NCBI RefSeq assembly: GCF_044324785.1
Contig: NZ_CP172127.1
Strand: one strand, 5' to 3'
Source: Escherichia coli
Lineage (GTDB): Bacteria; Pseudomonadota; Gammaproteobacteria; Enterobacterales; Enterobacteriaceae
Length of the DNA: 64,000 nucleotides
The notes beneath the pieces are model-generated. The model was not told the origin of the DNA and ran no database searches. It saw nothing but the letters and a program-made list of their open reading frames with translations. The number at the start of each line of letters is the position of its first letter. Within the stretch, counting starts at the first letter, position 1. The translations under genes were made by a program, and so were the position numbers. Below, one piece after another: positions 1 through 64,000 of the stretch.

Positions 1-1185
1 GGCACTGCGCTGGAACCCACACTGCAAAACGTCGCTATCGGCGTAACCGATATCCCGGCGCTGCTGGATTTCGCGCAAAACGAAAAGATCGATCTAACCA
101 TCGTCGGCCCGGAAGCGCCGCTGGTGAAAGGCGTAGTGGATACCTTCCGCGCCGCCGGGCTGAAAATCTTCGGCCCAACCGCAGGTGCCGCGCAGCTGGA
201 AGGCTCGAAAGCGTTTACCAAGGATTTCCTGGCCCGCCATCAGATCCCTACGGCGGAATACCAGAACTTCACCGAGGTAGAACCTGCGCTGGCGTATCTG
301 CGTGAGAAAGGCGCGCCAATCGTCATTAAAGCTGACGGTCTGGCTGCCGGGAAAGGCGTTATCGTGGCGATGACGCAGGAAGAAGCGGAAGCGGCTGTTC
401 ACGATATGCTGGCGGGCAACGCTTTTGGCGACGCGGGGCATCGCATCGTTATCGAAGAGTTCCTCGACGGCGAAGAAGCGAGCTTTATCGTGATGGTGGA
501 CGGTGAGCATGTGCTGCCGATGGCCACCAGCCAGGATCACAAACGCGTAGGCGATAAAGATACCGGGCCGAACACCGGCGGGATGGGCGCTTACTCCCCT
601 GCGCCAGTAGTGACCGATGAGGTTCATCAGCGCACGATGGAACGAATCATCTGGCCAACCGTGAAAGGCATGGCGGCAGAAGGCAACACCTACACCGGTT
701 TTCTCTACGCGGGCCTGATGATCGACAAACAGGGCAATCCGAAGGTTATCGAATTTAACTGCCGCTTTGGCGATCCGGAAACCCAGCCGATTATGCTGCG
801 CATGAAGTCCGATCTGGTTGAGCTCTGCCTGGCAGCCTGTGAAGGTACGCTTGACGAGAAAACGTCCGAGTGGGATGAACGCGCTTCTCTCGGCGTGGTG
901 ATGGCTGCGGGTGGATATCCGGGCGATTACCGCACCGGCGATGTGATCCACGGCCTGCCGCTGGAAGAAGTGTCTGACGGCAAAGTGTTCCACGCGGGCA
1001 CGAAACTGGCGGATGACGAGCAGGTAGTGACCAGCGGCGGGCGCGTACTGTGCGTCACCGCGCTGGGTCATACTGTGGCAGAAGCGCAGAAACGCGCTTA
1101 TGCCTTAATGACCGATATCCATTGGGACGACTGCTTCTGCCGGAAAGATATCGGCTGGCGCGCTATCGAACGCGAGCAGAACTAA
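1..1185 (+). CDS. purD: phosphoribosylamine--glycine ligase (GAR synthetase), 5' end outside window
   Basis: Frame 1 is open from base 1 (GTALEPTLQNVAIG...) into listed ORF 124..1185; ATP-grasp type sequence; conserved position next to zraR. Confidence 0.93.
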   Translation, partial: GTALEPTLQNVAIGVTDIPALLDFAQNEKIDLTIVGPEAPLVKGVVDTFRAAGLKIFGPTAGAAQLEGSKAFTKDFLARHQIPTAEYQNFTEVEPALAYLREKGAPIVIKADGLAAGKGVIVAMTQEEAEAAVHDMLAGNAFGDAGHRIVIEEFLDGEEASFIVMVDGEHVLPMATSQDHKRVGDKDTGPNTGGMGAYSPAPVVTDEVHQRTMERIIWPTVKGMAAEGNTYTGFLYAGLMIDKQGNPKVIEFNCRFGDPETQPIMLRMKSDLVELCLAACEGTLDEKTSEWDERASLGVVMAAGGYPGDYRTGDVIHGLPLEEVSDGKVFHAGTKLADDEQVVTSGGRVLCVTALGHTVAEAQKRAYALMTDIHWDDCFCRKDIGWRAIEREQN

Positions 1186-2507
1186 CGCGACAGTTTTGCC
1201 AAGAGCGTTTTGCGCGTGATCCCTAACTGACGGGCGGCTTCGGTTTTGTTGCCGCCCGTTTTCTCCAGTGCCGCAAGAATCACCTCTTTTTCGACTTCCA
1301 CCAGCGGCTGAATATCCTGACTTTGTACCAGCGGGATCGGCGTACTCGCAATCGCCAGCGGCAGCTCGCGTTCGGAAATATATTCCCCGGTCAGCAGCAC
1401 CACCGCCCGTTCCACCGCGTTTTCCAGTTCACGAATATTTCCCGGCCAGTCGTAGTGAATCAGCAGATCCATCGCCTGGGGCGTAAAACCTTTTACCGCC
1501 TTGCGATTACGCTCGGCAAAGCGCTGAAGAAAATGGTTTGCCAGCAGAGGAATATCTTCCCGCCGCTGACGCAGCGACGGAACTTCAATCGCCACCACGT
1601 TCAGGCGATAGTAGAGATCCTGGCGAAAACGCCCGGCATTCACCTCTGCGGCAAGATCGCGATGAGTCGCCGCAATCAGCCGGACATCAACCGAGATGGT
1701 CTGGTTGCTGCCGACACGCTGAACTTCGCGCTCCTGAATCGCACGCAGCAGACGAACCTGCATCATCGGCGAGATATCGCCAATTTCATCGAGAAACAGC
1801 GTGCCGCCGTCCGCCTCAACAAAGCGCCCTTCCCGGCGTTTGTCGGCTCCGGTAAACGCCCCTTTTTCGTGACCGAACAATTCAGATTCCAGCAAGGATT
1901 CGTTGAGTGCCGCACAGTTGAGCGTTACCAGTGGTTTTTCACTCCGTGCGCTACTGGCGTGAATCGCCCTGGCGACCAGCTCTTTACCGGTGCCGGAATC
2001 GCCGTGGATCAGCACTGTGGCTTCCGATGGCGCGACGAGGGCGATTTCACTGAGCAGGTGTTGCATCGCCGGGCTTTTACCGACCATACCGAACTGGCTG
2101 GCAGACACCGCAGGCGTTTCAGCGTCAATACTGTGCGTATGCGCGAGCACCTTTTCCAGCGTCGCCTGCAGGTTATCGAAATCCAGCGGCTTGATGAGAT
2201 AATCCAGCGCCCCGGTTTTCAGTGCCTCTACCGCCGTCTCGACGCTGGAGTATGCGGTCATAATCAGTACCGGAATCGCCGGATTTAACGCTTTGATCTC
2301 TTTTAGCGTGGCAATGCCGTCCATCTCCGCCATTCGCACATCGCAAAGCACAAGATCAAAAACTCGCTCCCGCACCTGTTCCAGCGCCTGTCGCCCGCTG
2401 TTCGCCAGCGCGACGTTATAGCCCCAGCCGCGCAGTAAAGCCTGCAAAATAGTGCAGTGGCTAATGTCATCATCCACCACCAGAATATCGATATTATCGT
2501 GCGTCAT
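1182..2507 (-). CDS. zraR: sigma-54 dependent two-component response regulator
   Basis: 441 aa; receiver domain N-terminus, AAA+ sigma54-activator motifs (GESGTGKE, GAFTGA), C-terminal HTH; overlaps zraS stop. Confidence 0.93.
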
Positions 2508-3880
2508 CCTTGTGGGTCCTTACGCGTAATATTGACCGGAAGCCAGAGGGTGAACGTTGCGCCTTTTCCCTCCTGGCTTGCGACCTGAATTGTACCACCG
2601 TGTTGTTCAACAATATTATGCACGACCGCCAGCCCCAGTCCGGTACCTTCGGCTTTGGTGGTGAAGTACGGGGTGAAGATGGCTTCAAGCTGATCTGCCG
2701 CAATTCCCTTACCGCTGTCGGTAACGCTGATTTTCACGCCCGCGCCGCTTTCGCTGGCCGTCACGCTAATCACGCCATGCTGACCAATCGCCTGAATAGC
2801 ATTGAGATAGAGATTCAACAGGACCTGAGTCAGCCTGTCCGGATCGGCCTGAATTTCCGGTAATGTGTCGTTGGCGGTAAAGCGTAACTGGATCTCCCGG
2901 CTGTTTGCATCCTGGCTTACCAGCTGTAATGAGTGGTTAATCAGCGTGTTGAGATCCACCGCCTGCAAAGCCAGATGCGTTGGCTTGACCAGTTCCAGCA
3001 ACTCGCTTACCACGCGGTTTAAACGGTCGGCTTCTTTCGCCATCACCTGCGCCAGTTGATGCGCTTCTCCCCCTGCTGGCGCACGTTCGGCAAAGTATTT
3101 CGCCAGCCCTTTAATCGAGGAAAGTGGGTTACGGATTTCGTGGGCGACGCCTGCCGCAAGATGCCCCAGTGCCACCAGCTTCTCTTTGCGCTTCATTTCA
3201 TCCTGCAATAGCTGCCGCGAGCGCAGATATCGGCGATACCAGAAGAATGACAACACGCTTGCCAGCAAGACCGTCGCCAGAGCGAAGAGGATAATCAGGG
3301 TATTTCTCTGCTCACGATCCTCAGCACTCACAATGTTACTGGCGTCGAAAGCGATAAAAATTGCTTGTGGTGTCGCGGCATACTGCTGCATATGGCGCAT
3401 CCGGTGCATTCCAGCAGCAAACATCGGTTGAAACTGGCGATAAATTTCCAGAACAGGCTCGCCGTCTGCGCTATCGATCCGCCGCCACGCTTCTTCATCT
3501 CCCGGATGTAACTGCTGCATTTTCTGCGGGGAATAAAGCTGTTTTCCCACCATGCCGGAGTTGCTATGCATCACGATTGTTCCTTGTTCATCCGTGACCG
3601 CAAACCAACGTACACCAGGCTGCCCGGCCATTTCTTCCAGTAATGCCTGCTGCTGCGCATGATGCATGCGCATCCCCATGCCGACGCGCGAGCCGGATTC
3701 GAGAGCACGGATAAGTACACTGCCTTTTTCCAGCTGCGTTTGTCTGGCGGCGGCAGTCTCGCGCCCATAATCGCGAATCACTGTCACCGCAAACAGCCCC
3801 ACCAGCCCAACAATGACCACGGGGAGGATCGCGCTTAACCATTTAGCTAAGGAATCTTTAGAACGTTGCATAAAACGCAT
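2504..3880 (-). CDS. zraS: sensor histidine kinase of ZraSR system
   Basis: 458 aa; two TM segments, H-box (HEIRNPL) and HATPase motifs; operon with zraR. Confidence 0.9.
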   Translation of the reverse strand: MRFMQRSKDSLAKWLSAILPVVIVGLVGLFAVTVIRDYGRETAAARQTQLEKGSVLIRALESGSRVGMGMRMHHAQQQALLEEMAGQPGVRWFAVTDEQGTIVMHSNSGMVGKQLYSPQKMQQLHPGDEEAWRRIDSADGEPVLEIYRQFQPMFAAGMHRMRHMQQYAATPQAIFIAFDASNIVSAEDREQRNTLIILFALATVLLASVLSFFWYRRYLRSRQLLQDEMKRKEKLVALGHLAAGVAHEIRNPLSSIKGLAKYFAERAPAGGEAHQLAQVMAKEADRLNRVVSELLELVKPTHLALQAVDLNTLINHSLQLVSQDANSREIQLRFTANDTLPEIQADPDRLTQVLLNLYLNAIQAIGQHGVISVTASESGAGVKISVTDSGKGIAADQLEAIFTPYFTTKAEGTGLGLAVVHNIVEQHGGTIQVASQEGKGATFTLWLPVNITRKDPQG

Positions 3881-3910
3881 CTTCTTCTTTGCCTGCTCAT
3901 CCCTTTCTGA

Positions 3911-3927
3911 CAGCAGAAATCATGCCA
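3911..3927 (-). promoter_or_regulatory. candidate sigma-54 (-24/-12) promoter for zraSR
   Basis: Minus-strand TGGCAT-N6-TGCT with GG and GC 12 bp apart, upstream of zraS start. Confidence 0.5.
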
Positions 3928-4076
3928 TCTTTTAGCAGCGCTTACCCTGCGCTGTAACACAAAGACTTAAGTTTCAATGAGTAAAAATGACTCGCCACCC
4001 ACAGCAGGCGAGTCATTTTTACTCGTTTATCATGCCAGATTACCCGTCATATCAGCGTTTCGTTGTTGGCACGAAA

Positions 4077-4092
4077 GATGCAATACCCAAAG
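4077..4092 (+). promoter_or_regulatory. candidate sigma-54 (-24/-12) promoter for zraP
   Basis: TGGCACgaaagaTGCA with GG/GC spacing 12 bp, about 30 bp upstream of zraP start. Confidence 0.55.
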
Positions 4093-4117
4093 TAAGACAA
4101 CCACTGGAGGATTAACC

Positions 4118-4543
4118 ATGAAACGGAACACGAAAATTGCCCTGGTGATGATGGCGCTTTCAGCAATGGCGATGGGATCGACATCTGCATTTGCTCACGG
4201 CGGACACGGGATGTGGCAACAAAATGCCGCGCCCTTGACCAGCGAACAACAAACAGCGTGGCAGAAAATCCATAATGACTTTTACGCTCAAAGCAGCGCA
4301 CTGCAACAGCAACTGGTGACGAAGCGTTATGAATACAATGCCCTGTTAGCCGCGAACCCACCGGATAGCAGCAAAATTAACGCGGTCGCCAAAGAGATGG
4401 AGGCTTTGCGTCAGTCGTTAGATGAGTTACGGGTGAAACGGGATATTGCGATGGCTGAAGCGGGTATTCCGCGCGGAGCCGGAATGGGCATGGGCTACGG
4501 CGGCTGCGGTGGTGGCGGTCATATGGGTATGGGCCACTGGTAA
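4118..4543 (+). CDS. zraP: periplasmic zinc-resistance associated protein / chaperone
   Basis: Start taken at internal Met (MKRNTKIALVMMALSAMAMG signal peptide) of ORF 3977..4543; Gly/Met/His-rich C-terminus; divergent from zraSR. Confidence 0.88.
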   Translation: MKRNTKIALVMMALSAMAMGSTSAFAHGGHGMWQQNAAPLTSEQQTAWQKIHNDFYAQSSALQQQLVTKRYEYNALLAANPPDSSKINAVAKEMEALRQSLDELRVKRDIAMAEAGIPRGAGMGMGYGGCGGGGHMGMGHW

Positions 4544-4544
4544 A

Positions 4545-5246
4545 TCAGAACGTTTTCTCGTTGGGTTGCCAGCGACAGAAATCAGAGTTTGCCACTAACA
4601 GTAATTGCGAACCTTCGGGCGCTTCCAGCCATGCCACGCTGACATCAACAGAAGAGCGGCTCTGGCGGCGCTCGATATGCGCTATCGCCTGCGAATCTAA
4701 ATCAGGTTTAATGGTTTGCCCTTCGCAGGTGGTCACGGTCTGTTCCATCGCATGCCAGCGCCCCTGGCGCAGCACGACTCTTCCCTGACGTAAGGCATCG
4801 CTAATCTGGCGGATCTGATCAGCACGATAACGGTATAAATCGATTTGGTCGTTAGAAAGCTGCTGCTTTTCCCCATCGGATTCACGTTGCATAAAGCTCA
4901 GATCGCCGCGATCGTCAAAACGCGCGCGAATGTTCACCGGCGGTTTGCTGTAAACATTGATATTGATGAGCGTGAGGTTATCGCCCTGCCAGCGATACTC
5001 TCGCGTCGTGGTATCGCCACTGCGCCACGGGCTAAACACGGCAAGCAGATGCACATTATCGCCACTGTCTTTTCGCCAGATGCGTACCGCGCCCTGGTCT
5101 TCAGCAAATCCACTGGCGGTAAAGGGAGGAAGTGAAGAGTTGTGACTACAGGCAGTGAGAAACAGAGCGCCAGCCAGCATCAATGATCGACGCCAGAAAG
5201 ACAAAAGGGGTGAAACCACCCCTTCGTTAAAACTGTTCACTGCCAC
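4545..5246 (-). CDS. yjaH: DUF1481-type putative lipoprotein; start codon uncertain
   Basis: ORF 233 aa with lipobox-like LTAC; the listed N-terminal extension runs through the hupA terminator hairpin, so the true start is probably further downstream. Confidence 0.75.
   Translation of the reverse strand: MAVNSFNEGVVSPLLSFWRRSLMLAGALFLTACSHNSSLPPFTASGFAEDQGAVRIWRKDSGDNVHLLAVFSPWRSGDTTTREYRWQGDNLTLININVYSKPPVNIRARFDDRGDLSFMQRESDGEKQQLSNDQIDLYRYRADQIRQISDALRQGRVVLRQGRWHAMEQTVTTCEGQTIKPDLDSQAIAHIERRQSRSSVDVSVAWLEAPEGSQLLLVANSDFCRWQPNEKTF
5201..5227 (-). terminator. probable hupA intrinsic terminator
   Basis: Minus-strand GAAGGGGTG-gtttc-CACCCCTT followed by T-rich tract, just downstream of hupA stop. 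Confidence 0.5.
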
Positions 5247-5252
5247 GCAATC

Positions 5253-5525
5253 TTACTTAACTGCGTCTTTCAGTGCCTTGCCAGAAACAAATGCCGGTAC
5301 GTTAGCTGCGGCAATTTTGATTTCTTTACCGGTCTGCGGGTTGCGGCCAGTACGCTCAGCGCGGTGGTTCACTTTGAAGGTACCGAAACCAACCAGTTGT
5401 ACAGCATCGCCTTCTTTCAGAGACTCAGTAATTGCAGCCAGAGTGGACTCCAGAGCAGCTTTAGCCTGGGTTTTGGACAGTTCTGCTTTCTCTGCAATTA
5501 CATCAATCAGTTGAGTCTTGTTCAT
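5253..5525 (-). CDS. hupA: DNA-binding protein HU-alpha
   Basis: 90 aa [90 protein letters not shown]. Confidence 0.97.
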
Positions 5526-5711
5526 AAGTTATCCTTACAATGTGTTTATCGCTTGCTAAGCATCGAGTGCGACGGAAATGCCAGAATAGCACTCTCCTGC
5601 ATACACGCACCGATAGCCACTTTTTTTCGCCCCCCAAATGTAGACCAGACGGGGGGCGAAAGGGAAGACTCCAGGTACGACAAATCAGGCGTTAAATCAC
5701 GTTTTCTGGTC

Positions 5712-6302
5712 TTATTGCTGAAAAATTATACCAATATTGCTCTCACCCGCCTCACGCAGGTCTGCCCTAAGGCCTTTTATCAGCTCGATATCGCGTTCTT
5801 CGCACTCAGCTAAAAGTCGGAATATTTCCCACTGAATATCCCATTCTTGCTCTACAGCTGGGTTTTCTTTGAGCTCTTCATCGCTCATTTCGCGACCAGC
5901 CTGAGTCATTTCCAGCATCGCAACGGTCGTGATGGAGGTCTTACTCACTTCCACCGCGTGTTCGAGCGTTTCACCACTCAAACGCGAATGGACCAGTTCA
6001 CTTAACGCCACGCATGCATCGATTGCCGGATAAACGCCGTACAGATCGAAATCGTCGGCTGAAGGAATCGCTTCTTCAAATTTCTCCAGTTGGCTGTCGA
6101 AATTTACTTTTGCGTCTTTAACGGTCAGCGTTTCCCAGATGAGATCGAGAATACGGCGGTAAATTTGCCCATCACCAAAACCGGTTTGCTGGCAGAACAT
6201 GGCGTAATTGGGGTACATGCGTTCGCATAAGCAAGCCATGAAAGTGACATGCTGCCAGCTTTCCAGGCGCTCCAGACGCAGATGAATTGGGTTTTGTAAC
6301 AT
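5712..6302 (-). CDS. yjaG: DUF416 family protein
   Basis: 196 aa ORF in conserved position between hupA and nfi. Confidence 0.85.
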   Translation of the reverse strand: MLQNPIHLRLERLESWQHVTFMACLCERMYPNYAMFCQQTGFGDGQIYRRILDLIWETLTVKDAKVNFDSQLEKFEEAIPSADDFDLYGVYPAIDACVALSELVHSRLSGETLEHAVEVSKTSITTVAMLEMTQAGREMSDEELKENPAVEQEWDIQWEIFRLLAECEERDIELIKGLRADLREAGESNIGIIFQQ

Positions 6303-6344
6303 GTTGAGTTCTCAAATACGGAAATTATCCGCAGTTTACCTGAA

Positions 6345-7016
6345 TTAGGGCTGATTTGCTGTATAGCGCACGAACGCCGGACGTTCCGAGGCCACCGCGT
6401 CCGCCCAGCGCGTTGGCTCCGGCAGACGATAGCCTTTCATGCAGCGTTGTACCCACGCCAGCGCGCTGTCCACGCTGACCCGATGGCCGGTAGTGATAAA
6501 CAACGGGTTACAGCGCGCTTTGCTGCGCCAGACCCAGGCCAGCTGCTCGCCTTTATCCATCAGAGGGGCCAGCGCGCCCGGTTCGCTGGAGAGCGGTTCG
6601 AATTTACCGCAGAGCCGTTTTTTCGCCACGCCAATGGTCGGCACATCCACCAGCAAACCAAAGTGGCTGGCGACGCCAAGACGGCGAGGATGCGAGATCC
6701 CGTGACCATCGACAAACACTAAATCCGGCTTTTGCGACAGCATCTCCCACGCTGCCAGCAGCGCAGGATATTCGCGGAAGGAAAGAAAACCTGGAATGTA
6801 AGGCATGGTGGTGGCGATGCGGGCCACTTTATACTCCACCAGCTCAAGCGAGGGGTATTTCAGCAGCACCATCGCCGCTCGCGTCACTTCTCCGCCCTGC
6901 TCAAACCCAACATCGGCTCCGGCGATCAGATCCGGCGGATCTTTATCGAGTCGATCCTCACGGATCACAGAAGAAGCCAGTTCAATTTGTTGAGCGCGTA
7001 ATGACGCGAGATCCAT
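6345..7016 (-). CDS. nfi: endonuclease V (deoxyinosine 3' endonuclease)
   Basis: 223 aa; conserved synteny downstream of hemE. Confidence 0.9.
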
Positions 7017-7025
7017 AATCGCTCC

Positions 7026-8090
7026 TTAGCGGTGATATTGTTCAGACAAGCGATGCACTGCCTCCACAAACACGCCAGCATGTTCTGGCGGCACATCCTG
7101 ATGAATGCCGTGACCAAGGTTAAAGACATGACCTTCGCCGTGACCGAAACCTGCAAGTATAGTCGCTACTTCTTCTTCAATGCGGGCTGGCGGCGCGTAC
7201 AGCATCGACGGATCCATATTGCCCTGCAACGCGACTTTATTGCCCACGCGGCGGCGCGCATCGGCGATGTCCGTTGTCCAGTCGAGGCCCAGCGCATCGC
7301 AACCGGTTTCTGCCATTGCTTCCAGCCACTGTCCGCCGCCTTTGGTAAACAGCGTGACCGGTACGCGGCGACCGTCGTTTTCACGCAGTAAACCATCAAC
7401 AATTCTATGCATGTAATAGAGCGAGAACTGTTGATAATCGCGCCCGGTAAGCACGCCGCCCCAGGTGTCGAAAATCATCACTGCCTGAGCACCGGCTTTA
7501 ATCTGCGCATTCAGATACAAAGTGACGCTTTTCGCCAGTTTATCGAGTAGCGCGTGCAGCGCCTGCGGATCGGCATACATCATTTTTTTGATCACGGTGA
7601 AGGCTTTGCTGCTGCCGCCTTCCACCATATAGGTCGCCAGCGTCCACGGGCTGCCGGAAAAACCAATCAGCGGCACTTCGCCTTTCAGTTTGCGACGAAT
7701 GGTACGCACCGCGTTCATCACGTAACCCAGCTCATCTTCCGGGTCCGGAATTGGCAGTTTATCGACGTCGGCTTTGCAGGTGACTGGCGAGGTAAAACGC
7801 GGACCTTCTCCGGCTTCAAAATAGAGCCCTAACCCCATCGCGTCCGGCACGGTGAGGATATCGGAAAAGAGGATCGCCGCATCCAGCGGGTAGCGACGCA
7901 GCGGTTGCAAAGTCACTTCGCACGCCAGCTCGGCGTTTTTGCACAGCGACATAAAATCGCCCGCCTGGGCGCGCGTGGCTTTATATTCCGGTAGATAGCG
8001 ACCCGCCTGGCGCATCATCCATACTGGAGTGACATCAACGGGCTGGCGCAGCAGCGCCCGCAGATAACGATCGTTTTTAAGTTCGGTCAT
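7026..8090 (-). CDS. hemE: uroporphyrinogen decarboxylase
   Basis: 354 aa; [37 protein letters not shown]-terminus typical of HemE. Confidence 0.95.
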
Positions 8091-8129
8091 TTTGGCTGTT
8101 CCTTAGTGCGTCAGGCGGTCAGTGTATCA

Positions 8130-8903
8130 TCACTCATACTCTGCCCGACACATCGCCACCGTATCTTCTATCAGACGGCGCGCTACGGTGCCGGGCGGCG
8201 GGAGTAACGGCAAATCGTCATAGCGATACCAGTTCGCCTCGAGCAATTCTTTCGGGTCGATAACGATCTCGCCGCTGTCGTATTCTGCCATAAACGCGGT
8301 CATTAAAGACTGAGGAAACGGCCACGGCTGGGAAGTCACGTAACGCAAGTTTTTAACTTTAATTCCGCTCTCTTCCATCACTTCCCGCGCGACAGCCTGC
8401 TCGAGGGTTTCGCCCACTTCGACGAATCCGGCAAGTACCGTATGGACACCGTTACGATGGCGGGTATGCTGGGCGAGGAGGATCGAATCATCGCGACGGA
8501 TGGCAACAATAATGCAGGGGGCGATTTGCGGATAGTAACGCTCACGGCAATGGCTGCACAGCATCGCCCATTCGGTTTTGCTTGGATACATTTCATGCCC
8601 GCAGTAACCACAGTATTTATGCGATCGGTAAAACTCCGCCAGTTGCACGCCACGTCCGGCCAGTTGAAACAGCCCAACATCGAGATCAATGACCTGACGT
8701 ACCGACCCCATATCGTGACGACGCTGCTGTTGTATTAACCAAACAGGTTCCCCCTGCCATTCGCCGATTTGTATTGCGCGCTGACCCACAAGATCGAAAT
8801 TTGCCGCTTCGCCATATGGCAATTCTCCCTTCGGCAACCATAATTTTTGTTCATGGCTGACGACCCACCAGCCGTGATCTAATTTTTCAATTATACGATC
8901 CAT
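8130..8903 (-). CDS. nudC: NADH pyrophosphatase (Nudix hydrolase)
   Basis: 257 aa; zinc-ribbon CGYCG...CSHC and Nudix box ([23 protein letters not shown]). Confidence 0.92.
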
Positions 8904-8997
8904 AGCTCTTGCACTACCTTTGCATCACTGGCATGTTTAACATGGTTTTTACATTTCTCACTGAGCAGTTTTTGAATACAAACTTGCGGAGTCAATC

Positions 8998-9474
8998 ATG
9001 CTTAACCAGCTCGATAACCTGACGGAGCGCGTCAGAGGAAGTAACAAACTGGTTGATCGCTGGCTACATGTACGTAAGCATCTGCTCGTGGCTTACTACA
9101 ATCTGGTTGGCATTAAGCCTGGCAAAGAATCGTACATGAGGCTAAACGAAAAAGCCCTTGATGATTTTTGTCAGAGCCTGGTCGATTACTTGTCTGCCGG
9201 GCATTTCAGTATTTATGAGCGCATTCTTCATAAGCTGGAAGGCAACGGGCAACTCGCGCGCGCCGCGAAGATTTGGCCGCAACTCGAAGCCAATACCCAA
9301 CAGATTATGGATTACTACGATTCCAGCCTGGAAACCGCCATCGATCACGATAATTACCTTGAGTTTCAACAGGTTTTATCTGACATCGGCGAGGCGCTGG
9401 AAGCACGCTTTGTGCTGGAAGATAAGCTGATTCTGCTGGTGCTTGACGCCGCCCGCGTCAAACATCCTGCTTGA
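8998..9474 (+). CDS. rsd: regulator of sigma D (anti-sigma70)
   Basis: 158 aa MLNQLDNLTERV...; divergent from nudC, upstream of thiC. Confidence 0.92.
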   Translation: MLNQLDNLTERVRGSNKLVDRWLHVRKHLLVAYYNLVGIKPGKESYMRLNEKALDDFCQSLVDYLSAGHFSIYERILHKLEGNGQLARAAKIWPQLEANTQQIMDYYDSSLETAIDHDNYLEFQQVLSDIGEALEARFVLEDKLILLVLDAARVKHPA

Positions 9475-9509
9475 GTTCTGCGCTGTTAACGCGTAATTTA
9501 CATTCAACG

Positions 9510-9640
9510 CCCCGTTTGTGGGGGCTAATTTCTTGTCGGAGTGCCTTAACTGGCTGAGACCGTTTATTCGGGATCCGCGGAACCTGATCAGGCTAATACC
9601 TGCGAAGGGAACAAGAGTTAATCTGCTATCGCATCGCCCC
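9510..9640 (+). ncRNA. TPP riboswitch (THI element) in thiC leader
   Basis: Conserved CTGAGA...ACCTGATCaGGcTAATACCtGCGAAGGGAACA core directly upstream of thiC. Confidence 0.85.
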
Positions 9641-9704
9641 TGCGGCGATCGTCTCTTGCTTCATCCGTCGTCTGACAAGCCACGTCCTTAACTTTTTGGA
9701 ATGA

Positions 9705-12230
<2,526 letters not shown>

Positions 12231-12238
<8 letters not shown>

Positions 12239-12968
12239 CCGTGATTTTATGCGTTATAGCCGCCAAATCCTGCTCGACGATATCGCTCTTGACGGGCAGC
12301 AAAAACTGCTCGACAGCCAGGTGCTGATTATTGGTCTTGGCGGGCTGGGTACACCTGCTGCGCTGTACCTGGCGGGTGCTGGCGTCGGGACGCTGGTACT
12401 GGCAGATAACGACGATGTGCATTTAAGCAATCTGCAACGACAAATCCTCTTTACCACTGAAGATATCGATCGCCCGAAATCGCAGGTCAGCCAACAGCGA
12501 CTGACACAGTTGAATCCCGATATTCAACTGACAGCACTACAACAACGGTTAACGGGTGAGGCGCAAGCCGATGTGGTGCTCGACTGTACCGACAATATGG
12601 CGACTCGTCAGGAGATTAATACCGCCTGCGTGGCACTCAACACGCCGCTTATCACCGCCAGCGCGGTCGGATTTGGCGGTCAGTTGATGGTACTGACGCC
12701 GCCCTGGGAGCAGGGGTGTTACCGCTGCCTGTGGCCAGATAACCAGGAGCCTGAACGCAACTGCCGCACGGCGGGCGTGGTTGGCCCGGTGGTCGGGGTT
12801 ATGGGCACTTTGCAGGCACTGGAAGCCATTAAGTTATTAAGCGGTATAGAGACGCCTGCGGGAGAACTCCGACTGTTCGACGGTAAGTCGAGCCAGTGGC
12901 GCAGCCTGGCTTTGCGCCGCGCCAGTGGTTGCCCGGTATGCGGAGGAAGCAATGCAGATCCTGTTTAA
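12231..12968 (+). CDS. thiF: ThiS adenylyltransferase
   Basis: Start at [15 protein letters not shown] inside ORF 12138..12968; GLGGLG nucleotide-binding motif; C-terminal CxxC. Confidence 0.9.
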
Positions 12969-13152
12969 CGATCAACCGATGCAGTGCGCCGCCGGGCAAA
13001 CGGTTCACGAACTACTGGAGCAACTCGACCAACGACAAGCGGGCGCGGCTCTGGCGATTAATCAGCAAATCGTCCCGCGTGAGCAGTGGGCGCAACATAT
13101 CGTGCAGGATGGCGACCAGATCCTGCTTTTTCAGGTTATTGCAGGGGGTTGA
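12952..13152 (+). CDS. thiS: sulfur-carrier protein ThiS
   Basis: 66 aa MQILFNDQ... ending in GG; start at internal Met of ORF 12925..13152. Confidence 0.9.
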
Positions 13153-13153
13153 G

Positions 13154-13924
13154 ATGTTACGTATTGCGGACAAAACGTTTGATTCACATCTGTTTACCGG
13201 CACCGGGAAATTCGCCTCTTCACAACTGATGGTGGAGGCGATCCGCGCTTCCGGCAGCCAGCTGGTGACACTGGCGATGAAACGCGTCAACTTGCGCCAG
13301 CACAACGACGCAATCCTCGAACCGCTTATCGCGGCGGGTGTGACCCTGCTGCCGAATACTTCCGGGGCGAAAACAGCGGAAGAAGCCATTTTCGCCGCCC
13401 ATCTGGCACGTGAAGCATTAGGCACAAACTGGCTAAAATTAGAGATTCACCCTGACGCCCGCTGGCTGTTGCCCGATCCCATCGAAACCCTGAAAGCCGC
13501 CGAAACGCTGGTACAACAGGGATTTGTCGTGCTGCCTTACTGCGGGGCCGATCCGGTATTGTGTAAACGTCTGGAAGAAGTCGGCTGTGCAGCGGTGATG
13601 CCGCTCGGCGCGCCGATTGGCTCGAATCAGGGACTGGAAACCCGCGCCATGCTGGAGATTATTATCCAGCAGGCCACCGTTCCGGTGGTTGTCGATGCTG
13701 GCATCGGCGTTCCCAGCCATGCCGCGCAGGCGCTGGAAATGGGGGCCGACGCGGTGTTAGTGAATACGGCGATTGCCGTCGCGGACGATCCCGTCAACAT
13801 GGCGAAGGCATTTCGTCTGGCGGTAGAAGCAGGCCTGCTGGCACGTCAGTCCGGACCGGGCAGCCGCAGTCATTTTGCTCATGCCACCAGCCCGCTGACT
13901 GGATTTCTGGAGGCATCGGCATGA
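13154..13924 (+). CDS. thiG: thiazole synthase
   Basis: 256 aa from [20 protein letters not shown] (internal Met of ORF 12896..13924). Confidence 0.92.
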
Positions 13925-15054
13925 AAACCTTCAGCGATCGCTGGCGACAACTGGACTGGGACGACATCCGCCTGCGTATCAACGGCAAAACGGCTGCTGA
14001 CGTAGAGCGGGCGCTAAATGCCTCGCAACTCACCCGCGACGATATGATGGCGCTGTTATCGCCAGCCGCCAGTGGCTATCTGGAACCACTGGCCCAACGG
14101 GCGCAGCGTCTGACCCGTCAGCGATTTGGCAACGTCGTCAGCTTCTACGTCCCGCTTTATCTTTCCAATCTTTGCGCTAACGACTGCACGTACTGCGGAT
14201 TTTCCATGAGCAATCGCATCAAGCGCAAAACGCTGGATGAAGCGGATATTGCCAGGGAAAGCGCCGCTATACGGGAGATGGGCTTTGAACATCTGCTATT
14301 AGTCACTGGTGAACATCAGGCGAAAGTGGGGATGGATTACTTTCGTCGTCATCTCCCTGCCCTGCGTGAACAGTTCTCTTCACTACAGCTGGAAGTGCAA
14401 CCGCTGGCGGAGGCGGAATACGCCGAGTTAAAGCAACTTGGTCTGGATGGCGTGATGGTTTATCAGGAGACATATCACGAGGCGACTTATGCCCGCCATC
14501 ATCTGAAAGGCAAAAAACAGGACTTCTTCTGGCGGCTGGAAACGCCGGATCGGCTGGGGCGTGCGGGGATTGATAAGATAGGCCTCGGCGCGCTAATTGG
14601 CCTTTCCGACAGCTGGCGCGTTGACTGCTATATGGTTGCCGAACATTTGCTATGGCTGCAACAGCATTACTGGCAAAGCCGCTACTCTGTCTCCTTCCCT
14701 CGTCTGCGTCCGTGTACTGGCGGCATTGAGCCGGCGTCGATTATGGATGAACGCCAGTTAGTGCAAACCATCTGCGCCTTCCGGCTGCTTGCACCGGAGA
14801 TTGAACTGTCACTCTCCACGCGGGAATCACCGTGGTTTCGCGATCGCGTTATTCCGCTGGCAATTAATAACGTCAGCGCTTTTTCGAAAACGCAGCCAGG
14901 GGGTTATGCCGACAATCACCCCGAGCTGGAACAGTTCTCACCACACGACGATCGCAGACCTGAAGCGGTTGCCGCCGCGTTAACCGCTCAGGGTTTGCAG
15001 CCGGTATGGAAAGACTGGGACAGCTATCTGGGACGCGCCTCGCAAAGGCCATGA
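13921..15054 (+). CDS. thiH: 2-iminoacetate synthase (radical SAM)
   Basis: 377 aa; CANDCTYC radical-SAM motif. Confidence 0.93.
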
Positions 15055-15244
15055 GACAGAATGTAAGAACGTAAATTTATTCCGAGCCGCTACGGAAGAT
15101 GAAAAACGCAAGGTTGTTGAAAGCGTTGTGTTTTTTTATGGTAGTGCCGTCAGCAGGAATGTTGTCCAGGGCGAAAAGCTTCTTCCTCGTTTCGCCCTGC
15201 CTTTCTTAATATTTCCCGTGAAGACTTTGCCCTCTGAATAACTC

Positions 15245-15278
15245 CCATAAAAAAACCCGCCGAAGCGGGTTTTTACGT
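15245..15278 (-). terminator. rpoC intrinsic terminator
   Basis: AAAAACCCGCTTCGGCGGGTTTTT hairpin with flanking T/A runs immediately downstream of rpoC stop. Confidence 0.8.
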
Positions 15279-15295
15279 TATTTGCGGATTAACGA

Positions 15296-18200
15296 TTACT
15301 CGTTATCAGAACCGCCCAGACCTGCGTTCAGCAGTTCTGCCAGGCTGGCAGATGCGTCTTCTGCAGTCACCTGCGGTGCAGCCGGAGCTTCACCCGCAGC
15401 ACGGCGACGCATACGATCCTGGTGATACGCGTAACCGGTACCAGCCGGGATCAGACGACCCACGATAACGTTCTCTTTCAGGCCGCGCAGTTCGTCGCGT
15501 TTGCCCGCAACGGCTGCTTCGGTCAGCACGCGAGTGGTCTCCTGGAACGATGCCGCGGAGATGAAGGACTCGGTTGCCAGAGACGCTTTGGTGATACCCA
15601 GCAGATCGCGGGAGTAAGTTGCCCCCACTTTGCCGTTCGCTTCCAGTTCGCGGTTTGCGATCTTGACGCGAGAGTATTCAACCTGTTCGCCTTCCAGGAA
15701 GTCGGAGCTGCCCGCGTTAACGATGGTAGCTTTACGCAGCATCTGACGAACGATAACTTCGATGTGTTTATCGTTAATCTTAACGCCCTGCAGACGGTAT
15801 ACGTCCTGTACTTCGTTAACGATGTAACGAGTAACAGCATGAACACCACGCAGACGCAGAATGTCGTGCGGCGCTTCCGGACCGTCGGAAATTACGTCAC
15901 CACGTTCTACACGTTCACCTTCGAACACGTTGAGCTGACGCCATTTCGGAATCATCTCTTCGTACGGATCGCTACCGTCTACCGGGGTGATAACCAGACG
16001 ACGTTTACCTTTGGTTTCTTTACCGAAGGAAACGATACCGCTGATTTCAGCCAGGATTGCCGGCTCTTTCGGACGACGTGCTTCGAACAGGTCCGCAACG
16101 CGCGGCAGACCACCGGTGATGTCCTTGGTACCGCCGGATTCCTGCGGAATACGCGCCAGGGTGTCACCAGAGCTGATCTGTACGCCATCTTCCAGCTGAA
16201 CAATCGCTTTACCTGGCAGGAAGTACTGCGCAGGCATATCGGTACCCGGGATCAGAACGTCGTTACCCTGAGCATCAACGATTTTCAGTGCCGGACGCAG
16301 ATCTTTACCACCTGCGGTACGTTCTGCGGAATCCAGAACCACCAGCGAAGACAGACCGGTCAGTTCGTCGGTCTGACGCGTAATGGTCTGGCCGTCGATC
16401 ATGTCAGTAAAGCGTACAAAACCGCTTACTTCGGTGATAACCGGCATGGTGTGCGGGTCCCAGTTTGCAACGGTTTCGCCGCCAGCAACCTGTTCGCCAT
16501 CGCCTTTCGCCAGTACCGCACCGTAAGGTACTTTGTAGCTTTCTTTGGTACGACCGAATTCGTCGATCAGTTTCAGTTCGGTGTTACGGGAAGTGATAAC
16601 CAGTTTACCGCTGGAGTTCACAACCGACTTCACGTTGCTGAGCTTGATGCTACCTTTGTTTTTCACCTGGATGCTGGATTCAGCAGCCGCACGAGATGCC
16701 GCACCACCGATGTGGAACGTACGCATGGTCAGCTGTGTACCCGGTTCACCGATGGACTGTGCCGCGATAACACCGATTGCTTCACCTTTGTTGATGATGT
16801 GGCCACGCGCCAGGTCACGACCGTAGCAGTGCGCACATACACCAAAGTCGGTGTCACAAGATACAACAGAACGTACTTTAACCGCGTCGACAGAGTTCTC
16901 TTCCAGCAGGTCACACCACTGTTCGTGCAGCAGCGTGTTGCGCGGAACGAGGATATCAGCAGTACCCGGCTTCAGAACGTCTTCAGCAGTTACACGACCC
17001 AGTACGCGATCGCGCAGCGGCTCTTTAACGTCACCACCTTCGATAACCGGAGTCATCATGATACCTTCATGAGTACCACAATCGTCTTCGGTAACCACCA
17101 GGTCCTGCGCCACGTCAACCAGACGACGAGTCAGGTAACCGGAGTTCGCAGTTTTCAGTGCGGTATCCGCCAGACCTTTACGCGCACCGTGGGTGGAGAT
17201 GAAGTACTGGAGTACGTTCAGACCTTCACGGAAGTTCGCGGTGATTGGCGTTTCGATGATGGAGCCATCCGGCTTCGCCATCAGACCACGCATACCAGCA
17301 AGCTGACGAATCTGTGCCGCAGAACCACGCGCACCGGAGTCGGCCATCATGTAGATGCTGTTGAAGGAAACCTGCTTCTCTTCCTGACCGTCACGGTTAA
17401 TCACGGTTTCAGTTTGCAGGTTATCCATCATCGCTTTGGATACACGATCGTTCGCCGCAGCCCAGATATCGATAACTTTGTTGTAGCGTTCGCCCGCAGT
17501 TACCAGACCAGACTGGAACTGCTCCTGAATTTCAGCAACTTCTGCTTCTGCCTCGGAGATGATTTCGTGTTTCTTCTCCGGGATGACCATGTCATCGATA
17601 CCAACAGATGCACCAGAACGCGCTGCATAGGCAAAGCCGGTATACATGATCTGGTCCGCAAAAATAACAGTCGGTTTCAGACCGAGAATGCGGTAGCAGG
17701 TGTTCAGCATTTTGGAGATTGCTTTTTTACCCAGCGCCTGGTTGACGATGGAGTAAGGCAGACCTTTCGGTACAATCATCCACAGAATGGCACGGCCAAC
17801 AGTCGTGTCTTTCAGGCTGGTTTTCGCTACTAATTCACCGTTAGCATCTTTTTCATACTCGGTGATACGCACTTTAACGCGCGCATGCAGAGAAGCCAGA
17901 CCAGAGCGATACAGACGTTCTGCTTCTTTCGGGCCAGTCAGCACCATGCCTTCGCCTTTGGCGTTAACACAGTCACGGGTCATGTAGTACAGACCCAGTA
18001 CAACGTCCTGAGACGGAACGATGATTGGTTCGCCGTTCGCCGGGGACAGGATGTTGTTGGTAGACATCATCAGCGCACGCGCTTCCAGCTGGGCTTCCAG
18101 CGTCAGCGGTACGTGAACTGCCATCTGGTCACCATCGAAGTCGGCGTTATATGCCGCACAAACCAGCGGGTGCAGCTGGATAGCTTTACCTTCGATCAGT

Positions 18201-19519
18201 ACCGGTTCAAATGCCTGGATACCCAGACGGTGCAGAGTCGGTGCACGGTTCAGCAGTACCGGGTGTTCGCGGATAACTTCGTCCAGGATATCCCAAACGA
18301 CAGCTTCTTCGCGCTCAACCATTTTCTTCGCAGCTTTAATGGTGGTAGCAAGACCACGCAGTTCCAGCTTGCCGTAGATGAACGGTTTGAACAGCTCCAG
18401 CGCCATTTTCTTCGGCAGACCGCACTGATGCAGACGCAGGTATGGACCTACGGTGATTACAGAACGACCGGAGTAGTCAACACGCTTACCGAGCAGGTTC
18501 TGACGGAAACGACCCTGTTTACCTTTGATCATGTCGGCCAAAGATTTCAGAGGACGCTTGTTAGAACCGGTGATCGCACGACCGCGACGACCGTTATCCA
18601 GCAGGGCGTCTACCGCTTCCTGCAGCATACGTTTTTCGTTACGTACGATGATGTCCGGCGCAGCCAGATCCAGCAGACGTTTCAGACGGTTGTTACGGTT
18701 AATGACGCGACGATACAGATCGTTCAGGTCAGAAGTCGCGAAACGACCACCATCCAGCGGAACCAGCGGACGCAGATCTGGCGGCAGTACCGGCAGAACG
18801 GTCAGGATCATCCACTCTGGTTTGTTACCAGACTGAACGAACGCTTCCAGCAGTTTGATACGCTTGGTCAGCTTTTTACGCTTGGTTTCGGAGTTGGTTT
18901 CGTTCAGCTCTTCACGCAGCTGTTCGCACTCTTGCTCCAGATCCATGCTCTTCAGCAGGGCCTGAATTGCTTCCGCACCCATTTTCGCGTCGAATTCGTC
19001 ACCGAACTCTTCCAGCGCGTCCAGATACTGCTCTTCAGTCAGGATCTGCTGGCGTTCCAGGTTGGTCATACCGCCTTCAATAACCACATAGGATTCGAAG
19101 TACAGTACGCGTTCGATATCGCGCAGCGGCATATCGAGCAGCAGGCCGATACGGGACGGCAGCGATTTCAGGAACCAGATGTGCGCAGTCGGGGAAGCCA
19201 GTTCGATGTGGCCCATACGCTCACGGCGTACTTTAGTCTGGGTCACTTCAACGCCGCACTTCTCACAGATGACGCCACGGTGTTTCAGGCGCTTGTACTT
19301 ACCGCACAGGCACTCGTAATCTTTTACCGGCCCAAAGATACGGGCGCAGAAAAGGCCGTCACGTTCTGGTTTGAACGTACGGTAGTTGATGGTTTCCGGC
19401 TTTTTAACTTCACCGAAAGACCATGAACGGATCATGTCTGGCGAAGCCAGAGCAATTTTGATCGCATCAAACTCTTCGGTTTTAGTCTGCGCTTTCAGAA
19501 ACTTTAATAAATCTTTCAC
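15296..19519 (-). CDS. rpoC: RNA polymerase subunit beta'
   Basis: 1407 aa [80 protein letters not shown]... Confidence 0.99.
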
Positions 19520-19595
19520 GGATTTGCTCCCGTCGGAGTTAGCACAATCCGCTGCCGGGTTTTACCCCGACAGCAGTGACCTGTTTGAGCGAGAA

Positions 19596-22500
19596 TTACT
19601 CGTCTTCCAGTTCGATGTTGATACCCAGCGAACGAATCTCTTTCAACAATACGTTGAAGGATTCTGGCATGCCCGGCTCCATCTGATGGTTGCCGTCCAC
19701 GATGTTCTTATACATCTTGGTACGACCGTTCACGTCATCAGACTTAACGGTGAGCATTTCCTGCAGGGTGTATGCTGCGCCGTATGCTTCCAGCGCCCAC
19801 ACTTCCATCTCCCCGAAACGCTGACCACCGAACTGTGCCTTACCACCCAGCGGCTGCTGAGTAACCAGGCTGTAAGAACCGGTGGAACGCGCGTGCATCT
19901 TGTCGTCGACCAGGTGGTTCAGTTTCAGCATGTACATGTAACCAACGGTTACCGGACGTTCGAACTGTTCACCAGTGCGACCGTCGTACAGGCGGATCTG
20001 ACCAGAAGTCGGCAGGTCGCCAAGTTTCAGCAGCTCTTTAATTTCTGCTTCTTTCGCACCGTCGAACACCGGCGTTGCGATTGGCATACCTTTGCGCAGG
20101 TTTTCAGCCAGACGCATAACTTCTTCATCGCTGAAGGTACTCAGGTCAACTTTCTGACGAACGTCAGCGCCCAGATCGTACGCACGCTGGATGAATTCGC
20201 GCAGTTTCGCGACTTCTTGCTGCTGTTTCAGCATGGCGTTGATCTTGTCGCCGATACCTTTCGCAGCCATACCCAGGTGGGTTTCGAGGATCTGACCGAT
20301 GTTCATACGAGACGGTACGCCCAGCGGGTTCAGTACGATGTCTACCGGCGTACCGTTTTCATCGTAAGGCATATCTTCGATCGGGTTGATCTTAGAAATT
20401 ACACCCTTGTTACCGTGACGACCTGCCATCTTGTCACCAGGCTGGATACGGCGTTTAACCGCCAGATATACCTTAACAATCTTCAGCACGCCCGGTGCCA
20501 GATCGTCGCCCTGGGTGATTTTGCGGCGTTTCGCTTCGAGTTTCTTCTCAAACTCGTGTTTCAGTTCGTCATACTGCTCAGCCAGCTGTTCCAGCTGATT
20601 TTGTTTCTCTTCGTCGGTCAGGCCCAGCTCCAGCCAGCGATCGCGCGGCAGTTTGTCGAGCTTCTCAGCTTCAACGCCACCGGCTACCAGCACAGCACGG
20701 ATACGGCTGAACAGACCCGCTTCGAGGATCTGCAGTTCTTCAGACAGGTCTTTCTTCGCCTGTTTGAGCTGCATTTCTTCGATTTCCAGCGCACGTTTGT
20801 CTTTTTCTACGCCATCGCGAGTAAAGACCTGAACGTCGATAACCGTACCGGATACACCGTTTGGTACGCGCAGAGAAGAGTCTTTAACGTCAGACGCTTT
20901 CTCACCGAAGATCGCACGCAGCAGTTTTTCTTCTGGGGTCAGCTGGGTTTCACCTTTCGGCGTTACCTTACCAACCAGAATGTCGCCACCGGTTACTTCC
21001 GCACCAATGTAAACGATACCGGATTCATCCAGTTTGGAGAGCGCAGCTTCACCCACGTTCGGGATGTCAGCGGTGATCTCTTCTGGCCCCAGCTTGGTGT
21101 CACGGGACACACACGCCAGTTCCTGAATGTGGATGGTGGTGAAACGGTCTTCCTGAACAACACGCTCGGATACGAGGATGGAGTCTTCGAAGTTGTAACC
21201 ATTCCACGGCATGAACGCTACGCGCATGTTCTGACCCAGCGCCAGTTCACCGAGGTCGGTGGACGGACCGTCTGCCAGCACGTCGCCACGTTCAACCGGT
21301 TCACCCAGAGACACACACGGCATCTGGTTAATACAGGTGTTCTGGTTAGAACGGGTGTATTTGGTCAGGTTGTAGATGTCGATACCTGCTTCACCCGGAT
21401 ACATCTCGTCTTCGTTAACTTTGATAACGATACGGGAAGCATCCACGTACTGAACGACACCACCACGTTTAGCAACCGCAGTTACACCGGAGTCAACGGC
21501 AACAGCACGTTCCATACCAGTACCAACCAGCGGCTTATCAGCACGCAGAGTCGGAACGGCCTGACGTTGCATGTTCGCACCCATCAATGCACGGTTGGCG
21601 TCATCGTGTTCCAGGAACGGGATCAGGGACGCACCGACGGATACCACCTGCTGGGTGGATACGTCCATGTAGTCAACCTGGTCACGGCTGAACAAGCTGG
21701 ATTCGCCTTTGCTACGGCAAGTTACCAGGTCTTCTACGAAGTGGCCTTCTTCATCCAGGTTGGAGTTCGCCTGGGCGATAACGTAGTTGCCTTCTTCGAT
21801 AGCAGACAGGTAGTGAATTTCGTCAGTTACAACACCGTCGGTCACTTTACGATACGGAGTCTCAAGGAAGCCGTATTCGTTAGTCTGCGCGTATACAGAC
21901 AGGGAGTTGATCAGACCGATGTTCGGACCTTCAGGGGTTTCGATTGGACATACGCGACCGTAGTGAGTCGGGTGTACGTCTCGAACTTCGAAGCCTGCAC
22001 GTTCACGGGTCAGACCACCTGGGCCGAGTGCGGAGATACGACGTTTGTGCGTAATCTCAGACAGCGGGTTGTTCTGGTCCATAAACTGAGACAGCTGGCT
22101 GGAACCGAAGAACTCTTTCACTGCTGCAGAAATCGGCTTGGCGTTGATCATATCCTGAGGCATCAGGGTATCCAGATCGCCCAGAGACAGACGCTCTTTC
22201 ACCGCACGCTCTACACGTACCAGGCCAACGCGGAACTGGTTTTCCGCCATTTCGCCAACGGAACGGATACGACGGTTGCCGAGGTGGTCGATATCATCGA
22301 CTTCGCCTTTACCGTTACGGATATCAATGAGCTTTTTCATAACATCAATGATGTCGTCTTTGCTCAGGATACCGGAACCTTCGATTTCTTCGCGCAGCAG
22401 AGAACGGTTGAACTTCATACGACCAACCGCAGACAAGTCATAACGGTCTTCGGAGAAGAACAGGTTCTCGAACAGGCTTTCAGCTGCTTCACGAGTCGGC

Positions 22501-23624
22501 GGCTCGCCAGGGCGCATCATGCGGTAGATTTCTACCAGTGCGCTCAGACGGTCGTTAGTTGGGTCGACACGTAAGGTTTCAGAGATATATGGGCCGTGAT
22601 CCAGGTCGTTGGTGAACAGCGTTTCGATACGCTTGTGACCAGACTGGCTCAGCTTAGCCAGCAGATCCAGACTCAGCTCCATGTTCGCTGCGCAGATCAG
22701 CTCGCCGGTAGACTCATCAATATAGTCTTTAGCAACCACTTTACCTGCGATGTACTCAACCGGGACTTCGATCAGTTTGACGTCGTCTTTTTCCAGCTGG
22801 CGAATATGGCGCGCAGTAATACGGCGGCCTTTTTCTACGTACACTTTACCGTTAGCTTCGATGTCAAAAGATGCGGTTTCACCACGCAGGCGTTCCGGCA
22901 CCAGTTCCATCTGCAGCTTGTTATCACGGATTTCAAAGATAACTTTTTCAAAGAACAGGTCGAGGATCTGTTCAGTAGTGTAGTTCAGGGCGCGCAGAAT
23001 GATGGTCGCAGGCAGTTTACGGCGACGGTCGATACGTACGAACAGGTTGTCCTTCGGATCGAATTCGAAGTCCAGCCAGGAACCACGGTAAGGGATGATG
23101 CGCGCGTTATACAGCACTTTACCCGAAGAGTGGGTTTTACCTTTGTCGGAGTCAAAGAAGACGCCCGGACTACGGTGCAGCTGGGAAACGATAACGCGCT
23201 CAGTACCGTTGATAACAAAGGTACCGTTGTCAGTCATGAGCGGAATTTCGCCCATGTAGACTTCTTGTTCTTTAATGTCTTTTACGGTGCCTTCCGGCGC
23301 TTCGCGCTCATAGATCACCAGACGCAGTTTAACGCGCAGCGGTGCGGAATAGGTCACGCCACGGATTTGACATTCCTGGACGTCAAACACCGGTTCGCCA
23401 AGGCGGTAGCTGACGTATTGCAGCTCGGAATTACCGCTGTAGCTCTGAATCGGGAATACGGAACGGAAAGCAGCTTCCAGACCATACTGCCCTTCAGGAT
23501 CTTGCTCGATAAATTTCTGAAACGAGTCAAGCTGGATAGAAAGGAGATAAGGTACATCCAGAACTTGTGGACGTTTACCAAAATCCTTACGAATACGTTT
23601 TTTCTCGGTATAGGAGTAAACCAT
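19596..23624 (-). CDS. rpoB: RNA polymerase subunit beta
   Basis: 1342 aa from [24 protein letters not shown] (internal Met of ORF ending 23657). Confidence 0.99.
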
Positions 23625-23871
23625 AGGGTTCCTCAGCTCGCTGACAAGTCGACCCATCTGTCCATTGAGCGGACAGTTTGTGCAACACTATTTTGTTGAC
23701 CGGAAAATGGAACACTTTCCGCAATGCCTGTTGCTATCACGCTTAAACCATTTCATTGCGATTTACACAGAACGGGCGTCCTGTCGCAGTATATTAAGTC
23801 GTCGATAGAAACAAGCATTGAAAGGCACAGCAGTAGTCAAACAGTGTGAAACGCTACTGGCGCCTTACAGC

Positions 23872-23905
23872 GCAAAAAGGCTGGTGACTAAAAAGTCACC
23901 AGCCA
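23872..23905 (-). terminator. rplL-rpoB intergenic attenuator hairpin
   Basis: Minus-strand GGCTGGTGACT-ttt-AGTCACCAGCC followed by TTTTT between rplL stop and rpoB start. Confidence 0.7.
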
Positions 23906-23943
23906 TCAGCCTGATTTCTCAGGCTGCAACCGGAAGGTTTGGC

Positions 23944-24309
<366 letters not shown>

Positions 24310-24375
24310 TTAAATTGTTCCTGAATATCAGAATAAGTTTATACGTAAGCGAATGCGTTAAAAAGATAACTGCGA

Positions 24376-24873
24376 TTAAGCAGCTTCTTTCGCATCGCGT
24401 ACAGCAGCCAGAGTACGAACCAGTTTGCCAGCCGAAGCTTCTTTCATGGTTGCCATCAGGCGTGCAATTGCTTCTTCGTAGGTCGGCAGAGTTGCCAGGC
24501 GGTCGATCTGAGACGCCGGGATCAGCTCACCTTCAAAGGCAGCGGCTTTGACCTCAAATTTTGCATTCGCTTTCGCGAACTCTTTGAACAGACGAGCAGC
24601 AGCGCCCGGGTGTTCCATAGAGTATGCAATCAGGGTCGGACCAACAAACGCGTCTTTCAGGCACTCGAACGGAGTACCTTCAACAGCACGGCGCAGCAGG
24701 GTGTTACGAACAACACGCATGTATACGCCAGCTTCGCGACCTGCTTTACGCAGTTCAGTCATTTTATCTACAGTTACGCCACGGGAATCCGCAACTACTG
24801 CAGACAGCGCGCCTTTGGCTACTTCGCTGACTTCAGCAACAATCGCTTGTTTGTCTTGAAGATTTAAAGCCAT
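24376..24873 (-). CDS. rplJ: 50S ribosomal protein L10
   Basis: 165 aa [63 protein letters not shown]... Confidence 0.99.
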
Positions 24874-25285
24874 TAGCTTTGCTCCTGGATGTTTGCCAGA
24901 GAAAATCTCTGGAACTCACTTCACTCCTCCAAACGGAGAGAGCGTCTTAATTACGGTGAGCAGAAACAAGCCAGAATATAAAAGAATAATCTTAGCGTTC
25001 TGTCACCGTCTACGCAGGGGATTAAGTTTCTTGCGAAACTCCTGCGGTCTTCGACGGAGGCCTGGATAGGCCAGGCTCCAACGAACAAATCTTTTCTATC
25101 CGTCGCTATTCAGCTTGTGGCGGCGTTGGCTTCCTTCGTTCGCACCAGTCACATAGTTAGCTATGCTCCTGGCGACTCACTCAGTTGCCGCCTTGCCACA
25201 ACCCGAATATCTCGGATATACGTCTGCATTAAGCATTATACGTGGGGGTAAGATTGTAGACAAAATCACCGCCCACGTAAAGGCA
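24874..25285 (-). promoter_or_regulatory. rplJ leader (L10 promoter and L10-L12 autoregulatory mRNA region)
   Basis: About 400 nt untranslated region between rplA stop and rplJ start, as in the rplKAJL-rpoBC cluster. Confidence 0.6.
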
Positions 25286-26485
<1,200 letters not shown>

Positions 26486-26500
26486 TTACGGGCAAGGCCC

Positions 26501-26543
26501 ATAAAAACAAAAGGCGCGAAATTGTATTCCAATCTCGCGCCTT
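26501..26543 (-). terminator. probable nusG terminator
   Basis: Minus-strand AAGGCGCGAGATTGGAATACAATTTCGCGCCTT hairpin followed by TTTGTTTTT. Confidence 0.6.
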
Positions 26544-26580
26544 GTGCAACGATTAAATCGCCGCTTTTTTGATCGCTGGG

Positions 26581-27126
26581 TTAGGCTTTTTCAACCTGGC
26601 TGAAGTCCAGCTCTACCGGGGTCGCACGACCGAAGATAGAAACAGACACTTTCAGACGAGACTTCTCGTAATCCACCTCTTCAACGACACCGTTGAAGTC
26701 AGCGAACGGACCATCATTAACACGGACCATTTCACCCGGTTCAAACAGCGTTTTCGGACGCGGCTTATCACCAACCTGCTGCAGGCGGTTCATAATCGCA
26801 TCGACTTCTTTATCGCTGATTGGCGCAGGACGATCGGAAGTACCGCCGATGAAGCCCATCACACGCGGTACGCTGCGCACCAGGTGCCAGCTCGCGTCGT
26901 TCATCACCATCTGAACGAGGACGTAGCCAGGGAAGAATTTGCGTTCGCTTTTGCGACGCTGACCGCCACGGATTTCAACCACTTCTTCGGTTGGTACCAT
27001 GACTTCACCAAACAAATCTTCCATGTTGTGTAATTTGATATGCTCACGCAGCGACGTTGCTACGCGGCCTTCAAAACCGGAAAACGCCTGAACGACGTAC
27101 CAGCGCTTTTTAGGAGCTTCAGACAT
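26581..27126 (-). CDS. nusG: transcription termination/antitermination factor NusG
   Basis: 181 aa [73 protein letters not shown]... Confidence 0.98.
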
Positions 27127-27127
27127 C

Positions 27128-27511
27128 TCAGAACCTCAGGCCAGTGATAAAGGATACCAGGCGAACCAGAATACCATCCAGTCCCCACAGGATCAGTGAC
27201 ATTACTGCGGTAACCGCAGCCACAATCAGCGTGGTGTGCAATGTTTCCTGGCGAGTCGGCCAAATGACCTTACGGACTTCGGTACGCGCTTCACGGGCAA
27301 AAGCAACGGTAGCTTTACCTTTTGTCGTTAACAGCGCGACACCACCCGCTGCAGCAATCAGAATTACTACGGCCAGCGCACGCAGCGGCAGCATAATGTC
27401 GCGATAAAGGTAGTTGCCGACAATCGCCACCAGGAGCAATGCCACCACAACGACCCACTTCATCGCTTCCAGGCCGCGCCCGCTTCCTTGAGCTTCGGTA
27501 TTCGCACTCAT
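27128..27511 (-). CDS. secE: preprotein translocase subunit SecE
   Basis: 127 aa; three TM segments; immediately upstream of nusG. Confidence 0.96.
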
Positions 27512-27740
27512 AAACCAACCTGTCAGAAGTATTCTACAAACATTTTCACCCCGCGATCGCGAGGCAAACCAAATCGAAACGCGTATTAGCTTTTCGGATT
27601 ATACGCCCTCAACAGAGCCTGTCTCAGCAATGATTATGACAAAGAAAATCACTGATGAGCCAGGTTCTGGTACGAAAGCGTGCAAAAAGGGCATCAAATG
27701 ATGCCCTTTTAGTGCGCATTGCGTCAAATGTTATCGGCAA

Positions 27741-28961
<1,221 letters not shown>

Positions 28962-29039
28962 TCACCACATCAACCAGGCAACATGCCCGACTTGTTGAAT
29001 GCAATAAACAGAAGGAAAAAACAGGGAGGAGAAAAGAAG

Positions 29040-29115
29040 TGGTGCTGATAGGCAGATTCGAACTGCCGACCTCACCCTTACCAAGGGTGCGCTCTACCAA
29101 CTGAGCTATATCAGC
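29040..29115 (-). tRNA. thrT: tRNA-Thr (GGU)
   Basis: Minus strand reads GCTGATATAGCTCAGTTGGTAGAGCGCACCCTTGGTAAGGGTGAGGTCGGCAGTTCGAATCTGCCTATCAGCACCA. Confidence 0.95.
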
Positions 29116-29121
29116 ACATCT

Positions 29122-29196
<75 letters not shown>

Positions 29197-29312
29197 ATCC
29201 TGGAACTCGGCTACCTGATTTTCATTCTGCACTGAATATCGAGAGAAGCTCTCTTTATTCGAGCCGGTAAGCGAACTTATCGTCTCGGGCTACGCCATCG
29301 CGTGGCCGAAAT

Positions 29313-29397
<85 letters not shown>

Positions 29398-29405
29398 GGA
29401 CTTGA

Positions 29406-29481
<76 letters not shown>

Positions 29482-29842
29482 ATCAAGTAGCGCGCATTCT
29501 ATGGAGACATGCGAGTTCATGCAACTAAAAAATTGCATAATTTGTTTTATTGGTCACATTTTATGCGACACGATGAAGAAACAGCCGAACGGAAGGCAGA
29601 TTAGCACACTTTTTCAACATCATTGTGCTCAACAATGCGCTCCTGCTAAACCATAATTCTTTTTATCAGATGGAATATCTGTCACATTGCTTTTCAACGA
29701 TAGCTTCCTGGGAGAGATTTTTTCTTATTATTCCTCCCCATCTGGTGTTACCCTCCTGCCCATTAACCCATTCAACAGAACTGTGACGCGCCATGGCAAA
29801 TATCGCTTTGCCGATAGAGCTATGACCGCCAGAAACATGCTT

Positions 29843-30793
29843 ATGAGTATAAAAGAGCAAACGTTAATGACGCCTTACCTACAGTTTGACCGCAACCAGT
29901 GGGCAGCTCTGCGTGATTCCGTACCTATGACGTTATCGGAAGATGAGATCGCCCGTCTCAAAGGTATTAATGAAGATCTCTCGTTAGAAGAAGTTGCCGA
30001 GATCTATTTACCTCTGTCACGTTTGCTGAACTTCTATATAAGCTCGAATCTGCGCCGTCAGGCAGTTCTGGAACAGTTTCTTGGTACCAACGGGCAACGC
30101 ATTCCTTACATTATCAGTATTGCTGGTAGTGTCGCGGTGGGGAAAAGTACAACCGCCCGTGTATTGCAGGCGCTATTAAGCCGTTGGCCGGAACATCGTC
30201 GTGTTGAACTGATCACTACAGATGGCTTCCTTCACCCTAATCAGGTTCTGAAAGAACGAGGTCTGATGAAGAAGAAAGGCTTCCCGGAATCGTATGATAT
30301 GCATCGCCTGGTGAAGTTTGTTTCCGATCTCAAATCCGGCGTGCCAAACGTTACAGCCCCTGTTTACTCGCATCTTATTTATGATGTGATCCCGGATGGA
30401 GATAAAACGGTTGTTCAGCCTGATATTTTAATTCTTGAAGGGTTAAATGTCTTACAGAGCGGGATGGATTATCCACACGATCCACATCATGTATTTGTTT
30501 CTGATTTTGTAGATTTTTCGATATATGTTGATGCACCGGAAGACTTACTTCAGACGTGGTATATCAACCGTTTCCTGAAATTCCGCGAAGGGGCTTTTAC
30601 AGACCCGGATTCCTATTTTCATAACTACGCGAAATTAACTAAAGAAGAAGCGATTAATACAGCCATGACGTTGTGGAAAGAGATCAACTGGCTGAACTTA
30701 AAGCAAAATATTCTACCTACTCGCGAGCGCGCCAGTTTAATCCTGACGAAAAGTGCTAATCATGCGGTAGAAGAGGTCAGACTACGCAAATAA
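29843..30793 (+). CDS. coaA: pantothenate kinase (type I)
   Basis: 316 aa from [20 protein letters not shown] (internal Met of ORF 29687..30793); P-loop GSVAVGKST. Confidence 0.95.
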
Positions 30794-30821
30794 TTTTCAG
30801 GGGAGCTAATGCTCCCCTATC

Positions 30822-31787
30822 TTATTTTTCCGCACTACGCAGGGATATTTCACCGCCCATCCAGGGTTTTATTATTCCATCCTGCTCAAGCAATAAAGCG
30901 CCCTGTTTGTCTATTCCGCGCGAAATGCCAAATATTTCTTTATCACCAATGATAAGTTTCACTGGGCGATTAATAAAATTATCCAGCTTTTCCCAGCGCG
31001 AAAGATAAGGTGCCAATCCTTCTTGCTCGAAGAGTTCCAGCGCCGCGCGTAATTCACGTATGAGCATGGCCGCCAACGTATTACGATCGAGATTGATTCC
31101 CGCTTCCTGCAGCGTGATCCACCCTTGATTAACGACACTCTCTTCAACACGACGCATTGCCATGTTGATCCCGGCACCAATGACTATTTGCGCCGCATCG
31201 CCGGTTTTGCCAGTTAGCTCCACAAGAATGCCTGCCAGCTTGCGATCCTGCAGATAGAGGTCATTAGGCCATTTAACACGAACTTTATCAGCACCCAGCT
31301 TGCGTAATACTTCCGCCATCACGATACCGATAACCAGACTTAAACCAATCGCCGCCGCCGGGCCTTGTTCCAGACGCCAGAACATCGACAAATATAAGTT
31401 TGCGCCAAAAGGCGAAAACCATTTCCGCCCCCGGCGACCACGGCCAGCCTGCTGGTATTCTGCAATGCAAGCATCGCCCGATTTAAGCTCTCCGATACGA
31501 TCAAGAAGGTACTGATTCGTGGAGTCAATCACTGGCAGCACGGCTACACTACCGCCATCCAGCTGACTCAATATCTGTTCTGCATTAAGTAACTGAATGG
31601 GCTCAGGCAGGCTGTATCCTTTACCCGGAACGGTAAAGACATCAACGCCCCAGTCACGCAGTGTCTGAATGTGTTTATTAATGGCCGCCCGGCTCATTCC
31701 TAACGTTTCACCCAACTGCTCACCAGAGTGAAATTCGCCATTCGCTAACAGCGCGATTAATTTCAGCGGAACGGTATTATCCTTCAT
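30822..31787 (-). CDS. birA: bifunctional biotin-[acetyl-CoA-carboxylase] ligase / bio operon repressor
   Basis: 321 aa [60 protein letters not shown]... Confidence 0.97.
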
Positions 31788-32812
31788 GAAATCGTCTCCA
31801 CTGCGCTAACTTCACCTGATGCACCAATAAAGCGAACTTCAGGCTCAAGCCAGACATTAAATTTTTCACCCACTTTTTGTCTTACATGGTGTGCCAGTTG
31901 CACCACATCTTCGCTTTTTGCATTGTCTTCATTAATGAGAACTAACGCCTGTTGACGGTGCACCGCTGCGCCCCCCATTTGCCCCCCTTTTAGCTGGCAC
32001 TGATCGATAAGCCAACCTGCTGCCAGTTTTACTGAACCATCCACCTGGGGGTAATTTGGTGCTGTTGGAAATTGAGCCAGTAATGCTTTAGCCGTTTCGG
32101 CAGATACAACAGGGTTTTTGAAGAAACTACCGGCATTGCCATTCACTTTTGGATCAGGGAGTTTGGTGGTACGCATATGACACACCGCATTAAATACTTG
32201 CTGTGGCGTTACTGTTGTAGGATCCAGTCGAGTTAAGTCACCATACGTTAGTACAGGTTGCCACTCTTTTGGCAGACGCAGACCTACGGCTACAATGGCG
32301 AAGCGGTCCTGGTATTCATGTTTAAAAATACTGTCGCGATAGCCAAAACGGCACTCTTTGGCAGTTAAGCGCACCTGCTTGCCTGTCGCCAGTTCAACAC
32401 AGTCAACATAAGCGCAAACTCGCTGTAATTCTACGCCATAAGCACCAATATTCTGGATAGGTGATGAGCCGACACAACCAGGAATTAATGCCAGATTTTC
32501 CAGACCAGGCATACCTTCCTGCAAAGTGTATTTTACCAGGCGATGCCAGTTTTCTCCGGCTCCTACATGTAAATACCACGCATCAGGTTCATCATGAATT
32601 TCGATACCTTTGATCCGGTTGATGATCACCGTGCCGCGATAGTCTTCCAGAAAAAGTACATTACTTCCTTCACCCAGAATAAGAACGGGTTGCCCTTCTG
32701 CGGTTGCATGCTGCCAGGCATTGAGTAATTGTTGTTCGTCTTCGGCACATACAATGTGCTGAGCATTATGATCAATGCCAAATGTGTTCCAGGGTTTTAA
32801 GGAGTGGTTCAT
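31784..32812 (-). CDS. murB: UDP-N-acetylenolpyruvoylglucosamine reductase
   Basis: 342 aa; FAD-binding MurB sequence; overlaps birA start. Confidence 0.96.
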
Positions 32813-32890
32813 AGCTGCTTTCCTGATGCAAAAACGAGGCTAGTTTACCGTATCTGTGGGGGGATGGCTTGTAGTTATGACGACAGGGAA

Positions 32891-33112
32891 AGTTTGTAGA
32901 AACGCAAAAAGGCCCAGTCTTCCGACCGGGCCTTCTGCTTAATTTGATGCCTGGCAGTTTATGGCGGGCGTCCTGCCCGCCACCCTCCGGGCCGTTGCTT
33001 CGCAACGTTCAAATCCGCTCCCGGCGGATTTGTCCTGGTTGGGAGAGCGTTCACCGACAAACAACAGATAAAACGAAAGGCCCAGTCTTTCGACTGAGCC
33101 TTTCGTTTTATT
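32891..33112 (-). terminator. rRNA operon terminator region (T1 and T2 hairpins)
   Basis: Two GC hairpins with T-runs on minus strand downstream of 5S (T1 about 33070..33110; T2 about 32900..32945). Confidence 0.8.
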
Positions 33113-33114
33113 TG

Positions 33115-33234
33115 ATGCCTGGCAGTTCCCTACTCTCGCATGGGGAGACCCCACACTACCATCGGCGCTACGGCGTTTCACTTCTGAGTTCGGCATGGGG
33201 TCAGGTGGGACCACCGCGCTACGGCCGCCAGGCA
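33115..33234 (-). rRNA. rrfB: 5S ribosomal RNA
   Basis: 120 nt; minus strand begins TGCCTGGCGGCCGTAGCGCGGTGGTCCCACCTGACCCCATGCCGAACTCAG. Confidence 0.97.
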
Positions 33235-33327
33235 AATTCTGTTTCATCAGACCGCTTCTGCGTTCTGATTTAATCTGTATCAGGCTGAAAATCTTCTCTC
33301 AATCCGCCAAAACAGCTTCGGCGTTGT

Positions 33328-36232
<2,905 letters not shown>

Positions 36233-36425
36233 TCACAACCCGAAGATGTTTCTTTCGATTCATCATCGTGTTGCAAAAATTTGAGAGACTCACGAACAAC
36301 TTTCGTTGTTCAGTGTTTCAATTTTCAGCTTGATCCAGATTTTTAAAGAGCAAATATCTCAAACATCACCCGAAGATGAGTTTTGAGATATCAAGGCAGG
36401 TGACTTTCACTCACAAACCAGCAAG

Positions 36426-36501
36426 TGGCGTCCCCTAGGGGATTCGAACCCCTGTTACCGCCGTGAAAGGGCGGTGTCCTGGGCCTCTAGACGAAGGGGA
36501 C
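36426..36501 (-). tRNA. gltT: tRNA-Glu (UUC) in 16S-23S spacer
   Basis: Minus strand reads GTCCCCTTCGTCTAGAGGCCCAGGACACCGCCCTTTCACGGCGGTAACAGGGGTTCGAATCCCCTAGGGGACGCCA. Confidence 0.96.
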
Positions 36502-36586
36502 GTATCAGTCTGCTTCGCAAGACGCCTTGCTTTTCACTTTCTATCAGACAATCTGTGTGAGCACTACAAAGAACGCTTCTTTAAGG

Positions 36587-38128
<1,542 letters not shown>

Positions 38129-38289
38129 AAAAGTTTGATGCTCAAAGAATTAAACTTCGTAATGAATTACGTGTTCACTCTTGAGACTTGGTATTCATTT
38201 TTCGTCTTGCGACGTTAAGAATCCGTATCTTCGAGTGCCCACACAGATTGTCTGATAAATTGTTAAAGAGCAGTGCCGCTTCGCTTTTT

Positions 38290-38490
38290 CTCAGCGGCGC
38301 GGGGTGTGCATAATACGCCTTCCCGCTACAGAGTCAAGCATTTTTTTGCTTTTCTCTGTTGAGATTCTCAGGAGAACCCCGCTGACCCGGCGGCGTGTTT
38401 GCCGTTGTTCCGTGTCAGTGGTGGCGCATTATAGGGAGTTATTCCGGCCTGACAAGAGGAAATTTAAAATAATTTTCCGACCGCGCAACA
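38290..38490 (-). promoter_or_regulatory. rRNA operon tandem promoters P1/P2 with UP element
   Basis: Minus strand TTGTCAGGCCGGAATAACTCCCTATAATGCGCCACC (P1) and TTGACTCTGTAGCGGGAAGGCGTATTATGCACACC (P2); AT-rich UP element upstream of P1. Confidence 0.85.
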
Positions 38491-38500
38491 TTCAACCAAA

Positions 38501-39358
38501 TCAGTCTAAAACTGCCAGTTTTTCGAGCGTTTCGAAGCCGTAACGCTGTAAAACGGGCAATAATTGTTCAGCTTCTGGCGTCATTGCCATACAAAAGGCA
38601 ATATTCGCATCGGCAGATTTTGCATCCGGGGCTTCATGTTCTAACAGCCAGGCCGTTCGGCGAGCAATCGCTGCGCCAGAATCCACCAGCCGGGTTCCCT
38701 CTGGCAGCACCTGTAACAGTTCTTCTTGTAGTAGAGGGAAATGGGTACACCCCAGTACAACGGTATCTGGCGGCTCTTTCATTCTTAACCACGGGCGTAG
38801 GATACGTTTTAGCGCATCCAGAGAAACATCTTCGCCATGCAGCTTCGCTTCAGCCAACTCAACCATCTCTGCCGAGCCCAGCATTTCTATCTGGCATTCA
38901 TTAGCGAAACGCGCGATCAGCTCATGAGTATAAGAACGTTTAACTGTTCCGCGGGTTGCCAGTAATCCGACAATGCCATTTGCCGTCAGACGTGCAGCAG
39001 GTTTAATCGCCGGCACGACACCAACAACCGGGAAGTCGAACTTTTCGCGTAATGCAGGAAGTGAAACGGTACTGGCAGTGTTGCAAGCAACCACAGCCAG
39101 CGCAAGGGGATAACGTTTTTGCACTGCGGTGACAATTGCCACCACTCGCTCAACAATAAACGCTTCGCTTTTTTCGCCATACGGGAAAGCGACGTTATCG
39201 AAAGCATAAATGTAATGGAGATCCGGTAAGAGATGCCGGATCTCGTCATAGACCGACAACCCACCGACGCCGGAGTCAAACACCAGCACGGTGGGACGTG
39301 GTTCAGAAGGTGTAGCTGCCAGACAAGGTGTATTCCCGTCCTGCAGTTTGGTAGCCAT
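38501..39358 (-). CDS. murI: glutamate racemase
   Basis: 285 aa from [37 protein letters not shown] (ORF extends 4 codons upstream); 3' end of btuB overlaps. Confidence 0.93.
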
Positions 39359-41147
39359 AGACTGTCTCATAATCTTTGTCGAACAGGTTGGCTATTTTAC
39401 CACGAACTGTCAGGTGAGAGGTGACCGGATACGCAACCGCAAGATCCCACAAGCTCACACCGCCCATTTTAACGGTTTGATAAGGATAAGATGAGTAATC
39501 CTTATCATAGCGAGTGCCTAAATACTGATAAGTAATACCCCAGTCGAAGTCATACAACTGCCAGTCGAGCTGGTATTTCACCTGCTGTTTAGCACGGCGT
39601 AACAACGGCGTGTCGGTAATTGCATTGCGCGCATCGACATAATCATAACTCACAGTATGCGTCAGTGGTCCGGTATCAAAATTGGCGGTCGCCTCGACGC
39701 CCTTAATCCGCGCTTTCCCTTCGTTGTAATATTTCAGGGTGTGATCATCATAATCGATCAAGTCACTGACATCGTTACGATATCCGGAAATACGCCAGTT
39801 CACCCCAGCGGTTAAACCTTCAAACGCGCCTTCCCACTGTTTGCTTTTCTCAGGGTCCAGATTCGGATTTCCGTAGAAACCATACAGTTGTCCAAGATTT
39901 GGTGCCTTATAAGATGTCCCGTAGGAAGCAATGAAGCGATAACCTTCGATTAATTCCCAACCGATGCTGGTTTGCCAGGTTCCATGACGACCAAACTGTG
40001 AGTTATCGTCGCTGCGTGCTGCGCCTTCAAAGGTAAAATCGCCGACTTGTTGCAGCCCGGTCAGATAGATGCCGGTATTACGTTGATCATATCCATCCTC
40101 AACATAACCTGTACCCGGCGTCGTAGTCTGTTTCTGCCAGTCGACACCCGCACCAATACTACCGTGACCAACGATGACATTGTTTGCCCACTGGACGGTG
40201 TACTGCTTCATCTCATCCAGCGTCGCGGACGAATCATAACGACCATAATGGGGATCGTAGTTGTAATCTTTGCTATGGCTATAGCTGGTAATGAGTTGTG
40301 ATTTAATCAGTTCGCCGTTATAGCGCAGCCCGGCGTCCCAACTTTGGCTATAGAGTTTACGGGTATCGAGCAACGGTGAGCCGGGAGAATAATACGCGTC
40401 ATAATTGGTACGGTTATCATAGCCATAGCCGCGCACAAAGCCGCTCCAGGCATCAGTAAAGTTATGCTCCAGCGCGCCATAAAGCGTTTTACTTAAAAAA
40501 CCATCGTTATCTGTCTGCGCTTGCGTTCCGGTATTACCATAGGCAACAACATCATAACCATGAGTATGGGCATAATCGCCCAACAACGTTACTCGTGTCT
40601 TATCCCCCAGTTGTTGCTGCGTAGAGACATCATAGTTCTGATAACTATTGCTTCCCCACCCTGCTGAAATTTCCGTTCCGGGTTCATCGCGCGTCGTGAT
40701 GATATTCACCACCCCGCCTATTGCATCGGAACCATAAACGGCGGAGCGCGGCCCACGGATATATTCAACACGCTGGACAAGCGCAATAGGGAACTGGCTA
40801 AGGTCGGCAGAACCACTCACCCCCGCCAGATTCAGGCGTACGCCATCAATTAACACCAACACATGACTGGCATTTGTACCGCGAATAAAAATAGATGATA
40901 GCTGACCTGAACCGCCGTTTTGGGTGATATCCACGCCCGGAAGACGGCGCAGCACATCATTGACCGAGGTCGACTGCCAGCGGTCGATATCCTGACGCGT
41001 CACAATGGTGGTTGGTGCAAGCACAGTGCTGCGCGGCTGTTCAAAACGGTTAGCAGTAACGACGAGAGTATCCGGGCTGGTATCCTGTGCCCAAGCAGAA
41101 AAGGCTGTGACAGAACACGCCGTCAGCAGCGAAGCTTTTTTAATCAT
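39303..41147 (-). CDS. btuB: TonB-dependent vitamin B12 outer-membrane transporter
   Basis: 614 aa from [20 protein letters not shown] signal peptide; TonB box DTLVVTA; C-terminal ...YTF. Confidence 0.96.
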
Positions 41148-41390
41148 TGTAAAGCATCCACAATAGAAGAAGGATGCCGCAGGTTTCATCAATATTACGC
41201 GATGATGAGAACCAGATGCGACGTTGGCCGGCAGGTCTTCGGGCTTGGAGGGGTATCTAAGATACTAAGAGATGATGACTTCCCACCGGATGGCAGTGTC
41301 CGCATAACGCAATCATCGCACCTTTCCTTACCGCTGCGCGTCAGCTCCAGATTCGCACTGGATTCCCTATTAACTCACAGGACCGGCAAG
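41148..41390 (-). ncRNA. cobalamin (B12) riboswitch / btuB leader
   Basis: About 240 nt leader upstream of btuB start, matching the btuB B12-box leader by recall. Confidence 0.75.
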
Positions 41391-41515
41391 TGGATGCTAC
41401 AGGTTGTAACAAGTTACTGTCCAGACGTAGCTCACAAATAGGAATTCATCAAGATCTGGACATCTGATGAGCAATCCCTACAATCGCCGCGTACTTTAAT
41501 TTTTCAGGATACATC

Positions 41516-42616
41516 ATGACCCCCGAACACCTTCCAACAGAACAGTATGAAGCGCAGTTAGCCGAAAAAGTGGTACGTTTGCAAAGTATGATGGCACCGT
41601 TTTCTGACCTGGTTCCGGAAGTGTTTCGCTCGCCGGTCAGTCATTACCGGATGCGTGCGGAGTTCCGCATCTGGCACGATGGCGATGACCTGTACCACAT
41701 CATTTTCGATCAACAAACCAAAAGCCGCATCCGCGTGGATAGCTTCCCCGCCGCCAGTGAACTTATCAACCAGTTGATGAGCGCGATGATTGCGGGTGTG
41801 CGTAATAATCCCGTTCTGCGCCACAAGCTGTTCCAGATTGATTACCTCACCACGCTGAGCAATCAGGCGGTCGTTTCTCTGCTGTACCATAAAAAGCTGG
41901 ATGATGAGTGGCGTCAGCAGGCGGAAGCCCTGCGCGATGCACTGCGCGCGCAGAATCTGAATGTGCATCTGATTGGTCGGGCAACGAAAACCAAAATCGA
42001 GCTGGATCAAGATTACATCGACGAACGTCTGCCGGTCGCAGGGAAAGAGATGATCTACCGTCAGGTAGAAAACAGCTTTACCCAGCCGAACGCGGCGATG
42101 AATATTCAGATGCTGGAATGGGCGCTGGACGTAACCAAAGGCTCAAAAGGCGATTTACTGGAGCTGTACTGCGGCAACGGTAACTTCTCATTAGCCCTGG
42201 CGCGCAATTTTGATCGGGTATTAGCCACCGAAATCGCCAAGCCTTCGGTCGCTGCCGCGCAATACAACATTGCCGCTAACCATATTGATAACGTCCAAAT
42301 TATTCGTATGGCGGCAGAAGAATTTACTCAGGCGATGAATGGTGTACGCGAGTTTAATCGCCTGCAAGGGATCGACTTGAAGAGTTATCAGTGCGAAACC
42401 ATTTTTGTCGACCCACCGCGCAGCGGTCTGGACAGTGAAACCGAGAAAATGGTGCAGGCGTATCCGCGTATTCTGTATATCTCCTGCAATCCGGAAACGT
42501 TATGCAAGAATCTGGAAACATTAAGCCAGACGCACAAGGTTGAACGTCTGGCTCTGTTTGATCAGTTCCCCTACACGCACCATATGGAGTGCGGCGTATT
42601 ACTGACCGCGAAGTAA
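41516..42616 (+). CDS. trmA: tRNA (uracil54-C5)-methyltransferase
   Basis: 366 aa [29 protein letters not shown]...; SAM-MTase motifs. Confidence 0.95.
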
Positions 42617-42617
42617 A

Positions 42618-42655
42618 ATCTATGCCGGATGCGCCAGCATCCGGCATGATACCGA
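42618..42655. terminator. hairpin between convergent trmA and yijD (REP-like palindrome)
   Basis: GCCGGATGC-gccag-GCATCCGGC perfect inverted repeat. Confidence 0.55.
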
Positions 42656-43015
42656 TTACTCAGCAACTTCCTGCTTACGGTTACGCATCTTCGCGCCAAT
42701 CCAGAACACCATAATGACGGACAGTACTGCCGGGAAGAAGTTAGAGCCGATATCCGGATATTCCGCACGAACTACCGTGCTGTACAGCAGTACGCCGAGA
42801 ATAAAACAGGCAGCTGCCAGACCCGGCAAGCCTACCGGCATAGTGCGATTAAGATAACGTTGATGCAGGCAGTAAACCGTCAGCACCAGGGAAATAATCG
42901 GGAATACAGAAAATGGCACAATGGAGCTAAACAGCGCTGCGAAAGTACCATTAATCGATAAGCCAGCCACCAGCGCCAGCAGCAGCGTACCTCTATCTTG
43001 ATTTGCTTGTTTCAT
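42656..43015 (-). CDS. yijD: DUF1422 inner-membrane protein
   Basis: 119 aa hydrophobic ORF; conserved position next to fabR. Confidence 0.85.
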
Positions 43016-43662
43016 TACTCGTCCTTCACATTTCCCGGAATAATTGCGGATTTCTCTTGTTCACGGCGATACCAGTAATAAGCCCCTTTCGAAATCATTC
43101 GCAGTTGCAGTACCAGTCGCTCTTCTAATTGCCGACGTTGTTCGACGCCGACGTCCAACGCCTCGGCACCCGCACTGAAGACAATCGTCACCATGGCTTC
43201 GGCTTGCGCTTCAGTAAACGCACGCGGCATATGGTTTTCGAGTTCCAGATAGTCCGCAAGTTCCGCAATGAAGTGCTGAATTTCACGCGCAACGGCGGCA
43301 CGAAACGCAGCGGAGGTGCCGGAGCGTTCCCGCAATAATAACCGGAAGGCGTTAGGATTATTACCGATGAACTCCATAAATGTGGAGACCGAGGTACGGA
43401 TCACACTCCCGCCTTTGGCGATACGCTGACGCGCCTGGCGCATGAGTTGGCGTAGCATTAAACCGCTCTCATCAACCATGGTCAGACCCAGTTCGTCTAC
43501 GTCGCGGAAATGCCGATAAAAAGAGGTGGGAGCAATGCCCGCTTCACGCGCCACTTCACGCAAACTCAGGCTGGCGAAGCTGCGTTCAGCACTTAATTGG
43601 CTAAATGCGGCTTCCACCAGCGAACGGCGGGTTTTTTCTTTTTGTTGCGCTCTTACGCCCAT
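43015..43662 (-). CDS. fabR: TetR-family repressor of unsaturated fatty acid synthesis
   Basis: Start taken at [20 protein letters not shown] (ORF is open 32 codons further upstream, so start is ambiguous); TetR HTH. Confidence 0.85.
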
Positions 43663-43996
43663 CACGATGTCTGAATCCTTGCCAAAAGTACTGCTGGCAC
43701 TATACCAGAGAATGAACATACTGGATTGCTCCAGTGTTGTGAATGAACGGTAACGCAATAAAACATATTTACTGCAATTCTTTGGCCGGTTCTTTTACGT
43801 ACAACGGAAACCTGCCGCTTAAACGGAGAGTATCGTCGATAAAAATCCAATAAAACGTTCAGGTCAAAAGTAAGAAACAGACAAAGCAAAGGCCGCTCAC
43901 GCTATAGCCAGATAAATGACGGGGATCAATTGGCTTACCCGCGATAAAATGTTACCATTCTGTTGCTTTTATGTATAAGAACAGGTAAGCCCTACC

Positions 43997-45397
43997 ATGC
44001 CACATTCCTACGATTACGATGCCATAGTAATAGGTTCCGGCCCCGGCGGCGAAGGCGCTGCAATGGGCCTGGTTAAGCAAGGTGCGCGCGTCGCAGTTAT
44101 CGAGCGTTATCAAAATGTTGGCGGCGGTTGCACCCACTGGGGTACCATCCCGTCGAAAGCTCTCCGTCACGCCGTCAGCCGCATTATAGAATTTAATCAA
44201 AACCCACTTTACAGCGACCATTCGCGACTGCTCCGCTCTTCTTTTGCCGATATCCTTAACCATGCCGATAACGTGATTAATCAACAAACGCGCATGCGTC
44301 AGGGATTTTACGAACGTAATCACTGTGAAATATTGCAGGGAAACGCTCGCTTTGTTGACGAGCATACGCTGGCGCTGGATTGCCCGGACGGCAGCGTCGA
44401 AACACTAACCGCTGAAAAATTTGTTATTGCCTGTGGCTCTCGTCCATATCATCCAACAGATGTTGATTTCACCCATCCACGCATTTACGACAGCGACTCA
44501 ATTCTTAGCATGCACCACGAACCGCGCCATGTGCTGATTTACGGTGCTGGAGTGATCGGCTGTGAATATGCGTCGATCTTCCGCGGTATGGATGTAAAAG
44601 TGGATCTGATCAATACCCGCGATCGCCTGCTGGCATTTCTCGATCAAGAGATGTCAGATTCTCTCTCCTATCACTTCTGGAACAGTGGTGTAGTGATTCG
44701 TCACAACGAAGAGTACGAGAAGATCGAAGGCTGTGACGACGGTGTGATCATGCATCTGAAGTCGGGTAAAAAACTGAAAGCTGACTGCCTGCTCTATGCC
44801 AACGGTCGTACCGGTAATACCGATTCGCTGGCGTTACAGAACATTGGGCTGGAAACTGACAGTCGCGGACAGCTGAAGGTCAACAGCATGTATCAGACCG
44901 CACAGCCGCACGTTTACGCGGTGGGCGACGTGATTGGTTATCCGAGCCTGGCGTCGGCGGCCTATGACCAGGGGCGCATTGCCGCGCAGGCGCTGGTGAA
45001 AGGTGAAGCCACCGCTCATCTGATTGAAGATATCCCTACCGGCATTTACACCATCCCGGAAATCAGCTCTGTGGGCAAAACCGAACAGCAGCTGACCGCG
45101 ATGAAAGTGCCATATGAAGTGGGCCGCGCCCAGTTTAAACATCTGGCACGCGCACAAATCGTCGGCATGAACGTGGGCACGCTGAAAATTTTGTTCCATC
45201 GGGAAACGAAAGAGATTCTGGGTATTCACTGCTTTGGTGAGCGCGCTGCCGAAATTATTCATATCGGTCAGGCGATTATGGAACAGAAAGGTGGCGGCAA
45301 CACTATTGAGTACTTCGTCAACACCACCTTTAACTACCCGACGATGGCGGAAGCCTATCGGGTAGCTGCGTTAAACGGTTTAAACCGCCTTTTTTAA
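43997..45397 (+). CDS. sthA: soluble pyridine nucleotide transhydrogenase
   Basis: 466 aa [25 protein letters not shown]...; FAD/NAD Rossmann motifs. Confidence 0.96.
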
Positions 45398-46297
45398 CAC
45401 TTTATCGAAATGGCCATCCATTCTTGCGCGGATGGCCTCTGCCAGCTGCTCATAGCGGCTGCGCAGCGGTGAGCCAGGACGATAAACCAGCCCAATAGTG
45501 CGGCGTGGTTCCGGCTTAATGCACGGCAGATAAACAACCCCATCGCGTTTGCGCTCCGGCGGCACAGCCAGCGCTGGCAATAAAGTGATCCCGCTACCTG
45601 CCGCCACCATGTTGCGCAGCGTCTCCAGGCTGGTCGCGCGGAAGTGTGTATCTTCATCTGCCCCGGCTTCAAAGCAGAAACCCATTGCCTGATCGCGCAA
45701 ACAGTGACCGTCTTCCAGCATCAGCAGTTTTTCCCCTGCCAGATCGGCCATCGGTACGCATTCGCGGTTCGCCCACGGGTGATCTTCATAGATAGCCAGC
45801 AACATTGGCTCATCAAACAACGGCACTTCAATGAATGCTTCGCTCTCTTTCACCAGCGCGAGGATCACGCAATCGAGTTTGCCGCTGTCCAGTTGCGCCA
45901 GTAACTGGTGGGTCTGTGCTTCATGCAGATACATTTCCAGCTTTGGAAAGGTCTGGTGCAGCATCGGGATAATATGCGGTAGCAGGTACGGCCCGACCGT
46001 GGGAATCAAACCAATATGCAGCGGCCCGGACATGGTCTCACCCTGCTGGCTTGCCATCTCTTTAAGGACTTTCACCTCACGCAGCACGGTACGCGCCTGA
46101 TCCACCAGCAGCATTCCCGCCTGGGTGAACAACACTTTACGGCTGGTCCGCTCCAGCAACATCACGCCCAGCTCATCTTCCAGCTTACGAATTTGCCCGC
46201 TAAGCGTCGGCTGGCTAACGTGGCAGGAGTCTGCCGCACGCCGAAAATGGCGGTGTTCAGCCAATGCCACCAGGTACTCAAGATCACGAATATTCAT
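45380..46297 (-). CDS. oxyR: LysR-family hydrogen peroxide-inducible regulator
   Basis: 305 aa from [44 protein letters not shown] (internal Met of ORF ending 46342). Confidence 0.97.
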
Positions 46298-46392
46298 TAT
46301 CCATCCTCCATCGCCACGATAGTTCATGGCGATAGGTAGCATAGCAATGAACGATTATCCCTATCAAGCATTCTGACTGATAATTGCTCACA
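46298..46392. promoter_or_regulatory. oxyR-oxyS divergent promoter / OxyR binding region
   Basis: Intergenic region between divergent oxyR and oxyS starts. Confidence 0.7.
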
Positions 46393-46509
46393 GAAACGGA
46401 GCGGCACCTCTTTTAACCCTTGAAGTCACTGCCCGTTTCGAGAGTTTCTCAACTCGAATAACTAAAGCCAACGTGAACTTTTGCGGATCTCCAGGATCCG
46501 CTTTTTTTT
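46393..46509 (+). ncRNA. oxyS: OxyS small regulatory RNA
   Basis: GAAACGGAGCGGCACCTCTTTTAACCCTTGAAGTCACTGCCCGTTTCGAGAGTTTCTCAACTCGAATAACTAAAGCCAACGTGAACTTTTGCGGATCTCCAGGATCCGC followed by T8 terminator. Confidence 0.92.
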
Positions 46510-46548
46510 ATTCTACAGGCCCACAGCAAGAGAGCCTGATAGTAACAG

Positions 46549-47832
46549 TTACTCAATCCGATCTTTGACAATAAAGAAGTAACACAGCGCCCCGGTGAAC
46601 GTCACACAGGCCGCGATAACCAGCGCCAGATTAAACGAGTGCGTGGTATCCACTACCCAACCGGTTACGATCGGAGCAAAGGAAGCAAAAACAAAACTGC
46701 CAAAGTTTTGAATCCCGGCGATGGAAGCCACTTTTGTTTCTGACACCATCACCTGCACCAGTCCCCATGCAGATGTTCCCGCGAAATGCACGCAGAACAG
46801 CGCCATTGAGATAAACGCTACCGCCTGGGCTGGCGAGGAGGATTGCACGACCAGCAACGTGCCTAATGCCGACATCATCAAACCGCAGACAATAGCCGTT
46901 TTACGCGTCTTCGCCAGGTCGTAGCCTTTTTTCGCCAGCCGATCGACAACAATACCGTTAACCCACATCCCAACCGCCGCCGCGAGGAAAGGAATCGCCG
47001 CCACCCAACCGGTTTTCGCCAGACTGAAACCTTGTTCGGCCTGCAAATAACCGGGCAACCACGCGATGTAGAGCCAGCCTGTATAGTTGACGCCAGAGAA
47101 ACCTAAAATCATCCCCCAGGTTGTCCGATGCTTAAACAGCGCCAGCCACTCGCTAAATTGTAATTGTGGACGCGGTTTAACCGGCGCGGAGAGATAGGTC
47201 CGTTCTTCGTCGGTCAGGACAAACTGCGCCCGGTTGCGATACCACGCGTACCAACAGATCCCAACCAGAATCCCCGCCACGCCGATGATGACGAACATTG
47301 CCCGCCAGCCCCATGCCAGCTGCATCAATACAAGAGCAGGAGGCGCAATAGCCTGACCGATAACGGTAGATGAGTTAAAAATCCCCAGCGCCGTGCCGCG
47401 TTCTTTTTGCGCATACCAGTCGGTGATCGACTTTACTCCCGCAGGCATAAATGGCGCTTCGCCAATACTCAAACCAATACGCATTAAAATAAAGTGGCTA
47501 AAAGAATTAACCATTCCTGTTAATGCCTGCATTAATGACCAGAATATTAAGCCTGCGCCTAAAACTATTCGTGGGCCAAAGCGGTCTAGCAAAATACCGG
47601 AAGGGAGTTGTGAAAAACCATAAGACAGAGAAAAGGCAGAAAGCAAAACGCCAAATTCTGTCGCCGATAATCCTAACTCGCCACGAATCGCTTCGCCTGC
47701 CACGCTCAATGACGAACGGTCGAGGAAATTAACGATCCCCGCCATAAATAATAAAACCAGGGTCACTGTCTGAATACGACGAATCCGTTGCGGTTTATTA
47801 CCCGCAACACTGGTTGACACATCAACGTCCAT
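46549..47832 (-). CDS. MFS transporter, anion:cation symporter type (DgoT/ExuT/GudP-like acid-sugar permease)
   Basis: 427 aa, about 12 predicted TM helices; GLFLDRFG-like motif (LLDRFGPR); immediately downstream of the dehydratase gene. Confidence 0.85.
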   Translation of the reverse strand: MDVDVSTSVAGNKPQRIRRIQTVTLVLLFMAGIVNFLDRSSLSVAGEAIRGELGLSATEFGVLLSAFSLSYGFSQLPSGILLDRFGPRIVLGAGLIFWSLMQALTGMVNSFSHFILMRIGLSIGEAPFMPAGVKSITDWYAQKERGTALGIFNSSTVIGQAIAPPALVLMQLAWGWRAMFVIIGVAGILVGICWYAWYRNRAQFVLTDEERTYLSAPVKPRPQLQFSEWLALFKHRTTWGMILGFSGVNYTGWLYIAWLPGYLQAEQGFSLAKTGWVAAIPFLAAAVGMWVNGIVVDRLAKKGYDLAKTRKTAIVCGLMMSALGTLLVVQSSSPAQAVAFISMALFCVHFAGTSAWGLVQVMVSETKVASIAGIQNFGSFVFASFAPIVTGWVVDTTHSFNLALVIAACVTFTGALCYFFIVKDRIE

Positions 47833-48888
47833 TTTTAGCTCCTTGAGCGGAATTAATCGATTTGATGACTATTCAGAAAATAATTAAGCGAACCGTTATT
47901 ACCAGTTCCACAATGTGCCATCTTCCAGTCGTGCGACGGGGAGATACGCCGGGTCATACGGATATTTCGCCGCCAGTTTCTCATCGAAAGAAATACCCAG
48001 CCCCGGTTCATCGCCTGGGTGCATATAACCTTCATCGAAGCGCCAGCTATGCGGGAAGACTTCAAGCATTTGTTCGGAATAGCCCATGTACTCCTGAACG
48101 CCAAAGTTTGGCACCCAGAGGTCAAAATGCAGCGCCGCCGCATGACAAACAGGCGATAAATCTGAAGGGCCATGCGAACCGGTACGTACCTGATAAAGCG
48201 ATGCAAAATCGGCAATCCGTCGCATCCCGGTAATGCCGCCTGCATGGGTAATCGTCGTGCGAATATAGTCAATCAGCTGCTCTTCGATTAACTGCTTGCA
48301 GTCCCAGATACTGTTAAACACTTCACCGACCGCAATCGGCGTCACAGTATGCTGGCGAATCAGACGAAAACATTCCTGGTTCTCGGCAGGCGTCGGATCT
48401 TCCATCCAGAACAGGCGGTAATCCTCAATGCTCTTCCCAAAGCGCGCCGCTTCGATAGGAGTCAGGCGATGGTGCATGTCATGCAACAGATGTTCGTTAA
48501 AACCGAACTTATTACGCACCGCTTCGAATAACTTCGGCGTAAAATCGAGATACTTTTCTGAAGACCACAACTGCTCTTCTGGCCACAGGCCTTTGGTTGC
48601 CGGTTCATACGCCAGTCCTTTGCCCTTCGCCAGGCCATAAGTGGTTTGCATACCCGGTACACCACACTGCACACGAATCGCCTTAAAGCCCATCTGCTGG
48701 TGCTTTGCATAGTCTTCAAGGACTTCATCAATCGTACGCCCGGTGGTGTGGCAATAAACCATCACGCCTTCACGAGAAGCACCACCAAGCAGTTGATACA
48801 ATGGCATATTTGCCGCTTTTGCTTTGATATCCCACAACGCCATATCAATGGCAGAAATGGCTGACATCGTGACGGGGCCACGTCGCCA

Positions 48889-48897
48889 GTAAGCACC
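48889..48897. repeat. IS1 target-site duplication (left copy) GTAAGCACC
   Basis: Identical 9 bp at 49666..49674 directly flanking the other IS1 end. Confidence 0.95.
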
Positions 48898-48952
48898 GGT
48901 GATGCTGCCAACTTACTGATTTAGTGTATGATGGTGTTTTTGAGGTGCTCCA

Positions 48953-49228
48953 GTGGCTTCTGTTTCTATCAGCTGTCCCTCCTGTTCAGCTACTGACGGG
49001 GTGGTGCGTAACGGCAAAAGCACCGCCGGACATCAGCGCTATCTCTGCTCTCACTGCCGTAAAACATGGCAACTGCAGTTCACTTACACCGCTTCTCAAC
49101 CCGGTACGCACCAGAAAATCATTGATATGGCCATGAATGGCGTTGGATGCCGGGCAACTGCCCGCATTATGGGCGTTGGCCTCAACACGATTTTACGTCA
49201 CTTAAAAAACTCAGGCCGCAGTCGGTAA
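48953..49228 (+). CDS. insA: IS1 InsA
   Basis: 91 aa [43 protein letters not shown]... zinc-finger/HTH protein. Confidence 0.95.
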
Positions 49229-49650
49229 CCTCGCGCATACAGCCGGGCAGTGACGTCATCGTCTGCGCGGAAATGGACGAACAGTGGGGCTATGTCGGGG
49301 CTAAATCGCGCCAGCGCTGGCTGTTTTACGCGTATGACAGTCTCCGGAAGACGGTTGTTGCGCACGTATTCGGTGAACGCACTATGGCGACGCTGGGGCG
49401 TCTTATGAGCCTGCTGTCACCCTTTGACGTGGTGATATGGATGACGGATGGCTGGCCGCTGTATGAATCCCGCCTGAAGGGAAAGCTGCACGTAATCAGC
49501 AAGCGATATACGCAGCGAATTGAGCGGCATAACCTGAATCTGAGGCAGCACCTGGCACGGCTGGGACGGAAGTCGCTGTCGTTTTCAAAATCGGTGGAGC
49601 TGCATGACAAAGTCATCGGGCATTATCTGAACATAAAACACTATCAATAA
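49147..49650 (+). CDS. insB: IS1 InsB frame (expressed as InsAB' transposase by -1 frameshift)
   Basis: 167 aa ORF overlapping insA 3' end; A6C slippery motif TTAAAAAACTC at about 49198. Confidence 0.93.
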
Positions 49651-49665
49651 GTTGGAGTCATTACC

Positions 49666-49674
49666 GTAAGCACC
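49666..49674. repeat. IS1 target-site duplication (right copy) GTAAGCACC
   Basis: Matches 48889..48897. Confidence 0.95.
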
Positions 49675-50269
49675 TTTATAAAAGAATTGCCAGATATCTT
49701 CGATACGGCTGGCATCGCGGCCAATTAATTGTGGACAAAGATGATCTTTCAGATAAGAAGCGACCGACAATTCGCGCCCATTTAACGTGGCATCTCCTAA
49801 TCCACAAAGTCCGCTTTCAGTGGTTATTTTAAGCGTAACGAAATTACGTCCTGGGCAAGTAACAAAAACATCTGCAGCAATAATTTTCATTATTGCAATC
49901 TCCTGTGTTGTAAATAGACGCTTCAAACTTAATTTTACGCCTACTACCATACAAGAGAGAAAGAGCGATTATTCAACCGTGATCACATTAAAAACAAAAA
50001 TTCCCACCGAGGAACAAGAATATCCTCAAATTTCATCCACACTATTAATTACTATTGTTAAAACAACACGTTAAATAATCACATAACAAATTCCTCTAAG
50101 GAAGAGAGTCATAACAATAACAAATGATAATCATATTTTACTTAATTCAATACGTATCGATATGTTTATTTTAAAAAGATTTTTCGGAATGAGAGATGAA
50201 AAGAAGATACACAAACAGGAAGAAATACGATTAATATTGGTCGCGGTAAGGGTAGCCGTTCCTCCCTTC

Positions 50270-50376
50270 CGCAACCCATTAACCCTTGAAGTCACAGTCT
50301 ATTTCAGGCATTTCTCAACTCAAAATAACGAAGGCCAATGTGAACTTTGTGGCTCTCCAGGATCCGCTTTGTTTTC
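50270..50376 (+). ncRNA. degenerate oxyS-like sequence (pseudo-oxyS, 3' two-thirds incl. terminator hairpin)
   Basis: AACCCTTGAAGTCAC...TTTCTCAACTC.AAATAAC.AAGGCCAATGTGAACTTTGTGGCTCTCCAGGATCCGCTTTGTTTT aligns to oxyS 46410..46509 at roughly 80 percent identity. Confidence 0.7.
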
Positions 50377-50378
50377 CA

Positions 50379-51857
50379 TCAAACAACGGAACTCAGCGCA
50401 CTGGCAACCTGTTTAAAGCGAGCAAACCGTCGCCTGAGCATGTGTGCTTTTTCTACATTCGGTTCAAGACGAATCACGTTGAGATGCGTGGCCTTCATGG
50501 CCTGTTTGAATCCAGAATAAGCCCCTCCTCCTACTGCCGCACACATTGCAGCCGCTCTACAACCTGACTGTTCAATATCGACAATTTCAAGAGGCATGTT
50601 GCTGGCATCACAAAACATCTGCATCCAGATTCTGGAATGCGTTGGCCCGCCAGAGAAACGAATCGTTTGCAATGACTTATCAATCTCAATAAGACGGTCC
50701 TGATGCAACAAATGAGAAAAGACAATGCCCTGATAAATCGCGTACACCAAATCTTCTCTTTTATGATGCCCACACAGCCCCAAAAATCCCCCGCTTAATG
50801 CCTCATGGTAATTCGAGCCAAACAACCACGGGAAAAAGAGAATATCATTCTGCTTCTCATACCCTCGTTCCACCCACTCATTAATCACCCGATAGCTGTC
50901 AGGAAGATCCGGTAAAAATTGCTGCAAGAACCATGTCAAATTACTGGCTGATGTAGGGCTTCCCTCATGGGCGAAAAATGTACCTGGAATGCTAAATTTC
51001 CCCCATACATAGGGATAATCAGAAGGAATAATGCGATCAAAGATACGCGTTGCAATTGACCAGGTGCCAGCAACCGCACTTAACGTTGTACTGTCATAGA
51101 TGCCAGAAGTGAGCGCCGCACCAACGACATCAAAAACACCACCAAAAACAGGCGTTCCGGCGAGAAGCCCACATTGGCTGGCTGCTTCAGATGTCACAAC
51201 CCCTGCTAAATCAGCGGAGCCAATAATATCGGGAACCTTACCCGCAACTTCCTTAATCTCAAATAGGCGAAAAAGTTCAGCATCATAAGCACTGGTATAT
51301 TGATTATAAAAATTACTGCCTGAAATATTGGTTTCTTCACAAGCCAGTTTGCCAGTAAGCCGTGAACGTATGTAATCATGAACCATCAAAATGGTTCCGA
51401 TGCGGCCATAATTGTCAGTCTCATGTTTTTTCAACCAATGCAATAGTGCTACAGGGTGCGATGGCCAGAGCTGTTGCAGACTACGGTGATAGCTTTCGCG
51501 GTCAATTCCTTGTTCTTTCCAGCTTGCAACCAGTTGTTGTGCGCGAGAATCAGAGGAAACAATGCCGTATCGTAAGGGCTTACCTTGCCGGTCGAGCAGG
51601 TACAAACCTTTACCATGAGCAGAAAAACTGATGCCATCAATCTGACTCGCAGTAATATTGTTCTCTGACATCGACAGTGAAATGACCTGGCACGTTACCT
51701 TCCATAACGCCTCCATGTCGCGTTCGCAAAAACCAGGACATGGGCTTAACAGAGGTAACACTTGCGAAGAGACACCTATTTCACGTCCTTCTGCCGTATA
51801 AATTCCCGCTTTGGTTTCTGTACCACCTAAATCGACACCAATAAAATACCGCTCCAT
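50379..51857 (-). CDS. FGGY-family carbohydrate kinase, L-xylulokinase (LyxK/SgbK)-like
   Basis: 492 aa; N-terminal GVDLGGT, conserved HEGSPTSASNLTWF, FFPWLFGSN, GGPTHSRIWMQMF blocks resembling E. coli LyxK. Confidence 0.85.
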   Translation of the reverse strand: MERYFIGVDLGGTETKAGIYTAEGREIGVSSQVLPLLSPCPGFCERDMEALWKVTCQVISLSMSENNITASQIDGISFSAHGKGLYLLDRQGKPLRYGIVSSDSRAQQLVASWKEQGIDRESYHRSLQQLWPSHPVALLHWLKKHETDNYGRIGTILMVHDYIRSRLTGKLACEETNISGSNFYNQYTSAYDAELFRLFEIKEVAGKVPDIIGSADLAGVVTSEAASQCGLLAGTPVFGGVFDVVGAALTSGIYDSTTLSAVAGTWSIATRIFDRIIPSDYPYVWGKFSIPGTFFAHEGSPTSASNLTWFLQQFLPDLPDSYRVINEWVERGYEKQNDILFFPWLFGSNYHEALSGGFLGLCGHHKREDLVYAIYQGIVFSHLLHQDRLIEIDKSLQTIRFSGGPTHSRIWMQMFCDASNMPLEIVDIEQSGCRAAAMCAAVGGGAYSGFKQAMKATHLNVIRLEPNVEKAHMLRRRFARFKQVASALSSVV

Positions 51858-51873
51858 GATCCCTCCTTAGTTT

Positions 51874-52737
51874 CTAAATATTATCCCAGCCGGCAAGGCG
51901 CATTTTCTCTTCAATCCATTGACGTGCATGAATAATTTCTAATAGAGGTTCCGTCGCTTTTTCTGTCCACATTTCTATCAGAAACGTTCCGCGATAATTA
52001 AGATTACGCAGAATCTTAAATAATTTAATAAAATCTACACACCCTTCACCAAAAGGAACGTCACGAAATTGCCCTGGAGAATCAGGCGTTACTGGGTACG
52101 TATCTTTAAGATGGATTGCGGCAATTCGATCAATCCCCTTTACCAGCTCACTTTCCAGTTCATTACCCCATGCGGTCAGATTGCCAACATCCGGATAAAC
52201 GGTAAACCAAGGGGAATTAATTTTTGTATCCAGGACTTTCCATTTACTAATAGAATTAATAAATGGCGTATCCATGATTTCTACAGCACACATAACTTGT
52301 GCCGCTGCGGCCTGTTCAGCTGTCCAGGCCATCGCATCTTCAAACCAGGCGATAGTTTCTTCATTCTGCGGCTCATAATAAACGTCATAGCCTGCCAGTT
52401 GGATTGTTCGAATCCCCAAATCCTGCGCCAGGCGTAACGCCTTCAACATAATCGTACGCGCCTGCTGACGAGTATCTCTATCATGGCTACCAAATGGAAA
52501 ACGCCGGTGAGCAGACAGGCACATTGTCGGAATACGGATCCCCGTTTGCTGAATGGCGCTAATAAGCTCCATACGCTCGGTGAGCGACCAGTCCAGGCGG
52601 GCGAGTCGTTCATCATTCTCATCTACCGACATCTCAACAAAATCAAAACCGCAAGATTTAGCCAGGGCTAGTTTCTCTACCCAACTGGTATTCCTGGGTA
52701 GCGCTTTTTCATAAATACCTAACGGGTGGCGTCGCAT
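51874..52737 (-). CDS. L-ribulose-5-phosphate 3-epimerase (UlaE/SgbU family, TIM-barrel)
   Basis: 287 aa; PLGIYEKALP...GFDFVEMSVDE.DERL.RLDWS...MCLSAHRRFP.GS...IQLAGYDVYY motifs nearly colinear with UlaE. Confidence 0.88.
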   Translation of the reverse strand: MRRHPLGIYEKALPRNTSWVEKLALAKSCGFDFVEMSVDENDERLARLDWSLTERMELISAIQQTGIRIPTMCLSAHRRFPFGSHDRDTRQQARTIMLKALRLAQDLGIRTIQLAGYDVYYEPQNEETIAWFEDAMAWTAEQAAAAQVMCAVEIMDTPFINSISKWKVLDTKINSPWFTVYPDVGNLTAWGNELESELVKGIDRIAAIHLKDTYPVTPDSPGQFRDVPFGEGCVDFIKLFKILRNLNYRGTFLIEMWTEKATEPLLEIIHARQWIEEKMRLAGWDNI

Positions 52738-53783
52738 TATTTTCCCTCACGAGTGATCAATTGTTGTTGAAAGATTTTCCGGCTCTTATTCATGTCACGC
52801 TGCAACTGCCATTTTTGTTTGATGAATTTAAATGCCAATGCGGCGATCAATGTGATCCCCCATACCGCCAGATTGAAATGCAAACTAATTCCCAACAGAC
52901 TAAGGCCGGTAGCAATAACCTGAAGCACAAGTAAGGCACAAAAAACATGACTGACTTTACCCGCCCCACCGAATGGATCTGTGCCTCCCAATACAATTGC
53001 AAGAACCGTCAAGAGCAAATAGGAATCGCCATAGCCCATACGCGCCGAATTAAATCGCGCGAGCATAATAAGACCTGCTAATACACACAACATGCTGGAT
53101 ATAGCATATATAGCAATTAATACGCGGTCGGTGCGAATACCGCTAAACCATGTGGCGTTAATATTACTGCCACACATATAAATCGTTTTTCCCGTACGGG
53201 TTTTGCCGAGGAACAGAGCTAAAGCAACGGTGGTGACGATAAAAATCATCATCGGTACTGGGATCCCCATGATAACTTCAGACCCAATACTGCGGACTAC
53301 TGGTGGCATACCACTTAAAGCTGCCCCCTTAGTCAGGTAAATACCGATACCACTAATAATGGTCATGCTACCCAATGTGACCAAAATAGGGTGAGCGCCT
53401 ATATGAGAAATAATTAACCCAGTAATAGCTCCAATGATGATGGCAATAAGCATCGCCCCGACAATAGCCAGGAAGAGCCAAAACAACTGGCTACCTGTAG
53501 ATGCATCTGCGGGTACATATTGAATCAACACCCAGGCCATAAACAGGCTGGTCAGATTCGCAGTACCGATGATTGCCAGATTAAGCCCCCCGCTCAACAT
53601 CGGTATAAACATCGCAAACGTGAGCAACCCAAGCTCTGGCAATTGAAATGCAATGCTCAGAAAAGTATTGTCGGTGAAAAAACGCCCCGGCATTGCCAGA
53701 CTAAATAACACCACCGCAATAAAACATATTGATAATAAGCCTGAACTGGTACCATCTAGTGGAAAAAATATCCGCTTGTTCAT
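52737..53783 (-). CDS. sugar ABC transporter permease (RbsC/YjfF-like)
   Basis: Polytopic membrane protein; start taken at MNKRIFF (ORF extends to 53813, overlapping upstream permease). Confidence 0.8.
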   Translation of the reverse strand: MNKRIFFPLDGTSSGLLSICFIAVVLFSLAMPGRFFTDNTFLSIAFQLPELGLLTFAMFIPMLSGGLNLAIIGTANLTSLFMAWVLIQYVPADASTGSQLFWLFLAIVGAMLIAIIIGAITGLIISHIGAHPILVTLGSMTIISGIGIYLTKGAALSGMPPVVRSIGSEVIMGIPVPMMIFIVTTVALALFLGKTRTGKTIYMCGSNINATWFSGIRTDRVLIAIYAISSMLCVLAGLIMLARFNSARMGYGDSYLLLTVLAIVLGGTDPFGGAGKVSHVFCALLVLQVIATGLSLLGISLHFNLAVWGITLIAALAFKFIKQKWQLQRDMNKSRKIFQQQLITREGK

Positions 53784-53796
53784 TTCGATCCTCCCG

Positions 53797-54789
53797 TTAG
53801 ACGAAACCAACATCAGTTTCTTTACGCTTTTTGTAATGGGTCACACAAATCGCCGAGACAATAACCACCCCAATAACGATATTGACGAAATAACTCGAGA
53901 CACCAATCAAATTAAGGCCGTTTTTAAGAATACCGATAAGAAATACGCCCATAAGCGTACCAATGACCGTACCACGTCCGCCTGATAAACTGGCACCGCC
54001 CAATACCGCTGCAGCCAGCACATCCAACTCTCCGCCAACCAATGCATTCGGCACAACTTCACTCATACGGTAAGCTTGCAGCATTCCACCAATTGCTGCA
54101 GCGGCACCAAGATAACCGTAAGCAAACAGATAAATTAGCGACACCCGAATCCCAATACGTCTTGCTGATTCGGTATTCCCTCCCACGGCATAAAGCTGAC
54201 GCCCAATATGGGTTTTGTTCATTATCACCCACGTCAGAAATGCCATTCCCAGCATAACCACTAACGGTAATCCGATCTGGTAATCTTCTCCGCCAAATTC
54301 AAAACTCAGGAAAGAACGCTGCGTAATCCACCAATCCGGTAAATCGTAAATACTGTGACCATTAGTCAACCACATCAACATACCGAACAGTAACGACTGC
54401 ATACTAATCGTAATGATGATAGAAACGACATTAAGGTAATAAATAAGAATAGCGTTTATCAAACCAAAAATGATGCCAAAAAAAACAGCAAACACCAGGC
54501 AGAAAAATGGATTTGATAGCGTTTCATTAAGCAGTAACGACGCCACAACATATTGCACAACCGAAGCTACTGCTGCAAAAGAGATATCAATTCCGCCAGT
54601 AACCAATACGACAAATAATCCGAGGGCGAAAATACCCGTTACGGCATAACTCTCCGAGAGATCGAGCAAGTTCTGTATTGATAAAAACTCATCGCTCATG
54701 ATGGAAAAAAATACCAGCATGAGAACAATGACCCATCCTAACCAAGCTTCGACTGAACGAGGAAACCGCAGCCGCATAAAGCTAACCAT
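53797..54789 (-). CDS. sugar ABC transporter permease (RbsC/YtfT-like)
   Basis: 330 aa polytopic membrane protein; start overlaps ATPase stop. Confidence 0.8.
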   Translation of the reverse strand: MVSFMRLRFPRSVEAWLGWVIVLMLVFFSIMSDEFLSIQNLLDLSESYAVTGIFALGLFVVLVTGGIDISFAAVASVVQYVVASLLLNETLSNPFFCLVFAVFFGIIFGLINAILIYYLNVVSIIITISMQSLLFGMLMWLTNGHSIYDLPDWWITQRSFLSFEFGGEDYQIGLPLVVMLGMAFLTWVIMNKTHIGRQLYAVGGNTESARRIGIRVSLIYLFAYGYLGAAAAIGGMLQAYRMSEVVPNALVGGELDVLAAAVLGGASLSGGRGTVIGTLMGVFLIGILKNGLNLIGVSSYFVNIVIGVVIVSAICVTHYKKRKETDVGFV

Positions 54790-56299
54790 TAATCACCTCC
54801 GCCAACTGCTGCTCGGTATAATTCGAAGGCAACAGCTCATGAATAATCTTTCCGCGCTTCATATGAAAAATACGATCGCAGTTATAATAAGCTTCTGGTG
54901 CTTCATCAGTAATTAATATCACTGAAATACCCACACCTGAAAGCCGATGAATAAGCTGGTAAATACTATCTTTTGCGCCAATATCTACACCTACCGTTGG
55001 CGCATCCAGAATTAAAACCTTAGGTCGTGTTAAAATCCATTTAGCCAGGACAACCTTTTGTTGATTGCCACCAGATAGCGTTGAAAGTGGATTATTTGGA
55101 TCGGTGACCTTAATATCCAAATCCTGGATCCACTCCTTGACTAAGGTTTCTTTTCGATTTTCATCAATAAACCCCGATGGCGTCTTTAAACGATCCAGAA
55201 TCGAGAGCACCATATTATCGCTGATAGATTGGGGTAATACGGCCCCCAGTGTCAGGCGATCTTCTGAAACATATGCTATTCCCAGTTTTACCGCATGCGT
55301 GTTGTCTTTAATTGTAACGGGCTTACCTTCAAGATAAATATCACCACTATCTGCTCGAGTAATACCGAAAAGACTCAATGCTAATTCGGTTCTCCCCGCA
55401 CCAAGTAAACCACACAATCCCAGAACCTCGCCTTGGTGTAGTTTTAGAGATACATCTTCAAATTGCCCTTTTCTGCATAATTTTTTTAGTTCAAGAACTA
55501 CTTTACCTTCAACGCTATTTGGTAGTTTTTTCTGGTGGACTATAGTTTTTCCGGTCATTAACTCAGTAATATCGCCTGGAGAAAGTTGATTGGCAGCCCA
55601 CGTTCCAATTATCTCTCCATCACGGATGACCGTAATTCGGTCTGAGATTTCCTTAACTTCATCAAGGCGGTGGCTAACAAAAACTACGGTAATATTTTTA
55701 TCGCGTAAGTAATTCACTGTGCGTAGTAATTGATTAACTTCAGTGCGCGTCAATGACGCCGTTGGCTCGTCCATGATGACTAACCGGGCATCGGCAATCA
55801 GAGCCCGGCAAATAGCGACCTGTTGGCGTTGTGCAATCGGCAAATGTTGTACTAACGCATCAGGATCGAGATTGAATTCCAGTTCCTGAATTATTTTCTG
55901 TGATACATCTCGAAGTTGTTTTTTTCTGTGCAGCCCTAAATATCCCTTCAGGTTGTATTCAAAAGCGATATTTTCAGCCACAGAAAGATTTGGGAATAAA
56001 GAAAGATCCTGATATATCACCTGAATACCCAGTTCCCGAGCTTTATCAGGAGAAAGACGAGTCCAGGACTTACCATCTATAATAATTTCACTTCCCGAAT
56101 CAGGAACATAAACACCACACAGCGTTTTGATCAGAGTACTTTTACCACACCCATTCGCACCAGCAAGACAATGAACCTCACCTTTATTTAAGGTAAGATT
56201 GATATTTTTTAGAGCCCTATGGCCACCGAAACTTTTCGTTAGTGACCTTAGCGTCACTAATGGTTGCTCCGCATTCTTCTCTATAATATGAGGCATCAT
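54782..56299 (-). CDS. sugar ABC transporter ATP-binding protein (duplicated NBD, RbsA/YtfR-like)
   Basis: 505 aa; Walker A GANGCGKST in first NBD, LSGG signature in the second (LSGGNQQK), two NBDs. Confidence 0.88.
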   Translation of the reverse strand: MMPHIIEKNAEQPLVTLRSLTKSFGGHRALKNINLTLNKGEVHCLAGANGCGKSTLIKTLCGVYVPDSGSEIIIDGKSWTRLSPDKARELGIQVIYQDLSLFPNLSVAENIAFEYNLKGYLGLHRKKQLRDVSQKIIQELEFNLDPDALVQHLPIAQRQQVAICRALIADARLVIMDEPTASLTRTEVNQLLRTVNYLRDKNITVVFVSHRLDEVKEISDRITVIRDGEIIGTWAANQLSPGDITELMTGKTIVHQKKLPNSVEGKVVLELKKLCRKGQFEDVSLKLHQGEVLGLCGLLGAGRTELALSLFGITRADSGDIYLEGKPVTIKDNTHAVKLGIAYVSEDRLTLGAVLPQSISDNMVLSILDRLKTPSGFIDENRKETLVKEWIQDLDIKVTDPNNPLSTLSGGNQQKVVLAKWILTRPKVLILDAPTVGVDIGAKDSIYQLIHRLSGVGISVILITDEAPEAYYNCDRIFHMKRGKIIHELLPSNYTEQQLAEVING

Positions 56300-56362
56300 A
56301 ATATTCCTGAATACGACTAAAGGAATTCCGGGTCAAATTTGACCCGGTGATTTACGGTAAAA

Positions 56363-57367
56363 TTACAAGCCTAACTTCACTAAATGTCGTGTATTTTCAA
56401 GATCGAGCTTTTCTGGATTATCACTATAAATAGTGTTGTTATTAACCTTGATCTCGCCCATATCACCGATTTTTACACCGTCTTTAATAGGTTCACCGTT
56501 CATCATTGCCGTCGCAACCTGGACAAAAACCTTACCCGCAATCATAGGGTTTGAAATATATCCCCCATCAATGGCGCCTTTTTCGAGTAGCTTAATTCCC
56601 TGACCTGGAGTGAAGGTTCCAAAAACGCAAATTGCGTCATTTTTCTTCCGCTTATCAATAGCACGCCCCGCACCAATTGGTCCTTGTGAACCAAATGACA
56701 TAATGCCTTTAAGATCTTTATATTTAGACATTAAATCGTTCGTCGTGCGCATTGAATCATCCACCGATTCAGCAACACCAAAACGATCTTCAACCAACGT
56801 CATATTTGGATAATGTTCTTTTTGATAAGCAATCGCGGCATTGGCCCAGTCATTTACCAAAGGCACGGTCAGACTGCCGACAAACATGGCGTATTTACCT
56901 TCTTCGCCCATGCACTTCGCCATATCTTTCATATGATTGGCACCCATTGTCTGGGTATTTAACAACTCAAAATCCCAATCTGCATTTTTTTGATCTGGTG
57001 ATTCGTGGGTAATAACTTTAATACCGGCTTCTTGTGCACGCTTAAGTACAGGTTCAAGAACCTTTGCATCGTTAGGAACAACCCCAATAACATCCACTTT
57101 TCGTGCAATTAAATCTTCAATCGCCCGAACCTGTTCAGCTGGATCTGCCGTTGTAGGGCCGACCTGCCATGCATCAACCCCCAATAGTTTTCCTTCATCT
57201 TTAATGCCTTGTTCCATCACATTAAACCAGGGAATGCCACCGACTTTTACTACTACCCCCATCGTAAAAGGTTTATTCGCTTTTTGTGATGTTACAGTCT
57301 GATCAGCCCATGCAGCAGTGGAAGATAATACGGTAGCAATAAGGCAGGGTAAGATTAATTTTTTCAT
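56363..57367 (-). CDS. periplasmic sugar-binding protein (PBP type I, RbsB/YtfQ-like)
   Basis: 334 aa; signal peptide MKKLILPCLIATVLSSTAAWA; first gene of ABC operon. Confidence 0.82.
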   Translation of the reverse strand: MKKLILPCLIATVLSSTAAWADQTVTSQKANKPFTMGVVVKVGGIPWFNVMEQGIKDEGKLLGVDAWQVGPTTADPAEQVRAIEDLIARKVDVIGVVPNDAKVLEPVLKRAQEAGIKVITHESPDQKNADWDFELLNTQTMGANHMKDMAKCMGEEGKYAMFVGSLTVPLVNDWANAAIAYQKEHYPNMTLVEDRFGVAESVDDSMRTTNDLMSKYKDLKGIMSFGSQGPIGAGRAIDKRKKNDAICVFGTFTPGQGIKLLEKGAIDGGYISNPMIAGKVFVQVATAMMNGEPIKDGVKIGDMGEIKVNNNTIYSDNPEKLDLENTRHLVKLGL

Positions 57368-57390
57368 CGTAATTTCCTTAAGAAATAGTT

Positions 57391-57430
57391 CAGGTGTCAG
57401 GAAAACTCGATATAATATCGACCTGACTAT
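57391..57430. promoter_or_regulatory. palindromic candidate operator/promoter upstream of ABC operon
   Basis: Perfect 15-bp palindrome TCGATATAATATCGA flanked by GTCAGG / CCTGAC half-sites, 30-70 bp upstream of SBP start; contains TATAAT. Confidence 0.4.
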
Positions 57431-57489
57431 TTATATAATTTATAATCCCTTAGGCATTGATTAATAATTTAGACAATAAATAATGCCTA

Positions 57490-58299
57490 TTATTTATCAA
57501 CCTCCACAATGTTTAATTGTGGAAATTGTGTTCGATACCGAGTATCTGTACAAACATTAGTCACCAGAATATCGATTTCATCCAGCGTGCATATTTTACT
57601 AAATGCATACTGTTCAAACTTACTGGAGTCGACCAGCAATATTTTTTGTCCTGACACCTGAAGCATCACCTGTTTAAGTCTGGCATTAATTTCACTGCCA
57701 TCGCGGACACCATTCCCCAGATTCAACCCCTGGCATGAAAAGAAAAAACTGTTGATTTGAAAATTTCGGATCGCCCCCTCTGCAACCGGGCCATGAAAAT
57801 CATCATGTCGCTCAGAATACTCACCACCGATACCAATAATTCGAACTCGATCACGGCAAGCCAACGCCTGAATTATCCGTAATGAATTTGTAACTACAGT
57901 AACATCTATATCGGGAATTTGACGAGCTAAAAACCAACAAGTACTACTGTTATCCATTAAAATACAATCACCAGGGTGAATAAATTGCAATGCGGCCTTC
58001 GCAATTCTGGCTTTTATATCAGGATTTTCTTCAGTCCGTTTACGGAATGATTCCGCACGATCGATACTATTATCTTGCCACGCATTATCGGCGAGCATAA
58101 CCGGAGCGCTATCAGATGAATCCAGAGCGACCGCGCCACCAAAGCTACGGATTAACTTTTTGTTGCGCTCCAGTACCGTTAAATCCCGACGAATTGTCTC
58201 AGGAGACGCTTTAAATAATCGTGATAATTCTGTTACCTGTACAGCACCTTGTTTTTGTACATGTGCGCATATCATTTTATGGCGCTCTGCCTGCAACAT
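57490..58299 (-). CDS. DeoR-family transcriptional regulator (sugar-phosphate sensing type)
   Basis: 269 aa; N-terminal HTH (VTELSRLFKASPETIRRDLTVLE) and C-terminal DeoR-C sugar-phosphate binding domain. Confidence 0.85.
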   Translation of the reverse strand: MLQAERHKMICAHVQKQGAVQVTELSRLFKASPETIRRDLTVLERNKKLIRSFGGAVALDSSDSAPVMLADNAWQDNSIDRAESFRKRTEENPDIKARIAKAALQFIHPGDCILMDNSSTCWFLARQIPDIDVTVVTNSLRIIQALACRDRVRIIGIGGEYSERHDDFHGPVAEGAIRNFQINSFFFSCQGLNLGNGVRDGSEINARLKQVMLQVSGQKILLVDSSKFEQYAFSKICTLDEIDILVTNVCTDTRYRTQFPQLNIVEVDK

Positions 58300-58752
58300 A
58301 GTATCGGTCCGTTATTATCAAATTAGCATGCTTATATAATTAACTGTTCCCTCATAAAATAAAGTGATAGGAATCAAGATTCATTTTATAAATATAATCG
58401 CAAACAGAAATGGTGATCTTTACCACAAATTAAATTGAGAATATTCTACTATTGGACATTTTTTTGAGATATACGTCACTAAATAAGCTTTATTCTGTCA
58501 CCTGACGAAAAATTTAAATGCAAAAACAAAAATAATCGGGCATAGCAATCTCTTCCATTCATGACCGAATACGCCCGAATAAAACCGTTTACGCCCACTT
58601 ACCCTCTTTCATTGCCTTCTTACATGCCTTGAATATTTTACATTTCTTATATTCAGCGTAATTTAGGCAACATAATTTACGAGCAAAAATAGCCAAAACC
58701 CAAAAGTTAAAGTTTATTTATATAATACATACAGATTATCGTGGAGTTAAAA

Positions 58753-59435
58753 ATGGATACGCTAAAGGAAAAAGTTCTTGCTGCGAATTTATCACTACCC
58801 CTTCATCAGTTAGTGACGTTTACCTGGGGAAATGTTAGCGGTATTGATCGCGAAAAAGGTGTCATGGTTATTAAACCTTCTGGGGTCGAATACAGCCAAA
58901 TGGGCAGGTGGTAGTGGATTTACAAAGTGGTGAAGTTATTGATGGACACAGGAAACCCTCTTCAGACACAGATACTCATCTGGCGCTATACCGTGCTTTC
59001 CCGGATATTGGAGGTATCGTTCATACCCATTCCCGACACGCCACAATATGGGCTCAGGCCGGAAAAGATCTCACGGCCTTTGGGACAACCCATGCAGATT
59101 ATTTCTACGGCACTATCCCCTGTACACGCCCCATGAAGGATGACGAAATTAATGGACAATATGAATATGAAACGGGGCGAGTGATTATTGAAACGTTCAG
59201 GCAACGAGAAATATCTCCCGCTGACATTCCGGCTGTTTTAGTAAACAGTCATGGCCCCTTTGCCTGGGGAACTGATCCCGCGAACGCCGTGCATAACGCC
59301 GTTGTACTTGAAGAAATCGCCTATATGAATCTCTTTACACAACAGCTACACCCCCATCTTACGGCTATTCAACAGCCTCTACTGGATAAGCATTTTTTAC
59401 GCAAGCATGGTGCCAATGCTTATTACGGGCAGTAA
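58753..59435 (+). pseudogene. L-ribulose-5-phosphate 4-epimerase (AraD/SgbE/UlaF class II aldolase family), apparent frameshift
   Basis: Frame 1 [51 protein letters not shown] then stop at 58910..58912; continues in another frame [21 protein letters not shown]...[14 protein letters not shown]...[18 protein letters not shown]. Confidence 0.8.
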
Positions 59436-59484
59436 CCCTCTAAGCATGGCCTGGCGTTTTGCCAGGCCACGAATCGCCCAGGAC

Positions 59485-60858
59485 TTACCCCAACCGCGCC
59501 CTTGCAAAAGCAATCGCCTGCGCCACCTGCTGCGGTGAGACGCCGCCTTTTGCAGCACGCTTGTCGAGGCACGATTGCAGCGACAGAATCGGATAGACAT
59601 CTTCGCCAATCACCTGGCTGAATTTCTGCAACTCACTGAGCGGCAGATCTTCCAGCGGTTTGCCCTGACGAATGGCTTCCACCACCGCTTCACCAACAAT
59701 ATGGTGCGCCTCGCGGAACGGTACGCCTTTCGCCACCAGGTAATCCGCCAGTTCAGTGGCGTTCGCATACCCCTGCTGCGCCGCTTCCTGGCAACGTGGA
59801 CATTTCACCTGAATGCCGTCCAGCACCAGCGCCGCCATATGCAAGCAGTCCAGCCAGGTATCGAGCGCGTCGAACAGACCTTCTTTGTCTTCCTGCATAT
59901 CTTTGTTGTAAGCCAGCGGCAAACCTTTCAGCGTCATCATCATGCCGGTTAACGCCCCCTGCACCCGACCGCATTTACCGCGAATCAGCTCCAGCGCATC
60001 CGGGTTTTTCTTCTGCGGCATTAATGATGAACCTGAAGTCACGCGGTCAGAAAGCTCCACAAATCCCGCTTCGCCGGTGTTAAAGAAAATCAGATCTTCA
60101 GCAAAACGCGACAGATGCACCATGCCGATAGCGGCAGCAGAAAGCAGTTCCAGCACATGATCACGGTCAGAAACGCTGTCGAGACTGTTACGGGTCGCCG
60201 AAGCAAAGCCCAGCCAGCCTGCTAACTGTTCACGGTCGATTTCATAGGCCGTTCCCGCCAGTGCGCCACAGCCTAACGGGCTGACATCCAGACGCTTAAG
60301 CGCGTCCTGCAAACGGCTTTCATCACGCGCCAGCATCTCAACGTAGGCCAGGCACCAGTGCGCGAAAGTCACCGGTTGAGCGCGTTGCAGGTGGGTGTAA
60401 CCTGGCATTACCGCGTCCTGATTGTTTTGTGCGGTTTCCACCAGCGCCGATTGCAGCTGCCGGTTAGCCGTCAGTAACTCGCTAACGGTATCTTTGCACC
60501 ACAGTTTCAGGTCAGTCGCGACCTGGTCATTACGGCTACGCCCGGTGTGCAGTTTTTTGCCTAACTGACCCACTTTGTCGATCAATTTGCCTTCCACCCA
60601 GCTATGGATATCTTCGGCGTCGCTTTCAAGGATTTGTTGTGGCCTGGCGCGAACATCTTCCAGCAGCACGTTCAGCGCCTCTTCCAGTTGCGCCTGTTCT
60701 TCTGCGGTCAACACACCGACCGTTACCAGGGCTTTGGACCAGGCCACAGAGCCAACAATATCCTGCTCCGCCAGACGGTAATCAAAGCGCAGTGAGTCGT
60801 TGAATTGTTTGAACCGTTGATCTGCTGCCTGGGTAAAACGCCCGCCCCAAAGTGCCAT
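59485..60858 (-). CDS. argH: argininosuccinate lyase
   Basis: 457 aa [44 protein letters not shown]... Confidence 0.97.
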
Positions 60859-60918
60859 AACTCTGTTTCCTTATTTTGAAATTCAATGCCGGAAAGCTGC
60901 GCCTCCGGCCAACAAAAC

Positions 60919-61695
60919 TTAAGCTAAAATCCGCGTACCCATCGGCATACCGTTAAACAGTGCCGGAAGCTGTTCCGCATGACGCCAGGAGGCGATATCC
61001 ACCGGGCGGCCCAGCGTGCGTGCAGCATCCAGCGCCGCGTTCACTTTCACTATCATGCCGTCAGTAATAATGCCCTGCTCAATCAGTTGTTCTGCTTTCG
61101 CGGCGGTCATTTCGGCAATGCGTTGCCCTTTGCCGTCGAGAATGCCACTGACGTCGGAGAGCAAAATCAGATCCGCGCCCAGCGTTGCCGCCAGCGCCGT
61201 TGCCGCCTGATCGGCATTGACGTTCATCAGTTGCCCTTCGTCTGTTACGCCAATGGAGCTGACCACCGGTAGATAACCGTTCTCCAGCAAGGAGTTGATA
61301 AGCTTAGGCGAACCTGGCTGCGCCAGTCCAACATGGCCTAACTCTTCATCAAGCTGGGTCACTTTGACGCTGTCGCCGTCACCGAGAAACAAACCTACGG
61401 CCGCAATCTGATGTTTCTTCGCCCATGCCAGCAGGGTTTTATTTGCCGTTCCCGCCAGTGCTCCGGTGATAATGTCAATCTGATCAGCAGGCGTCACCCG
61501 CAGGCCGTTTTTCTTTTTCACCGGCAGATTCAGCCCTTTCATCAGCTCATCCACCACGCAACCGCCGCCGTGCACAATCACCAGCGGACGCTGATGTGAC
61601 ACACGATAATTCACCAGTGCACTAAACAGACGTTCCAGCGCCTCTTCACTATCCAGCAGTACGCCGCCCAGTTTGATAATTAATGGATTCATCAT
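60919..61695 (-). CDS. argB: acetylglutamate kinase
   Basis: 258 aa from [24 protein letters not shown] (internal Met of ORF ending 61728). Confidence 0.95.
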
Positions 61696-61702
61696 TGCAC
61701 CC

Positions 61703-62707
61703 TTAAATAAGAGACTGCGTTTCCGCATAGCCGAAACGAATATTGGCGCACTGTACCGCTTGTGCCGCCGCGCCTTTCAGTAAGTTGTCTTCGGTCGCCA
61801 CAATAATCAGATGCTCGCCCTGAACGGCAAACCCGATATCGCAAAATGGCAGCCCAACGACATTTTTCAGCGCCGGAACGCCTTTGTCATACAGTCGCAC
61901 CAGCGGTTTATGGGCATACGCCTGCTGTAACACTTGCGCGACTTGCGCCTGGGTCACACCCGGTTTCAGGCGGCAGGTAATGGTTTCGAGAATGCCGCGC
62001 GGGAAATTGCCCAGATGCGGGGTGAAGATAACGTCAGCACCGAGGTGTGTGGCGATCTCTGGTTGATGGCGATGGGTAAAGACGCCATACGGTTGCAGGC
62101 TAACTTCACAAAAACTATTTGAAATCGCTGCCTTACGTCCTGCACCGCTCACGCCGCTGGTGGCGTTGATTACCGGCCACTGATTGAGGTCAAGAAGATC
62201 GGCATCAATCAACGGTTTCAGCGCCAGCTGTGCCGCCGTCGGATAACAGCCTGGCACGGCAATCAAGTTCGCTTCTTTTAATTTATTACCGCACCACTCC
62301 GCCAGACCGTAGGCTGCCTGTTCCAGCAGTTCCGGATACTGATGGGTAAAGCCGTAATATTTTTCATAGAAGGTGGCGTCGTTAACACGAAACGCGCCGG
62401 AAAGGTCGAACACCACGCAGCCCGCTTCAAGAAATTGCGGCGCTAAATCGTGGCTAACTTCATGGGCGGTGGCGAGAAACACCACGTCCACCCCTGGGCT
62501 AAACTCGCTGATATCCGACATCGGCTGCAACGGCAGATCAACGATGCCTTTGAGCTGCGGATGCAAATCGGAGATTAACTTTCCCGCATCATTGCTTTGC
62601 GCTGAAACAGTCAAAGCGGTTATGTTCATATGCGGATGGCGATTTACATAGGTCACTAGCTCTGCGCCAGCGTAGCCGCTGGCACCCACAATCAGCGTAT
62701 TCAACAT
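61703..62707 (-). CDS. argC: N-acetyl-gamma-glutamyl-phosphate reductase
   Basis: 334 aa [54 protein letters not shown]... Confidence 0.96.
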
Positions 62708-62860
62708 CGGGGCTATTCACCTTCTTATGTCTGGTTGCCAGGTTAAACGTAAAACATTCACCTTACGGCTGGTGGGTTTTATTACGCTCAACGTTAGTGT
62801 ATTTTTATTCATAAATACTGCATGAATATTGATACTATCATGACCAGAGGTGTGTCAACA
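62708..62860. promoter_or_regulatory. argE / argCBH divergent control region (ArgR-regulated)
   Basis: AT-rich intergenic region between divergent argC and argE starts. Confidence 0.6.
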
Positions 62861-64000
62861 ATGAAAAACAAATTACCGCCATTTATCGAGATTTACCGTG
62901 CTCTGATTGCCACACCTTCAATAAGCGCCACGGAAGAGGCACTCGATCAAAGCAATGCAGATTTAATCACTCTGCTGGCGGACTGGTTTAAAGATTTAGG
63001 CTTCAATGTGGAAGTGCAGCCTGTGCCAGGAACTCGCAACAAATTTAATATGCTGGCAAGTATCGGACAGGGGGCTGGCGGTTTGTTGCTGGCGGGGCAT
63101 ACCGATACGGTGCCATTTGATGACGGACGCTGGACGCGCGATCCGTTTACACTGACGGAGCATGACGGCAAGCTTTACGGCTTAGGCACCGCCGACATGA
63201 AAGGCTTTTTTGCGTTTATCCTTGATGCGCTACGCGATGTCGACGTCACGAAACTGAAAAAACCGCTCTACATTCTGGCGACTGCCGATGAAGAAACCAG
63301 TATGGCCGGAGCGCGTTATTTTGCCGAAACTACCGCCCTGCGCCCGGATTGCGCCATCATTGGCGAACCGACGTCACTACAACCGGTACGTGCACATAAA
63401 GGTCATATCTCTAACGCCATCCGTATTCAGGGCCAGTCGGGCCACTCCAGCGATCCAGCACGCGGAGTTAACGCTATCGAACTGATGCACGACGCCATCG
63501 GGCATATTTTGCAATTGCGCGATAACCTGAAAGAACGCTATCACTACGACGCGTTTACCGTGCCATACCCTACGCTCAACCTCGGGCATATCCACGGTGG
63601 CGATGCATCTAACCGTATTTGCGCTTGTTGTGAGTTGCATATGGATATTCGTCCGCTGCCAGGCATGACACTCAATGAACTTAATGGCCTACTCAACGAT
63701 GCGCTGGCTCCGGTGAGCGAACGCTGGCCGGGTCGTCTGACGGTCGACGAGCTGCATCCGCCGATCCCTGGCTATGAATGCCCGCCAAATCATCAACTGG
63801 TTGAAGTAGTTGAGAAATTGCTCGGAGCAAAGACCGAAGTGGTGAATTACTGTACCGAAGCGCCGTTTATTCAAACGTTATGCCCGACGCTGGTTCTGGG
63901 CCCTGGCTCAATTAATCAGGCTCATCAGCCTGATGAATATCTGGAGACGCGGTTTATCAAGCCCACCCGCGAACTGATAACCCAGGTAATTCACCATTTT
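62861..64000 (+). CDS. argE: acetylornithine deacetylase, 3' end beyond window
   Basis: Open frame from ATG 62861 ([35 protein letters not shown]...) to window end with no stop; not in the ORF list because it is unterminated. Confidence 0.93.

What the first reader, a model, noticed from the sequence alone, without database searches (positions are those of the whole stretch)
50270..50376. Degenerate second copy of the oxyS sRNA marking the junction between the two island modules
About 105 bp at 50270..50376 align with the 3' two-thirds of bona fide oxyS (46393..46509), including the terminator hairpin, at roughly 80 percent identity and in the same orientation, but without the OxyR-controlled promoter. 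It sits exactly at the 3' end of the kinase operon. A divergent oxyS fragment at an island boundary suggests the island was acquired or rearranged by recombination anchored in oxyS, possibly from a relative whose oxyS neighbours these sugar genes. It could also still serve as a convergent terminator or give rise to an sRNA variant.
Basis: seen in the sequence. Interest (0 to 1): 0.6.

Follow-up and report, generated by a model that had tools for sequence, protein, structure and literature searches.

The report
Decayed extra copy of oxyS
A second oxyS-like stretch really is there, but it is a dead, mutating leftover of an oxyS gene that once sat next to a sugar-utilisation operon, so it records how this island was built and is not a working RNA gene or terminator.

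Summary
Window 50279-50375 aligns with oxyS 46413-46509 in the same orientation at 81/98 identity (score 107; best shuffle 25). Rfam's OxyS model matches 50246-50368 at 41 bits (threshold 75).

It is a relic. It has no OxyR site and no sigma-70-like promoter. Its fold is no better than shuffled sequence. The terminator hairpin has weakened from -12.4 to -5.8, -3.2 or -2.3 kcal/mol depending on the allele, and the T-run is interrupted. Between two E. coli alleles it differs at 10/153 sites. That matches flanking non-coding DNA, whereas the real oxyS differs at 0/117. It also carries 23 private changes at sites identical in E. coli and four Citrobacter oxyS genes.

The context explains it. In Citrobacter and Atlantibacter the same sugar operon (argH-araD-DeoR-ABC-epimerase-kinase) directly abuts the single oxyS. 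The relic holds that position in E. coli, cut off from oxyR by the MFS-manD module. It occurs only in the 145 of 5,426 complete E. coli genomes that carry the kinase module.

The terminator and sRNA-variant ideas are not supported. The finding is ordinary and of low interest.

The parts
46393..46509 (+). Bona fide oxyS sRNA gene with intact terminator (hairpin 46483-46501, T8)
   Evidence: Rfam RF00035 139.5 bits, full length. Identical to K-12 oxyS. MFE -32.9 kcal/mol, z -2.8. Terminator found by the scan. 0/117 differences between alleles.
46298..46392 (.). oxyR-oxyS divergent promoter region with the OxyR binding site
   Evidence: 14/16 match to ATAG-N7-CTAT-N7-ATAG-N7-CTAT at 46319-46355. 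Nearly invariant in Citrobacter and Atlantibacter.
46549..49890 (-). Module A: MFS transporter (46549-47832) and manD (47899-49890). In this strain manD is split by IS1 (48898-49665), which is flanked by a 9-bp duplication GTAAGCACC.
   Evidence: ORFs. RefSeq annotation of matching E. coli loci. IS1 limits. Module A is present in 1,869 of 5,426 complete E. coli genomes.
49891..50211 (.). manD upstream region shared with genomes that have module A only. Identity to those genomes falls from 98% to about 55-75% beyond roughly 50017.
   Evidence: blastn and sliding identity against L002.
50226..50278 (+). Probable 5' part of the relic: a -10-like TAATAT (50232-50237), a former +1 near 50246, and a diverged 5' stem with a 12-14 nt insertion
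   Evidence: Collinear with E. coli and Citrobacter oxyS in MAFFT and cmscan alignments. Not significant alone (p about 0.07). No -35 and no OxyR site.
50279..50375 (+). Firmly homologous part of the oxyS relic: stem-loop a loop, stem-loop b, linker, decayed terminator hairpin 50349-50367, and interrupted T-run TTTGTTTT at 50368-50375
   Evidence: 81/98 identity to 46413-46509. Hairpin -5.8 kcal/mol against -12.4. Not called terminator-like. 10 substitutions between alleles within 50226-50378.
50376..50388 (+). Remnant of the spacer that follows oxyS in K-12 and Citrobacter (CCATCAAACAAC against GCCATAAAAAAGC). It now overlaps the last codons and the stop of the kinase.
   Evidence: K-12-type genomes align out to window 50383. 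Alignment A2.
50379..51857 (-). FGGY-family carbohydrate kinase, last gene of module B. It is unusually divergent from relatives.
   Evidence: ORF. 68-70% aa identity to Citrobacter and Atlantibacter, while neighbouring genes are 87-91%. No relatives between 70% and 98% identity in 5.8 billion proteins.
51874..59435 (-). Rest of module B: L-ribulose-5-P 3-epimerase, two ABC permeases, ATPase, binding protein, DeoR regulator (all on the - strand), and araD (58754-59435, + strand, frameshifted here)
   Evidence: ORFs. RefSeq annotation. Same gene order as in C. amalonaticus. GC about 43% against 52-57% in the flanks.
59447..59469 (.). Hairpin between araD and argH, homologous to the argH terminator that lies between argH and oxyS in K-12
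   Evidence: Alignment A3. Repeat analysis in Citrobacter and K-12.
59485..60858 (-). argH, the core gene on the far side of the island
   Evidence: ORF. Annotation of matching loci.

Best explanation
The feature is a non-functional relic (pseudogene) of an oxyS gene. In the lineage that supplied the sugar operon (module B), oxyS lay directly after the kinase gene, as it still does in Citrobacter and Atlantibacter. A rearrangement placed the MFS-manD module, together with the currently functional oxyS, between that copy and oxyR. The old copy was severed from its -35 element and OxyR binding site. No longer expressed or selected, it has drifted since. It gained about 20% substitutions, an insertion in stem-loop a, mismatches in the terminator stem and a G in the T-run. 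Shown: the homology, the loss of the promoter and OxyR site, the loss of fold and terminator strength, divergence at the rate of neighbouring non-coding DNA, the strict linkage to module B, and the synteny in relatives. Inferred: the order of events, and whether the composite was assembled in E. coli or imported already assembled from a diverged relative by recombination in manD-upstream and near argH.
For: Homology: 81/98 identity, score 107 against a shuffle maximum of 25; OxyS model, 41 bits, E 8e-7. Loss of expression signals: one search found no promoter-like or terminator-like site in 49900-50500, while one search found the real oxyS terminator with the same scan. One search gave an OxyR motif match of 9/16, equal to shuffles, against 14/16 at the real promoter. 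Loss of structure: one search gave a relic MFE of -25.4 (z -0.27), against -32.9 (z -2.8) for oxyS. One search gave terminator hairpins of -12.2 to -14.6 kcal/mol in E. coli, four Citrobacter and Atlantibacter, against -5.8, -3.2 and -2.3 in three relic alleles. No constraint: searches gave 10/153 differences between window and E400634 alleles in the relic, against 0/117 in oxyS (Fisher p 0.006). Flanking intergenic DNA differs at 46/788 (p 0.71) and module B 4-fold sites at 37/1172. One search found at least five relic haplotypes in 13 sequences, with hits in the loop-a CCC and in both hairpin arms and none compensatory. One search counted 23 relic-private changes at sites identical in E. coli and four Citrobacter oxyS. 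Context: searches show kinase-oxyS-oxyR adjacency and the identical module B gene order in Citrobacter and Atlantibacter. Searches show that exactly the genomes carrying module B (145-146 of 5,426) have a second oxyS-like place. Genomes with module A only do not have one: this was checked directly in L002, and the genome-wide counts imply it for the rest.
Against: No transcript data could be consulted, so weak transcription from the retained -10-like TAATAT, or read-through, cannot be excluded. The two OxyS loops known to pair with fhlA (my recollection of Argaman and Altuvia 2000) are intact in the window allele (TTAACCCTTG and CUCCAGG). That is also what mere ancestry would give. A sub-threshold Rfam score is weak evidence by itself. 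Atlantibacter's presumably functional oxyS scores only 30.9 bits, and Citrobacter's 90.6-bit oxyS also shows 5 non-standard pairs, against 7 in the relic. No donor genome was found, so how much of the divergence is decay and how much was already present in the source is unknown.
Confidence: 0.82

Rival explanations
1. The copy still works as the intrinsic terminator of the kinase operon, or as a bidirectional terminator insulating module B from manD-MFS.
For: It lies 3 nt from the kinase stop codon, and no other hairpin lies between the kinase and manD. In Citrobacter a separate terminator hairpin sits between the kinase and oxyS. That hairpin is missing in E. coli, so something else would have to terminate.
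Against: Read on the kinase (minus) strand, the hairpin is not in the MFE structure and is followed by AAAGUUCAC, not a U-run. The scan finds nothing terminator-like on either strand but does find the real oxyS terminator. Natural alleles carry further stem-breaking changes that bring it to -3.2 and -2.3 kcal/mol, which is not expected for a maintained terminator.
Confidence: 0.06
2. The copy is an expressed OxyR-independent OxyS paralogue, or a decoy that keeps the target-pairing loops.
For: The longest identical blocks cover the stem-loop a loop (17 nt) and the terminator loop plus its 3' arm (16 nt). A -10-like TAATAT lies 8 nt upstream of the aligned +1.
Against: There is no -35, no OxyR site and no promoter-like hit. 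The fold is no better than shuffles. The terminator is weak and the T-run interrupted. The E400634 allele changes the loop-a CCC to CCG and destroys the hairpin. The divergence rate is neutral.
Confidence: 0.04
3. Alternative history, with the same non-functional outcome. The relic is E. coli's own oxyS, duplicated in place when module A inserted next to an ancestral module B, and it has simply decayed for a very long time. It did not arrive from another lineage.
For: Module B lies at the same site, bounded by the same argH-terminator hairpin, in Citrobacter and E. coli. The non-kinase genes are 75-81% identical in nucleotides, not far below core genes at 84-87%. The relic shares more states with E. 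coli oxyS than with Citrobacter oxyS where the two differ (6 against 3).
Against: The relic's roughly 17-24% private divergence is several times the 6.5% seen between the deepest relic alleles, and exceeds E. coli-wide 4-fold-site divergence at this locus (3-11%). Only 2.7% of complete genomes carry it, against 34% with module A. The kinase next to it is as far from Citrobacter as from Serratia. The distal manD-upstream DNA next to it is also strongly diverged from module-A-only genomes. Module B has low GC.
Confidence: 0.25
4. The similarity is due to chance or to low-complexity, AT-rich sequence.
For: None beyond the AT-rich surroundings (GC 0.39 in 50000-50499).
Against: The score of 107 is about 45 sd above shuffles. 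The covariance model hits independently at E 8e-7. blastn gives E 7e-17 against every E. coli oxyS.
Confidence: 0.01

Closest known systems
OxyS sRNA (Rfam RF00035), the OxyR-induced Hfq-binding regulator encoded between oxyR and argH
   Same: Clear sequence homology over at least 98 nt. Same orientation relative to the neighbouring genes as oxyS in Citrobacter. The loop sequences and linker are retained.
   Different: It scores 41 bits against a threshold of 75. It has no OxyR site or -35, a 12-14 nt insertion in stem-loop a, non-pairing substitutions, a weak hairpin and an interrupted T-run. It evolves neutrally. It is a pseudogene, not a family member in the functional sense.
Citrobacter / Atlantibacter locus argH-araD-DeoR-ABC-epimerase-kinase-oxyS-oxyR
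   Same: Identical gene order for module B, and the same kinase-then-convergent-oxyS adjacency.
   Different: Those genomes have one intact oxyS with its OxyR-controlled promoter, plus a terminator hairpin between kinase and oxyS. In E. coli the adjacent copy is dead, the hairpin is gone, the kinase is a much more divergent version, and module A plus a second, functional oxyS intervene before oxyR.
Partial duplicates of tRNA, tmRNA or sRNA gene 3' ends flanking integrase-borne islands and prophages (att sites; for example the ryeA/ryeB insertion hot spot in Salmonella, from my own knowledge)
   Same: A direct partial repeat of a small RNA gene brackets an accessory module (module A lies between oxyS and the relic).
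   Different: No integrase or phage genes lie in either module. The repeat is about 100-150 nt at only 83% identity, not a short near-identical att core. The relic covers the whole gene from the -10 element, not just its 3' end.
Gene remnants left by homology-facilitated illegitimate recombination or by nested island assembly
   Same: One side of the foreign segment ends in conserved core DNA (argH and its terminator). The other side ends inside a regulatory region with no extended homology, leaving a truncated gene copy.
   Different: The mechanism is inferred only. Identity between (b)-type and (c)-type genomes fades gradually over 50017-50211 rather than ending sharply. The junction may therefore have formed in another lineage and been imported whole.

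Membership tests
OxyS sRNA (RF00035) | Covariance-model score at or above the curated gathering threshold (75 bits) | tested here: not met
   41.1 bits at 50246-50368, against 139.5 bits for the real gene and 90.6 for Citrobacter. Caveat: Atlantibacter's apparently intact oxyS also scores below threshold (30.9 bits).
OxyS sRNA (RF00035) | Detectable sequence homology to oxyS | tested here: met
   81/98 identity, score 107 against a shuffle maximum of 25. blastn E 7e-17 to all E. coli oxyS.
OxyS sRNA (RF00035) | OxyR-dependent promoter shared divergently with oxyR (OxyR tetramer site plus -35/-10) | tested here: not met
   The OxyR motif match is 9/16, equal to shuffles, against 14/16 at 46319-46355. 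No sigma-70-like site in 49900-50500. oxyR is 4 kb away beyond module A.
OxyS sRNA (RF00035) | Stable three-stem-loop fold | tested here: not met
   The MFE of -25.4 kcal/mol has z -0.27, and 75/200 shuffles fold as well. The predicted structure is not the OxyS one. 7 of 26 model pairs are non-standard. This pair count alone is inconclusive, because Citrobacter shows 5.
OxyS sRNA (RF00035) | Strong Rho-independent terminator (GC-rich stem plus uninterrupted U-run, also the Hfq-binding 3' end) | tested here: not met
   -5.8, -3.2 and -2.3 kcal/mol in three alleles, against -12.2 to -14.6 in six functional orthologues. The T-run is TTTGTTTT. Not detected by the terminator scan, unlike the real one.
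OxyS sRNA (RF00035) | Purifying selection within the species | tested here: not met
   10/153 differences against 0/117 in oxyS between the same two genomes (p 0.006). This is indistinguishable from flanking intergenic DNA.
OxyS sRNA (RF00035) | Expression induced by peroxide, and Hfq binding | not testable with these tools
   No transcriptome or binding data are available here.
Integrase-type att duplication of a small RNA gene | Tyrosine or serine integrase gene inside the bracketed element | tested here: not met
   Module A contains only the MFS transporter and manD (plus a strain-specific IS1). Module B contains only sugar-catabolism and transport genes.
Integrase-type att duplication of a small RNA gene | Short, near-identical direct repeats (att core) at both ends | tested here: not met
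   The repeats are about 98 nt at 82.7% identity. The longest identical run is 17 nt.
Intrinsic terminator of the kinase operon | Stable hairpin followed by a U-run on the transcribed (minus) strand | tested here: not met
   The minus-strand fold does not use the hairpin, and the downstream sequence is AAAGUUCAC. No terminator-like site on either strand.

The most novel reading that the evidence does not exclude
The relic is still transcribed at a low level, from its retained -10-like element or by read-through. Because the window allele keeps both OxyS target-pairing loops, it would act as an OxyR-independent OxyS-like regulator or as a decoy for OxyS targets or Hfq in ST38-type E. coli.
Probability: 0.03. 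Interest if true: 0.6.

Novelty: new member of a known kind. Interest (0 to 1): 0.2.

Why it matters
The relic is a small molecular fossil. It shows that the sugar operon now found in about 3% of complete E. coli genomes once abutted oxyS, as it still does in Citrobacter and Atlantibacter. It also shows that the oxyS-argH gap is a repeatedly used insertion site, built up by nested events. Three states coexist in E. coli: empty, MFS-manD only, and both modules. In practice it is a caution for sRNA annotation and for probe or primer design, because ST38-type strains carry a second oxyS-like sequence. It also gives a convenient neutral marker for dating the rearrangement. It does not point to a new regulator or mechanism.

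Tried and rejected
- **Donor search by protein.** The genome-contig scan with the kinase and the 5.8-billion-protein search found nothing between 70% and 98% identity outside E. coli.
- **Donor search by DNA.** A metagenome scan with a relic-specific 21-mer gave 5 contigs, all ordinary E. coli with both modules.
- **Search for a genome with module B but no module A.** Such a genome would show an intact oxyS beside the E. coli-type kinase. The look-up with the epimerase returned only the composite arrangement.
- **Crossover tract in argH.** I looked for a donor-like stretch at the 3' end of argH. argH is E. coli-like throughout, so this gave no answer.
- **Stem pair counts on a MAFFT alignment.** Discarded, because indels shift the columns and even perfect Citrobacter hairpins score badly. 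I used cmscan alignments and per-sequence folding instead.
- **5' extension of homology.** Tested for significance and only suggestive (p about 0.07).
- **Literature.** Two full-text searches found no description of a second oxyS copy or of this island.
- **Rejected readings.** Chance similarity, an integrase att duplication, a functional terminator and a functional sRNA.

Full report

Yes. The window is an E. coli chromosome segment running rrnB-murI-btuB-trmA-fabR-sthA-oxyR-oxyS ... argH-argB-argC. Rfam places oxyS at 46393-46502 on the + strand (139.5 bits, full length). It is identical to K-12 oxyS.

A local alignment of this gene against 50230-50400 pairs 46413-46509 with 50279-50375 in the same orientation. 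Identity is 81 of 98 columns (82.7%). The score is 107, against 17.7 +/- 2.0 (maximum 25) for 500 shuffles. The OxyS covariance model finds the same place independently: 50246-50368, 41.1 bits, E 8e-7, below the 75-bit gathering score. The T-run ends at 50375 and the FGGY-kinase stop codon occupies 50379-50381. All factual parts of the finding hold.

**How far does the copy extend?**

Multiple alignment with E. coli, four Citrobacter and one Atlantibacter oxyS loci and the cmscan alignment suggest collinear similarity further upstream:
- a -10-like TAATAT at 50232-50237;
- a former +1 near 50246;
- a badly diverged 5' stem with a 12-14 nt insertion.

This 5' part is not significant on its own (p about 0.07), so I call it probable. 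On the 3' side, about 12 nt after the T-run (CCATCAAACAAC) resemble the spacer that follows oxyS in K-12 and Citrobacter (GCCATAAAAAAGC). K-12-type genomes align out to window 50383. Upstream of about 50226 nothing resembles the oxyS promoter.

**What surrounds it?**

Between oxyS and argH (59485-60858) the window carries two modules.
- Module A is an MFS transporter (46549-47832) and manD (47899-49890). In this strain manD is split by an IS1 (48898-49665).
- Module B runs from the FGGY kinase (50379-51857) through an L-ribulose-5-P 3-epimerase, two ABC permeases, an ATPase, a binding protein and a DeoR regulator to araD (58754-59435). Sources.

Complete E. coli genomes show three states:
- the K-12 state, with oxyS about 54 bp from argH;
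- module A only (L002);
- both modules.

Module A is in 1,869 of 5,426 genomes. Module B is in 145-146.

A sensitive blastn with the relic region finds 5,571 places in 5,425 genomes, with at most two per genome. So 146 genomes have two oxyS-like places, which matches the 145-146 genomes that carry module B. The one module-A-only locus I examined directly has only the real oxyS. The relic therefore belongs to module B, not to module A.

**Relatives**

A scan of one genome per prokaryotic species with the kinase returned 21 loci. In Citrobacter sp. MGH106, Citrobacter sp. Cu233, two C. amalonaticus genomes and Atlantibacter sp. RC6, an oxyS homologue lies about 65 nt after the kinase stop on the opposite strand and is followed by oxyR. 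In Citrobacter sp. MGH106 it scores 90.6 bits for Rfam OxyS.

A 21-kb C. amalonaticus locus shows argC-argB-argH-araD-DeoR-SBP-ATPase-permease-permease-epimerase-kinase-[oxyS]-oxyR-sthA-fabR-yijD-trmA-btuB-murI. This is exactly E. coli module B in the same chromosomal slot, with a single oxyS. The E. coli relic therefore sits where oxyS sits relative to this operon in those genera.

**Is the relic functional?**

Several independent tests say no.

1. *Expression signals.* There is no sigma-70-like promoter in 49900-50500. The best match to the OxyR tetramer motif upstream of the relic is 9/16. That is no better than shuffles (87% reach it), against 14/16 at the real promoter.

2. *Fold.* oxyS folds into its three stem-loops at -32.9 kcal/mol (z -2.8). 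The relic reaches -25.4 (z -0.27; 75 of 200 shuffles fold as well) and adopts a different structure.

3. *Terminator.* The hairpin is -12.2 to -14.6 kcal/mol with T8-T9 in E. coli, four Citrobacter and Atlantibacter. It is -5.8, -3.2 and -2.3 in three relic alleles, and the T-run is TTTGTTTT. The same scan that finds the real terminator finds nothing at the relic on either strand. On the kinase strand the hairpin is not used in the MFE fold and no U-run follows it.

4. *Selection.* Between the window and strain E400634:

| Region | Differences |
|---|---|
| relic (50226-50378) | 10/153 |
| oxyS | 0/117 |
| flanking intergenic DNA | 46/788 |
| module B 4-fold degenerate sites | 37/1172 |

The relic differs significantly from oxyS (Fisher p 0.006). 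It does not differ from the flanking intergenic DNA (p 0.71). Its rate is at least that of the 4-fold sites (p 0.057). Across 13 sequences there are at least five haplotypes. They include CCC>CCG in the loop-a block and non-compensated changes in both hairpin arms.

5. *Private changes.* At sites where E. coli and all four Citrobacter oxyS agree, the relic carries 23 private changes. A working orthologue would be expected to keep such sites.

Two caveats apply. Sub-threshold Rfam scores and counts of non-standard pairs are weak evidence by themselves. Atlantibacter's apparently intact oxyS scores 30.9 bits. Citrobacter's 90.6-bit gene has 5 non-standard pairs, against 7 in the relic.

**History (inferred)**

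Where E. coli and Citrobacter oxyS differ, the relic agrees with E. coli at 6 sites and with Citrobacter at 3. It also has the E. coli-type terminator loop. Its source was therefore on the Escherichia side, not Citrobacter itself.

Its private divergence (17-24%) is several times the 6.5% separating the deepest relic alleles, and exceeds E. coli-wide 4-fold divergence at this locus (3-11%). Either the copy died well before E. coli diversified, or it came from a diverged lineage.

Several observations favour the second possibility:
- only 2.7% of genomes carry it;
- module B has 43% GC, against 52-57% in the flanks;
- the adjacent kinase is only 68-70% identical to the Citrobacter and Atlantibacter kinases, as far as from Serratia, while the other module B proteins are 87-91% identical, with a sharp drop in nucleotide identity at the kinase start;
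- the distal manD-upstream DNA (about 50017-50211) next to the relic is only 55-75% identical to module-A-only genomes, although manD itself is 98% identical.

The last point suggests that the composite manD-upstream/relic/module B arrangement was formed elsewhere and then imported by recombination in the proximal manD upstream region and near argH. No donor was found in species-representative genomes, in 5.8 billion proteins or in metagenomes. No E. coli assembly shows module B without module A. argH shows no donor-like tract. The direction and place of the event therefore remain open.

There is no integrase in either module, and the repeats are long and divergent. This is not an att-type duplication.

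**Comparison with what is known**

The thing is homologous to OxyS. It fails every functional criterion of the family that could be tested. It is best filed as an sRNA pseudogene, a junction scar of nested island assembly. Two full-text searches found no prior description, but the kind is familiar.

**Verdict**

The evolutionary reading is largely supported. The functional readings are not supported. Interest is low (0.2).

Noticed in passing
window 50379-51857 (compare L005, L009, L004, L032): The FGGY kinase is an outlier within module B. It is 68-70% aa (66% nt) identical to the Citrobacter and Atlantibacter kinases, about as far as from Serratia or Yersinia. The adjacent epimerase, permeases and ATPase are 87-91% aa (77-81% nt) identical. 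Nucleotide identity drops sharply at the kinase start (about 51900). No relatives between 70% and 98% identity exist in the protein database. This suggests replacement of the kinase by a distant version, or strongly accelerated evolution.
   Followed up: partly
L032 2347-2384 and 11508-11544; L003 1748-1785; window 59447-59469: In C. amalonaticus, module B is flanked by direct repeats (33 of 37 aligned columns identical) of an intrinsic terminator, GCCTGGC-N5-GCCAGGC-TTTTTTA(T)GGCA. The same hairpin occurs once in K-12 between argH and oxyS. E. coli genomes with both modules keep only the argH-side copy. The repeat may mark how module B was inserted or can be lost.
   Followed up: partly
window 48898-49665: IS1 is inserted in manD, flanked by a 9-bp target duplication GTAAGCACC (48889-48897 and 49666-49674). 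It splits a gene that is intact (1215 nt) in L001, L002 and L025. In N3 (L026) manD is full length but annotated with an internal stop. In strain Nord58 a different IS1 insertion disrupts the kinase instead.
   Followed up: yes
window 58754-59435 (gap at about 58907): araD carries a 10-bp deletion relative to strain N3 and other genomes (682 nt against 693 nt). The deletion shifts the frame. With the IS1 in manD, this makes two inactivated sugar genes in this strain's island.
   Followed up: yes
window 50017-50211 versus L002 7940-8138: The distal part of the manD upstream region is only about 55-75% identical between genomes with both modules and genomes with module A alone. manD and the first ~125 nt upstream (49891 to about 50016) are 92-100% identical. 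L002 instead has a 172-bp REP-containing stretch (8139-8310) before argH that is absent from the window.
   Followed up: partly
L009 7539-7583: Atlantibacter sp. RC6 has an oxyS-like gene with a conserved OxyR-site region and a strong terminator. Its 5' two-thirds are so diverged that Rfam OxyS matches only model positions 65-109 (30.9 bits). The Rfam model therefore under-detects distant but probably functional oxyS genes.
   Followed up: no
window 45380-61000 versus L026: The window is almost identical to E. coli strain N3 (NZ_CP031609.1) across the whole locus. N3 is the only one of 5,426 complete genomes whose MFS gene matches at 99% or more; all the others are about 97%. The oxyR/MFS alleles of this lineage are therefore unusual among sequenced E. 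coli.
   Followed up: no

Follow-up and report, generated by a model that had tools for sequence, protein, structure and literature searches.

What sugar does an ABC importer serve when it is encoded alongside the enzymes of an L-xylulose-type pentulose phosphate pathway? Such a locus lies at positions 50379–59435 of a 64,000-nucleotide stretch of the Escherichia coli chromosome (the window). An earlier note described it as a DeoR-linked operon for an importer and pathway enzymes, with an unknown substrate. All eight genes of this cassette (8/8) were present at the coordinates given in that note. The cassette occupies a low-GC island (GC 0.43 versus 0.53) with argH and oxyR as its flanks. The neighbouring manD is interrupted by IS1 in this window. 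On the minus strand, from the ATPase gene onward, adjacent genes overlap by 8 and 1 nt or are separated by gaps of 13–16 nt, and this spacing fits a single operon, as the note had proposed.

The cassette is a self-contained, horizontally acquired unit that is rare in E. coli, where 146 of 5426 complete genomes carry it (2.7%). The E. coli that carry it form a minority lineage, and their sources are humans, dogs, cats, birds and wastewater. The same eight genes also occur as one unit in Yersinia enterocolitica, Brenneria goodwinii, Pantoea coffeiphila, Providencia and Citrobacter amalonaticus; this gene content and its conservation across genera are direct observations. Five unrelated neighbourhoods were found overall, with E. 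coli and Citrobacter sharing one site. No dehydrogenase, isomerase or decarboxylase is encoded in the cassette, either in the E. coli window or in the five other genera, which extends the note's statement that the locus lacks a decarboxylase and a dehydrogenase. In particular, neither 50379–59435 nor the cassettes of the other genera contain an ORF for SgbH or UlaD, the 3-keto-L-gulonate-6-P decarboxylases. Genes for TRAP (YiaMNO) or PTS (UlaABC) uptake are likewise absent from the cassette, and the ABC system is the uptake route, again as proposed.

The family assignments are backed by scores far beyond chance, and membership is shown directly for the two epimerases. The 3-epimerase (51874–52737, minus strand; 287 aa) scored 458.5 bits against the TIGR00542 equivalog (cut-off 272.15) over residues 2–283 and 476 against NF009689 (cut-off 200). 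Pairwise alignment with K-12 SgbU (71% identity) shows the motifs AVEIMDT, YPDVGNL, IHLKDT and FLIEMW unchanged; from UlaE structures, we take these metal and catalytic motifs of the TIM barrel to supply the Glu/Asp/His/Glu ligands. By these comparisons the protein belongs to the SgbU/UlaE family of L-xylulose-5-P/L-ribulose-5-P 3-epimerases, and activity on L-xylulose-5-P is predicted. All six genera have kept it, at 74–87% identity, and this retention speaks for L-xylulose-5-P, rather than L-ribulose-5-P, as the product of the kinase.

The second epimerase gene is divergent (58753–59435, plus strand). An intact allele, from strain N3, scored 413.9 against the TIGR00760 araD equivalog (cut-off 389.1) and 431.8 against NF009002 (cut-off 386), and its product is 71% identical to K-12 SgbE. 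Judged by these curated cut-offs, the intact allele encodes a member of the SgbE/AraD family of L-ribulose-5-P 4-epimerases. As in the note, the gene is divergent and ends at 59435, but it is not intact here. Ten base pairs (TTGCAGATAT) are missing from this window between 58906 and 58907, which shifts the reading frame after codon 51; a stop follows at 58912–58914, and the remainder is a 175-aa C-terminal ORF. The gene is therefore a pseudogene here. All 146 complete E. coli genomes that carry the cassette lack this deletion. In this strain, flux would have to pass through a core paralogue (AraD, SgbE or UlaF); failing that, the cassette would be heading for loss. Rarity in E. coli, together with decay in this strain, indicates that any selective benefit of the cassette is not universal.

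The last gene of the operon encodes a FGGY-family sugar kinase (50379–51857, minus strand; 492 aa). Over its full length it aligns with E. coli K-12 LyxK at 410 bits, and the pairwise comparisons with K-12 LyxK, SgbU and SgbE gave E-values of 1e-127 to 1e-156. Solved FGGY kinases for gluconate, AI-2, xylulose and glycerol scored no more than 130 bits, and ribulokinase models gave only 44–70 bits. The top NCBIfam match was XylB at 201 bits, under its cut-off, and genuine LyxK yields the same sub-threshold pattern. A protein identical to the kinase (P0121) has the FGGY N- and C-terminal domains, PF00370 and PF02782. As judged by alignment, the closest characterised homologue is LyxK, not a rhamnulokinase or a xylulokinase. 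NCBIfam holds no LyxK model that would supply a curated threshold, and the 42% identity to LyxK lies under the level for safe transfer of FGGY specificity; L-xylulokinase activity is a prediction. Homologues are named "3-keto-L-gulonate kinase" in some databases. The kinase, 3-epimerase and 4-epimerase route from L-xylulose named in the note is supported by the LyxK match and by epimerase scores above the NCBIfam cut-offs, and in the profile-based check neither the kinase nor the epimerases fell into subfamilies of the rhamnulokinase or hexulose isomerase type.

The importer is predicted to have a CUT2-type ABC architecture, with a periplasmic substrate-binding protein (SBP; 56363–57367, 334 aa), a tandem-NBD ATPase (54782–56299, 505 aa) and two permeases (53797–54789, 330 aa; 52737–53783, 348 aa), all encoded on the minus strand. 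The ATPase matches the XylG, AraG, YtfR and RbsA models over its full length at 400–450 bits, all under the equivalog cut-offs, and its orthologues carry two copies of PF00005. Permease 1 gave sub-threshold RbsC and AraH-type matches and permease 2 gave sub-threshold AlsC, RbsC and AraH-type matches; orthologues of both have PF02653. The ORF of permease 2 reaches 53813, and the 348-aa length, counted from the annotated start, is that annotated in strains N3 and Z0117.

The SBP matched PDB entries 9i1m, which is AauA with D-ribulose (286.5 bits, about 55% identity), and 3d02 (287.6 bits). L-xylulose is the C4 epimer of D-ribulose. The ligand of AauA, alpha-D-ribulofuranose (Kd 2 uM), is contacted by K37, W43, E118, H167, E196 and S223, with H167 forming hydrogen bonds to the hydroxyls at C2 and C4 (Cottam et al. 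2025, PMC12307932). Five of these six contacts are conserved in the SBP as K41, W47, E122, E200 and S227, and V171 stands in for H167. Valine at this position occurs only in the SBP orthogroup (at least 79% identity) and throughout it, and every other homologue listed, at 53–68% identity, has histidine. The neighbours of the histidine-type SBPs are other ketose modules, either AlsE-like, ROK and PfkB or FucA-like, RhaB-like and PfkB, which indicates that the SBP clade tracks the pathway. The kinship of the SBP to a D-ribulose binder is clear, and by homology its nearest solved and characterised relative binds a ketopentose, not a hexose; the hexose specificity that would have counted against the note's pathway was not found. 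The His-to-Val change points to altered specificity without telling which ligand is bound, and L-xylulose is our predicted ligand. Two observations narrow the note's unknown substrate to L-xylulose itself as the likely ligand: the SBP family binds a ketopentofuranose in its free form, and all six genera have the cassette as a self-contained unit.

The predicted DeoR/GlpR-family regulator (57490–58299, minus strand; 269 aa) matches the FucR, SrlR, AgaR and UlaR models, all sub-threshold, and its orthologues have PF08220 and PF00455. Between it and the 4-epimerase gene lies a divergent, AT-rich control region (58300–58752). Operator-like repeats of the form TTCGG[G/T]C[A/G]T occur at 58535–58580 as two tandem copies and one inverted copy, and CRP-like sites lie at 58411–58427 and 58465–58480. 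Although the intergenic regions of E. coli, Yersinia, Brenneria and Pantoea have otherwise diverged, both kinds of block are kept there. A separate motif search located one exact copy of the repeat, and the 9-mer by itself is not enriched within the window. These elements are candidate operator and CRP sites at the level of pattern. Additionally, a terminator-like scan found a GC-rich hairpin, CCGGGTCAAATTTGACCCGG, in the gap that separates the SBP gene from the ATPase gene (56328–56347, minus strand), a putative intra-operon attenuator or mRNA stabiliser.

On balance, we judge it probable that the cassette is a self-contained, horizontally mobile, DeoR-controlled system for scavenging and catabolising free L-xylulose. 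In the mechanism we propose, in which ligand, kinase substrate, inducer and operator are all predicted, the periplasmic SBP would capture L-xylulofuranose, and the tandem-NBD ATPase and two permeases would bring L-xylulose into the cell. The LyxK-like kinase would convert L-xylulose to L-xylulose-5-P, the SgbU-like 3-epimerase would convert this to L-ribulose-5-P, and the SgbE-like 4-epimerase from the divergent gene would yield D-xylulose-5-P for the pentose phosphate pathway. Within the divergent promoter region, the DeoR-family repressor may occupy the TTCGGKCAT repeats until a phosphorylated intermediate, probably L-xylulose-5-P, frees it, while the CRP-like sites may supply catabolite control.

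The SBP data do not separate L-xylulose from L-ribulose, and AauA-family SBPs bind ketopentofuranoses. Uptake of L-ribulose, or of both L-ketopentoses, with the kinase acting mainly as an L-ribulokinase and the 3-epimerase as an accessory, therefore has to be weighed, the more so as the 4-epimerase alone would suffice for L-ribulose. We regard this as unlikely, given that the 3-epimerase is kept in six genera at 74–87% identity and that LyxK, not the weakly scoring ribulokinases (44–70 bits), is the closest kinase. Moreover, L-ribulose and D-ribulose differ at both C3 and C4, yet K41 and E122, which contact C3, are unchanged. Alternatively, the cassette could import D-ribulose as a further Aau- or Rbl-like system, with linked enzymes that have nothing to do with the transported sugar. 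The identity of about 55% to AauA and the five of six conserved contacts speak for this, but we give it very little credence: the substitution of His167 by Val is clade-specific and falls on the residue touching the C2 and C4 hydroxyls, the D-ribulokinase and KpsF-type isomerase of Rbl are missing, and the genes held in tight, conserved operon linkage encode epimerases of L-series pentulose phosphates.

Two other explanations place the substrate upstream of L-xylulose or on a different branch. Xylitol, L-arabinitol or L-lyxose might be imported and made into L-xylulose by enzymes encoded elsewhere in the genome, an option the note had left open, and a Klebsiella relative points to lower pathways of this type that start from a pentitol. 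That version, however, brings along a dehydrogenase and has an RbsB-type SBP unrelated to that of the cassette (22% identity), whereas no dehydrogenase or isomerase is linked to the cassette in five unrelated neighbourhoods and the documented ligand of its SBP family is a ketose furanose rather than a polyol; we consider import of such a precursor quite improbable. Yew and Gerlt (2002) reportedly found that E. coli LyxK also phosphorylates 3-keto-L-gulonate. This activity, the database name of the kinase homologues and the ABC-fed yia-like locus of Histophilus somni speak for import of 3-keto-L-gulonate or 2,3-diketo-L-gulonate, phosphorylation by the LyxK-like kinase and decarboxylation by core SgbH or UlaD. 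Such a branch is highly improbable in our view, since the cassette lacks a decarboxylase in six genera, whereas the H. somni locus has one, and the two pocket glutamates, E122 and E200, are ill-suited to an anionic ligand.

The three steps predicted for the cassette, from L-xylulose through L-xylulose-5-P and L-ribulose-5-P to D-xylulose-5-P, are those of K-12 yiaK-S (lyxK-sgbH-sgbU-sgbE) and ulaDEF, with identities of 42% (LyxK), 71% (SgbU) and 71% (SgbE) to the yiaK-S proteins. Unlike yiaK-S and ula, the cassette lacks 3-keto-L-gulonate-6-P decarboxylase, the YiaK reductase, TRAP YiaMNO and PTS UlaABC, and has a DeoR-type regulator, a CUT2-type importer and a divergent 4-epimerase gene. It has its SBP family and transporter architecture in common with the D-ribulose ABC systems Aau of EHEC and Rbl of Citrobacter rodentium (PMC12307932) and, similar to Rbl, places a dedicated FGGY kinase in the transporter operon. 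In contrast, its kinase is LyxK-like rather than a D-ribulokinase, SgbU/SgbE-type epimerases replace the KpsF-like isomerase, Val replaces His167, and the genomic location and regulator are different; Aau relies on araBAD, whereas the cassette links its own LyxK-, SgbU- and SgbE-like enzymes. The Klebsiella locus (L013; DeoR, Zn-ADH, RbsB-type ABC, FGGY kinase, 3-epimerase and 4-epimerase) is 54% identical to the cassette in the kinase, 50% and 68% in the epimerases and 57% in DeoR. It differs in its one permease, its unrelated SBP and a Zn-dependent dehydrogenase of the polyol type, differences that suggest a pentitol substrate, and its enzyme trio fits a common L-xylulose lower pathway that is pentitol-fed there. 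In H. somni an rbs-type ABC transporter is linked to lyxK, sgbU and araD homologues (PMC3224263), a precedent for an ABC-fed sgb-type pathway. That locus differs in its ribose-type SBP and in its decarboxylase and gluconolactonase, which point to an ascorbate or gulonate-type route there.

The best reading of the cassette is a variant assembled from known parts that is decaying in this strain. Because the pathway chemistry is already established, the advance is incremental rather than conceptual. Tentatively, and with slightly less than even confidence, we propose that free L-xylulose has in this cassette its first dedicated high-affinity uptake system and regulon. The cassette would be a stereochemical counterpart of Aau and Rbl, and the replacement of His by Val at the contact to the C4 hydroxyl would account for most of the switch in specificity. 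On this reading, L-xylulose would gain its first known transporter and binding protein, and the single His-to-Val switch would be a natural experiment in SBP specificity. Specific names would replace "FGGY-family carbohydrate kinase" and "substrate-binding domain-containing protein" in several genera, and the binding protein, regulator and importer could serve as parts for rare-sugar biosensing or bioconversion. The theme of ketopentose scavenging, so far D-ribulose via Aau and Rbl with its link to gut colonisation, would gain a second rare pentulose, and some Enterobacterales would scavenge L-xylulose from the mammalian glucuronate-xylulose pathway, from fungal or plant pentose metabolism, or from polysaccharides bearing L-xylulofuranose.

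The cassette occupies positions 50379-59435 of the window, which is E. coli chromosome, and lies between manD and the argH, argB and argC genes (59485-62707, minus strand). Beyond manD are sthA (43997-45397, plus strand), oxyR (45380-46342, minus strand) and a gene for an MFS transporter of the anion-sugar or D-galactonate-transporter-like type (46549-47832, minus strand). The manD gene itself (47899 to ~49890, minus strand; 733 bits in NCBIfam) encodes a D-mannonate dehydratase of the enolase superfamily. The G+C content of the cassette is 0.43, compared with 0.53 in the first 46 kb of the window and 0.51 in the MFS-manD segment, and the cassette is therefore a separate, foreign block. Seven of its genes are on the minus strand and begin, in transcription order, with a DeoR/GlpR regulator (57490-58299), followed by the periplasmic solute-binding protein (SBP; 56363-57367), a tandem-NBD ATPase (54782-56299), two permeases (53797-54789 and 52737-53783), a 3-epimerase (51874-52737) and, in last place, an FGGY kinase (50379-51857). 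A 453-bp AT-rich divergent region separates these from the plus-strand 4-epimerase gene (58753-59435), an AraD/SgbE-like member of the class II aldolase family with 231 codons when intact. From the ATPase gene onward, neighbouring genes overlap or are spaced by 13-16 nt, an arrangement that fits a single operon. Thus, every gene listed in the earlier note was found in the window; the 4-epimerase gene, however, is broken. For each of the remaining seven, gene length agrees with the annotation of the cassette-bearing strains N3 and Z0117EC0056.

Both epimerases could be assigned with curated models. The 3-epimerase scored 458.5 bits against the TIGR00542 equivalog (cut-off 272) and aligned with K-12 SgbU at 71% identity, with its metal- and catalytic-residue motifs unaltered. 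Similarly, the intact allele of the 4-epimerase, from strain N3, scored 413.9 against TIGR00760 (cut-off 389.1) and 431.8 against NF009002 (cut-off 386), and is 71% identical to SgbE. No NCBIfam equivalog was reached by the kinase, SBP, permeases, ATPase or regulator. For the kinase this result is uninformative because genuine K-12 LyxK also falls below every model, with its weak matches in the same order (XylB, LsrK, then GntK or GlpK), and NCBIfam holds no LyxK model. Direct alignment of the kinase with LyxK ran end to end at 42% identity (410 bits). A PDB search with the kinase returned distant FGGY structures only, none above 130 bits, and some of its homologues are named 'L-xylulokinase' or '3-keto-L-gulonate kinase' in JGI and some NCBI records. 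As the earlier note had proposed, the kinase is LyxK-like and the epimerases are UlaE/SgbU- and AraD/SgbE-like, and neither profile searches nor alignments placed them in another FGGY, TIM-barrel or aldolase subfamily.

Of all PDB entries, 3d02 and 9i1m match the SBP best (~287 bits, ~55% identity). The latter is AauA of enterohaemorrhagic E. coli, crystallized with alpha-D-ribulofuranose (Cottam et al. 2025, PMC12307932). AauA has a Kd of 2 µM for D-ribulose and a 200-fold lower affinity for L-arabinose, and the related Rbl system of Citrobacter rodentium is D-ribulose-specific, with a D-ribulokinase in its operon (PMC12307932). The nearest characterised relative of the SBP is thus a ketopentose binder and not a hexose binder. 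An AI-2 (Lsr-like) system was rejected, since the SBP scored only ~84 bits to LsrB and both LsrF and LsrG are absent. The AauA family itself looks like a general family of ketose-furanose binders with several specificities.

Six ligand contacts are named in AauA: K37, W43, E118, H167, E196 and S223 (PMC12307932). Of these, His167 makes a stacking contact with the sugar and hydrogen bonds to its C2 and C4 hydroxyls (PMC12307932). When these contacts were mapped onto the SBP by ungapped alignment, five were retained (K41, W47, E122, E200 and S227, in the same order), and the sole difference was the replacement of H167 by V171. Among the 120 closest homologues, valine at this position occurs only in the orthogroup of at least 79% identity (P0001-P0013), and every other listed homologue (53-68% identity) has histidine. 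L-xylulose and D-ribulose differ at C4 alone. A change of the C4 contact that is confined to one clade, with the C3 contacts kept, is what would be expected from a switch from D-ribulose to L-xylulose, and we regard this pattern as suggestive, not decisive.

Gene-context comparison recovered the eight genes, in unchanged order and orientation, in five further genera. The cassette adjoins the fuc operon in Yersinia enterocolitica, hyp genes in Brenneria goodwinii and rtc genes in Pantoea coffeiphila; Providencia carries the same eight genes. In Citrobacter amalonaticus (L011, 2391-11485) its immediate neighbours are argH and oxyR; the site is that of E. coli, with manD and the MFS gene absent. 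Seven of the C. amalonaticus proteins are 84-92% identical to those of E. coli, and the kinase is 68% identical, the same level as to Yersinia, Brenneria or Pantoea. The kinase is the fastest-evolving component in every genus (60-72%, versus 83-92% for the SBP).

This distribution bears on which sugar is phosphorylated and whether it is imported as such. The absence of a decarboxylase or dehydrogenase, remarked on in the earlier note, extends to all five other genera, whose cassettes also lack an isomerase; the unit is therefore self-sufficient, and the imported sugar is the one that is phosphorylated. Additionally, the 3-epimerase is retained in all five (74-87% identity); this retention argues for a kinase product that requires 3-epimerisation, namely L-xylulose-5-P rather than L-ribulose-5-P. 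Loci with His-type SBPs (58-65% identity to the cassette SBP) carry other enzymes: an AlsE-like ribulose-phosphate 3-epimerase with ROK and PfkB kinases in Pectobacterium parmentieri (L009), an epimerase of the AlsE-like family with PfkB and FGGY kinases in Vibrio rumoiensis (L010), and a FucA-like aldolase with a rhamnulokinase-like FGGY kinase and PfkB in Sodalis ligni (L008). Pathway and SBP clade thus co-vary.

The form taken by a precursor-fed locus is seen in Klebsiella (L013, 4250-13060), where genes for a DeoR regulator and a Zn-dependent dehydrogenase occur with those for an ABC importer (RbsB-type SBP, ATPase and one permease), a LyxK-like kinase and the two epimerases (3- and 4-epimerase). 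This locus is widespread (829 cluster members for the kinase), and its kinase, 3-epimerase, 4-epimerase and regulator are 54%, 50%, 68% and 57% identical to those of the cassette. It differs in its polyol-type dehydrogenase, its unrelated SBP and its single permease, and its gene content suggests that its substrate is probably a pentitol (xylitol or L-arabinitol), which it would convert to L-xylulose. Taken as the same lower pathway with a pentitol feeding it, the locus supports L-xylulose as the common intermediate; the cassette does not resemble this precursor-fed form. The earlier note had described the transported sugar as not obvious: the L-xylulose-type lower pathway that it proposed is supported, and the SBP family and gene context now narrow the likely substrate to L-xylulose.

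The divergent intergenic regions of four genera have largely diverged, with short blocks conserved at window positions 58411-58580. Common to the four are TTCGG[G/T]C[A/G]T repeats, two tandem and one inverted (58535-58580), and two TGTGA-N6-TCACA-like palindromes (58411-58427 and 58465-58480), which we infer to be a DeoR operator and CRP sites, respectively. The 9-mer by itself is not enriched in the window, and its support is cross-genus conservation only. DeoR-family regulators usually respond to a phosphorylated pathway intermediate, and L-xylulose-5-P would therefore be the likely inducer. In a promoter and terminator scan, sites were no commoner than in shuffled sequence, with one feature alone standing out, a GC-rich, perfect 8-bp hairpin (CCGGGTCA-AATT-TGACCCGG; 56328-56347) in the 63 nt that separate the SBP gene from the ATPase gene. 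No T-run follows this hairpin, which may stabilise or attenuate the transcript in favour of SBP expression.

The divergent AraD/SgbE-like gene described in the earlier note is present on the plus strand, ending at 59435, but is frameshifted by the loss of 10 bp (TTGCAGATAT) between 58906 and 58907. The reading frame is broken after codon 51, with a stop at 58912-58914, leaving a 175-codon C-terminal ORF. Among the residues lost from the N-terminal part are the WGNVS and KPSG segments, which in AraD assist binding of the substrate phosphate, and the remnant is unlikely to be active. Since the 10 bp are present in all 146 complete cassette-bearing E. coli genomes, the deletion is a strain-specific lesion, and the cassette of this strain is partly decayed. 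Additionally, manD is interrupted by a 768-bp IS1 (48898-49665; InsA/InsB ORFs 48953-49650) with a 9-bp target duplication (GTAAGCACC) on both sides; strain N3, the closest genome, lacks this insertion, yet its manD is annotated with an internal stop. Several other cassette-bearing strains carry IS1A between the kinase and 3-epimerase genes (Z0117EC0056, L002 5083-5780; also matches H3-H6), an independent disruption of the operon. Together, the two kinds of IS1 insertion and the frameshift suggest that selection in E. coli is weak or intermittent.

The cassette was found in 146 of 5426 complete E. coli genomes (2.7%), chromosomal and single-copy, with 98.4-99.7% identity among the matches listed; its carriers came from humans, dogs, cats, wild birds and wastewater, among other sources. 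The manD-MFS pair (46549-49890) is far commoner, occurring in 1859 of the 5426, and the oxyR-argH site therefore has at least three occupancy states. These counts and the normal G+C content of the pair (0.51) ruled out manD and the MFS gene as cassette members, as did their absence beside the cassette in five of five other genera, including at the identical Citrobacter site.

In its predicted chemistry the cassette follows the lyxK-sgbU-sgbE and ulaE-ulaF lower pathways. It is assembled from known parts and is not a new mechanism. It differs from the yia and ula systems in lacking a decarboxylase and reductase, in having an AauA-family ABC importer in place of TRAP or PTS uptake, and in its DeoR control and divergent 4-epimerase gene. 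A yia-like locus fed by an ABC transporter exists in Histophilus somni (PMC3224263) but, unlike the cassette, keeps a decarboxylase. Aau and Rbl have the same kind of transporter, with a different SBP signature and different linked enzymes. We found no paper on the cassette locus in a literature search whose coverage of subscription journals was thin, so that absence is not proof, and public annotation of its genes is generic.

The earlier reading of an L-xylulose-type pathway draws support from the epimerase equivalogs, the LyxK alignment and the SBP family, and we conclude with moderate confidence that the cassette is most likely a self-contained unit for L-xylulose uptake and catabolism. 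Mammals form L-xylulose as an intermediate in the glucuronate-xylulose pathway and excrete it in urine; in fungi it is an intermediate in the breakdown of L-arabinose. The O-antigen of Y. enterocolitica O:10 carries L-xylulofuranose as its side chain (PMC11380512). The main interest of the cassette is as an L-series parallel to the recently described systems that scavenge D-ribulose, and it also provides a clean test case for SBP stereospecificity.

Follow-up and report, generated by a model that had tools for sequence, protein, structure and literature searches.

The 453-bp spacer at 58300-58752 of the 64,000-nucleotide stretch of Escherichia coli DNA analysed here (the window) appears, with a probability of about 0.9 as judged from the sequence, to be a protein-binding control region that carries the predicted sites listed in Table 1 and contains no embedded gene. 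It is most likely a fuc-like control region for CRP and a paralogue of FucR, situated between two divergent promoters, which is ordinary in kind but unusually rigid in its layout. A preliminary description of this DNA had presumed that the region holds both divergent promoters together with regulator sites, and this is supported by CRP-like sites, an array of FucR-type half-sites, two promoter-like blocks and the fixed spacing of these elements.

The spacer, its neighbours and its orthologues

The spacer is part of an accessory island of ~13 kb that lies between oxyR and argH in an Escherichia-type chromosome. The island contains genes for an MFS transporter, manD, an FGGY kinase, an L-ribulose-5-P 3-epimerase, a four-gene sugar ABC transporter, a DeoR-family regulator and an araD-like 4-epimerase, and these enzymes indicate an L-xylulose/L-ribulose-5-P route rather than one for fucose. 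The island is chromosomal, is present in single copy and is carried by 146 of 5426 complete E. coli genomes (about 2.7%). Searches by protein accession and by pathway found no literature on it. The long, AT-rich divergent gap between the DeoR-type regulator gene and the 4-epimerase gene that had been reported is borne out, with a G+C content of 0.305 for the spacer compared with 0.447 for the island and 0.511 for the whole window. It is also true that the gap lacks any ORF of 60 aa or more, the longest ORF fully within it having 39 aa (58479-58598, - strand), and the long A/T tracts mentioned earlier could be located as one T7 and four A5 runs. A remote-similarity search showed that the spacer region occurs once in E. 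coli DNA and is no repeat element.

The regulator, the start codon of which is read as CAT at 58297-58299 on the + strand, contains the HTH_DeoR (PF08220, E 3.7e-15) and DeoRC (PF00455, E 7.1e-50) domains. Its best NCBIfam match is FucR (161.7 bits), followed by SrlR (158.9 bits) and AgaR (153.8 bits), and it falls below the cutoff of 259 bits for the FucR equivalog NF007720. It is 33% identical to K-12 FucR (E 4e-46), and the SxETIRRDL helix is common to both. By these sequence comparisons the regulator is a FucR paralogue and not FucR itself. The intact allele of the araD-like gene scores 429.9 bits against an NCBIfam cutoff of 386.

In this strain the island seems to have decayed. Relative to the comparison sequence L001, 10 bp are missing from the araD-like gene after 58906, and manD is interrupted by IS1 at 48898-49665, with a 9-bp target duplication. 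Within the spacer, a T to C change at 58423 affects the TCACA half of CRP-like site 2, which reads CCACA in the window and TCACA in three other E. coli sequences examined.

Table 1. Features of the spacer and its flanks (positions in the window; promoter elements and transcription starts are predicted).
Feature	Position	Strand	Remarks
DeoR/GlpR-family regulator gene, FucR paralogue	57490..58299	-	First gene of the regulator-ABC transporter-3-epimerase-kinase operon
Conserved CATG, predicted operon transcription start = A58329	58327..58330	-	Hardly varies among 17 sequences, each with 8-9 nt between it and the -10 marker
Predicted operon -10, AATTAT	58336..58341	-	Invariant A58336, T58340; 28 nt to CRP-like site 1 in 17/17
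CRP-like site 1, AGTGATAGGAATCAAG	58363..58378, centre 58370.5		-41.5 from predicted start 58329; GTGA and TCA(A/T)G (nearly) invariant in all genera
CRP-like site 2, GGTGATCTTTACCACA	58412..58427, centre 58419.5 (-90.5)		Spacing to site 1 is exactly 49 bp in all sequences
CRP-like site 3, TGAGATATACGTCACT	58465..58480, centre 58472.5 (-143.5)		53 bp from site 2 across the genera compared; marker distance constant +/-1
A/T runs	T7 at 58459; A5 at 58508, 58522, 58528, 58685		
Inverted FucR-type unit ATCGGGCATA (reverse complement TATGCCCGAT)	58535..58544	-	15.2 bits, top unit in the 64-kb window
Four direct 10-bp units CATGACCGAA, TACGCCCGAA, TAAAACCGTT, TACGCCCACT	58560..58599	+	Units 1 and 2 strong, 3 and 4 weak; holds both ACGCCC copies
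E. coli-specific insertion, ~11 bp	58620..58632 (approximate limits)		Holds the first TTACAT and a degenerate unit-like CATGCCTTGAAT
-35-like TTTACA, predicted araD promoter	58637..58642	+	TTT 58636-58638 invariant; 16 bp upstream of the -10-like hexamer
-10-like TAATTT(A), predicted araD promoter (block E)	58659..58665	+	T58659, A58660, T58664 invariant; A58665 in at least 90%
araD-like L-ribulose-5-phosphate 4-epimerase gene with Shine-Dalgarno	58743..59435	+	GGAG 58743-58746, ATG 58753; frameshifted in this window
Conserved block (i), 17 spacers	CATG 58327-58330 and invariant A58336, T58340		
Conserved block (ii), 17 spacers	Centres 58370.5, 58419.5, 58472.5		Three (T)GTGA-N6-TCA(C/A)
Conserved block (iii), 17 spacers	58535-58544, then 58560-58599		ATCGGGCATA, then 10-bp units
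Conserved block (iv), 17 spacers	TTT 58636-58638, T58659, A58660, T58664 (all invariant)		Block E

A comparative sample was obtained by scanning the regulator protein against one genome per species. This yielded 19 loci from seven other genera (Atlantibacter, Citrobacter, Yersinia, Erwinia, Pantoea, Affinibrenneria and Providencia) with regulators of 63-85% identity. All 19 retain the arrangement araD <- spacer -> regulator -> SBP, with spacers of 423-631 bp. The alignment with orthologous islands that had been put forward as a check for conserved blocks did reveal them: 17 aligned spacers show short conserved blocks with variable sequence between (Table 1). The distances between markers in this alignment, from the operon -10 to CRP-like sites 1, 2 and 3 and on to the inverted unit, are 28, 49, 64 +/- 1 and 60 +/- 1 in 17 of 17 sequences. 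Between the inverted and the direct units the spacing is either 28, 38 or 48 in the 17 sequences, with no intermediate values, and that from the array to block E is 52-55, except in E. coli, where it is 63 owing to an 11-bp insertion. The outer segments differ in length between sequences: CATG and the regulator ATG are 21 to 77 nt apart, and 81 to 268 nt separate block E from the araD ATG. Hence, the core of ~340 bp has undergone indels of 10, 11 or 20 bp only, and larger irregular changes are confined to the two predicted 5' UTRs.

Free outer segments around a core that tolerates indels of whole helical turns only is the pattern expected of 5' UTRs flanking a protein-DNA scaffold. With half-sites kept, the sequence between them free and distances fixed, the blocks look like the signature of DNA-binding sites rather than of a transcript, and judged by the alignment the pattern is the opposite of that expected from a transcript-encoded function. 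The regulator-SBP spacer contains no block conserved across genera other than the Shine-Dalgarno sequence, and the 453-bp spacer is therefore probably the main control region.

Candidate binding sites and promoters

The three candidate sites on the operon side can be classed as CRP-like by their match to TGTGA-N6-TCACA, from which sites 1, 2 and 3 of the window deviate at 3, 2 and 2 positions, respectively. Their orthologues have 1-3 mismatches (1-2 for site 2) and are frequently just one position off, and site 3 reads TGTGAT-N4-ATCAC in most of them. CRP-like sites with at most two mismatches occur 27 times in 20 spacers, compared with 4.5 expected from shuffled sequences. A CytR-like protein binding between the CRP sites was considered and ruled out, as no conserved sequence lies between them.

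A conserved C-A at 58330/58329, which is the predicted transcription start, lies 41.5 bp from the centre of site 1, and between the two is an nAnnAT hexamer at -12 to -7. We infer that the regulator operon is transcribed from a class II CRP promoter (for the geometry see PMC12632272) that starts near 58329, with CRP sites at -41.5, -90.5 and -143.5. The bases of the -10 element also read TATAAT at 58335-58340 on the + strand, and the hexamer alone is strand-ambiguous. However, the - strand reading is favoured because the register of CRP site, -10 and CA fits and because all length variation lies downstream of CATG. The ATG within CATG was rejected as an upstream start codon, since in E. coli a stop follows after three codons and elsewhere the stretch from it to the true start is not consistently divisible by three.

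A sigma-70 matrix scan projected onto the alignment decided the strand of neither -10 block, the invariant A-N3-T bases being symmetric, and strands were assigned by geometry and by the placement of indels. In the same scan both predicted promoters are weak in every genus, as expected of activator-dependent promoters. A consensus promoter scan of the spacer gave one promoter-like site against 3.0 expected and was uninformative.

We infer that the araD promoter is block E, with a -35 at 58637-42, a -10 at 58659-64 and a start near 58671. This block has the sequence TTTACA-16-TAATTT in the E. coli clade and a weaker form outside it. Its TAnnnTA is symmetric and scores similarly on both strands, so that a leftward - strand -10 is possible. 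Conservation of the aligned -35 TTT favours the rightward reading, as does the confinement of all large length variation to the araD side. In Yersinia and Affinibrenneria 150-190 extra nt separate block E from araD, an amount that would be tolerable in a UTR but not in a promoter-to-regulator spacer. In the E. coli clade the true araD promoter could instead be a perfect TATAAT closer to the araD ATG, at 58721-58726.

Between the CRP-like sites and block E is an array that comprises, depending on the genus, about one to three inverted and three or four direct units with the consensus TATG(A/C)CCGA(W)T. The 10-bp period is present in all genera, the distance between the inverted unit and CRP-like site 3 is fixed at 60 +/- 1, and Citrobacter and Providencia have a second inverted unit 10 bp upstream. 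Direct units 1 and 2 score 14.2 and 14.0 bits, and when the unit matrix is run over the 64-kb window three of the five best matches fall at 58534, 58559 and 58569. In the other loci the density of units is 6.1 per kb in spacers and 0.29 per kb outside, a 21-fold difference that is partly circular as the matrix was trained on spacers. No further conserved units were found at the promoters, upstream of the SBP gene or elsewhere in the island; TATGAGGGA at 58348-58356 was tried as one and is not conserved.

Read on the opposite strand, the unit core ATG(A/C)CCG gives CGG(T/G)CAT, the published core of the FucR motif, which places the units among FucR-type half-sites. In the experimentally derived FucR motif CGG and CA are the most conserved bases (Baumgart et al. 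2021, as quoted in PMC11011485), and mutation has shown that activation of fucAO by FucR requires the two sites ccgaaaaCGGtCAtt and ttaagagCGGtCAtt (PMC11011485). Both validated sites lie upstream of a CRP site in a fuc spacer with four CRP sites (PMC11011485), at positions that we computed from the K-12 sequence and the same paper to be -131 and -190. In the K-12 fucA-fucP spacer (546 bp) the core ATGACCG / CGGTCAT occurs five times, and the island-derived matrix finds 5 matches against 0.32 expected, including the validated OFucR2 and OFucR3. The unit TATGACCGAT also matches, at 8 of 10 positions, the sequence TATGTTCGAT read in the K-12 glpD promoter, which we take to be a GlpR operator half-site.

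The short direct repeats named in the preliminary description are present where it had placed them, but they differ in meaning. ACGCCC, noted twice at ~58570..58600, is found at 58571-58576 and 58591-58596, and both copies are part of a longer 13-nt repeat, ACCGAATACGCCC / ACCGTTTACGCCC, with 11 of 13 bases identical and 20 bp apart. The real period is 10 bp, as is evident when 58560-58599 is divided into its four units (Table 1). The first copy lies inside a unit kept across seven genera, and the second inside the degenerate fourth unit, which is variable even within E. coli (TATACCC in L024). TTACAT, noted twice at ~58620..58650, is found at 58620-58625 and 58638-58643 and is not a conserved repeat. 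Its first copy lies inside the 11-bp insertion seen only in E. coli, where the other genera are gapped over most or all columns (alignment ~415-425; 9-11 columns each), and its second copy overlaps the -35-like TTTACA. Hexamers that recur within 30 nt number 14 in the spacer compared with 6.2 +/- 3.3 in shuffles (about 2.4 sd above), and the two hexamer repeats alone are therefore weak evidence.

Alternative readings and mode of control

The region had also been described as long enough to host a small RNA or a small protein gene, and an independent gene of this kind might explain both its length and its conservation. Several ORFs of 10-39 aa are present, the symmetric block E could drive a leftward transcript through the array, and folding of the - strand over the array is slightly more stable than that of shuffles (z = -1.55; single-sequence folding otherwise gave z = +1.01, +0.90 and +0.39). 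An embedded gene is nonetheless very unlikely, as no conserved ORF, terminator, structure or Rfam match supports it. The 20 spacers compared contain 207 small ORFs of at least 12 aa, of which none is conserved between genera. The peptides that do recur (MTEYAR/MTDY type, 13-24 aa) stem from the ATG in the repeated unit and lack a Shine-Dalgarno sequence, such that no ORF with a ribosome-binding site is conserved in the orthologues as would be expected of a small protein gene. A small RNA gene would be recognized by its own promoter and terminator, by covarying structure or by a known family. The promoter/terminator scan found no terminator-like site in the spacer, and RNAalifold on the spacers gave -0.31 kcal/mol with three invariant pairs between operator units and zero covarying pairs. 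Rfam searches at permissive E-values returned nothing at the gathering score, the best matches, snoZ103 (24.2 bits, threshold 44) and STnc320 (22.5 bits), being at chance level and well short of the required scores. In addition, conservation is limited to the half-sites, and in the genomes listed the RefSeq annotation places no feature wholly inside the spacer.

It is also very unlikely that the spacer is AT-rich, horizontally acquired filler, for example a silencing region bound by H-NS, with no specific architecture and with hexamer repeats that arose by chance. Its G+C content (30.5% against 51% for the window), its several A/T runs, the accessory nature of the island and the modest excess of hexamer repeats over shuffles would all fit such an origin. 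However, the blocks are invariant and their spacing is exact over seven genera in which the flanking proteins are just 63-85% identical, and the unit motif matches validated FucR sites. As a sufficient explanation filler is already contradicted, on the alignment, by the conserved blocks and their fixed spacing, although H-NS binding could be superimposed on a control region.

We propose that the control region is shared by two divergent units, the araD-like gene on one side and the operon for the regulator, ABC transporter, L-ribulose-5-P 3-epimerase and FGGY kinase on the other. The regulator would bind the array when loaded with a phosphorylated intermediate, probably L-xylulose-5-P or a ketose phosphate like it, that the island kinase produces. 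Relative to the predicted araD start the array would occupy about -72 to -136, and relative to that of the operon -207 to -270; if araD transcription begins near 58671, the direct units fall at about -77 to -107 and the inverted one at about -131. From there the bound regulator would activate the two weak promoters, acting jointly with CRP at that of the operon, by helping CRP and RNA polymerase in the way proposed for FucR (PMC11011485). As the regulator is encoded by the first gene of the operon it would, like FucR, also activate its own synthesis.

Whether the regulator activates or represses is the more evenly balanced question, and activation is somewhat favoured on the basis of the predicted sites and the analogy with FucR. 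No unit overlaps either predicted promoter in a conserved fashion, and this, together with the weakness of the promoters, argues for activation. The family prior and the near-tie between the FucR, SrlR and AgaR scores argue against it, since most characterized DeoR/GlpR-family proteins are repressors that respond to phosphorylated intermediates (PMC12632272). The same sites could thus be served by a classical repressor that forms an oligomer on the phased array, is released by a sugar phosphate and shuts both promoters by looping, by spreading to the araD -35 or by blocking CRP upstream. In favour of this reading, the 8 of 10 match between the unit and the glpD half-site is accompanied by a more general resemblance, in that half-site arrays with a 10-bp phase are similar to tandem glp operators. 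Repression is a realistic but less probable mode of action. The conserved array is clear of the -35, -10 and +1 of both predicted promoters, and no conserved secondary operator was found at either of them. Furthermore, the activator FucR has an identical half-site core and its sites in fuc act from -131 and -190, and two weak promoters would be needless under control by repression only.

The fuc-like reading itself faces several difficulties. The predicted araD promoter has no CRP site nearby. The bases by which both -10 elements were assigned are symmetric A-N3-T invariants, the starts are predicted, the units are arranged differently from those of fuc (tandem at 10 bp with a divergent inverted copy, compared with convergent pairs ~29 bp apart), and the regulator, with FucR scoring barely above SrlR and AgaR, is under the FucR equivalog cutoff.

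A more far-reaching version, which we consider rather unlikely, is that three CRP dimers and the regulator oligomer form one phased, enhanceosome-like complex that co-activates promoters ~340 bp apart, with the island cross-wired to the fucose regulon of the host. The centres of the sites are spaced by 49, 53 and ~67 bp and have been shifted by indels of whole helical turns only in at least seven genera, and the cross-wiring is suggested by a unit half-site core identical to that of FucR. With such cross-wiring, FucR might induce the island, or fuc expression might be modulated by the regulator of the island.

The analysis converts an unannotated 453-bp gap into a testable regulatory map, for an island with orthologous loci in several other enterobacterial genera. 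The map provides a DNA motif and a probable mode of action for an uncharacterized FucR paralogue. It also predicts that the island is under catabolite control and draws attention to cross-talk with the fucose regulon as a possibility. It reveals no new kind of element, its notable traits being three exactly spaced CRP-like sites and a phased half-site array. A layout that is rigid and helically phased to this degree offers a clean natural case for the limits that distance and phase place on co-operation between CRP and a specific regulator.

Comparison with known systems

The operators of GlpR (glpD, glpFK, glpTQ-glpACB) belong to the same DeoR/GlpR family of regulators and are similar in sequence, as seen from TATGTTCGAT and TATGACCGAT. 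The glp systems have multiple half-sites in helical phase, and their operators are palindromic 20-mers that overlap promoters and mediate repression. In contrast, the island units are direct repeats with a divergent copy and lie outside both predicted promoters. The tandem-CRP promoters deoP2, cdd and nupG (class III, CytR-type) have a CRP site near -41 and a second one ~50 bp further upstream. The island sites at -41.5 and -90.5 are positioned similarly, but the island has a third CRP site 53 bp further on, lacks a conserved inter-CRP sequence for a CytR-like protein, and has the sites of its specific regulator beyond the third CRP site.

The MtnR/CRP-controlled DHAP-shunt island of extraintestinal E. 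coli, with a conserved, ORF-free upstream region of 799 bp, is likewise an accessory sugar island with a class II-type CRP site and an adjoining gene for a DeoR-family regulator (PMC12632272). MtnR, however, is a repressor with the motif CAAAT-N9-ATTTG, its suspected site overlaps a -10 element, and its locus is not divergent (PMC12632272).

Like the island, the K-12 fucAO-fucPIKUR system has a long spacer (546 bp, compared with 453 bp in the island), flanked on one side by a class II aldolase-family gene and on the other by a transporter/kinase operon in which a DeoR-family regulator is encoded. Both spacers contain several CRP or CRP-like sites and several sites with a CGG(T/G)CAT core well upstream of the promoters. 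In fuc the FucR sites and CRP are both required for activation, and FucR activates its own synthesis (PMC11011485). The island differs in that its regulator is only 33% identical to FucR, below the equivalog cutoff, and is encoded by the first rather than the last gene of the operon. The island also has a 10-bp tandem array with one or more inverted units where fuc has convergent pairs ~29 bp apart, its three CRP sites are held at fixed distances of 49 and 53 bp, and its enzymes suggest an L-xylulose/L-ribulose-5-P route.

Interrupted genes of the window

The araD-like gene for L-ribulose-5-phosphate 4-epimerase lacks 10 bp after position 58906 relative to intact E. coli alleles, and this deletion breaks it into two overlapping open reading frames (58741-58914 and 58908-59435). 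The window copy is a pseudogene. The araD leader is 150-190 nt longer in Yersinia massiliensis and Affinibrenneria salicis, the additional sequence lying between block E, the predicted araD promoter block, and the araD start.

The manD gene is interrupted by a 768-bp IS1 flanked by a 9-bp target duplication, GTAAGCACC, and the manD reading frame left over in the window is missing its first 82 residues. A similar manD::IS1 arrangement is present in E. coli strain 1916D18. Upstream of manD, a non-coding stretch of ∼490 bp separates this gene from the end of the kinase gene and is the second long one beside the 453-bp spacer that separates the DeoR-family regulator gene from araD.

Locations of the features (window coordinates unless a locus is named)
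Feature	Location	Strand	Remarks
araD-like gene	58753-59435
Extra araD-leader sequence	L007 (Y. massiliensis) about 3370-3640; L009 (A. salicis) about 3416-3660		alignment and marker-distance comparison
IS1 in manD	48898-49665
manD-upstream stretch	about 49890-50378; L001 3692-4179
Hairpin GTCAGG..TCGATAT/ATATCGA..CCTGAC	57396-57427		in regulator-SBP spacer 57368-57489
Coding-region FucR-type unit	L008 4413, L010 1262, L012 4416, L019 4416, L020 4413	-
E. coli counterpart of this unit	about 57880		degenerate
fucPIK-side CRP-like site	L022 2570-2590		K-12 fuc spacer

Substitutions within the spacer

Four spacer substitutions (58423, 58504, 58520 and 58676) are confined to the window when two main-type genomes serve as reference, and a further one at 58418 is shared with another E. 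coli locus, L024. The T-to-C change at 58423, which is absent from all three other E. coli sequences compared, turns TCACA into CCACA in one half of CRP-like site 2, the middle one of three in the spacer.

Elements outside the spacer and motif overlap

The hairpin between the regulator and SBP (ABC-transporter) genes is kept in E. coli, Atlantibacter and Citrobacter but not in the remaining genera; it may serve either as a stabiliser between cistrons or as a partial terminator. Within the regulator coding region, near codon 138, Erwinia, Pantoea and Providencia carry a FucR-type unit with a high score of 13.7-13.9 bits in the island-derived matrix; this unit may represent an internal site or a coincidence of the coding sequence.

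A CRP-like site on the fucPIK side of the K-12 fuc spacer, TGTGACCGCCGTCATA, also includes FucR-like half-site sequence (TGTGACCG, CGTCAT), and CRP and FucR motifs can therefore overlap. A similar sequence, TGTGACCGC, is present in Providencia rettgeri immediately upstream of block E.

Follow-up and report, generated by a model that had tools for sequence, protein, structure and literature searches.

L-ribulose-5-phosphate 4-epimerase of Escherichia coli is known as AraD (PDB 1JDI/1K0W), with the paralogues SgbE and UlaF. In AraD, Asp120 and Tyr229 are catalytic, the metal site consists of three histidines, and the active site is formed by two adjacent subunits (PMC5434028). The 3-epimerase step precedes the 4-epimerase step in the described pathway order, which leads to D-xylulose-5-phosphate (PMC3219644). 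The accumulation of L-ribulose-5-phosphate is toxic in araD-deficient E. coli, as stated in the part of PMC7269641 that cites Englesberg (1962). In this work, a further gene of this type was analysed in a stretch of 64,000 nucleotides from E. coli contig NZ_CP172127.1, which is referred to below as the window. By comparison with AraD, SgbE, and UlaF, this gene is a fourth, accessory copy with approximately 65–70% DNA identity to the core paralogues, present in 146 of 5,426 complete genomes. Its repaired product can be aligned with AraD over the full length, and equivalents of all key residues are encoded; in contrast to araD, the copy in the window is interrupted by a 10-bp deletion. We regard the locus, with a probability of about 0.93, as a frameshift pseudogene that is ordinary, young, and specific to its lineage and whose enzyme family is well known.

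The true start of the epimerase gene is ATG 58753, although the program-made list of open reading frames begins upstream at GTG 58741. From this ATG, the frame runs for 53 codons before a TAG, so the gene is not a single uninterrupted frame of about 230 codons. The sequence-only reading had proposed a frameshift in an AraD/SgbE-like gene, and both the reading of the frames and the alignment with orthologues bear this out. Its position for the stop codon (58910..58912) was two nucleotides too far to the left, the actual TAG being at 58912..58914. The rest of the protein (...AYYGQ), which it had assigned to another frame, is found in the −1 frame, running to 59435 from GTG 58908 or GTG 58914. 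This frame is open from 58875 and carries the remaining 173–175 codons. The alternative start at GTG 58914, which is the choice of gene callers, gives 173 amino acids and shares one base with the stop codon (TAGTG).

The alignment with strains N3 and 746 shows that the intact GGGCA-TTGCAGATAT-GGTGG has become GGGCAGGTGG in the window. The intact orthologous gene has 230 codons and reads YSQMGIADMVVVDLQ around the site, where the missing bases encode part of ..QMG-IADM-VVVD... The deletion takes out Ile-Ala-Asp together with one base of the following codon, which causes a −1 shift after codon 51 and the TAG two codons later. The earlier guess of a small indel can thus be specified as exactly 10 bases missing against two intact orthologues, and the expectation of 4–5 missing residues agrees with the same alignment. 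Between 49666 and 64000 of the window, the 10-bp gap is the sole indel relative to the intact strains 746, N3, and GCA_044697405.1. Intact orthologues occupy the same locus and the length of the lesion is not a multiple of three, as in a frameshift pseudogene. Neither flanking microhomology nor a repeat was found at junction 58906/58907 in the alignment of the deletion site. A slipped-strand or microhomology origin was rejected, as no bases are common to both sides of the junction and the site is non-repetitive; for the same reason, the deletion is not an instance of phase-variable slippage.

When the reading frame is repaired, residues 2–230 of the 230-residue product align with residues 3–231 of E. 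coli AraD (PDB 1JDI) with an E-value of 1.4e-107, so the split frame does not arise by chance. The repaired product belongs to the AraD family according to the TIGR00760 araD equivalog model (414.9 bits, cut-off 389.1) and also exceeds the cut-off of NF009002 (433.5 bits, cut-off 386). The N-terminal fragment encodes equivalents of AraD Asn28, Lys42, Ser44, and Gly45, and the C-terminal fragment encodes those of Ser74, Ser75, Asp76, His95, His97, Asp120, His171, and Tyr229. The histidine triad (H94, H96, and H170 in the numbering of the product) and the equivalents of Asp120 and Tyr229 (D119 and Y228) are therefore conserved in the C-terminal frame. In AraD, Asn28, Lys42, Ser44, and Gly45 belong to the phosphate pocket, and the metal-binding histidines are numbered His95, His97, and His171; the 1JDI structure is the subject of Luo et al. 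(2001) and Samuel et al. (2001).

If translated from the normal start, the gene would give a 53-residue peptide that comprises no more than the N-terminal helix, the first strands, and the residues that bind phosphate. The part with the ligands of the metal and the catalytic residues Asp and Tyr is out of frame and has no properly spaced ribosome-binding site. An AGGTGGT stretch ends 1 nt before GTG 58914, which is probably too close for a Shine-Dalgarno role. The C-terminal fragment would be at best a low-level product of re-initiation at the GTG that overlaps the stop. Termination-reinitiation at TAGTG could make this fragment, and complementation between the two fragments would be possible. 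Since neither fragment has a complete active site and there is no slippery site, the deletion allele is very probably null.

The search for orthologues was performed by megablast with positions 58700..59450 as the query against 5,426 complete E. coli genomes. Wherever it was present, the locus was chromosomal and single-copy, and all 146 matches were within the 95–99% identity band. Every one of the 146 loci comprises 760–761 record bases against 751 bases of the query, so none of these complete genomes has the deletion (0 of 146), and all have an uninterrupted 230-codon gene. Among the matches listed, each is annotated as an intact araD. A comparison with orthologous loci had been proposed in the sequence-only reading, and its outcome is that the orthologues are single-frame genes with 10 extra bases, not the same sequence translated from a different start.

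The repaired protein is identical to P0001, a protein that occurs on 260 contigs and is annotated there as L-ribulose-5-phosphate 4-epimerase of E. coli. P0001 and WP_001550392.1 are examples of the intact allele. By exact-sequence look-up in a public collection, the 53-residue N-terminal product (P0002) and the 173-residue C-terminal product (P0003) were each found on 8 contigs. The 173-residue product was present on 16 contigs that were read, from ENA (ERZ21883334) and Logan (SRR9971410, ERR11819501, ERR4843519, and others), with the two reading frames always adjacent and the island context the same throughout. Both fragments have PF00596 matches, and the N-terminal fragment is called as a gene with such a match at four of these loci (L003–L006). 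The deletion-bearing loci have an identical junction and differ from the window by only 1–3 SNPs over approximately 14 kb. Thus, the lesion is reproduced in independent assemblies of several ENA and Logan samples. The deletion cleanly marks a small and recent sub-lineage, being present on approximately 16 contigs against approximately 260 with the identical intact allele.

Four SNPs were observed within the deletion clade. Kinase E352V occurs in L003, W47* in the substrate-binding protein occurs in L005 (sample ERR11819501), ArgE G69R is common to L003 and L006, and R21Q in the DeoR-family regulator is found in the window only. The W47* change is a nonsense mutation in the gene at L005 7450..8454. 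ArgE G69R, at window position 63065 (argE on the + strand from 62861), distinguishes L003 and L006 from both the window and the intact relative. R21Q (58238, CGG to CAG) is in the helix-turn-helix region of the regulator and is strain-private, as every relative examined has Arg. All four SNPs are nonsynonymous, as expected of very recent divergence. Because the SNPs are private, the deletion contigs represent distinct isolates and not re-assemblies of one data set.

The epimerase gene belongs to an accessory sugar island of approximately 13 kb between oxyR and argH, the features of which are listed in Table 1. A literature search found no relevant description of this oxyR-argH island. Apart from manD and the epimerase gene, the island genes are of full length and have no internal stops, with 0–1 amino acid differences from strain N3. 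The genes of the sugar module (50379..57367) are as long as their annotated orthologues.

Table 1. Coordinates of the epimerase lesion and of the surrounding island features in the window.
Feature	Position	Strand	Remarks
MFS transporter (D-galactonate-transporter-like)	46549..47832	-	intact; left end of the island, adjoins oxyR
manD, split by IS1	47899..49890	-	pieces 47899..48897 and 49666..49890
IS1 in manD	48898..49665		768 bp; 9-bp target duplication GTAAGCACC at 48889..48897 and 49666..49674
FGGY kinase	50379..51857	-	below every NCBIfam equivalog cut-off
L-ribulose-5-phosphate 3-epimerase	51874..52737	-	UlaE/SgbU type; TIGR00542 458.5 bits (cut-off 272.15)
ABC permease	52737..53783	-	family match
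ABC permease	53797..54789	-	family match
ABC ATPase	54782..56299	-	family match
Substrate-binding protein	56363..57367	-	family match
DeoR/GlpR-family regulator	57490..58299	-	intact, R21Q; divergent from the epimerase gene
araD/sgbE/ulaF-like pseudogene (L-ribulose-5-phosphate 4-epimerase type)	58753..59435	+	reading frames and orthologue alignment
N-terminal fragment ORF	58753..58914	+	51 native residues and Arg-Trp, then TAG 58912..58914
Deletion junction	58906..58907	+	10 bp TTGCAGATAT of intact orthologues missing between these bases
C-terminal fragment, −1 frame	58908..59435	+	175 codons from GTG 58908

A 453-bp divergent region separates the epimerase gene from the regulator gene, and the epimerase gene ends 49 bp from the convergent argH. 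The gene is therefore a separate, divergently transcribed unit and is not within the operon. The sequence-only reading had spoken of a lost enzyme in an otherwise intact operon. This description holds for the regulator, transporter, 3-epimerase, kinase, and MFS genes, which are of full length and 0–1 amino acids from N3, and fails for the epimerase gene, which is outside the operon. Polar effects on other genes are not expected, given that the epimerase gene forms a transcription unit of its own.

Judging by the neighbouring gene families, the ABC transporter would import a sugar, which the FGGY kinase would phosphorylate, probably to L-xylulose-5-phosphate. The 3-epimerase would then make L-ribulose-5-phosphate, and the 4-epimerase would make D-xylulose-5-phosphate. 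If the ula and sgb pathways are taken as a model, the 4-epimerase is probably the last dedicated step. Without this step, the strain would have to rely on the chromosomal paralogues araD, sgbE, and ulaF, provided that it uses the pathway at all. A paralogue of the araD type (65–70% DNA identity) was detected at least once in 5,424 of the 5,426 complete genomes, and the median number of detectable copies was two. Back-up 4-epimerase activity from paralogues at loci outside the window is plausible in this strain.

The nearest intact relative among those retrieved (there were 21 similar places besides) is L008 (GCA_044697405.1, contig DBBGBS010000034.1). Over 15.2 kb, L008 differs from the window in three respects only, namely the 10-bp deletion, the missense SNP R21Q (58238), and the IS1. 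The deletion is a derived and very recent event in a small E. coli sub-lineage. The IS1 is inserted approximately 220 nt into manD and is absent from the deletion-bearing L003–L005 as well as from the intact L008. It is thus peculiar to this strain and arose after the epimerase deletion, given that deletion-bearing relatives do not have it. When the IS1 is removed in silico, manD is intact with 404 codons.

Lesions were also observed in the islands of other lineages. The manD gene of strain N3 has an internal stop (L001 1977..3191), which is an independent lesion; a stop common to N3 and the window was rejected, as the IS1-free manD of the window translates intact to 404 amino acids. In Nord58, 23AR0303, and other strains, an IS1 is found at the 5' end of the FGGY kinase gene (L007 4104..6298), so the insertion in manD is not the same as theirs. 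The ongoing decay of the island, suggested by the sequence-only reading, is a reasonable description in view of the manD IS1 of this strain and the independent lesions of other lineages. The nonsense codon of L005 in the gene of the substrate-binding protein agrees with this description. The epimerase deletion, the manD IS1, and the independent lesions elsewhere suggest that selection on the oxyR-argH sugar island is weak in E. coli.

None of the 5,426 complete RefSeq genomes of E. coli exceeds 98.4–98.5% identity to the core backbone of the window (1..15000 and 59436..64000; purD-thiH and argH-argE). The E. coli lineage of the window is thus one that has no representative in the complete-genome set. 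A Shigella origin, to which the IS1 and the pseudogenes had pointed, was rejected, as public records assign the exact ArgH, ThiC, and kinase proteins of the window to Escherichia coli. The island (45923..57999) is approximately 99.9% identical to that of strain N3, whereas the adjacent arg genes are 98.4% identical, and the divergence climbs from approximately 58000 rightwards. Therefore, the island and its flank have different histories (possibly through recombination or horizontal exchange).

The lesion could be thought of as an artefact of sequencing or assembly, with the real gene intact and the 10 bases lost in assembly or consensus calling. Such errors do occur in a related assembly, L009 (GCA_028598205.1), which has many single-base indels typical of a noisy long-read consensus. 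In its contig JAQRHF010000002.1 (5.5 Mb), scattered indels of 1–2 bp disrupt several island genes and are almost the only differences from the window and L008. They have the look of consensus errors of long reads that were left uncorrected, which is a caution against counting pseudogenes from such assemblies. The lesion in the window, on the other hand, is a 10-bp loss in non-repetitive sequence and not a homopolymer slip. Sixteen contigs, which come from different samples and were built by different assemblers (ENA contigs of SPAdes style, Logan unitigs), have the identical junction and the identical 53- and 173-residue products, and they are set apart by private SNPs (E352V in the kinase, W47* in the substrate-binding protein, and G69R in ArgE). 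An assembly artefact was rejected and has a practically negligible probability, given that different assemblers reproduce a 10-bp loss in non-repetitive sequence and that independent samples with SNPs of their own show the same junction and products. It is also very improbable that the gene still works, either by −1 frameshifting to a near-full-length protein minus 3–4 residues or as a split enzyme coupled through TAGTG. The one-base overlap between the first stop and the second GTG start is a layout that can allow re-initiation, the two pieces together still encode every catalytic and binding residue, and neither piece has gathered further mutations. However, no slippery heptamer of the type X XXY YYZ was found in the 40-nt frame overlap 58875..58914 or in 58872..58912, and AGGTGGT is probably too near GTG 58914. 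Furthermore, the break removes IADM(V) and splits core elements of a single-domain fold, and all intact orthologues are single reading frames. Programmed −1 ribosomal frameshifting was rejected, since a slippery heptamer is lacking and every orthologue is read in one frame. The absence of further mutations in the two pieces is explained by the young age of the lesion. With the frameshift pseudogene as the preferred reading, the locus should receive one annotation, that of a frameshifted pseudogene for an accessory L-ribulose-5-phosphate 4-epimerase, instead of being split into two small genes for class II aldolases.

It is also conceivable that the same lesion was selected. In this case, the loss of the 4-epimerase would be adaptive, or a toxic L-ribulose-5-phosphate trap would select secondary hits in the transporter, kinase, or regulator. 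The block falls at a step whose loss is classically toxic, in accordance with the toxic accumulation of L-ribulose-5-phosphate in araD-deficient E. coli (PMC7269641). The genes for the steps ahead of the block (transporter, kinase, and 3-epimerase) are intact, and three of the SNPs in the deletion clade are island SNPs in the substrate-binding protein (W47*, L005), the kinase (E352V, L003), and the regulator (R21Q, window). Such a case would be a natural example of a toxic intermediate driving the stepwise loss of a pathway. However, the within-clade SNPs number only four, and the sole one outside the island (ArgE G69R) is also nonsynonymous, which is the pattern of very recent divergence anywhere. 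Moreover, the paralogues araD, sgbE, and ulaF may drain L-ribulose-5-phosphate, and lineages with an intact epimerase also have island lesions, which fits plain relaxed selection. We therefore consider a selected loss to be unlikely. The more specific proposal that W47*, R21Q, E352V, and the manD IS1 are suppressors in an araD-minus-like trap, and not neutral decay, is less probable still.

As a frameshift pseudogene in an accessory island, the locus can be compared with the described pentose pathways of E. coli. The island resembles the ula and yiaK-S (sgb) L-ascorbate/L-xylulose pathways of K-12 in that the last two epimerase steps are encoded side by side. Unlike ula and sgb, it includes no decarboxylase for 3-keto-L-gulonate-6-phosphate, PTS, or TRAP transporter; in their place are an ABC-type importer for sugars, an FGGY kinase that is uncharacterised, and a regulator of the DeoR family. 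In its genes, the strain also resembles the classical araD (arabinose-sensitive) mutants of E. coli, in which the last enzyme is lost and the uptake and kinase steps are intact. Unlike in the classical mutants, the block is in an accessory pathway for which three paralogues are potential back-ups.
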